A stretch of DNA of 64,000 nucleotides from Chrysomallon squamiferum (lineage: Eukaryota; Animalia; Mollusca): NCBI GenBank assembly GCA_012295275.1, contig CM022676.1:12214001-12278000 (forward strand), in the 5' to 3' direction. The position numbers and the translations under genes were made by a program. Positions 1 to 64,000 of this stretch are shown one piece after another; the stretch's first letter is position 1, and each line of letters starts with the position of its first letter. The notes under the pieces were generated by a model that saw only the letters and a list, made by a program, of their open reading frames with translations, searched no databases and had not been told where the DNA came from.

Positions 1-822
1 ACTCAGAAAGAAAAAAATAATAATTTGGGAATTTAATTATAAGAAACAATGTGTGTAAAATAAATTATTATTATGATTATTATTATTATTATTATCATTA
101 TTAAATTAGAAGACTAAAGAAGTATTAGTATTGTGTATTAAGTGTACTATTATTTATTGCTATTTATATACATATATATTTGTGCTGAACATGAGAGGAG
201 ATATTGTAAAAAGTATTATTCTACATGATACATTCACTCTGAAATGTTACAGAATGCTGTGTAAGAAGTGAAAATAATAAAACAATAAAAATATGTAAAC
301 AAATTTTTGATTTTTATTATTTTTTTTTTTAAACATTTAAAAAAAATATTTTTGTGTTTTTGTTTGCATTAAATATCACATCAGGTGCAACTAAAGTGCA
401 GAAAAGAGGAGATCTGGATCCCATCCTATCATAAAATGTAATAACTCTCTCTCTGACACACACACACACACACACGTCATTTCATACTTAAAACATATAG
501 CTGACAACAGTAGCATTTTTAACGAACTGGACATATTTTGAACGGGATATATATATATTAAAAATTAAAAAATATGTAATCGAAAAACGACAATTACATT
601 ATCATACTGATATCACTGACTCAGAAACTGAATTTTGTTAAACCTTTCCAATTTTATAATTTTTTTTAATTTTTTAAATTTAAATTTTTATTGTTGTTGT
701 TGTTTTTATTTTTACTGAATTTACTTTCCTTTATAACCACTTAACCCTATTCGTTTATCATAAAATGAAACCAATTATAGAAGAATCTTTAAAACATAAT
801 GACGATATTGATGAATTTATCG

Positions 823-858
<36 letters not shown>

Positions 859-2088
859 AATGCATTTGAATTATTAAAGTGCCGCCAACAATAAAGTTAT
901 GATATGAAGCGGTCTACAACAAAGAGTATTAGCCATAGATTCGTAAACGTATTATTATTCAAGGATAGACCAATCCATCACGTCCACACATTTCCTGTAA
1001 GAACTCAGTTCATTGTTTTTTAACACAAAGACGATGTTGTAAGTTATCGACAGGTAGCGTCTTTAGGTAAGATGTCAATAGGTGACGTTGTAAAGTACTT
1101 GTATCGCTACGCGGTTTGACGAACAAAAACGATAAAATAAATGTAGGATTAACGCTTGACTGCAATAAGTATTATGCATTTTTTGTGATGGAATGATTTG
1201 TTCTATTATATCAACTCAGGACTGAAAGAAACAATAATTCAAGGTTAATAAGAACTGTTCAGTGTGTAATCATGGCTGCAATTCAAATATTCGCACTTGA
1301 AAACACTTCACTTCTATTTCCACTTGTTTATATGTCGTCTGCCATCAGCTTAAGTAATTTAGAACATTGACCTTTTACATGCAGTTACTTATTTATTTGT
1401 TTAGTTATAACAAGTATACTATGTTTTATTTCATTATAATATTTATATATTATATTACTTAAAACAAGTATATTAAGTTTCATTTATATAGAATATTTAT
1501 ATTTTCCCCTGAAAATGTACATTTTTATTATGGTTGTCTCCCATTTGTTACACAGGAAGCTTAGGAATTAATTAAGAAAATTCTTATAATATTAATGGAA
1601 TAGTTACTGGCTGAACGCATTTGTATACTGATATAAGCTGTAATCTATGTCCTCGTACCACGTGTGTATCATCCACGTATTCTAAACGTGATATGATAAT
1701 TCCTGTTATCATGTTATGTGACTAAATTTATAACAACTGCATGTGAAAGTATGTTTCTGTTCTTGTTTCTTAATTGCTAGTAGCGGTTTTCTTTATTATT
1801 CCCTAATGTACACGAAAGATGGGTCCATTGTTCCATACTGGGTAGACGGCATAAGATCAGCAGTTCACTCAGCCATGACCTGTGTTTTAATAAGGTGTGC
1901 GATTAATGGGAGAATACCGCTGGGTCATTGTACGTTACTTTAGAATATATTTTTCTTAAAACACATTCCACATTTCTACCTTTTTGTTAGATAAGTTAAG
2001 TGAAAGAATGAAGAGAAGTTCACATACGCACATACTTTCATTTGCATGGATACAAATATCCATTGAGGACTTGAAAAAACACAAACAC

Positions 2089-2152
<64 letters not shown>

Positions 2153-2424
2153 AAAAACGTTTTTGTTTGTTTTATGCCTCTATCATTTATTACATCTTTC
2201 AGTTTATTTTTAGAACACTCTTCTTTTGCAAGAATTCCTTTTATCCAGCGATCTCTGTTGATTATGTTGATTAAGACTTGGCAGTCAGTTAAACATAAAC
2301 ATGAACATAATGAAGATAAAATCCAACCTCATTATCCAGTGCATCGATTTCTTATATCTAGTAACAGCCTGACATTAATAATCAATTTTAGGATTAACTG
2401 TACGTAATGCTTCCTTTCATCGTA

Positions 2425-2459
<35 letters not shown>

Positions 2460-2602
2460 GTAAGTTGAGAGAGAGATAAGAACCAATTGTAAAGAAGAAA
2501 AATAAAATAAAATCAAACTGTTTCAACGCAGTCTCATAAGACTTAGACTGGAGATCAGATTGCTCTAAAAAACCAGTATAGTTTCCTTAGTTAATTCTTT
2601 CA

Positions 2603-5680
<3,078 letters not shown>

Positions 5681-5717
5681 ATTCAACAACACAGACACAC
5701 ACACAGACACACACAGA

Positions 5718-5764
<47 letters not shown>

Positions 5765-6006
5765 CACACACACACAGACACACACACACACACACACAGA
5801 CACACACACACAAAGACACATACATACACATCATTAAAATAATTAAGACTGATTTATTATTTGTAAACTGAGTATAAGGAAGATATAAAACACATGAACA
5901 GTTAACTTTCGAATAGTGTAGTTTTAATGTGGCTTCTCTTATTTTCAAGAATAATCGATTAAATTTGGATGAATTTTCAGAAACTGCTCATTACTATTAT
6001 TATTAC

Positions 6007-6043
<37 letters not shown>

Positions 6044-6090
6044 TTATTATTATTATTAAAAACTGTATTTATACATTCACTGCTGTTTTG

Positions 6091-6140
<50 letters not shown>

Positions 6141-6699
6141 CACTATTATTATTTTTAACATTATCATCATCATCATCATTATTATTAGAAGTAATACTAT
6201 TATTACTATTACGACACAGAAATATTAACTCATATCATTTTACAAGTTATTAAGTCTGGTTAAATACTACTAAGAAAAACAAGAAGAAAAACTACAATAA
6301 CAACAACAACAACAACAAAAACTATATTGCCAACAGAATGCTGTTAACTTTTATTTCTTATTGTGAAATAATACACTCGCTTCTCTGAGAAGCTAGGATA
6401 CTTTCTTACAATGTCATGTAAAACGATTTTATCACACACACACACGCGCGCGCGCGCACACATATTTGTTACTCCAGCATTTTCTGTAACATGTCAACAG
6501 CATATTAAACAACAGCTACAGCTGTGAGAGGAGAGTGAGCCAGAATTCCTTGTCCAACGGAAAAAAAAAGAGATTTCATCTAACCTGACTACTGTGTGCA
6601 TGTACTTTTTGTCATATTGTGTCATAGTTGCCACAGAGACAGAAAACCCGAGAAAAATGATAATAAATAAATAAATAAATAATGATGATGATGACAATG

Positions 6700-6742
<43 letters not shown>

Positions 6743-6862
6743 CAACAACAACAACAATAACAACAACAGTAAAAGAATAAAAGAGTCCTGTTTTTTGTCA
6801 AAACTGAAACGCAGTATGAAACGAAAATGGCGGATATTCGTAAGACCAAGTCCTCCGTTTTG

Positions 6863-11979
<5,117 letters not shown>

Positions 11980-12081
11980 TTTGCTGGTGTCTGGTTTTTG
12001 AATTATAATTAGCTTGTTTTATTAGCATACAGAAACATGGAATCTTACATTTTTCTGTTACTGTTGTGCACTGCTGAATAA

Positions 12082-12089
12082 TGACGTCA
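12082..12089. promoter_or_regulatory. CRE/ATF palindrome TGACGTCA between divergent genes A1 and B1
   Basis: Perfect palindrome about 100 bp upstream of the A1 ATG. The same 8-mer occurs at 11157, 19478, 34490 and 56899. Function is inferred only. Confidence 0.4.
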
Positions 12090-12350
12090 TATATTAACCT
12101 ACGGAAAATCATTTTACTATTTAGTCTGATATATGGTGTAAATCACATGTAATTATTTTAGGTTTTACGAATTATTCTTCTTATTTATTTATTTATTAAA
12201 TAAATAGAGGCAAAGCATTTAGAAGTACAAATTCTGGTGGTGGAAGCAAATAGTTCCATAAGCGAAAAAATTGTGACAAAATAGTTCAATGACGATGATC
12301 CCAATGGACTTCCATAGTTCTATTTATTTTCTATTATTATTATTATAATT

Positions 12351-12386
<36 letters not shown>

Positions 12387-12623
12387 GTTGGTGGTGGTGG
12401 TGGTGTTTTTGTTTGTTTGTTGTTTTTTTTCTCTTTTTTTTTTCTGATTTAAAAAAATAATAATAATAAATAATAACAATAATGACAATAAATACTGATA
12501 ACGATAATAATAATAATAACACTGACACCATGACTATTAACCAACCACATAAGAATTCCGTATTAATTATAACATAAAATGTAATACATAGATAGATATA
12601 TAGATAAGAACAAAAGAAACATA

Positions 12624-12661
<38 letters not shown>

Positions 12662-12687
12662 TACACACACAAACAGGCACACACACA

Positions 12688-12744
<57 letters not shown>

Positions 12745-13158
12745 CGACGGTAATGAGCATATTTTTATATAGATTTTGCCAATAAAAGCAGCACCCTGCG
12801 ATCATTGTTTATAGGACAAGATATGATGCATGGAAACATTTCCATAAAAAAATAAAAAACAAAAAACAAAGAAAGAAAGAAAAAGAAAGTTAAGTATTCG
12901 AAAAGCTGCTGTTACATCCCTTTAAATCACTAATGTCAACTTCCTCGAACGAATAATATTAGTATGTTTTTACATCTCGACTTCAAAATTAAGAAAAAAA
13001 AACCCACAAAATATTTATTATTATTTTTTTTTTATTAACACCCTTTGCTATTCATTGAACATCAACTAATATTTAAGGACTGAATGGAAACACAAATTGA
13101 TTGACGAGAACATTTTTTTTTTTTCTTTATTTTCAGGTTTATCGCCTCTACGGAAGTG

Positions 13159-13209
13159 ATGCACCTTTTCTTGTGTGCTATTCTCTTTACTGTTGCTTCA
13201 GGTGAGATT

Positions 13210-13296
<87 letters not shown>

Positions 13297-14378
13297 TTTT
13301 TTCTTTCAAAATAAGCTTTTAATTTTGTATAAAATAATGATTTGCAGTTTACTTTAATTATAATTTTCATATCTTTATGATAGTTGCATTCGTTAAAAAG
13401 AACAAAACAAAAATATATTGTTATAAAATCTCCGAAGTGATGAATTGTCGCAGTTTAGTTTAACTACACGTTAACAGGCTGGTGATCTGAACAAATATAA
13501 TCATCTTTTATTCTCCTGTAATCCAGTTAAAAGTTTTACATGTCAAACAGCGTCCGCCTGAAACACATATGAGGATCCCTCATCCGAAATTCCGAAATTC
13601 GAAACTTTTTCCCGAGCAGCAGAAATAACAATAACATCTTTTCTGAATATACAAATCGCATTTTATTTTATTTTTTTATTACCAAAAATATTATTTTAAA
13701 TATCCTGCAGACTATCTGGGTAAGATGTACATGAAAAATAAAGCAAATTCAAAATCAGACGTAGATTCCTTTTATTCCAAAATCCGAAATATTCCGAATT
13801 CCGAAACACTTCCGGTCCCAAACATTTCGGATAAAGGATTCTCAGCCTGTATCATACTGAACATATTAAATAGGCTGTTCTTTTTTTTGGTTATTCATCT
13901 CTGTGTTTAACATCTCATAACATTTAAAATATCATATTTCATTTTATAAAATACTGATTTTGTAAATCTATCGATAGAAAACAATTCGGCGTTATTTAAA
14001 TAAAAGAAAAACAGCTAAAACATTTTGGCGAATGTGATGACGTAGCAGCGAGCAGACGATCCTCTAACTTACTGTACTTTCTAATTTAGAAACAAACTGT
14101 TATGTAAAGCTGAGAGTAAAGATTTACACAGTGTAGCAGCGAGCAGACGATCCTCTAACTTACTGTACTTTCTAATTTAGAAACAAATTGTTATGTAAAG
14201 CTGAGAGTAAAGATTTACAGAGTGAAAATATTATTACATTTATTAAGAACAGTAACAAGAAGAACAAACAGAGATAAAAGACAACTATACTTCTATAATT
14301 CATTAATTTTCTTGGATATCTTTGCCAATGAAAAATTAAATATTATTAATAGTAGTAGTAATAGTAGTAGTAATAGTA

Positions 14379-14418
<40 letters not shown>

Positions 14419-15108
14419 GAACAATAACAACAACACTAACAACAACAACAATTGAAATAATAATAATAATAAATAAAAATAAAACTCCTATGGTTAGCGG
14501 TTCGGCATTTTAACTGAATGTAATTTTCTAAATTATTTCAGCTGATTATATTTTAACAAAATCGCCAGACGCAGTTACTATTGGATCATCGTTAACGCTG
14601 ACATGCAATACACGGAGAAAACAACCCGGAATAAAATGGACTCGGGGTGATTCTAGCTTCATTGTATCACAAGCAGTAGGTACAAGTTGTAATGGAAAAA
14701 TGCCATCAGAATACGACTTCAGCTGTTCAGAAGGAATGATATTCAATTTAACAATACCCAATATCCCGTTCACTGAAAATGGAATAAAATGGAAATGTCA
14801 GGGTGAATTTGAACAGGTTGAAAGCAATACTATAATTGTTACCATCGGTAGGTTTCACTCAGAAAGTATAGGTTTATCCACACAGAGAAATTAAAAGTGA
14901 TGCACTTTTCTTATTTGTTATTCTCGTTACTATTGCTTAAAGTGAGTTTATATATATAATATTTATTTTCACCTTTCATTAAGAATCATTTTCATGTTGT
15001 TGTTTTTTGGGTGTTTTTTTGTTGTTGTTGTAATTGTTGTCTTTCCCAAGAAGAATAACAACAAACAAAAAAGAAGAAAAAGGAAAAAAAGAAAAAAAAA
15101 GAAGAAGA

Positions 15109-15140
<32 letters not shown>

Positions 15141-17212
15141 GCGAGAAAAAAATAACACTATGTTATATCATCCCTGTCAGATCCTCTAATTTACCTTTTC
15201 TTCTTTTATAATTTAAACTTTAAACAAATGATTATGAAAAATTGAAAAAACTCCTGAGGTTGATGATTCGGCAACTCAAGTAAATATAATTGTCTCTATT
15301 ATTTCAGCTGATTATATCTTAACAAAATCGGCAGACACAGTTACGTTTGGATCATCGTTAACGCTGACATGCAATGCACACAGCAAAGTAGACGGAATAA
15401 CTTGGACTCGGGGTCCTACTAGCTTTCGAGTATCACAAGCATTAGGTACAAGCTGTAAAGGAAATATGCCATCAGAATACGACTTTGTATGTTCAGAAGG
15501 AATTATATACAACTTGACAATGCGCAATATCAGGTTCAGGGAAAATGGAATAAATTGGAAATGTCAGGGTCTGTTTGGAGGAGCTGAGAGCAATACTGTA
15601 ATTATAAAAGTTACTAGATTCGGTAGGTCTTACTCAAAATCAGTAGATATGCAGACACTTATATTTGTGTGCTAGAGAACGATATCCTCCTCATCTTTTT
15701 TACAGCAGTAATGTCCCATTGTTTGACAAAAGCGTCTGCATGTTTCTCCATCAACTTCGTGTTTTGTCCTGTGTTAGATAATTCCTCTGCAATACAAGTA
15801 CCTATCCTATCCTTTGGCTGTAGTTACACTATGTTTTTTCTTTTCATATCGTTCCCAGCTGAAGATGGGTAACGGTCTTCAGTTGACTTCTGTCATCTAA
15901 CCTGTCCAGTCACATTTGTAATCTTTTTACTGACATGTTTCTTTTTCGCTCTATCTAGATGATCTATAGAATATTTCCCTTCCTCTTTGTTTGTGCAGTT
16001 GACTGTTTTTTTCTCGCTTGCTTAGTTAGCGCCAAAGTTACCAGCAGTGAGTCACTGATACTCACAGAAGTTCTCAACCTCTCTCGAAGCACGTTATACG
16101 TTTTCCTAGTACATTTTGCCGTACGACAAAAAATGTTGTTGACATATCAATATACAACACTTTGAAGGTCATTTTTCTCTTTGATTTTCATTTCCCCCTA
16201 CATCTTTCTGTATATCAGCACCAGTGACCGACATAGTTTTCTGGTATCGCCAGTCTCTGGTTTTGTAGGTAACATTTAAAAATATGCACTCGAGCGCTGC
16301 TGTAAATTGATTAGCTCATACTAGTGTCGGTCATACCAATCTGTTCAGTATTCATGGAGCGAGGATAGTGTATCTTTAGTTTGCACTGACACGAAAATCT
16401 GTTCACAGTTAATTTACAGTCAGCTATTGTACTTTTGCATTTCTTTAGATGGCTTATAACATGGACGTGGCTATCATCTCAATCAAGCGTGCTCTCTAGG
16501 CTGATTTTCTTCATTATTTCTATTTTCTGCCTGGTTTATGGCAAACACGTACCCAAACGCCGTGTGTTCCATTCTACAGGAATTCTTCAATGAAGATGGA
16601 GCACATTCATTATAGTATTTTACTTGTATATAAATGAATTAGGTATTAAAATGTTGAATACAATTTATCATATTTAACTCATTTTTCTATTTGCAATATT
16701 ATTATCGAATAAAAGAAGCAGTTAAAGATATTGTAGAACTGTTTTCAAGAATAAAATTTTATGATTACGATTATTATTTTACATATTTCAGTTCCTGCTA
16801 ATGGCGGTAGCACACTACAACCTTCAGCTGTGTTTTGTCTTCTAATCATGTAAGAAATATTTTCATTGTCGTCTTTTTATCTAATCTTTTATTTATTGTT
16901 GAATTTAGTGTTCGTTTTAACTCGTTTGTACCTGTCTGTTTTACTATTATTGTTGTTATTTAATCTTTCTGTCTGTCTTTCTTTCTGTGTGTTTATTTAG
17001 TCATGTTTTATATGCTGAAGTTAGTATTATTTGTCGTGTATGAAGAAAATAAATATTTAATTTTCTGCCTCTCTTTCTTAAATTTTGAATATATTTACTG
17101 TCCTGTGTTTCTACACTTATCTTTCTTTCAGAGTTTCAGTTCGTTCTCTTTTATTTTTATTTTATCTTTCTTCAGGTTTATCACCACTTCAGTTGTGAAC
17201 GTTTTGAAGTAG
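13159..17212 (+). CDS. Type-B two-Ig-domain protein with GPI-signal-like tail (gene B1)
   Basis: Exons 13159-13201 (MHLFLCAILFTVAS), 14542-14847 (Ig1: LTLTC..GIKW..C..C..FNLTI..ENG.KWKC), 15308-15622 (Ig2), 16792-16849 (VPANGGSTLQPSAVFCLLI), 17176-17212 (MFITTSVVNVLK*). Open throughout with GT-AG junctions. Confidence 0.88.
13566..13849 (-). mobile_element. Non-autonomous TcMar/Tigger-like MITE (Tigger4/Zombi-like ends)
   Basis: The right end on the minus strand reads TA-caggctgagaatcctttatccgaaatgtttgggaccggaagtgtttcgga. A degenerate left TIR tgaggatccctcatccgaaa lies near 13570. The resemblance to Tigger4 ends is from memory. Confidence 0.6.
14042..14223. repeat. About 92-bp intronic tandem duplication (2 copies)
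   Basis: gtagcagcgagcagacgatcctctaacttactgtac...gagagtaaagatttaca starts at about 14042 and again at about 14134. Confidence 0.85.
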
Positions 17213-18173
17213 ATCTACATACTCCTCGCAGATAGAAAAACACCGAGAAGCATCAAACACAGAAAACAAACTAAATTTTACTGTTCTTTCTTCTTTGTGT
17301 TTGTGTTCGTTATTATTGTTATCATCAACATCATCATCATTATTGTTATTATTATTATTGTTAAAAATATTATTATTTTCATTAGTATTATGATTATAAC
17401 CATCTCATTTATTTATTTATTTATTTATCACTTCTATCTTTTTAATGTTGTTTTTCTTTTTTCTTTTGTTTAACAAATTTGAAAAACTAAAAAGCCATTA
17501 TACTTGAATCGACTATAAATTAAATATATTCTTTCTTTCTTTCTTATTTTCTTTTTTTTTTTTTTTCTCCTATTTAGTGCATGGGAAGAAATAGCACTAA
17601 AATTGTTCTGTTTCAGATCATTTAAAATATGACTGAACTGTTAAAATATTAAAACAAAAAATTCTCAGTTGCTCCACTAAAACATCTCTTGCTGATTTCA
17701 GTCTGGTCAACTGTCTTCATGACATCACACAAGAGCAGTCCACTCAGTCTGAAATAGGTTAACATTGCGATTGCGTGTAATTTTTGTCTTGACCATTCAT
17801 TCATTCATTCATTCATATTCAATTTTTGATAAAACAGTTTCTTTTCCATATATATAGTTTCATTCTGCTGGACTCTCCTTAATTGTCTGTAAGAAGGAGG
17901 AAAATCTGTTAGGAATCCTTTCTTATGAATTTCATCCTGAACTGAACGGAGACAAACTGTTGCTCCTAACTGCTATTCACAGAGCCCTCGAAACAGTTTG
18001 TTAGACATCCGGGTTATAGTGTTAAAACAAAAACGAAATTATTTATAATCGTTATTACAAAGTAAGAGTACTTAGCCACGTTCAGATTCTAGTGTAACAT
18101 GGCAATTCATGATAACAATGTTTACATAAATCATCTTACAACGGTTATCCCTTAAACTAAAGATGTACAAGAA

Positions 18174-18232
<59 letters not shown>

Positions 18233-18264
18233 TAAATAAAAATAAGAAAAGTAGATTCACTTAC

Positions 18265-19055
18265 GACTAGTTTTCACGGTAAGTGTATTACTTTTATCAT
18301 TACTTAATTTTGTTTTACACACGTAGTCGACGTCCCCGTATTCACTGTAATTATTAACAGTAAGATAGTAGCTTCTAACGTCGGCGTCTCTGCTGTTGGT
18401 CCCGTCACCGTAGGCAGCGTTGAAATTTGATGACATGTGCTTAGATACGACGCATTGTCTTGAAGCTGCATAAATAAACTGAGTCAATAGTCGCCCATGT
18501 AAAGACCTATCTTGTCCTTAAAGTTAGCCGAGCCGTTGACCGTACAGGTGAAAACAAATATCCTGTGACGTAACAGGTTAACTGCTGTTAAATAATTTAG
18601 ACTGTGTGTTTAAATTTAATTTAACAAATGAACACAATATGATCTTTAAAGAAAGTCGGTCAATAACAATCAAAATTATGTAACAACAACATTACATAAT
18701 CACATCAACATATACAGTCATATTAGTTGATGTAATTTGGGTTGATTTTTAGATTAGAGTATTTACATTCTTTAGTATGTATCTATATACATTATAATCT
18801 TATAAAATAACAGCACCTAAATGGCCTAACAAAAAGAAAACGAAGAAAAATTAATAAAGACGTATATTATAATGATAAACAAAGGAGAGTAAAACAATTA
18901 TGGAATCAACAAGAGATACAATGGTAAGCCATTTGAAACTATAGTGACGACACTGAAAAAGATAAATTTACTGACTAAACAAATATCGCTGAAAAAAAAA
19001 AAAAAAAGGGAAGCAGATTTAACAGTAGAATATCCTTCCCAAACAGCGAATCCAT
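18265..19055 (-). pseudogene. Truncated pseudogene copy of type-A gene A3 (signal exon and first Ig exon)
   Basis: 18584-18265 is an inverted copy of 35249-35596 with a deletion of about 27 nt, CGA>TGA (gactattgactc) and a 1-nt deletion (ggcaactgc>gacaatgc). The signal-exon homolog near 18975-19055 is disrupted by a poly-T run. Downstream exons are missing. Confidence 0.85.
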
Positions 19056-19130
19056 ACGAAAGAAAAACTGAAAATTAATGAATTTATTTTAGCAATTCTT
19101 TGTAGCGAAAAAAAGAGAAATGAGAAAATT

Positions 19131-19173
<43 letters not shown>

Positions 19174-19477
19174 TGATGATGATAATAATAATAACAATAA
19201 TGATAATAATAATAATAACAAATAAAAAAAATAAAAATCAAATAACCAATTTCGAATAATAATTTATTTGTTTTTGATTTTCTTACATTATTAATGGAAA
19301 ACTGTTAATGTCGAGCGTGACTTTAGAGTTATGTCCACTGAATTATTTTTAATTATCATTTTTGGATTTGTTGTGAACACACTGTACAAAATTTTGCATT
19401 GTGTAACAAATAAATAAAAAAAAAAATAAATAAATAATACCAGAACAAAATTATCAATTTGAGGCTGATGTAATTGA

Positions 19478-19485
19478 TGACGTCA
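19478..19485. promoter_or_regulatory. CRE palindrome TGACGTCA in the intergenic block between pseudo-A and B2
   Basis: Lies in a non-coding block (about 19240-19650) conserved with 34330-34720 in the other arm. Confidence 0.4.
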
Positions 19486-20137
19486 CGAAATCTCTGTACC
19501 TAGTCGACAGATTTATGAAATACATTAATTTTGAAAACCATTAATTCTGTTGGACACAGCCATCCTTCTCATCGCTTTCTTTAATCAGATTCCATTGTTT
19601 TCATAACTGGATATACGTCAGTGATGTTTGCTAATTAATTAATAAATTAATTAATTTATTTCATTTATTTATTTATTTATTTATTTAGTTCATTTATTTT
19701 ATTGTTGTATTTGTATAGATTTATTTTATTCTATTTTATTATTATTTATTATCATTTCAGAAATAATATTAATGGATTTTATTTATTTATTTTATTTTAT
19801 TTTATTTTATTTTATTTATTTATTTATTTATTTATTTTGTCTCTTACAGTTATGGATTTTTATGATTTTAGGAGTTCACTATATATTTATATGAATAAAT
19901 ATTGCATTCACTTTTTGCATTCAATTTATCTGAACACTAAAAGTATCTTCTTTTATTAACTGTCCTTTTTTTATATAACAGCATTTACTACTTTTTTCAT
20001 TTCTACTTGATACGTTTCAGGAAATCAGCAAATATTTAAGGACTGAATGAAAGTACAAATTGATTGACAAAAACATTTTGGTTTGAATATGAGAAGTCTG
20101 TTTCTTGTGTTTTCTTTCCTTTTAGGTTTACTACACC

Positions 20138-20915
20138 ATGGAATCAAAAGTGATGCAGCTTTTCTTGTATGTTAGTCTCTTCACTGTTGCTTCAAGTGAG
20201 TTTATTTAAAATGTTTTATTTCAAAATTACTTTTTAATTTTGTATACATTCATTTCTAAGTTATAATTTTTTTTAATGTTTTTGTGGTTCTTGTAATTTT
20301 AAGAAAAAATATAAATAAAAAACAATAAATAAATAAATTAATAAATTACTATAGAAATAAATAAAAGAAAACAAAATTAAAATTAAAATTAAATTGAATA
20401 AAACGAAAGAAAAAGGAAAATTTCTAAAGTAATAAAATGTAAAAATTTGATTTAAATACACATTAGGTACTGATGATCAAAACATATATAGACATCTTTT
20501 ATTCACCTGTAATTCAGTTAAAAGTTTTTCATTGTAAATCAACGCCACCCTTGAACACATTTAATCAATTGTTTTTTGTTTAGTGTACAGTTATTAAACT
20601 ATTATAAATGTCACATTACATTTTAAGAAATACTGAACATGCAAATAAATACTGATGAAGACAAACTGGTGCATCAATTAAATAAAAACATAAAAAACAA
20701 TTAAAAAGAAAGGTGGAGACATAGAAGCGAACGCATAAAAGTTTACAATCCTCTAATGTAGAATATTTTTAATTCAAAATTTACACAAATGAAAATACAA
20801 AGATAATAGAGAGTAATGATATCCAAAGTGAAAATATTATTAAACTTATTAAGAAAGGTAACAACAAGAACAAGACTGTAATCTTGTTCGATATATTTGC
20901 TGGCACAAAATTTAA

Positions 20916-21005
<90 letters not shown>

Positions 21006-22254
21006 ATTCCTAAGGTTAGTATTGGCGTTTTAAGTGAATGAATTATCTGAATTATTTCAGCTGATTATCTCTTAACAAAATCGAGAGACAGAGTTATTGT
21101 TGGATCATCGGTAACGCTTACATGTAATACACACAACAAAGTACCCGGAATATCTTGGTCTCGTAATCGTTCTAATATCCTTTTAAAACAAGGATCAGGT
21201 ACAACTTGTACTGGAGATCTGCCACCACAGTACCACTACACATGTTCAGAAGGAATTATATTCAATTTAACAATACCCTTTATTAAGTCCGATGAAAATG
21301 GGAAAAAATGGAAATGTCAAAGTGAATCTGGAGGAGATGAGAGCAATACTATAATTATTACCATCGGTAGGTCTTACTCAGAAGGTTTATCTACATTATG
21401 GAATTAAATATAGTAATGCATCTTTTGTTATGTATCATTCTCTTCAGTATTGTTTCAAGTTAATTTACATAAAAAATGTTTTATTTCAAAACATTATTTT
21501 AATTTAGTATATTATATTTATTTTCAATTTTTATTAAGAATAATTTTATATGTTTTCTTGATTCTGATATTTCCTATAAGAAAGAGAGAAAGAGAAAAAA
21601 AAAAAAAAAAAGAAGAAAAGAAGAAAAAAAGGAAGGATATTGCATAAAACATGTAAAGTGATAAAATGTCGAACTTTAGTTTAAATACACATGACAAGGC
21701 AGGTGATTGGTACAAATACAGTCATATTTCATTCGCCTGTAATTCAGTTAAAAGCTTTGCACGTAAAACAACGGCAGCCTTGAATACGTGTTATATTGAA
21801 ACTATTCAATAAGTTGTTCTTTGTTCAGTGAAAAGTGCTGCTCAGGAAACTTGCTTTTCATCTTATTCTTCTCCCGAAATTTCATGTAGCATAAACCATT
21901 ATAAATGTCATATTACATTTTATAAAATATTGATTTTAAATCGGCAATATTTAAATAAAAGAAAATTAATTAAAACAATTAAAACAGTTTGTTAAATATG
22001 ACAACGTAGAAGTGGGCACATAGTGACACAATTCTCTAACAATATTTTTAAAGTAAAATTTAAACAAATAATTACGTAAAGTTGAGATTTACGTAAAGTA
22101 AAGAGTGAATTTATTATTACACTTATTAAGAACAATAACAACAAGAACAAAGGGTAAGAAAAAAGACAAATATAATTTGATAATTCATTAATTTTCTTGA
22201 TATATTTGAAATACAAAAGGTAGGAAAATAAAAAGAAAAAAGAAGGAAATGGTA

Positions 22255-22289
<35 letters not shown>

Positions 22290-23588
22290 TGATGATGATG
22301 ATGATGATGATATTAGTAATAATAGTAATAATAATGACAAAATTTATAATTTTGGTGATTTGGCATTACAAATAAATGTAATTCTCTGAATTATTTCAGC
22401 TGATTATCTCTTAACAAAATCGAGAGACACGGTTATTGTTGGATCATCGTTAACGCTTGTATGTAATACACGCAAAAAAACATCGGGAATAGTCTGGACT
22501 CGTGATCATTCTAATATCCTTTTATCACTAGGATCAGGTACAAGTTGTGTCGGAGATCTGCTACCAAAATACGACTACAAATGTTCAGACGGAATTACAT
22601 ACACGTTAACAATACACTCTATTCCATTCAGGGAAAATGGAATAAAATGGAAATGTCAGGATCGGTTTGGAGAAGTCGAGAGTAATACGATAACTGTAAA
22701 TGTTGCTGGATTCGGTAGGTCTTACTCAAAATCAATAGATATACAGACACTTATATTTGTGTGCTAGAGAACGATATCCTCCTCATCTTTTTTACACCAG
22801 TAATGTCCCATTGTTTGACGAAAGCGTCCGCATGTTTCTCCATCATCTTCGTGTTTTGTCCTGTGTTAGATAATTCCTCTGCAATACAAATACCTATCCT
22901 ATCCTTTGGCTGTAGTTTCTCTTCATATCATTTCAATATGAAGATGCATAAAGGTCCCCAGTTGAGTTCTGTAATCTAACCTGTTCAGTCACATTTGATC
23001 TTTGTTTTCTAGTTTACTGACATGTTTCGTTTTCGCTGTCTCCAGGTGATCTTTAGCATATTCCTTTCCGACTTTGTTTGTGTTCTTGCTTGTTTAGTTA
23101 CCACTATCACTGATATACAAACGAGGTGTAAACTTCTCTGCTAAACAAAATGTTGTTGACATGTATTGGTATGTCACTTTCTAGAGACTATTTTCTCTTT
23201 TATTTTCATTTCCCCCTGCATGTTTTGGTATATTTGTAAAAAAAGACTGTAACGTAGGCGAAACGAAAATGACCGATATAGTTTCAGGAATCCTGAAGCC
23301 TCTGGTTTCTGAGGTATGGTTTAAAAATATGCAGTCGATGCTGATGTAAACAGGTTAGATGATATTGTGTCTCCTTTTCCCGTGGGCCTCTTTTTATTTT
23401 GATTTTATTGGATATATTTGGTGTAGAGATTTTCTGTTTACAATGGATCGTATATGTTTTCGAACAAAAGAAGCAGCTAAACATATCGTAAAACTGTTTG
23501 CAAAAATGAAACTTAAAAGAATATTTATGAGAGTGATTATTATTATTATTATTACTATTACTATTATTATTATTATTATTATTATTAT

Positions 23589-23620
<32 letters not shown>

Positions 23621-24497
23621 TTTGTGTTATTATTATATCACTGCTAACATATTCACTATTTCGATTCATTAAAAGATTGTTAGACATTGATTTTTGTTCG
23701 TATAAAAAAAGAATTAGGTAATAAAATTGTGAATACCATTTATCGCATTTAACTATTTTCAGTGACTGCCATTTTTCTCTTTCCAATGGCTGGTATTTAT
23801 TTATTTATTTATTTTCATTTTTTTTTTTTTTTTCAATAAAAGAAACAGCTAATCATACCGTAGAACTGTCTACAAGAATTAAAGACAAAAGTAAATTTCA
23901 TTGTTATTATCATTATCATTATCATCATCATCATTAACATCATCATCATTATTTGAATACTAGCTTTCAGTGGAAAGAAACATATGGTATTTACATACGA
24001 TTAATTAAAAGAGTGTTAGAATTTTCACGATTTTCCATTTTTCAGAAGCTGCAAGAAGCGGTAGCACATCAGAGTCTTCAGCTGTGTTTTGTCTTATAAC
24101 CATGTAAGAAACATTTTAATTGTCGTCTTTTTATGGATTCTTTTATTTATTGTTGAGTTTAATGTTCGCTTTAACTCATATGTATCTGTCTGTTTTACTA
24201 TTATTATTGCTTAATCTTTCTGTCTGTTTTATTATTATTATTGTTTAATCTTTCTGTCTGTCTTTCTTTCTGTGTGTTTATTTAGTCATGTTTTATATGC
24301 TGAAGTTAATATTATTTGTCGTGTATGAAGAAAACAAACATTTAATTTTCTGCCTCTTTTTCTCGAATTTTGAATGTATTTACTGTCCTGTGTTTCTACA
24401 CTTATCTTTCTTTCAGAGTTTCAGTTCGTTCTCTTTTATTTATATTTTATCTTTCTTCAGGTTTATCACCACTTCAGTTATGAACGTTTTGAAGTAG
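20138..24497 (+). CDS. Type-B two-Ig-domain protein with GPI-signal-like tail (gene B2)
   Basis: Exons 20138-20195 (MESKVMQLFLYVSLFTVAS), 21061-21366 (Ig1), 22400-22714 (Ig2), 24046-24103 (EAARSGSTSESSAVFCLIT), 24461-24497 (MFITTSVMNVLK*). Downstream coding exon sizes equal those of B1 (306/315/58/37). Confidence 0.88.
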
Positions 24498-25751
24498 ATC
24501 TACATACTCCTCGCAGATAGAAAAACACCGAGAAGCATCAAACACAGAAAACAAACTAAATGTTACTGTTCTTCCTTCTTTGTGTTTGTGTTCGTTATTA
24601 TTATCATCAACATTATCATCATTATTGTTATAATAATAATAATAATAATCATTATAATAATAATAATAATAATAATTGTTATTAACATCATCTGTTTATT
24701 AGTTTATTTATTTATTTATATATCACTTCTTTCTTTTTAATGTTGTTTTTTTCCTTTTTTGTTTAACAAATAAAATAAATACAAATAATAAAAACAACAG
24801 CAAAAACATACTTCCATAGACTATAAAATAAAGAGCAATATATTTTTATTCCTTTCTTTGGTATTTTCTTTTTTTCTTTCTCTCCCTATTTAGTGCATGG
24901 GAAGAAATAGCACTAAAATTGTTCTGTTTCAGATCATTTAAAATATGACTGAACTGTTAAAATATTAAAACAAAAAAATTCTCAGTTGCTCCACTAAAAC
25001 ATCTCTTGCTGATTTAAGTCTGGTCAACTCTCTTCATGACATCACACGAGAGCAGTACACTCAGTCTGAAATAGGTTAACACTGCGACTGCGTGTAATTT
25101 TTGTCTTGACCATTCATTCATTCATATGCAATTTCTTTTCCATATATTCTAGTTTCAATCTGCTGGACTCTCCTTAATTGTCTGTAAGTTCTAATGTTAC
25201 AAAAAAATGATAAGTAAAAGGAGGAAAATCGGTTAGGAATCCTTTCTTATGAATTTCATCCTGAACTGAACGGAGACAAACTGTTGCTCCTAAATGCTAT
25301 TCACAGAGCCCTCGAAACAGTTTGTTAGACATCCGGGTTATAGTGTTAAAACAAAAACGAAATTATTTATAATCGTTATTACAAAGTAAGAGTACTTAGC
25401 CACGTTCACAGACTAGTGTAACATGGCAATTCATGATAGCAATGTTTGTTTTGATCGCACATAACAAAGTAAAAATAAAATAAAATAATGAACAAGAACA
25501 ACAACAGTAATATACTGTGTCCACTTTCATGGAATTAATACATTCTGTCCAAACTGATGGAACCAGTGACTTTCTTTTTTGTAAAAAGATGTATAAAAAT
25601 AAATAAATAAATAAATAAATCCAAATAAATAAAACAAATAAAAATAAAAATAAAAGAAATATAAAAATATAAAATAATTTTAAAAAATGTTACTCTTCCA
25701 CGATTAGGCTTTGGGTGCAAGTACCTTGTGGAATTATGTTTGAACAAAACC

Positions 25752-25823
<72 letters not shown>

Positions 25824-27399
25824 CAACAATAGCTGTACAAGTAGCTGCAGTAGTAGTAGTTATTGTACTAGTATTAATAGTAATAGTAGTAGTAGTAGTA
25901 CTGGTTATAGTAATGCAAGCTAAAGTTTGAAAATTGTCATTCATAACTCGATCGGCTCTAAAACACTTGGATATCAATTTCAAACATTCAGGGATCCGTA
26001 TGCAAACCTCGCTCCTCCACTGTGTTGGAACAGTGATCAGTAACAACAACAACAACAACGATAGCAATAATAATAACAATAGTAACAAAAAATTATGATA
26101 TTGATGATGATGAAAATAAATAAATAAATAAATAAATAAAAATTCATCACTTAAGGAACTCATGAATATAAAATAATTTAGAAACAAAATAATTTAAAAT
26201 TAAAAAAGTTAAAAAAAAAAAAAAAAAAAAAATAAGATGAAGAAAAACAAAATAAACACTAAAATAAAATAAAATAAACATGACTTAATTTCAGTTATGA
26301 TAATATTGTTAATTTGTTTAAACAAACTAAAAGATCAGATTAAAATTAATGCATACATAGATTTCAGCGTTTCTTATACTGATTTTTGGAAGATTTAATA
26401 GGGTTTCGTCGCGTCATCAATTAGTCTACTTCCAACACAGATCTATAAATACATTTCTTGTAGCATACTTTATATCAACAAACATCTTTTACATCTGCCT
26501 TCAGAATGAAGCCGAAAAGAAGGAAGAAAAATAAAGTAAGTAAATAAATAAATACAAACCTAAAAACGAGAGAAAGAAAATAATTACTAATAAAATAAAT
26601 AATATTAATTTACAAACATGATAAGTAGAATATCGAGGAAATATCAATTTTAATAAAATGACTCAGTCAGAAACACATCAATGGACACAAAGATCATTTA
26701 AAACTTTTAAAGAAACTGAAAAAATAAATATAATAAGAAGAAATAAGTAAATAAAATTAAGAAAAAATATATTAAAAAGTCAAAGGAAAAATAAACTGAG
26801 AAGGATGTATTATCAACAAAAATTCAGTGGACTTTTACTATTTGATATCCGCCATTTTACAAGCGCTTGATGTTGATATTGAAGAAGTGGATCATTATTC
26901 TCAGGCAGTGCACCAGCTTAATGACTATTTTTTGCAATCACTCTACAAAGATAGCAGACAACTGTGGGTAGACACAGATACATACAAACACAGATATACG
27001 TTCAAATAGATAGATACATATAATTACGTGAGCGTGTTTCTGTATATATCTTGTTCAAAGCAACTTTTTAGTGTTTAACAACTGGTTTGGATTTTAAGAA
27101 ACCATTGAAATCAGTTTTCTATCTACTAATAACAGATACATTGAATCTATTATTTACGAGATCAGTGAGTTGAGAAATAACAGTGCAATTTAGGATTGCG
27201 GGATAAAAGAAATAACTGGTTACTGTTTCAATTTTAACTTGCTCGGCACAGCCTGGCACCTATTGCATTCTCATCCTCTCAGGATTCAATATTTAATTGT
27301 TATGTTGTTGTAGTTTTTTGTTGTTTTTTGTTTGTTGTTGTTTTCTTACGTTTTATTTTTCGTAGCTATGGCTTTCTGGTCCAGTTTCCTTCGTTCAAT

Positions 27400-27660
27400 A
27401 CTTTCAGGAACTGTTTTAAATCACCTGGACGTATATCCAGCAGGATCAGCAAACGTTCCATACTAGCTGATCACTGTCGCAGACTACGTTTGCACTGGTG
27501 CTTTCCAGGAGATAATTCTTCTATCACACTTCTTGCTCATCTCGTGCACACGTCATACGGGAGACTCGGCAATTCTTTATGGAGTTAACGTAAATGAGTT
27601 GGCCATTATACAAAGCTGATGTTACAGGCGAACAGTGCACTGGAGATATCCTGGAACCAA
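27400..27660 (-). mobile_element. Possible degenerate 3' fragment of an RTE-like LINE
   Basis: GC-richer patch in the spacer. The minus strand has eroded motifs resembling the C-terminus of RTE ORF2 (..LYG.L.., ..LLW.P..). No intact ORF. Confidence 0.25.
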
Positions 27661-28024
27661 CTACATTTAAAAATAAAAATAAAAATAATAAAACATCAAC
27701 TTATTTCAACAGTCACTTTCATTTCCACAACCACTGTTATAGCCCAGATGTCTAAGAAACTGCTTCCGGGGCTGTATGAATAGCATTTAGGATCAACAGT
27801 TTGTCTCATTCTGTTCAGGATGAAATTCATAAGAAAGTATTCCTAACGTATTTTCACAGTTTAGACAAAGAATAAAACTGTCTCAATTATTTTTATTATT
27901 TATTTTTTAATTGTAACTTTAAAAAAAAAGAAAAACAAAAAAATTAAAACAGAAAAACAATACAAGTTTGCTTTCTGTATTTGATGCTTCTCAGTGTTTT
28001 TCTATCTGCGAGGAGTATCTAGAT

Positions 28025-28867
28025 CTACTTCAAAACGTTCATAACTGAAGTGGTGATAAACCTGAAGAAAGATAAAATATGAATAAAAGAGAACGAACTG
28101 AAACTCTGAAAGAATTATAGGAGTGGAAGCACAGAACAATAAATATATTCAAAATTCGAGAAAGAGAGGCAGAAAGTTAAATATTTATTTTGTTAAAACA
28201 ATAAATAATACTAACTCCAGCACTGAAAACATAACTAAATTAACACAGAGAAAGAAAGACAGACAGATAGATTAAATAACAACAATAATAGTAAAACAGA
28301 CAGATACACACGAATTAAAACGAACACTAAACTCAACAATAAATAAAAGAATCCATAAAAAGACGACAATTAAAATGTTTCTTACATGGTTATAAGACAA
28401 AACACAGCTGAAGACTCTGATGTGCTACCGCTTCTTGCAGCTTCTGAAAAATGGAAAATCGTGAAAATTCTAACACTCTTTTAATTAATCGTATGTAAAT
28501 ACCATATGTTTCTTTCCACTGAAAGCTAGTATTCAAATAATGATGATGATGTTAATGATGATGATGATAATGATAATGATAATAACAATGAAATTTACTT
28601 TTGTCTTTAATTCTTGTAGACAGTTCTACGGTATGATTAGCTGTTTCTTTTATTGAAAATAAAAAAAAAATGAAAATAAATAAATAAATAAATACCAGCC
28701 ATTGGAAAGAGAAAAATGGCAGTCACTGAAAATAGTTAAATGCGATAAATGGTATTCACAATTTTATTACCTAATTCTTTTTTTATACGAACAAAAATCA
28801 ATGTCTAACAATCTTTTAATGAATCGAAATAGTGAATATGTTAGCAGTGATATAATAATAACACAAA

Positions 28868-28899
<32 letters not shown>

Positions 28900-31044
28900 A
28901 TAATAATAATAATAATAATAATAATAGTAATAGTAATAATAATAATAATAATCACTCTCATAAATATTCTTTTAAGTTTCATTTTTGCAAACAGTTTTAC
29001 GATATGTTTAGCTGCTTCTTTTGTTCGAAAACATATACGATCCATTGTAAACAGAAAATCTCTACACCAAATATATCCAATAAAATCAAAATAAAAAGAG
29101 GCCCACGGGAAAAGGAGACACAATATCATCTAACCTGTTTACATCAGCATCGACTGCATATTTTTAAACCATACCTCAGAAACCAGAGGCTTCAGGATTC
29201 CTGAAACTATATCGGTCATTTTCGTTTCGCCTACGTTACAGTCTTTTTTTACAAATATACCAAAACATGCAGGGGGAAATGAAAATAAAAGAGAAAATAG
29301 TCTCTAGAAAGTGACATACCAATACATGTCAACAACATTTTGTTTAGCAGAGAAGTTTACACCTGAAATTTGCAACATATAGAAAATTCTAACACTCTTA
29401 TAATCAGTCGAAATAGTAAATATCATGTTTCTTTCCACTAAATGTTAGCATTCAAATAATAATAATAAAATTAATAATAATAATAATAATACATTTTTTT
29501 CTTTCATTCTTGCAAACAGTTCCACAGTACGTATAGCTCCGCTTTTATTCCAAAACGTATATCATCCATTGTAAAGAGAAAAGTTAGTTAAATGTGATAA
29601 ACTGCGTTCAACATTTTACTTCCTAATTCATTTATAAAGAATAAACTACTACTATTAATGCGCTCCATTTTCAGTGAAGAATTCCCATAGAATGGAACAC
29701 AGGGCAATCAATTTGAAGAATTTCAGGTACATGTTTGCCAAAAACAATACAGAAAATATTAATAATGAAGAAAATCAGCCTAGAGAGAAAGCTGGATTGA
29801 GGTGCAGGTATTCAACGACAACTACAACCACCTCGTAAGCCAAAGAAGAACAAGCAGATTTCTGCCTCAGTGCAAACTAACGATACACTGTTCTCGCTCC
29901 ATGAGTATGGAACACCAAGATGAGTATGACCGAAACAAATCTCGATACAAAGACCTGAATGAGAAACACCAGAATCCAAATAAAGAGACACTGTATCATC
30001 TGACCTATTTACAGCAACACTCGAGTGGATATTTTCAAAGGTTACCTGGGAAACCAGAGGCTTCACGATACCTTAAAACATATTTGTCATCTTCGTTTTG
30101 GCTGGGTTATGCTTTTCTGTAATAATATACAGAATGCTGCAGGAGGAAATGAAAATGAAACAGAAAAATGACGCTATAAAGTGACATATCAATACATGTC
30201 AACAACATTCAAAGAACATTTGGAACCTGCCTGAAGAGAGAAGTTTACAGCTCGTTTGCACACCAGTAACAGTAGTAACTAAACAAACAAGAGCACAAAC
30301 AAAGTCAGAACTGAATATGCAAAAGATCACCTACAGAGAGCGAAAGAGAAACATTTCAGTAGAATAGAGAAAAAAAGATTACAAATGTGACTGAACAGGT
30401 CAACTGAGGACCGCTACCCATCTTCAGCTGGAAACGATATGAAGAGAAACAACCTAGAGTAACTACAGCCAAAGGATAGGATAGGTATTTGTATTGCAGA
30501 GGAATTATCTAACACAGGACAAAACACGAAGATGATGTAGAAACATGCAGACGCTTTCGTCAAACAATGGGACATTACTGCTGCAAAAAAAGATGAGGAT
30601 ATCGTTCTCTAACACGCAAATATAATATCTGTATATCTATTGTTTCTGACTAAGACCTACCGAAGCCAATAACGTTTAGACTTATGGTATTGCTCTGAAT
30701 TCCTCCCCATTCACACTGACAAATCCATTTTCTTCCATTTTCCCTGCTCGAGATAGATCGTATTGTTATCTTGAATATAATTCCTTCTGAACATGCAAAG
30801 ACGTATTGTGGTGGCAGAACTCCAGTACAACTTGTACCTGATCCTTGTGATACATGGATGTTAGTAAGGTCACGAGTCCAAAATATTCCGTCTACTTTGC
30901 AGTATGTATTACATGTCAGCGTTACCGATGATCCAACAATAACTGTGTCTCTCGATTTTGTTAAGAGATAATCAGCTGAAATAATTCAGAATTACATTTA
31001 TTTATAACCGAAATCACTAACCTTAGAAATTTTGTTTTTATTTA

Positions 31045-31091
<47 letters not shown>

Positions 31092-32830
31092 TTAAATTTC
31101 GTGTCAGCAAATATATCGAACAAGATTACAGAATTATAAAATTAAAGGTGTGTTCTTGTTGTTACTGTTCTTAATAAGTTTAATAATATTTTCACTTTGG
31201 ATATCATTACTCTCTATTATCTTTGTATTTTCATTTGTGTAAATTTTTAATTAAAAATATTCTACAATAGAGGATTGTAAACCTTTATGCGTTCGCTTCT
31301 ATGTCTCCACCTTTCTTTTTAATTGTTTTTTATTTTTATTTAATTAATGCACCAGTTTGTCTTCATCAGTATTTATTTGCATGTTCAGTATTTCTTAAAA
31401 TGTAATGTGACATTTATAATAGTTTAATAACTGTACACTAAACAAAAAACAATTGATTAAATGTGTTCAAGGGTGGTGTTGATTTACAATGAAAATCTTT
31501 TAACTGAATTACAGGTGAATAAAAGATGTCTATATATGTTTTGATCATCAGTACCTAATGTGTATTTAAATCAAATTTTTACATTTTATTACTTTAGAAA
31601 TTTTCCTTTGTTTTTTGTTTTATTCAATTTAATTTTAATTTTGTTTTCTTTTATTAATTTCTTTAATAATTTATTAATTTATTTATTTATTGTTTTTTTA
31701 TTTAGAAATGAATATATATAATTTGAAATAAAACATTTTAAATAAACTCACTTGAAGATATAATCAACTGAAATAATTCAGAGAATTACATTTACTTAAA
31801 ACGCTAAGTCATTAACATCAGGAATTTTTATTTTATTTTTATTTGCCAAAATATTTTCATTATTTTAATTGTTTTTCTTATATTTAGTTAATATTGAATT
31901 TGTCACTGTCAATAATTTTACAAAATCAGTATTTTATAAAATGTAAAATGACATTTATAATGGTTACGCTACATGAGATATGAGGAGAAGAATAGGATGA
32001 AAAGCAAGTTTTCTGAGCAGCACTTTTCACTGAACAAAGAACAACTTATTGAATAGTTTCAATATAACACGTATTCAAGGCTGCCGTTGTTTTACGTGCA
32101 AAACTTTTAACTGAATTACAGGCGAATGAAATATGACTGTATTTGTACCAATCACCTGCCTTGTAATGTGTATTTAAACTAAATTTCAACATTTTATTCC
32201 TTTACAGATTTTATACAATATCTTATTTTCTTCTTCTTTCCTTCTGTTTTTTCTTTTTCCTTTTTTGTTCTCTTTCTCTTTTCCTTATAGGAAATACAAC
32301 AATCACAAAATTAAAGATATGTTTTGAAATTAAACATTTAAAAAAATATTAACTTGAAGCAATAGTGAAGAGTATAACACATAACAAAAGGTGCATTACT
32401 AAATGTCTAACCACAACGTAGATAAAACTATACTTTCTGAGTAAGACCTACCGATGGTAATAATTATAGTATTGCTCTGATCTCCTCCAGATTCACTTTG
32501 ACATTTCCATTTTCTCCCATTTTCATCGAGCTTAATAAAGCGTATTGTTAAATTGAATATACTTCCTTCTGAACATGTGTAGTGGTATAGTGGTGGCAGT
32601 TCTCCACTACAAGTTGTACCTGATCCTTGTTTTAAAAGGATTTTAGAACGATCACGAAACCAAGCTATTCCAGGTACTTTGCTGTGTGTATTACATGTAA
32701 GCGTTAACGTATATCCAATAGTAACTGGGTCTTCCGATTTTGTTAAGAAATAATCAGCTGAAATTAGATTTATTTAAAATGCCAAATCACTAACATCAGG
32801 AATTTTATTTTTATTTATTTATTTATTTAT

Positions 32831-32881
<51 letters not shown>

Positions 32882-33450
32882 GTTTTGTATTAGCATATAT
32901 ATCGAAGAAAATTAATGAATTATCATATTATAGTTGTCTTTTGTTTCTATTTGTTCTTGTTGTTACTGTTCTTAATAAGTGTAATAATATTTTCACTTGG
33001 AAATCATTACTCTCATCTTTACATTATCATTTCTTTAGGGTCTAAATAAAAAAAATATGGTAAATTAGAGTATTGTGAGTATCTATCTGCTCGCTTCTAC
33101 GTCTTTTCTCTTTTATTTGATTAATGAAGAATTTGTCTCCATCAGTATTTATTTGCAAGCTCAGTATTTTGTAAAACGTAATATGACACTTGTAGTATTT
33201 ACACTACACAAAAACTGTACATTAAACAAAAAACAACTTATTAAATGTTTTCTGTATAAAATGTGTTCGAGGCTACCGTTGTTTTACTTGAAAAAAGTTT
33301 AAGTGAATTACAGGTGAATAAAAGATGTCTATATATGTTTTCATGAACAGCTATAATTTAAATTTTTACATTTTATCACTTTATGAATTTTCTTTTTCTT
33401 TTATTTCCTTTCATTTCTATTTTTGTTTTTCTATTTATTTTTTTTATTTT

Positions 33451-33486
<36 letters not shown>

Positions 33487-33631
33487 AAAAATATAAACAA
33501 AATAATAACTTAGAAATAAATATATAGAAAATTAAAAAGTTATTTTGAAATAAAACATTTAAAATAAACTCACTTGAAGCAACAGTGAAGAGACTAACAT
33601 ACAAGAAAAGCTGCATCACTTTTAATCCCAT
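28025..33631 (-). CDS. Type-B two-Ig-domain protein with GPI-signal-like tail (gene B3; rearranged, mosaic)
   Basis: Minus-strand exons 33631-33574 (MGLKVMQLFLYVSLFTVAS), 32757-32452 (Ig1), 30975-30661 (Ig2), 28443-28386, 28061-28025 (stop). Both Ig exons translate open. A 16-nt remnant exon at 31767-31752 must be skipped. Confidence 0.82.
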
Positions 33632-34013
33632 TGTGTAGCCAAATAGAACAAAAACACAAGAAACAGACTTCTCGTATTCTTGTCAATCAGTTTGGGTTTT
33701 CATTCAGTCCTTGAATATTAGATGATTTCCTGAGACATATGCAGAAATGATAAAAATTGTAAATGCTGTTATATAAATAGTTCACCTGTGTAAATATTTT
33801 AGATAATAAATAAATACATTTAAAAAAAAAGGAAGTTGCATATAAAGATGTATAATTAATTACGTGTTTTAAAAATGTGTATCACAAATACTTTAAATTA
33901 AAAAAAATAATAACAATAAAATAAAATTAAAATTAAAAGCAAAAACAAATGAAACTGATTTATTAAAATATAAATTGAATTCATGTGGAGGTAAATAAGT
34001 AAATTATTAAGTA

Positions 34014-34062
<49 letters not shown>

Positions 34063-34489
34063 GTAGTAGTAATAGTAATAGTAATAACAATAATATTAAT
34101 AGTGAATGTAAAAAAAAAAAAAAAAGATATTGTTAGTGTTCAGAGAAATGAATACAAAAAGTAAATGCATTATTTATTTATATAAATATATAGTGATGTT
34201 CAAAAGTCATAAAACTACACATTGATCAGAGACAAAAATTAATTTTAAAATGAAATAAAATAGAATAAAATAAAGCTTTAAATTTTTGCAATAAAGTGAA
34301 ATGAAATAAATAGATAAGTAAATAAATTAATAAATTAATTAATTAACAAACATCACTGACGTATATCCAGTTATGAAAACAATGGAATCTGATTAAAGAA
34401 AGCGACGAAGAAGGATGGCTGGTCCAAAAGAATTAATGATTTTGAAAATTTCAAGTTCGTAAATTTGTCGACGATCTACAGACATTTCG

Positions 34490-34497
34490 TGACGTCA
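34490..34497. promoter_or_regulatory. CRE palindrome TGACGTCA between divergent genes B3 and A3
   Basis: Perfect palindrome in the roughly 1.2-kb head-to-head intergenic region. Confidence 0.4.
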
Positions 34498-34711
34498 TCA
34501 GTTACATCAGACTCAAATTTATAAAAAAAAAAAATTGGGATAATTTATTATTTATTTATTCAAAATTTGGTAAAGTGCGTTCACGACAAATCCCAAAATG
34601 ATAATTAAAAATAATTCAAGAGACATAACTCAGCTCGACATTTACAGTTTCCGTTAATAATGTAAGAAAATTAAAAATGATAAATTATTATTCGAAATTA
34701 GTTATTTGACC

Positions 34712-34744
<33 letters not shown>

Positions 34745-34813
34745 TTCTCATTTCTGTTTTGCTTGCAACAAAGAAGTTAAAATAAATTAATTAATTTTCA
34801 GTCTTTATTTGGT

Positions 34814-37198
34814 ATGGATTCGCTATTTGGGAAGGATATTCTTCTGTTAATTCTGCTTGCTTTTCTCTTCAGCCATATTTGTTTAGGTCAGTAAATTCAC
34901 GTTTTTCAGTCTGTAGTTTCAACATTGTTCAGAAATGGCTTACCATTCTACATCTTGTTGATTCCATATTTATTAATTTTTCTTCCTCGTCATTTTGTTA
35001 GGCTATTTAAGTAACTATTATTTTATAAGATTGTATATATATCTTTAAATTTTATATTTTTATTCAATTATAAACGGAAGAATTGTAAATAAAAACATCA
35101 ACCCAAATTACTATATTTTTTACTGTTGCTGTTATTAATCGTTATTTTTACATAATTTTGATAGTTATCGACCTACTTTCTTTAACCTTCCTACTCTTAT
35201 GTATTTTTTAAAATTAAATTTAAATGGCCACTTCTGATTATTTAGCAGCCGTTAACCTGGTCCTTTCCGGTTCGTCTGTCCATGCAGTACGTCACAGGGT
35301 ATTTGTTTTCACCTGTACGGTCAACGGCTCGGCTAACCTTAAGGACAAGATAGGTCTTTACATGGGCGACTATCGACTCAGTTTATTTATGCAGCGTCAA
35401 GGCAACTGCGTCGTATCTAAGCACATCTCATCAAATTTCAACGCTGCCTGCGGTGACGGGACCAACAGCAGAGACGCCGACGTTAGAAGCTACTATCTTA
35501 CTGTTAATAATTACAGTGAATACGGGGACGTCGACTACGTGTGTAAAACAAAATTAAGTAATGATAAAAGTAACACACTTACCGTGAAAACTAGTCGTAA
35601 GTGACATTACTACAAATACTACTAAATTAATCATTATTATTGTTGTTGTTGTTGTTACTGTCATTATTAGTGTTATTGGTATTACCATTATAATTATTAC
35701 TGTCATTATTTTTGCCATTAGACATAATCATTATTATTATTTTATTTATTTATTTTTGAAATCATTTTGACATTGGTTAGGGTTGGGGTATATTATCTTC
35801 TTACACTTCATTCATTTTGCTTTCAATGTTGTTTTTTTGATATGTATTTGTTTTTTCAGTAGCTGTTATAGAAATACACGGTCTGTCGAGTCATGCATCA
35901 CTGGACGAGATGTATGTATTTACCTGTATTGTTAGAAATGCTGTCGACCTTCAGGAGGTAATCAGCATTTACAGAGAATCTCCTGTTCCAACCAGAATTG
36001 TTTCACTTGAGCAGAATATGACGGACTGCAAGGACAAAGACACAACTGAAGGATACACGATGTACTGTCTGAGTGAGACAAAACAGTCAACATCGGCTAC
36101 AAAGTCGTACATTGTTATCATCAACCAACTCGCAGTGGAAGATTTTTCAAACTGGACTTGTCATTTAGAGCTGACTGATGTGACTAGTGAATCTCTTCTA
36201 CTCAACAGACGTAAGTATTTATCACATAAATCAATCAATAAAAAAGTAAATAAATAAATAAGTAAATTAAATAAAATAAAATAAATAAACAAATAAGTCA
36301 AAAAATCATTGTTACTGTTATTATTATACATTTTTTTTTTATTGTTTTAATTTCATGCTTATTGAGGAATACATTAAAATATCTTCTTCACTCTTATAGG
36401 AAATAAAACTTTACTAATTACATAGAGAAAAACAATTAAACTGTCACCAGTTTTTCACATTTTATTTCCTGAAGGTTATACAGTAGCTGGATCATCAAAA
36501 ATGTCTTTGTCTTGGATTTTGTTATTAAGTAAGATATTTTATCAAACATTTTTACATATCATTTACTATTAAATTACTTTATATATACATATGTATCATT
36601 TACTATTAAATTACTTTATCTACACATACATATCATTTACTATTAAATTACTTTATCTACACATACATATCATTTACTATTAAATTACTTTATATACACA
36701 TACATATCATTTACTATTAAATTACTTTATATACACATATGTATCATTTACTATTAAATTACTTTATCTACACATACATATCATTTACTATTAAATTACT
36801 TTATCTACACATACATATCATTTACTATTAAATTACTTTATATACACATACATATCATTTACTATTAAATTACTTCATATATACTTACATATAAATTACT
36901 TTATATATACTTACACATCAAACTAAATCATTTACTTTTGTTTTTGTTCATTGTTCTCTCGTTATTATTTTCTGTATATCTACATAATGATGATGATATT
37001 AATTTCTTATTGTTGGATTTAAATCAAACAGTAATTAGCTGCATTAATTTTGAATTTCATTTTCCCACTTACTATACTGTCCTCCAAAACTATTTGTGTT
37101 ATTGTTGTTGTTATTTTATTACCCGGTTTTATTAAATAATTTTTATTGTTGCAAATGTTCTGTTGCCAGTCATATTTGTCTTATCTTTCCAGATTTAA
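34814..37198 (+). CDS. Type-A two-Ig-like-domain protein with hydrophobic tail (gene A3)
   Basis: Exons 34814-34886 (MDSLFGKDILLLILLAFLFSHICL), 35249-35596 (FVFTC..NC..ACGDGT..SYYLTV..DYVC), 35860/35863-36210 (YVFTC..DC..YC..SYIVII..DFSNWTC), 36475-36528 (YTVAGSSKMSLSWILLL), last exon probably 37170-37198 (IIFVLSFQI*; alternative acceptor at 37193). Confidence 0.82.
36555..36910. repeat. 37-bp intronic minisatellite, about 9 copies
   Basis: Unit atatcatttactattaaattactttat(c/a)tacacatac repeats every 37 bp. Confidence 0.9.
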
Positions 37199-37807
37199 TG
37201 CTGTCGTCAACAACGTTTCTTGAATACTCACAGTGAAGACTGTTATTACAGCTACAACTACTACAACATTCCAATGTCTATTACAATATGGCTGCTCTTC
37301 CGAAATAATAATAATAATAATAGTAATAGTTGTAGTAGTAGTGGTGGTAATATGATAAAAGTTGTAGTAGTTGTAGTAATAGTAGTAATACTACTACTAC
37401 TACTACTAATAGTTTATAGTAGTAATCATAGTAATAATAATGCCAGTAGAGGGGCAAAAAAAATCAAATTGGCTTCAAAACCCTATGAATAAAACAAGTA
37501 GAAGAAAAATTTAATAGTTTTTATTGAAAACATTTTCACCTGAATGCTTTCTTTGGAGCAGCTTATAATTTGTAAAGAATTTTCTTCCAGAAATCTTAGA
37601 AATGTCTTTGAAATAACAAAATTTTAATAATCCACACGTAGCCAGCCAGTTCAAAGTTTGGTTAATTTTACTAAGTAATTACAGTTGTTGTTAATGTCAG
37701 CATGATTTTCAAAACTGAGATTTTCTGTTGTTTTGTAAGTAGTAGAGATGTACACATCTACTTGACTGTTTTTGTAATAAATATCTCTCACACGAGTAAC
37801 ACAAAAC

Positions 37808-47534
<9,727 letters not shown>

Positions 47535-47728
47535 TTTACTTCTTTCGTATTATTTCCCTCTCCAAGTTTGCTTCCATTTCGTCTCTGGTGATTTCCTCCT
47601 CATATGTGCGCCTGTCAAAGAAAAGTATAATGTTAGGTCATGCAGCATTTATTATGCTTTGTTGAGCTGTTCGTATTGAACTTCAGTTAAATGATAACAT
47701 CAAACACACATCATCTGAAAGTACTGAA

Positions 47729-47768
<40 letters not shown>

Positions 47769-47770
47769 TA

Positions 47771-47810
<40 letters not shown>

Positions 47811-48209
47811 TCTTTCCCTTTTATTTTCTCTGTTGCAACGGAAATAACTCTAAAATGATGTTTAAAAAGTACTGCTTCATTAGGTTTATTAATGGATCAA
47901 AATTTTATTGCATTTCATATACGTTTTTCGAGGTCGTAGAATGTAATGTATAACTGCACAAAAATTTGTAAATCCTAGCAACATCACCGTGCTGTTTAAA
48001 ATATTATTACTTTGGGGGAAAAACATCAAAAACTGAAAAAGACGGAATTCTCGATACGTGCTAAAACATTGTAACTTTTCTGTTATTTATTTATTTGTTT
48101 ATTTATTTATTTGACTTCGTTCTTCTGTTTTCTACTGATATAATTTAATACAAGTGCGTAGCTGCATTCCGTTTCTCAATATCTGTGTGTGTGTTTTTGT
48201 GTGTGTGTA

Positions 48210-48246
<37 letters not shown>

Positions 48247-48269
48247 ATCGTGTGTGTGTGTATGTGTGT

Positions 48270-48339
<70 letters not shown>

Positions 48340-48431
48340 AACTCTAATTAGCGAACTGATTCTTACGATCCAGAAAAAACTAACCAGCCAACTAACTAAT
48401 TAATTAACTAATTAACTAAATAACTAAATAA

Positions 48432-48491
<60 letters not shown>

Positions 48492-48510
48492 GAGAAAACA
48501 TAAATAAATA

Positions 48511-48556
<46 letters not shown>

Positions 48557-48794
48557 TCGAATCTGCCACTCGCGGTATAAATTATATAATTAAATTAATA
48601 AATTAAAATGACTGGATTTGATATGTTAGCGAGTCTAAATTATATTTCACGTCACATATTCATGCAGACATAAATCATAATAACACTATTGTACTATTTA
48701 CAATTTTATTAGTTGTATTTATGTATTTCAAAAAATAAAACAAAGAAAAGAAAATCCCATCTCTGAAAGAAAATCCACAAATTAACTGGAGATG

Positions 48795-49364
48795 GTCGAA
48801 GGGGAATAACTCTATTTTACATTTGGTAACTATCTTAAATAGAGTTATTCCTAAAAAACGCATCAACACGATGAAGCATTGTTGTTATTTATTTATTTTT
48901 ATTTATTATTTGTTTTCTTGATTTTTATGATATATATATATATATATATTTCAAAGAATTAAATTAAAATAAAACATTAACAATTCATTGTTGTGCAGAT
49001 GCATTTGAAAGAGTAATGACAAGTTAATGATGTAAGGGGAATAACTCTATTTAAGATAAAACAGAAGAAGTAATCCACAGTTATTCCTCTTAGACCGTTA
49101 ACGTGTTCTTTAAACCCCATCTACACAATAACGCTATTATTTATTTATTTAATAATTTAATAAAAAAAAAAAAAAAAAAAAAATAAAACAAAGCACAATA
49201 AAACAACAACAAAATATTGTTCTGTACGTCCGTTTTATACAGTGATAACGAGTTAACGGTCAAAGGGGAATAACTCTATTTAAGTTCACACATAAGAAGT
49301 AAACCACAGTTATTCCTCTTAGACAGTTAATTTGTACTTTAAACCGCATCTACACAATAAAGTT

Positions 49365-49397
<33 letters not shown>

Positions 49398-50290
49398 TAA
49401 AAAAGAAACAAAAGTAAAATAAAATAAATCGAAACAGAATAAAACAGTAACAAAATATTGTTCTGTAGATCCATTTAATGGAGTAAAAACGACTTAACGG
49501 TCTAAGGGGAACAACTCTATTTAAGATCACGCATAAGAAGTAAAACACAGTTATTCCTCTTAGACCGTTAACTTGTACTTTAAACCGCATCTACACAATA
49601 AAGCTATTATTAATTAATTAATTTATTTATTTTATAAAAAAATAAATAAATAAAATAAAATAAAACGAAAGAAAATAAAACAGTAACAAGATACTGTTCT
49701 GTAGGTCCATTTAATACAGTTATAATCAGTTAACGGTCTAAGGGGAATAACTCTGTTTAACAATTGTATATAATAATTAAACCACAGTTATTCCTCTTAG
49801 ACCGTTAACTTGTACTTTAAACTGTATCTGCAGAATAATGCCTTGTTCCTATAATTTATTTATTTATTTATTTGTTTATTCATTTATTTATATATTTTAT
49901 AAGAAATAGAAACAAAAATAAAATAAAATAAAACGAAACCGAATAAATCAGTAACAAGATATTGTTCAACAGATCCGTTTAATACAGTCATAACAATTTA
50001 ATGTCTAAAGGGAATAACTCTATTTAAGATAATGCGCAAGAACTAAAACAGAATTTTTTCCTCTTAGACGCATCTACGCAATAATGCTTTATTTTTGTAA
50101 TTTCTTTATTTATTTGTTCATTTTATAGAAACGAATAATGGAGTTATGATAAGTTAATGGTCTAAGCGGAATAACTCTATTTAAGATACTACTTAAGAAC
50201 TAAAACACGTTATTCCTCTTAGACCGTTAACTTGTGTTTGTAAATAAAATTAAAAAAAAAAAAAAAACTATTTAAGGGAAATAACTCTAA
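48795..50290. repeat. Tandem array of about 240-bp units, each with an internal inverted repeat (MITE-like satellite)
   Basis: gttaacggtctaaggggaataactct...agttattcctcttagaccgttaac recurs near 48800, 49034, 49262, 49503, 49740, 50008 and 50163, with a partial copy near 50274. Confidence 0.8.
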
Positions 50291-50784
50291 GATTAAAACT
50301 TTACGTCATGGAGCATACGCCTTCTACCTAATTTTTTTTTTAAAGAGAAGTATATATATCTTTTTTTTCAATAATTTACGAAGAAAGAAAGAAAAATATA
50401 CGGGTATAAATCGTAATTTTAATCTCACCCTTTGTTAGCAAGAGTTTTATTCCATAATTTGTTGTAATGTTTGTAATCAAAACAAAACTTGTTGACGGAG
50501 GCAATCTCTTTTCATTTTTAACTTTTAATGTAACATTTTGATTAGTGTTAGTTTTCTTTATATAAAATAAATAAATAACTTTTCCAAAACTAGATAGGCA
50601 CTGTCCATTAGATTTCATTTTACTTGTTTCGAAATGTTTCTGAGTCTATAAATCTGTTTGGTCTCTATCTCTAAACACAATAATGGTATTGAATGAATTT
50701 TATTATTTAAATGTTTAAAAATCTATTTCAGATTGTATTTGTTTAAAATTTGTTTTTCAGATTAGGTATTTTTTCTTGGCTCAG

Positions 50785-51601
50785 ATGTATCAAATTGCTA
50801 TGGATTTACAACTGAAATGTTTCTTCATCCTTGCTATAGTAATCATATTACTGACCAAGACTGAAGGTAAGATATGAATAATACTACTACTACTACTAAT
50901 ATTAATAATAATGTTCTTAAGCAGGGTAAATTGTACAAATAATAACAATTTTATAAACTGTACATATATTGTGAACAATATACATTATACATGAATTTTA
51001 TTAATTATACAATTATTGTTTAACATGAATTTCATAAACTGTACAAATAATGTGAACACTATAATTATACATAAATTTTATAAACTCTACAGATAATCTG
51101 TAAAATATAATTTATACACATATTTGATTAAAAGTACATATAACGTGAACAGTATAAATTATACATGAATTTATATTAATTGTACAAATAGTGTGAACAG
51201 TATAAACTATATATGGATTCCAGTGCTAACAGAAAATGTTTCATGATGTATAAAAGAATTCAGTTTGTTTTTAAACAGGTCAGACAGCATTCTTGATGAT
51301 TACGGGCCCAGCTACAGTACCTCACCTGTGAACTTCACCTGTGGGCATGTCGGTGGTCAACTAGAAGACCATGTTGTTATAAATCGTCCTGATAGACACA
51401 CAGTTATCGAATGTGACAATTCATCTGATTTCACCAAGTGTATAATTTTGATTTCTGGCTATTTACCTGTTGCATCGACTCCTAGCACATACACAATTAG
51501 TATCAACAGATTCAGAAAGGAGACTGACAGTGGGATGTGGGAATGTGGAGACATGGATCCTAGGTCAGTTCGAGGCACAGTATATGTAGAGGGAAAATTA
51601 G
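50785..51601 (+). CDS. Type-C single Ig-like-domain gene (C1); possibly frameshifted, 3' exons unresolved
   Basis: Signal exon 50785-50866 (MYQIAMDLQLKCFFILAIVIILLTKTE). Ig exon 51279/51284-51601 (VNFTC..IECDNS..KC..STYTISI..DSGMWEC) is homologous to 58798-59118. Confidence 0.65.
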
Positions 51602-52292
51602 GTAACATATCTTTTGTCATTTACATAGATCACAAAAATGTGAGAAAAAAACAACTTTAAAAAACAAAATCTTTACTTCACAGAAGTAATCAAATCTATT
51701 GGACAGAGTTTTGTTTTTATATATCATTATTAGTTGTTACTCATGTGAACAGTTGCACATGCAAGAATTATTATTAGAGCATGATGTTTTTGTTCTTTTT
51801 TTTGTTCTTTTTTCAAATTTTAATAGAGACACTCCTTACTTAAGAATGGAATTTGGTTCCTATCACTAGGTCACTGAGTGAACTGCTGTGTAAGCAAGAT
51901 GTCACCCCATAGTGACATTTCAAACATACTGTTAGCCATCTTTTCAGAATTATTTTAATGTGACTGGTCATATCTGCACCATCGTTCAACAGATATAGGT
52001 GATCAAGTGAGGAGTGTCTGTATAAAAATAAAGAACAAATCATTTCTTGTTGACAGTATGCAAGCAGTTATCTTCCAGTGATAACAATAACAAAAATTAA
52101 AAATGTAAATATTCCACTGGAAACACATCTATTACTGTGATTACTATGTTGTCAAAATTCTGACATGCAGAGTCATTGAAAACAAATCTGTAATACAATT
52201 ATACCATAATAACTAGGTTTAAATATGATATTTTAATTTCTTATTTAATTTTATTTAATTTTTTTATTTTATTTTTTAAAATTATTTGATTA

Positions 52293-52340
<48 letters not shown>

Positions 52341-52748
52341 TTATTAAGAAATTTTATTATTTTTTTCTCTTTAAAACCATGTATTATTATCTTGTAAAAA
52401 TTTTATGTTTTCTTTTTCATTAAAATCATGTATTATCATCTTGTAAGATTTTTTTTTCCTTTAAAACCATGTATTATCATCTGTAAGAATTTTTATTTGT
52501 TTTTCTTTAAATTTTGTTTAAAAAAAAAACAAAAAAAAACATCCCAACAAAACTAACCGTGTGCCAGTGAACTGTTCTGTGCTAACAACACACTTTACCT
52601 GGTTTTTATATTTCTCCCTTTCAGTGTCATCACTCCTTGTAGAATTAGCTAATAAAAGTCTCAGTAATGAAAACACTTTTCTTCTCTGATGTAAACTCTC
52701 TTTTGATTTGTATGCTGAAACTCAGATAGTACTGGTCTTGTTGTGTGT

Positions 52749-52811
<63 letters not shown>

Positions 52812-55342
52812 TTGCACCTTTGGCAGATAACAGTAAAATATTTAAAAAATCAAGTTATATTATGATTGTTGTAATACTGAAAAATAATCTGTTAATATTT
52901 CAGATTTTTATTGTTTTAAAGTCTGAAATAGCTTTAACATTTCTGACTAATCTGAAGAATGTTCTAAATACATTAAAGTAGTATACTAATTGAACTCATT
53001 TACAAAAAAAACAAGACCCCCCCCTCAAAACTATATAAGTAATTCTCTGTCACAGAACAAGTAATTGTGTGAACATTTTTTGGTATTTTTCAGATTCCAG
53101 TTCTCCATAGTTGTTATCTGTCAGTGCTTTACAGTTTGATGTAGAAGACACAACACAGTCAATGAACAACAAAACAAAATGTTTTACTTTGGAACTCATA
53201 GTTGTTGTACAGTTATAAAATCACTGCCTAAGACTATGTTAATATTTCCAGTATTGCTGCTGGTTTCTTTTGATGTTACATCACAAACTGTTGTTGTCTG
53301 TGTTTTGTAGTAAATCTTCAGTAAACTACTTAAGTGCAATAACACAAGGAAACATGGACCATTTTACTTTTTCTTATCACAAAGAATTTTGAAGATTTAG
53401 TTTTTACAAACTACATTCTTAATAAGTATTCATCTTAAGGCCTGTATTCTGAAAGTGACGTATGGACACTAAATTAAATGAATTCTTAAATTATATTGGG
53501 TTATTATTATTGTTGTTGTTAAGACTTATATAGTCAGCCTACATTAGGATACTGTGACCGAGTTTAGTATACATTTCCTTCCTCTAAGCTGATGAAATTC
53601 TCGAGTTTTGTGAAATATTCAATTACTTTAACACAGGATGCTTCTGTCCTCATCTTTGAAATATTCTGGCCAAATAACATGCGCATGGTGACCATATTAT
53701 CTTAAGAGTGAATAAGTTCAGTAGTTTGACTGACAGTTTCCTGGTTTTGGCCTGAGAGCAGAGGAGATACTGTACTTGCAGATATTGCTGGTGAGAGTTC
53801 TAGTGAAATAGGACATGAGAATTTTAAAAAATGGTTCACTTTTTAACAGTTAAACAAATTTGAAGTGTGTACTGTTAACCCTCGATTTAAAGGACTACTA
53901 TGAAGTACCAGTCCACAAAATACAAAAGTCTGGGAAATCGCAGTGTCATCTCTAAGCCTAAAATTTTACCGAAACATTGAACAAGAACAATGTTTTGAAA
54001 TGTCGTACTAGTATATGAATAAAATATATAGACTAGCTTTGGTGAAGTTTGTTAGGTTGGGACGGCTGCAGGTGCAGTTGTAAAATTTACTCTTACCTTG
54101 ATGGAAAGTGAGTTGAGAGAGGGTTGATTTTCATAGAGGTCAGGTTGGGAAATGGTGATAATTCAAATTATGTGAAAACAAGCATCCACAGTGTTTGAAT
54201 ATTTGATTTCTATGTAACATGAAGCTGTTTTGGAATCATTCAGCCACCTACAGGTCATTTTACTTCATTTTTTGTTATCAAGTCTGTAGAGACATCTCTT
54301 GATGTCTTTTGAGTCTGATATATATATATATATCATTAAAGATGAATTTAATGATATTCAGTGGTAACTGTAATGAAACTAAGTTTGCACATGCTGGTTT
54401 TGGTTACAGTTACCTCATATTCATTGTACAGCTATTTTGATATTTTGTTCAAATAATGACATGCCAGTTTATGAATATCAAAATTGTTTTATTTTCAAAA
54501 ATTAAATTCAACCATCTCACTGTTAACCATGCTTTTGTTATTATTAGAAAATGTATCAGTATTTATGTCTATATAGATGTAGATATAGGTATACATACAT
54601 ACCTACCTACATACATACATACATACATACATACACTCATACACACACACACACACACACACATATATAGATAGAGATATAGATATAACATTCTCTTCTT
54701 TCTTTTTGCTTATGCTTAGATTAATATTGACTTGTGTCATTTCAATTTCAATTTAGTTTAGTTTAATTTTATTTTTTAATGTTACCGATATTATTCTTAT
54801 TATTCTTCTTCTTATTATCATTACTATCATCTAACTTTATAGTCCCATTACTGTTTAAACTTAATTATTTTTGTCATGATTGTATGTCAGTTTTGTTAAA
54901 TGTTATGTACTTCTTTGTTATTCATATTAAAAGTTTTCATTTTTACCATCCCTGTTTTCTGTTATTTGTCTTTACTAAGAAAAGTAAGACTATTTAATAA
55001 ATAAATAAATAGCACAGTAAGAATATGTTGAAATTAGGGAATATGCATCCAAGTATTAATGAGGCAGTAGAAAGAAAGGGGAATTCTCACATGACTGTGA
55101 GGGGTACCATAAATGAAGATTCCAATTTACTTCCACAGTTGACTTCTGCTGAAAAAGATGTTTCATACATTTATTTTAATTTTAAATGTTTCTTTAGTTA
55201 CTAATTTTTATTTTGTTTAACTATTGAGTCTAAGTATGTTTTGTCATTTGTCTCTTGTAAACTGTTTCATTATTTTCACTGCCATCCACAAAGATCCACC
55301 GAATTTACCGTTCTAACATGTGCAGTAAATTCTAGGCACAGT

Positions 55343-55545
55343 TAGATTGTTTGGCACCAAGGAAAATATCAATTTCAAAATTTATAAGTAAAAAAAAAAA
55401 AAAAACCCACACTACTTGATACTATTTTATTTGCAAATTTAAGATTGTTTGGCACCAAGGAAAATATCAATTTCAAAATTTATAAGAAAAAAAACAAAAA
55501 AAACAACAACACTACTTGATACTATTTTATTTGCAAATTTAAGAC
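55343..55545. repeat. About 100-bp tandem duplication
   Basis: agattgtttggcaccaaggaaaatatcaatttcaaaatttataag...ctacttgatactattttatttgcaaatttaaga occurs twice. Confidence 0.85.
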
Positions 55546-55629
55546 AAGAATAAACAAACATAAAGATAGACCCTCAATAAAATTATTTATTTTTCAAAAC
55601 TGTTGTTCATTAGGAGAGTTACGCCCCTT

Positions 55630-55683
55630 GAAATCAGCGCCCTGGTCGGCTGCTGGTTTGCCTATATAGCAGCGCCGGCCCTG
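55630..55683 (-). mobile_element. Probable DNA-transposon (hAT-Tip100/MER45-like) terminal fragment
   Basis: The minus strand reads cagggccggcgctgctatataggcaaaccagcagccgaccagggcgc, resembling CAGGGCCGG-type termini. No partner end was identified. Confidence 0.3.
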
Positions 55684-56063
55684 CCCATTGTCCGAACGGA
55701 CCAGCAGACCGTACCCCGCCGTCTAGCGGGGCAGGGTGTGTAACCAAGGCAACCCGACGTTGGATTCATTCTGACTCGTCGTATCGACAGAAGCGAACTG
55801 GATACAAATTCGATTCGCGTTTGGCATTAGATAACCCAGACACATTTCCAGAAACTCTGTTTGGTTAACCACGCGCTTAGTGCTGATTAGTGCAACTGAA
55901 GGATGTCACCAACTTCGTTAACTTTGTCATTTCTTTGAACAGTAGTGTCTTTTCAGTAATACGGTCACTAAATACGTAAATGAAATTTTGCCTGTTCTTT
56001 TACTGATTTAATGATACTTCATTTAACATATATATTTAGGCTTTTTGCCTTTCGATCCATCTA

Positions 56064-56113
<50 letters not shown>

Positions 56114-56591
56114 GAGTATTATATCGAGGTGAAAACGATATTTCTGGAGATGATTAAAAATATAGAAATTTATTTTGTCACGATATCCTGTCACTATCTG
56201 TCTATATCTATATGCTTGTATATTTCTGTCTATGCTTGTTTATTATAGATATCCAGTGATTTCTGTTATTATATCTACTTGAGTGGTTCAAGTCATTCTC
56301 ACACACACACACACACACACACACTGAATAATTAAAAAGCAAATATCTGTGAATTAAAAATTAAATGCTGAAATTCTAAGTATGATATTTCTAAAGAGGA
56401 AAATACTAAAAATTAAAAATTAAAAATAAACTAATTAAAAGAAAATGTAATTCAAAGACGCGATGTAAATTTATAAACAACACGTATATCTAAATGAAAA
56501 AATTAATATCTGTAACCGATAAAATTAGAGCTAATAAATTATTTGATAATTTATAAGAATTAAAAAGTATAAGGAACAACAAGAACAACAC

Positions 56592-56652
<61 letters not shown>

Positions 56653-56898
56653 AATAATAATAATGTCAGTTATTCAAGATGACGTGGTATGATGCCGGTC
56701 AGTGATTACAAATATTTAAACATATATTTTTCATAATGCAATCAATTCTCATGGATTACTACACGTAGTTTGTTCAAATATATCATATAAGCAATGCCTT
56801 GTAAAAACAGGCGTCAGGTTATTGAGTACAAATTGTTGCAAAGGTTGAAATCGTTTTTTTTTTTTTTTTTTTTTTTTTTTATTTTATTTTCGTAGCTT

Positions 56899-56906
56899 TG
56901 ACGTCA
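56899..56906. promoter_or_regulatory. CRE palindrome TGACGTCA upstream of gene C2
   Basis: About 160 bp upstream of the ATG at 57067. Confidence 0.35.
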
Positions 56907-57066
56907 TATCACATCATTTCGTACCCATTTCGTACTGTAATATTATTCATGCACCATTGGTCCATTTAAAAAAAGAAAAAGGAAAAATGTTTCTTAATTT
57001 GAAATTAATTTTATAAATTTCTGTTTTTCTCTTGCAGAAGTGATATTTATTGCCTAACAGAATTAA

Positions 57067-60000
57067 ATGGGTGTACAGATAAACTGCGTTTTCATTCTTT
57101 CTGTGTTTGTCATGTTGCTGACAACTTCTGAAGGTAATGTAATTAAACATTTCTAAACCTTATTGAAAATAAAATTAATTTCATAACGAAATGTATGAGT
57201 AATAGTTAATTATTTAAGTAACAAAATACAATCATTTGCACACTAGGACTATTTAAGATATATAAAGCATGAGTACAATTTTTAAACAACATCAAGTGTT
57301 TTATAAAGGAAATAATGACATTTGGCTAAAATATGTCACTTGGAAATCTGCACTCAAATATTCTAGAATTATACCCAGAAAATTCTATACTGGGTCAGAG
57401 CCAAATCTCTTTCTCTAATTGAGTACATATGTACAAAAAGTGGCTCAGGATTGAATATTCAAACAGCAGAAAAATCATCTAAAACATGACAACTTACAGC
57501 TGCATTCCTGTTTGAAATTATCGAAAAACGGCAGTTTGCATATTCTAGAGAATGTGATTGTTGTACCAATCCTATTTTTGAATACAGATTATAACAATGG
57601 GTCGAACTAGTAAAATATTAACAAAAAGATGTTTATACTATTACACTCCCATAATATTTACTTTATGTATTTTTTTTAATTTTTTTAATTTATTAATATT
57701 ATTATTAATATTAATCAATATTTATCTCCCACAAAAACAAACACATCATGCCACAACTAACTTAACAGATCTGTACTAATATAAAGTATGGTATATTAAA
57801 TGTACAAGACAAATTCCGAGATCATATAACGAAAACTGTTAATTTGTATTATTTTTTTTTCTTTAATAGTATTTCCTTTCTTTCAGTGTCTTCATCTTTG
57901 GAGACGGTATTATTGTTATGTTTTTGTTAATGTTGTTTATTTATTTATTTATTTTATTGATTTCTGAGATCTCATTTTTTCTAACATACGGGTCACAACT
58001 TATGCGCGTAAACCGTTCGCGGTTCTGCGAAAACTCCAGCTAATTACCTTATTACCCTTCCTTTTTATTTCTACTGTGAAAGGGTATAAAAATGAGTGAA
58101 AAAGTGGGATCAAATAAGAAACCAAAAACATATCACTTGTATTGGGGATCGGAGCAGGAATTTTTTTCCACAATGTTAAATTCGAAATAAGTTTGTGTGG
58201 TGTGTCAATTTAAGATCTTTTGGACTGTTCGGAAAGAAAGTACAACACTAACTACTCTCCGAAAAGTGAGCTAAGGGAGATAATAGGAAGATACAAAAAG
58301 TATAGCTGTCTGGACAACAGTCATTTTTCTCACACCTGACTTCAACATCGAAGACAGCCACCGAAGAATCCTTCAGCGTGATTCATTCCATCATCGACCA
58401 CAGCAAGCCTTACAGGATAGAGAGATGATAAGAAAAGCATTTGTTGAAGCAGCTGACTCATTGTTTCAGGAGAAACCGGAAATATTATTTTTAATCATAG
58501 CTCTCGAACTATCAAGAAGCACAGTTACATGATAAATACATACAGACACAGTCTTTTTGATTTCATTTATTAAAATCTAGCTCCAGTTCACAAAATTGCA
58601 AAAGACTTTCAAAGTCTATTGGATTTGTTAAACATTTGCTTTCACATTTGATTGGCATGGTCACCAAGGAAACCTTTCTAAACTTAAAAAAAACACGTAA
58701 GTGGATACAGCTACAGTATTCCTGGTTTCAGTGTTACACAAAGAATTTTCATAACAACAACAAAAACAAATTTTAGTTGTTTTTTTATTTTACACAGGTG
58801 CAATACAAATGAATCTTACAGGTGGAAAAGCTTTCAAAAAACGCCCTCTCAACCTCACCTGTGAGGTAGTAAGTGGCTCAGTGAGTGGTGCTCTAGAGTT
58901 TAGCAATCCTCAACAATTCGTTGTTGTCCAGTGTGATAACTCATTTGACATAAACAACTGTGACATACAGATCACAGGCTATTCAGTTATTGCATCCACC
59001 AGTAACACATACACATTATCTGTTGCAAGCTTCGATCCCAAACTTGATGAAGGAACTTGGACATGTACCGATGCAGCTGCTGATACGATTGCTGCCAGAT
59101 TAAATGTTACATTGTCAGGTCAGTTTAGGCATTGTTGTCTTTCGTAGTTTGTTATCATTCTCATAATGCATTATAGCAGAAGATAAAAAACCTTTTAATT
59201 TATTATTGTTTTTGGATACTCACAATTTTTGTGCTGTAAATGTACTGAATTAATGTTACTGAAGACTTTTAAACTGCATGTTTCACTTGTAGGTAGATGC
59301 TTGGCTTAGTGGTATATAATGTGTACCTGTAACTGTGTGAAAGAATTGTCCAAAGATACATCTTTATATCAGTTACGTACAAATTGCGACTGGTTTTTCT
59401 TTATGATGCTTGTAATTTCTATAGCTCCCTATTTCAAATAGTTTAAAGATATGTACTGTATACAAATATATTATTAATTATTATAAAACAGTCCAATAGT
59501 TCCTTTCTTTAGAAGCCCCTCAAATGAGTAGCAGTGTATTGACACTTTCCGAATCCCAATCCTTTTCAAGCGATGTAGCACTTAGATCAGCGGACAGCAT
59601 TTCTGAAAATTATTATTCCACTGCTAAAGTGGACTGTCATACTAATTTGGATTTGTGTTCTGTTCCATGTAATCTTTGACTTCAATAACCTGCTAGGCTC
59701 CTTAATGGTTTTTACTAAAAGCTTTAGTGAGTTTAGGTCCAAAACGGATGAACATGCTTTATTCCAAACCTTATCTAAGTTAAATTCACTTCAGTATGAA
59801 TATTCATACATAGTGGACCAACCAAAAAGCAGTTTCGAGAAGCCTATGAAACTCGACAAAATATTTACTTACAAATAAATCTGTATTTATGTCTCTCAGT
59901 CACATCCAGTATAAAGATTAATTGTTTTGTAAATAAGAAATTTGAGATTTTTCAACAAATTTAAAGACGTAGTTTTCTATTTTTGAGTCAGAAGCAGTAT

Positions 60001-60503
60001 ATAGACTGATATCATTAAAAAATCAGATAATTAATGTCACAGAGTAGAGAAATTTGTGATTTTCTAAATTAATTTTTAAGCAAATTAACTTTCGTCATTT
60101 TCTGTTTATTTTAGAAGCAGCATTAACAAGCGGAAGTGATATTGAATCTTTGCCTATATTTCTTCTTATAATCACGTAATATTTTATTTATTTTTATTTT
60201 TGTTTTATTTTTTGTTGATGAATTTAGCATTGCTTTTGTGTTGTTTTATATCTGTGTTTGAATACATAAACTGATTTAAATAAATACATTAATGTATATA
60301 TATTATTGTGTTTGTGCATATATTATATATGTGTGTGTTTGTAAGGTTCTACCTGACCTATCTCTGTCTTTGTTTATGTCTGTCAAAGATCGTCGTGTTT
60401 TTCTATTCTTAATTGTACTTGAAAGTTTCAGCTGCTGACTTTATTTCTTATTTTATCTTTCTTCAGATTTATCAGCTTTTTAGTAATGACTGGTTTAATG
60501 TAG
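57067..60503 (+). CDS. Type-C single Ig-like-domain protein with GPI-signal-like tail (gene C2)
   Basis: Exons 57067-57133 (MGVQINCVFILSVFVMLLTTSE), 58798-59118 (LNLTC..VQCDNS..NC..TYTLSV..DEGTWTC), 60115-60175 (EAALTSGSDIESLPIFLLII), 60467-60503 (TFISFLVMTGLM*). Confidence 0.86.
58092..58530 (+). mobile_element. Fossil hAT-Charlie/SPIN-like (GTF2IRD2/EPM2AIP1-type) transposase fragment in intron 1 of C2
   Basis: Frameshifted translation gives KKPKTYH, PKSELR, LSGQQSFF, KTATEESFSV.H, EMIRKAFVEAADSLF and LELSRSTVT, typical of the N-terminal half of these transposases. Confidence 0.7.
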
Positions 60504-60939
60504 ATCTACACACAGCTGACAGACGATGATGGAGACGTATGAAATGGTTACAAAAAATTAAATTTTGTTCTTGTTTCTTTGGGTTTCTTTAACAAAGTGA
60601 ATAGTTCTTTGGATTATCGATTCATCTCAGGGCTTTCCCAGCTTAAATTGATAAGGAAGTATTCCTGCAAACATTTCCTTCATCAATCAGATTTTAAAGA
60701 AAAATAAGATGTGTTCAGGATATTGAAACTAGCGTCTATTAAAAAGGAATTCATCGGATGTCTTTGTTCTTTCTATTTTCTAATATCTGAAATGCATTTT
60801 TCTTTTTGTTTCACCGTTAATCTGTTAATCTTAGTGAACCAGTTATCAAATATTCCAGTTATCAGACATACTATTGTAATAGAAAAGTAAACAATAAAAT
60901 TTACAAACGACATAAACAGTGGAACTCGTAAAAAAACAC

Positions 60940-60993
<54 letters not shown>

Positions 60994-61781
60994 CAAAGTG
61001 TCAACACTAACCATTTATAACCATTTGTATATCAAACAAGAAAAAAAAATTCGTAATAGCAGATGGAAAAAAGAAAGAAAGAAATAAGAAAAAAGAAAGA
61101 AAAAAAGGAATGATGCAATAAGTGAAGCTTTAAATACTGATTAAAGTGAAACTGTTAATTCTTCACATACGGATATGTGTGTCTGTGTGTGTCTGTGTGT
61201 GCGTGTCTCTCTCTCTCTCTCTCAATCTCTCTCTCTATATATGCAGAAATATAGTCATAGATACGTGTGTGTATGTCAGTATTTGAATTTGTTAGTAGTA
61301 GTAGCATAACTAATAATAATAATAATAATTAAATAAAAATGTTTTATGATTTAATTAACATGTACTGTGTTCAAAGATGAAACATAATTCTAGCTTCTAA
61401 ATGTACAAGTTTTTATTTCTGTGATGCAGTCAAGTTTACTCGAAAGATATCGCAAATCAGACTATTCCTTTCGGTAATTCTAATGTTAATATTACTGCTT
61501 CGAAACTTTCCTTATTCTAACCAGAATTTTACAAAGACGCACATTATTTGCTAAATTATTTATAAAGAAAAAACCCACTATAATGATTATACAAGTAACA
61601 ATAATGCATGCTTTTCTCTAGATAACAAACATTTTATCACTGCTGAGAAATAAAATAATAATAAATATACAACAGTTTTACATTCCACTTTCAAACACAA
61701 TCCACTCTTTTAGTGTTTTGTAATCATATTCTATAACCAAGGTAAAATTAACAACTAGCAGACACAATAACCTCAATTAGA

Positions 61782-61821
<40 letters not shown>

Positions 61822-61915
61822 CGTTGACAGCAGTTATTCTGACATTTTCACACAATATATAATTAAGGTAATCTAAGGAAAAGTTATACAATTTCTTCTC
61901 GAAATAATTTTAACA

Positions 61916-61967
<52 letters not shown>

Positions 61968-61982
61968 CAAAAAAAACAATAA

Positions 61983-62232
61983 TCATAATAATAATGAATA
62001 CAAAGCCCACCACAGAAACAAATATATATAATTTAGTTTGTTTAAGTGTTTGATACTTCTGATCACTAAAGTGTTGATAAACCTGAAGAAAAATAAAATA
62101 AAAATAAAAGAGCATGAAATGAAACAGAAGTACAAGTAATAACAGATAAAGAACAGTTACAAAGAGATTTAGCCAGCAACACAGATATATATATATACTC
62201 ACACACACATACATACATATAGAAGAACATAT

Positions 62233-62291
<59 letters not shown>

Positions 62292-63865
62292 CATGAACAC
62301 AAATTCAAGAGTAGATAAACTAGAAAAAAATCTCAATTAGAAGATTCCTTACATGAATATAAAATGAAACATATCTGAAGATAAAGAATCACTTCCACTT
62401 ATTTCTTCTAAAATACAGAAAATGTAGAGAACTATAATTATGTTCAATTTATTGAAATAATAATTTTACAAAAACACAAATTGTTTCATCTATGTCATTA
62501 ATTAAATGAATTCACAAAGTTATTAATTTATATACAGCTTACGACTCAAACATAAACAGAAATTTCTCTTCAGTAAAATACAGGCATGTGGAAAATGCTT
62601 ATTCGTTTTTATTAAGCGTATTAATATTTATACTGCAGTGGAAATTAGGATATAATTTACATAACTCAGCACTTATAAATAAATATTGTCAAAATCACCG
62701 TACAAATTTACAACGTTTATTCACATCACACTAGTACCTAAAACAAACGTAAATTAATGTGGTCAGGATCTACTACAGCAAGTTTCGCAGCTTTATCCTA
62801 AAATGCAATTGCAAACATATCTAGTTTATTAATGGATGCAAAAATAGTAAATGTTTTGCAGGTCCTAAATGTCATTAAAAAAACCCCTATATTTATGTTT
62901 TACAAAATACTGCACTTGAAAACCAAATAAACCATCTTTCAGACTTCAGAGGTCTGCTAAAACGTGGAGTTTACAAAACATAAATATGCCTGGAATCATG
63001 TTGAATGTCTGAACTATCAAATTGTGTGCGAAATAGCTTGAACTCGCACAGTTTAATGGTTAAGCTCATGGATACAGCATTTTGTGGGCTCTATTTAAAA
63101 ATATTTCAAAAAGCTGCCACACAACAATAAAATTAATTATTTGCCAGGAAACAAATCCAAATCAGTATCACTGTCTACTTCAGTAGTGGAATAATAATTT
63201 CAGAAACTGCTGTCTGCGTCAACGTTAAGAAGGTGTCTGCTGATCTAAGGGACATTCAAAACTAATTGGGATTCATATTAATAGCTGCACATAATGATTC
63301 AAAGATTTGTGTTAGAGAACTCATTCAACATTTTAAAAGAGACATCATTTCTACTGCACTTGCTATTTAACACTTAGGCAAGGATCTGCCTGGGAGTGAA
63401 ATATGCAGTTTAAATGTATACATAAACATTAACCAACTGCATTTACTATATAAATAGTGTGAACATCCTTAGAAAATAAGAAAGTATTTTTGGCTGTAAG
63501 ACTTTGTGTAAATTGTAACAGAAACTATGAAAGGCAAAACTGACCTGATAACAGAACATTTACTGAGCCTTTAATTGTATCAGGAGCGAAATCGGAACAC
63601 CCCCAAGTTCCCTCATCATGTTCAGGATTGAAGCTATGAATAGATAGTGTGTATGTTTTACTGGTGGATGCAGTAACTGAATATCCTTTGATCTGTGTAT
63701 CACAGCTGCTGATATCAAATGATTTATCACACTGAACAACAGCGAGTTGTTGAGGATTGGTAAACTCTAGAGCACCACTCACTGAGCCACTTACTACTTC
63801 ACAAGTGAGGCTGAGAGGACGTTTTCTGAAAGCTTTTCCACCTGTAAGTTTCATTTGTGTTACAC
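61983..63865 (-). CDS. Type-C single Ig-like-domain gene (C3), inverted paralog of C2; signal exon lies beyond the window
   Basis: Minus-strand exons 63865-63545 (321 nt, same as the C2 Ig exon), 62407-62353 (EEISGSDSLSSDMFHFIF), 62082-61983 (extended C-terminus). Confidence 0.82.
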
Positions 63866-64000
63866 CTGTAACAAATAAAAAACAAATAAAATTTGTTTTA
63901 TTGTTGTAATTAAAATTCTTTGTGTAACACTGAAACCAGGAATACTGTAGCTACTTGTGTCTTTTTATTACGTTTAGAAAGGTTTCCTTAGTAACCATAC

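What the first reader, a model, noticed from the sequence alone, without database searches (positions are those of the whole stretch)
21061..32757. Ig exons diverge almost only by amino-acid changes (21 of 22 differing codons)
Seen by manual codon comparison: B2-Ig1 (21061-21366) and B3-Ig1 (32757-32452) are both 306 nt with no indels. They differ at 22 codons; 21 change the residue and one (CCC/CCT) is silent. Their signal exons are identical after the third codon and their tail-exon peptides are identical. Across the six type-B domains the residue before the conserved Trp is K, T, S, V, A, F (all different), while Cys, Trp and the TKS, ENG and SNT motifs are invariant. Inference: diversifying selection on a ligand-binding surface.
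Basis: partly seen in the sequence, partly recalled or inferred. Interest (0 to 1): 0.78.

Follow-up and report, generated by a model that had tools for sequence, protein, structure and literature searches.

The report
Fast-evolving mollusc two-Ig surface proteins
Three neighbouring genes of a probable mollusc encode small proteins with two immunoglobulin domains, predicted to be lipid-anchored on the cell surface, whose copies have likely swapped DNA segments and whose exposed residues likely change faster than neutral drift allows, a pattern already familiar from immune and self-recognition receptors.

Summary
The counts are right: the two 306-nt exons differ at 22 codons, 21 amino-acid-changing. 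The pair alone is weak evidence. It has 27 base changes (3.5 silent steps), dN/dS 2.1-2.6, Fisher p 0.08-0.17, and is the most extreme of 15 pairs. It is also a mosaic: 11 of the 27 changes lie in 60 nt that B2-Ig1 shares with another copy. The exons belong to three intact genes (signal peptide, two V-like Ig domains, predicted GPI tail); B2 splicing is seen in RNA. Named relatives are molluscan. Across all six domains average dN/dS is about 1, and site models put 24-41% of codons at dN/dS about 3 (LR 14-18). This survives recombination partitioning and leave-one-out tests, but falls to p 0.01-0.3 when silent rate may co-vary with amino-acid rate. Fast sites avoid the core but do not cluster on one face. 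Verdict: diversifying selection on exposed residues is likely (about 0.6); a single ligand-binding surface is not supported; the ligand is unknown. New member of a known kind. The scan had no note on this DNA; unchecked notes report paired Ig receptors 0.4 and 1 Mb away.

The parts
13159..17213 (+). Gene B1: signal exon CDS 13159-13201, Ig1 14542-14847, Ig2 15308-15622, tail exons 16792-16849 and 17176-17213; 252 aa
   Evidence: Open frame with AG/GT ends; an RNA contig in X9 carries 30 letters matching B1 tail exon 1 at 29 places (table 5c)
19585..19616 (+). 3' end of the B2 5'-untranslated exon (start not defined)
   Evidence: Loose end of an X9 RNA contig before 20131 matches it, followed by the start of the signal exon
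20126..20195 (+). B2 signal-peptide exon (ATG at 20138)
   Evidence: RNA joint 20195>21061, GT..AG, run X9; hydrophobic N-terminus
21061..21366 (+). B2 Ig1 exon; chimeric: first about 54-60 nt shared with the B3-Ig2 unit, the rest closest to B3-Ig1
   Evidence: RNA joints on both sides in X9; Pfam ig above cut-off
21398..21458 (+). Decayed copy of the signal exon behind Ig1 (also behind B1-Ig1 at about 14899-14941 and B3-Ig1 at about 32405-32353)
   Evidence: Sequence likeness; skipped by the RNA joint 21365>22399
22400..22714 (+). B2 Ig2 exon
   Evidence: RNA joints 21365>22399 (X9) and 22713>24045 (X7)
23124..24161 (+). 1038-bp block nearly identical to its inverted copy (from 29364 down to about 28330); contains tail exon 1
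   Evidence: 2 differences
24046..24498 (+). B2 tail exons 24046-24103 and 24461-24498 (stop): spacer of small residues, hydrophobic end, no cytoplasmic tail = predicted GPI signal; protein 257 aa
   Evidence: RNA joint 24103>24461 in X7; translation and hydropathy
28024..28443 (-). B3 tail exons 28443-28386 and 28061-28024, identical to those of B2
30661..30975 (-). B3 Ig2 exon; its upstream intron is 98% identical to B2 intron 1 in clean blocks
31752..31767 (-). 16-nt remnant: start of an Ig exon fused to the end of a signal exon, with AG and GT intact; trace of a deleted third Ig unit
32452..32757 (-). B3 Ig1 exon
   Evidence: Pfam ig above cut-off
33574..33631 (-). B3 signal exon CDS; the AG acceptor that B2 uses in front of it is missing; protein 257 aa if spliced like B2 (inferred)

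Best explanation
The two exons are the first Ig domains of two of three tandem and inverted paralogous genes of a probable mollusc, each encoding a signal peptide, two V-like Ig domains and a predicted GPI-anchor tail; the copies have likely exchanged segments by gene conversion, and selection likely favours new residues at roughly a quarter to a third of positions, nearly all exposed, while keeping the fold. Shown: gene layout, B2 splicing, mosaic ancestry, constraint on the core, average dN/dS near 1. Inferred: the two-domain gene arose by duplication of a signal-exon plus Ig-exon unit (decayed signal exons follow each Ig1); the protein sits on the outer membrane without its own signalling tail; the pressure comes from a changing binding partner, most likely microbial (pathogen or symbiont) surface molecules (my odds, given selection: about 55% microbial, 30% self or gamete recognition, 15% other). 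Conversion would keep exons alike and reshuffle variants; selection would keep the amino-acid differences.
For: M2a beats M1a by LR 14.4-17.3 and M8 beats M7/M8a by 14.5-18.2 under 4 of 4 frequency models. With three segment trees LR is 15.0-18.1 in 4 of 4 fits, with 24-41% of codons at 2.7-3.4. With silent rate varying independently LR is 11.1-15.5 in 4 of 4 fits. All 6 leave-one-out sets give LR 10.9-20.1 and the four B1/B2 domains alone 18.7. Nulls: LR of 14 or more in 0 of 53 three-tree and 2 of 53 heavy-mosaic simulations; LR of 15 or more in 0 of 31 double-substitution and 1 of 31 mild-rate simulations. With 29 structural and 72 surface codons fixed, silent rates are equal (0.91 v 0.89; 0.83 v 0.81) while dN/dS is 0.26-0.30 v 1.36-1.68. 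Only 1 of the pair's 21 changes is at a core position (p 0.03; 0.004 with structural Gly and motif residues). Variants in other samples change the residue at 12 codons and are silent at 2; 5 of the 12 fall on the 13 top-ranked sites (p 0.008). Recombination: PHI p 0.0005-0.0015. RNA splicing of B2. Ig V-like fold.
Against: With one gamma rate shared by silent and replacement changes LR falls to 2.4, 3.8, 4.3, 6.1 (p 0.30, 0.15, 0.12, 0.048); with free silent and replacement rates per class LR is 3.7-6.7 (p 0.009-0.054); such a neutral model gives LR of 15 or more in 32% of 31 simulations. Surface dN/dS above 1 is significant under MG (p 0.018) but not GY (p 0.17). Only 8 of 37 invariant codons vary silently (0.22) against 0.33 expected under M2a, at its 5th percentile, so silent rates may be depressed. 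Introns of B1 versus B2/B3 units differ by 0.48-0.66, about twice exon dS (0.19-0.35) and close to the rate of the fast class. All five nulls other than the shared-rate one still exceed the nominal 5% level (11-19%). The variant ratio does not differ from neutral (p 0.22); 6 of the 12 variants are residues found in a paralog, and the 6 new ones show no enrichment (2 of 6, p 0.17). No single face is enriched. Only six domains; the codon code is my own, with naive empirical Bayes.
Confidence: 0.6

Rival explanations
1. Relaxed constraint plus a depressed or uneven silent rate. The fold is kept, surface residues drift at the neutral rate, and dN/dS looks above 1 because silent sites in these exons are slowed (splicing signals or base composition in a very AT-rich gene, or patchy conversion).
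For: Shared-rate neutral models fit about as well as M2a (lnL -1261.0 v -1263.2 on one tree; -1214.5 v -1214.3 on three trees). Whole-domain dN/dS is 0.96-1.25. Exon dS is about half of intron divergence in old pairs; few silent changes at invariant codons. The pair's dN (0.11) lies inside the range of its flanking introns (0.065-0.18 in clean blocks). Another Ig paralog pair in the window has dN/dS 0.79. Ignoring silent-rate variation is a known source of false positives (PMC7403620, abstract).
Against: The fitted neutral model needs 89-92% of codons free of constraint, with slow codons explained as mutation cold spots, yet the slow codons are the Ig core (core v surface p 0.0002-0.0015) and three Cys are invariant across 26 aligned domains. 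Silent rate is the same in core and surface codons. Independent silent-rate variation is estimated as absent in both three-tree alternative fits. Intron distances at 35-44% mismatch are inflated by misalignment.
Confidence: 0.3
2. B3 is a decaying copy; the pair's amino-acid differences are neutral changes on the B3 branch plus residues imported by conversion.
For: B3 lacks the AG acceptor that B2 uses before the signal exon and carries a 16-nt frame-shifting remnant with intact splice ends; its Ig1 branch is 2-3 times longer than that of B2-Ig1; 11 of 27 differences lie in the 60 nt with another ancestry. The mirrored type-A copy next to B2 is broken.
Against: All five B3 coding exons are open with AG/GT ends; the changes avoid the core; the signal persists without B3 (LR 18.7). 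It would explain the pair but not the family.
Confidence: 0.15
3. Selection is real, but the partner is the animal's own: paralogs or alleles bind like with like (tissue self-recognition, cell wiring, or sperm-egg contact) rather than microbes. This shares the selection claim of the best explanation and differs in the ligand.
For: Two Ig domains plus a GPI anchor is the Dpr layout (PMC10863630, passages); point changes in a V-like first domain create new homophilic specificities in Hydractinia Alr2 (PMC8282982, abstract). BC loop + FG loop + front sheet together are weakly enriched (p 0.03, one of five sets, chosen after seeing the ranks).
Against: In Alr2 selection is on one side of domain 1 (PMC8282982, abstract); here top sites lie at both poles of the domain. 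There is no signalling tail.
Confidence: 0.18

Closest known systems
Drosophila Dpr proteins (Dpr/DIP, IgLON-like; PMC10863630, passages read)
   Same: Signal peptide, two Ig domains, GPI anchor, no signalling tail, multigene family
   Different: No specific sequence tie: DIP chains are among many Ig hits of similar score and no Dpr is among the 60 shown. The domains here carry a second Cys pair and evolve at dN/dS near 1 with conversion; no neuronal role was tested.
Hydractinia Alr family (PMC9546547, passages; PMC8282982, abstract)
   Same: Clustered invertebrate IgSF genes, one domain per exon, V-like first domain, duplicates and pseudogenes, positive selection by point change
   Different: Alr proteins have a transmembrane helix, an Fn3-like region and cytoplasmic tails; selection sits on one side of domain 1. 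None of that is seen here.
Snail VIgL proteins (FREP, CREP, GREP) and hyperdiverse IgSF-bearing receptors of Biomphalaria (PMC10875847 and PMC3342036, passages read)
   Same: Gastropod Ig domains in expanded clusters; excess replacement diversity in extracellular parts (BSUD.12903); gene conversion named as a diversifier
   Different: [quoted passage not shown]
Unnamed molluscan Ig domains with an added Cys pair (Haliotis XP_071078629, Gigantopelta XP_041347270 and XP_041372833, Dreissena, Mytilus, Tegillarca)
   Same: Same domain type: three Cys invariant in 26 of 26 aligned domains, best E 3e-31
   Different: The 10 relatives whose sequences were read (9 molluscan-type) are mostly longer, with further Ig domains, Fn3 or a transmembrane end; names are automatic ('uncharacterized', 'nephrin-like'), no function
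Vertebrate GPI-linked CEACAMs and CD48/CD58 (recalled, not tested)
   Same: Short GPI-linked Ig proteins in clusters shaped by conversion and pathogen-driven selection (recalled)
   Different: Analogy only; a mouse coronavirus-receptor domain and a CEACAM5 domain appear at Z 11.5 and 10.9 among many tied Ig folds

Membership tests
Immunoglobulin superfamily, V-like domain | B-strand Cys, C-strand Trp, F-strand Cys and an Ig profile match | tested here: met
   C21, W32, C85 invariant; Pfam PF00047 above cut-off in 4 of 6 domains
Immunoglobulin superfamily, V-like domain | Beta-sandwich with extra C'/C'' strands | tested here: met
   Model pLDDT 87; best matches antibody and TCR V domains, Z 12.3, rmsd 2.3, 96 aligned; Pfam V-set itself stays below cut-off
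GPI-anchored protein | Signal peptide, small omega residue, spacer, hydrophobic C-terminus without cytoplasmic tail | tested here: met
   By inspection and hydropathy in 3 of 3 genes: 19-residue mean 1.9-2.2 at the very end, no Tyr in the last 35 residues; criteria from PMC10863630 (passage). No dedicated predictor was available.
GPI-anchored protein | Release from the cell surface by PI-PLC | not testable with these tools
   Needs expression in cells
FREP/CREP/GREP (VIgL) | Lectin domain (fibrinogen, C-type lectin, galectin) behind one or two Ig domains | tested here: not met
   RNA joins Ig2 to two short tail exons and a stop; proteins of 252-257 aa. The fibrinogen exons at 4.3-5.7 kb lie upstream, behind a PAN exon.
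Dpr/DIP | Two Ig domains plus GPI anchor | tested here: met
   Layout as predicted
Dpr/DIP | Sequence orthology to Dpr or DIP | tested here: inconclusive
   DIP-alpha E 2.5e-8, tied with Robo, TCR and antibody domains; no tree built
Dpr/DIP | Binding between family members through domain 1 | not testable with these tools
   Needs a binding assay
Hydractinia Alr | Transmembrane helix and cytoplasmic tail behind an Fn3-like region | tested here: not met
   Stop codon directly behind the hydrophobic stretch
Genes under diversifying selection | Site class with dN/dS above 1 after recombination is modelled | tested here: met
   LR 15-18 with three segment trees
Genes under diversifying selection | The same after site-to-site silent-rate variation is modelled | tested here: inconclusive
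   p 0.0004-0.004 (independent rates); p 0.009-0.054 (free classes); p 0.048-0.30 (shared gamma)
Genes under diversifying selection | Selected sites cluster on one binding face | tested here: inconclusive
   No single set enriched (p 0.05-0.86); faces assigned from strand pattern, not from coordinates; Ig1 and Ig2 pooled

The most novel reading that the evidence does not exclude
An undescribed family of germ-line variable, GPI-tethered two-Ig receptors in a gastropod, diversified by segment exchange between domains plus positive selection and polymorphic within the species, that recognises microbes or symbionts as tail-less decoys or co-receptors for neighbouring activating and inhibitory Ig receptors on the same chromosome.
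Probability: 0.15. Interest if true: 0.68.

Novelty: new member of a known kind. Interest (0 to 1): 0.38.

Why it matters
Molluscan variable Ig proteins are known mostly as secreted lectin fusions. A small, expressed, predicted GPI-anchored family with average dN/dS near 1, mosaic exons and amino-acid polymorphism is a compact candidate for a recognition receptor, with ranked sites (domain positions 31, 28, 75, 60, 50, 8, 25) ready for swap experiments. The evolutionary pattern itself is common in immune gene clusters, so surprise is moderate. The case also shows how a '21 of 22' codon count overstates the evidence.

Tried and rejected
Whole genome: none held, so the family could not be counted; RNA and DNA contigs with loose ends show further paralogs outside the window. 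Word-index protein searches with the six-domain alignment found nothing (longer: 0 of 7992 candidates; near: 0 of 502); the full HMMER scan found 107. The protein atlas gave no answer. Homodimer prediction of B2-Ig1: no answer, score 0.01, alignment not used; it bears neither way. B3 expression: neither RNA run (X7, X9) covered B3-specific exon sequence at 94% likeness; contigs show presence only, so this is not used. The joint 30975>33574 fits the B2 transcript better (1 v 4 differences) and the 'goes back 306' joint reflects the 30 identical bases at the start of Ig1 and Ig2; both rejected as exon skipping or circles. Two variant rows were dropped before the 12:2 count: 21230 (explained by B3 contigs laid at 88%) and 21244 (Cys to Tyr, one contig in one run); two tail-exon rows were outside the count; only 40 of 83 and 40 of 55 rows were shown, and the five B3-Ig2 variant codons come from one run (X5) and may be a close paralog. 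Many intron variants equal a paralog's base, so an exon-versus-intron polymorphism test was not possible. A longest-run conversion test found no significant fragment in 15 of 15 pairs; PHI and segment trees did find mosaicism. Introns as neutral yardstick: rejected as decisive, since values run from 0.013 to 0.31 in neighbouring 150-bp bins. Rfam: 0 matches in 12800-36500. codeml and HyPhy are not installed; models were coded by hand. Literature: five searches listed no paper on this family; a sixth on the snail family of two named relatives gave none either; only listings were seen, and non-open journals are not covered. No supplements were opened.


Full report
Observation. The two exons are 306 nt, indel-free, and differ at 22 codons, 21 of them amino-acid-changing. 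The six-domain statements and the signal and tail statements are also correct. But codons are the wrong unit. There are 27 base changes; pathway counting gives 3.5 silent and 23.5 replacement steps, dN/dS 2.1-2.6, Fisher p 0.08-0.17. Neutral evolution would give only 5-6 silent codons; the chance of one or none is 0.008-0.022, and this is the most extreme of 15 pairs.

What the genes are. Six related Ig exons form three genes: B1 (13159-17213, +), B2 (20138-24498, +) and B3 (33631-28024, -). Each reads through as signal peptide, Ig1, Ig2 and a short tail, 252-257 aa, with AG/GT ends. RNA contigs from two runs show the four coding joints of B2, two in each run, and an upstream untranslated exon; one contig carries a B1-like tail exon. 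The tail is a run of small residues, then a hydrophobic stretch ending at the stop, with no tyrosine: a GPI signal by the criteria given in PMC10863630 (passages); this is a prediction. The domain folds as a V-like Ig sandwich (pLDDT 87; V domains first) and carries a second Cys pair (49, 61). A profile scan found 107 relatives at E up to 0.001; 8 of the 10 looked up carry names, all from molluscs (Haliotis, Gigantopelta, Dreissena, Mytilus, Tegillarca). So the host is probably a mollusc, likely a gastropod (inference).

History. A decayed signal exon follows each Ig1, so the two-domain gene likely grew by duplicating a signal-plus-Ig unit; B3 holds a 16-nt scar of a third unit. B2 and B3 with their type-A neighbours form an inverted duplication. 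The copies are mosaics: PHI p 0.0005-0.0015 in 4 of 4 settings; best breakpoints near nt 54 and 225. B2 intron 1 differs from the intron before B3-Ig2 at 6 of 344 sites but from the intron before B3-Ig1 at 48 of 266, and B2-Ig1 differs from B3-Ig2 at one base in its first 54. Eleven of the pair's 27 differences lie in the first 60 nt. Segment by segment the exon is about as divergent as the adjoining clean intron blocks (11 of 60 v 18%; 16 of 243 v 6.5%). Tail exon 1 is identical because 1038 bp around it are nearly identical.

Selection tests (own implementation of GY and MG codon models; six domains, 101 codons). Average dN/dS is 0.96-1.25. M2a and M8 beat their nulls by LR 14-18, also with three segment trees, in all six leave-one-out sets and without B3, and with independent silent-rate variation (LR 11-15). 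Simulated nulls rarely reach this: 0 of 53 and 2 of 53 at LR 14, 0 of 31 and 1 of 31 at LR 15, though they pass the nominal 5% line in 11-19% of runs. Against this, when silent and replacement rates share one gamma, LR is 2.4-6.1; with free classes 3.7-6.7; and the fitted shared-rate neutral model reaches LR 15 in 32% of 31 simulations. PMC7403620 (abstract) reports that about half of positive results vanish once such variation is modelled. What tips the balance: slow codons are the structural core, and silent rates are equal in 29 structural and 72 surface codons while dN/dS is 0.26-0.30 against 1.36-1.68 (p 0.17 under GY, 0.018 under MG). The structural set was drawn from canonical Ig positions with the alignment in view, so it is not fully blind. 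What remains open: silent change at invariant codons is low (8 of 37) and exon dS is about half of old intron distances, so a generally slowed silent rate could inflate every ratio.

Where the fast sites lie. Top sites are 31, 28, 75, 60, 77, 50, 25, 76, 24, 36, 8, 72, 88. None is in the core set, and 1 of the pair's 21 changes is. They fall in the BC loop and C strand, the EF and CC' loops at the other pole, and beside the second Cys pair. Mean posterior: front sheet 0.31-0.35, back sheet 0.29-0.30, top loops 0.41-0.43, bottom loops 0.48, core 0.11; no single set is enriched (p 0.05-0.86); BC + FG + front gives p 0.03, chosen after the fact. Faces were assigned from the strand pattern.

Variation among samples. 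Among the rows shown (40 of 83, 40 of 55), the four B2/B3 Ig exons carry 12 amino-acid-changing and 2 silent variant codons after two rows were dropped. Counted as 13:2 bases this fits neutrality (p 0.22) and rejects ordinary purifying selection at dN/dS 0.2 (p 0.0001). One RNA contig of B2-Ig1 has four replacements and no silent change, each also seen in a DNA run. The pair's one silent difference (codon 28) itself appears in the B2 state on a B3 contig of X5. Six of the 12 variants are residues of a paralog, as conversion predicts; close paralogs outside the window cannot be excluded as a source.

Mechanism. Most likely a tethered recognition protein with no signalling tail whose exposed residues are pushed to change by a shifting partner, while conversion reshuffles segments between domains (confidence 0.6 for selection; ligand unknown, microbial most likely). 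Rivals: surface drift with slowed silent sites (0.3); B3 decay, which could explain the pair but not the family (0.15); self or gamete recognition as the driver (0.18, overlapping with the best reading).

Comparison. It works like other fast-evolving invertebrate Ig clusters: Hydractinia Alr (PMC9546547 passages, PMC8282982 abstract) and hyperdiverse Biomphalaria receptors (PMC10875847, PMC13712769, PMC3342036, passages). It is not a FREP (no lectin domain) and not an Alr (no transmembrane helix or tail); it has the Dpr layout without shown orthology. Six literature searches listed no description of this family (listings only). Searches were method and comparison searches. Earlier scan notes hold nothing on this DNA; two unchecked notes place paired inhibitory and activating Ig receptors 385 kb and 994 kb beyond the window, a lead for a wider Ig cluster that I did not test.

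Verdict. Real observation, overstated statistic, probably correct inference of selection, unsupported single surface. New member of a known kind; interest 0.38.

Noticed in passing
window 31767-31752 (-): 16-nt fused remnant (Ig-exon start plus signal-exon end) with intact AG and GT inside B3 intron 2; if spliced in, it would shift the frame and stop after Ig1, giving a secreted one-domain form or a degraded message
   Followed up: partly
window 13515, 20506, 21736 (+); 33314, 32122, 31515 (-): A conserved block of about 70 nt sits in 6 introns of the unit, far from splice sites, among otherwise divergent AT-rich DNA; no Rfam match; possible regulatory element or conversion anchor
   Followed up: partly
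window 18260-18600 (-) and 35252-35601 (+): Mirrored type-A Ig-like exons sharing a head-to-head layout with B2 and B3; the copy at 18 kb has a 1-nt deletion and a Cys-to-Tyr change (likely pseudogene) yet is about 95% identical over the exon while flanks differ by 18-30%
   Followed up: partly
window 58797-59105 (+) and 63866-63558 (-): Another inverted pair of Ig-like exons, dN/dS 0.79 (Sd 14.7, Nd 34.3); further Ig-like exons at 8006-7518 (-), 35841-36254 (+), 51247-51657 (+); of these only 35841 has a weak Pfam Ig hit
   Followed up: partly
window 2591-5677 (+): PAN-domain exon followed by fibrinogen-domain exons: a PAN-FReD gene
   Followed up: no
window about 41300-44000 (-): Exons of the complex I 49-kDa subunit gene (Pfam PF00346) in the middle of the Ig cluster
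   Followed up: no
window 38628-40150 and 36553-36939: Tandem repeats of about 79 bp and 74 bp
   Followed up: no
window 23124-24161 and its inverted copy from 29364: Near-identical 1-kb block including microsatellites: very recent conversion between inverted arms, or an assembly effect; not resolved
   Followed up: partly
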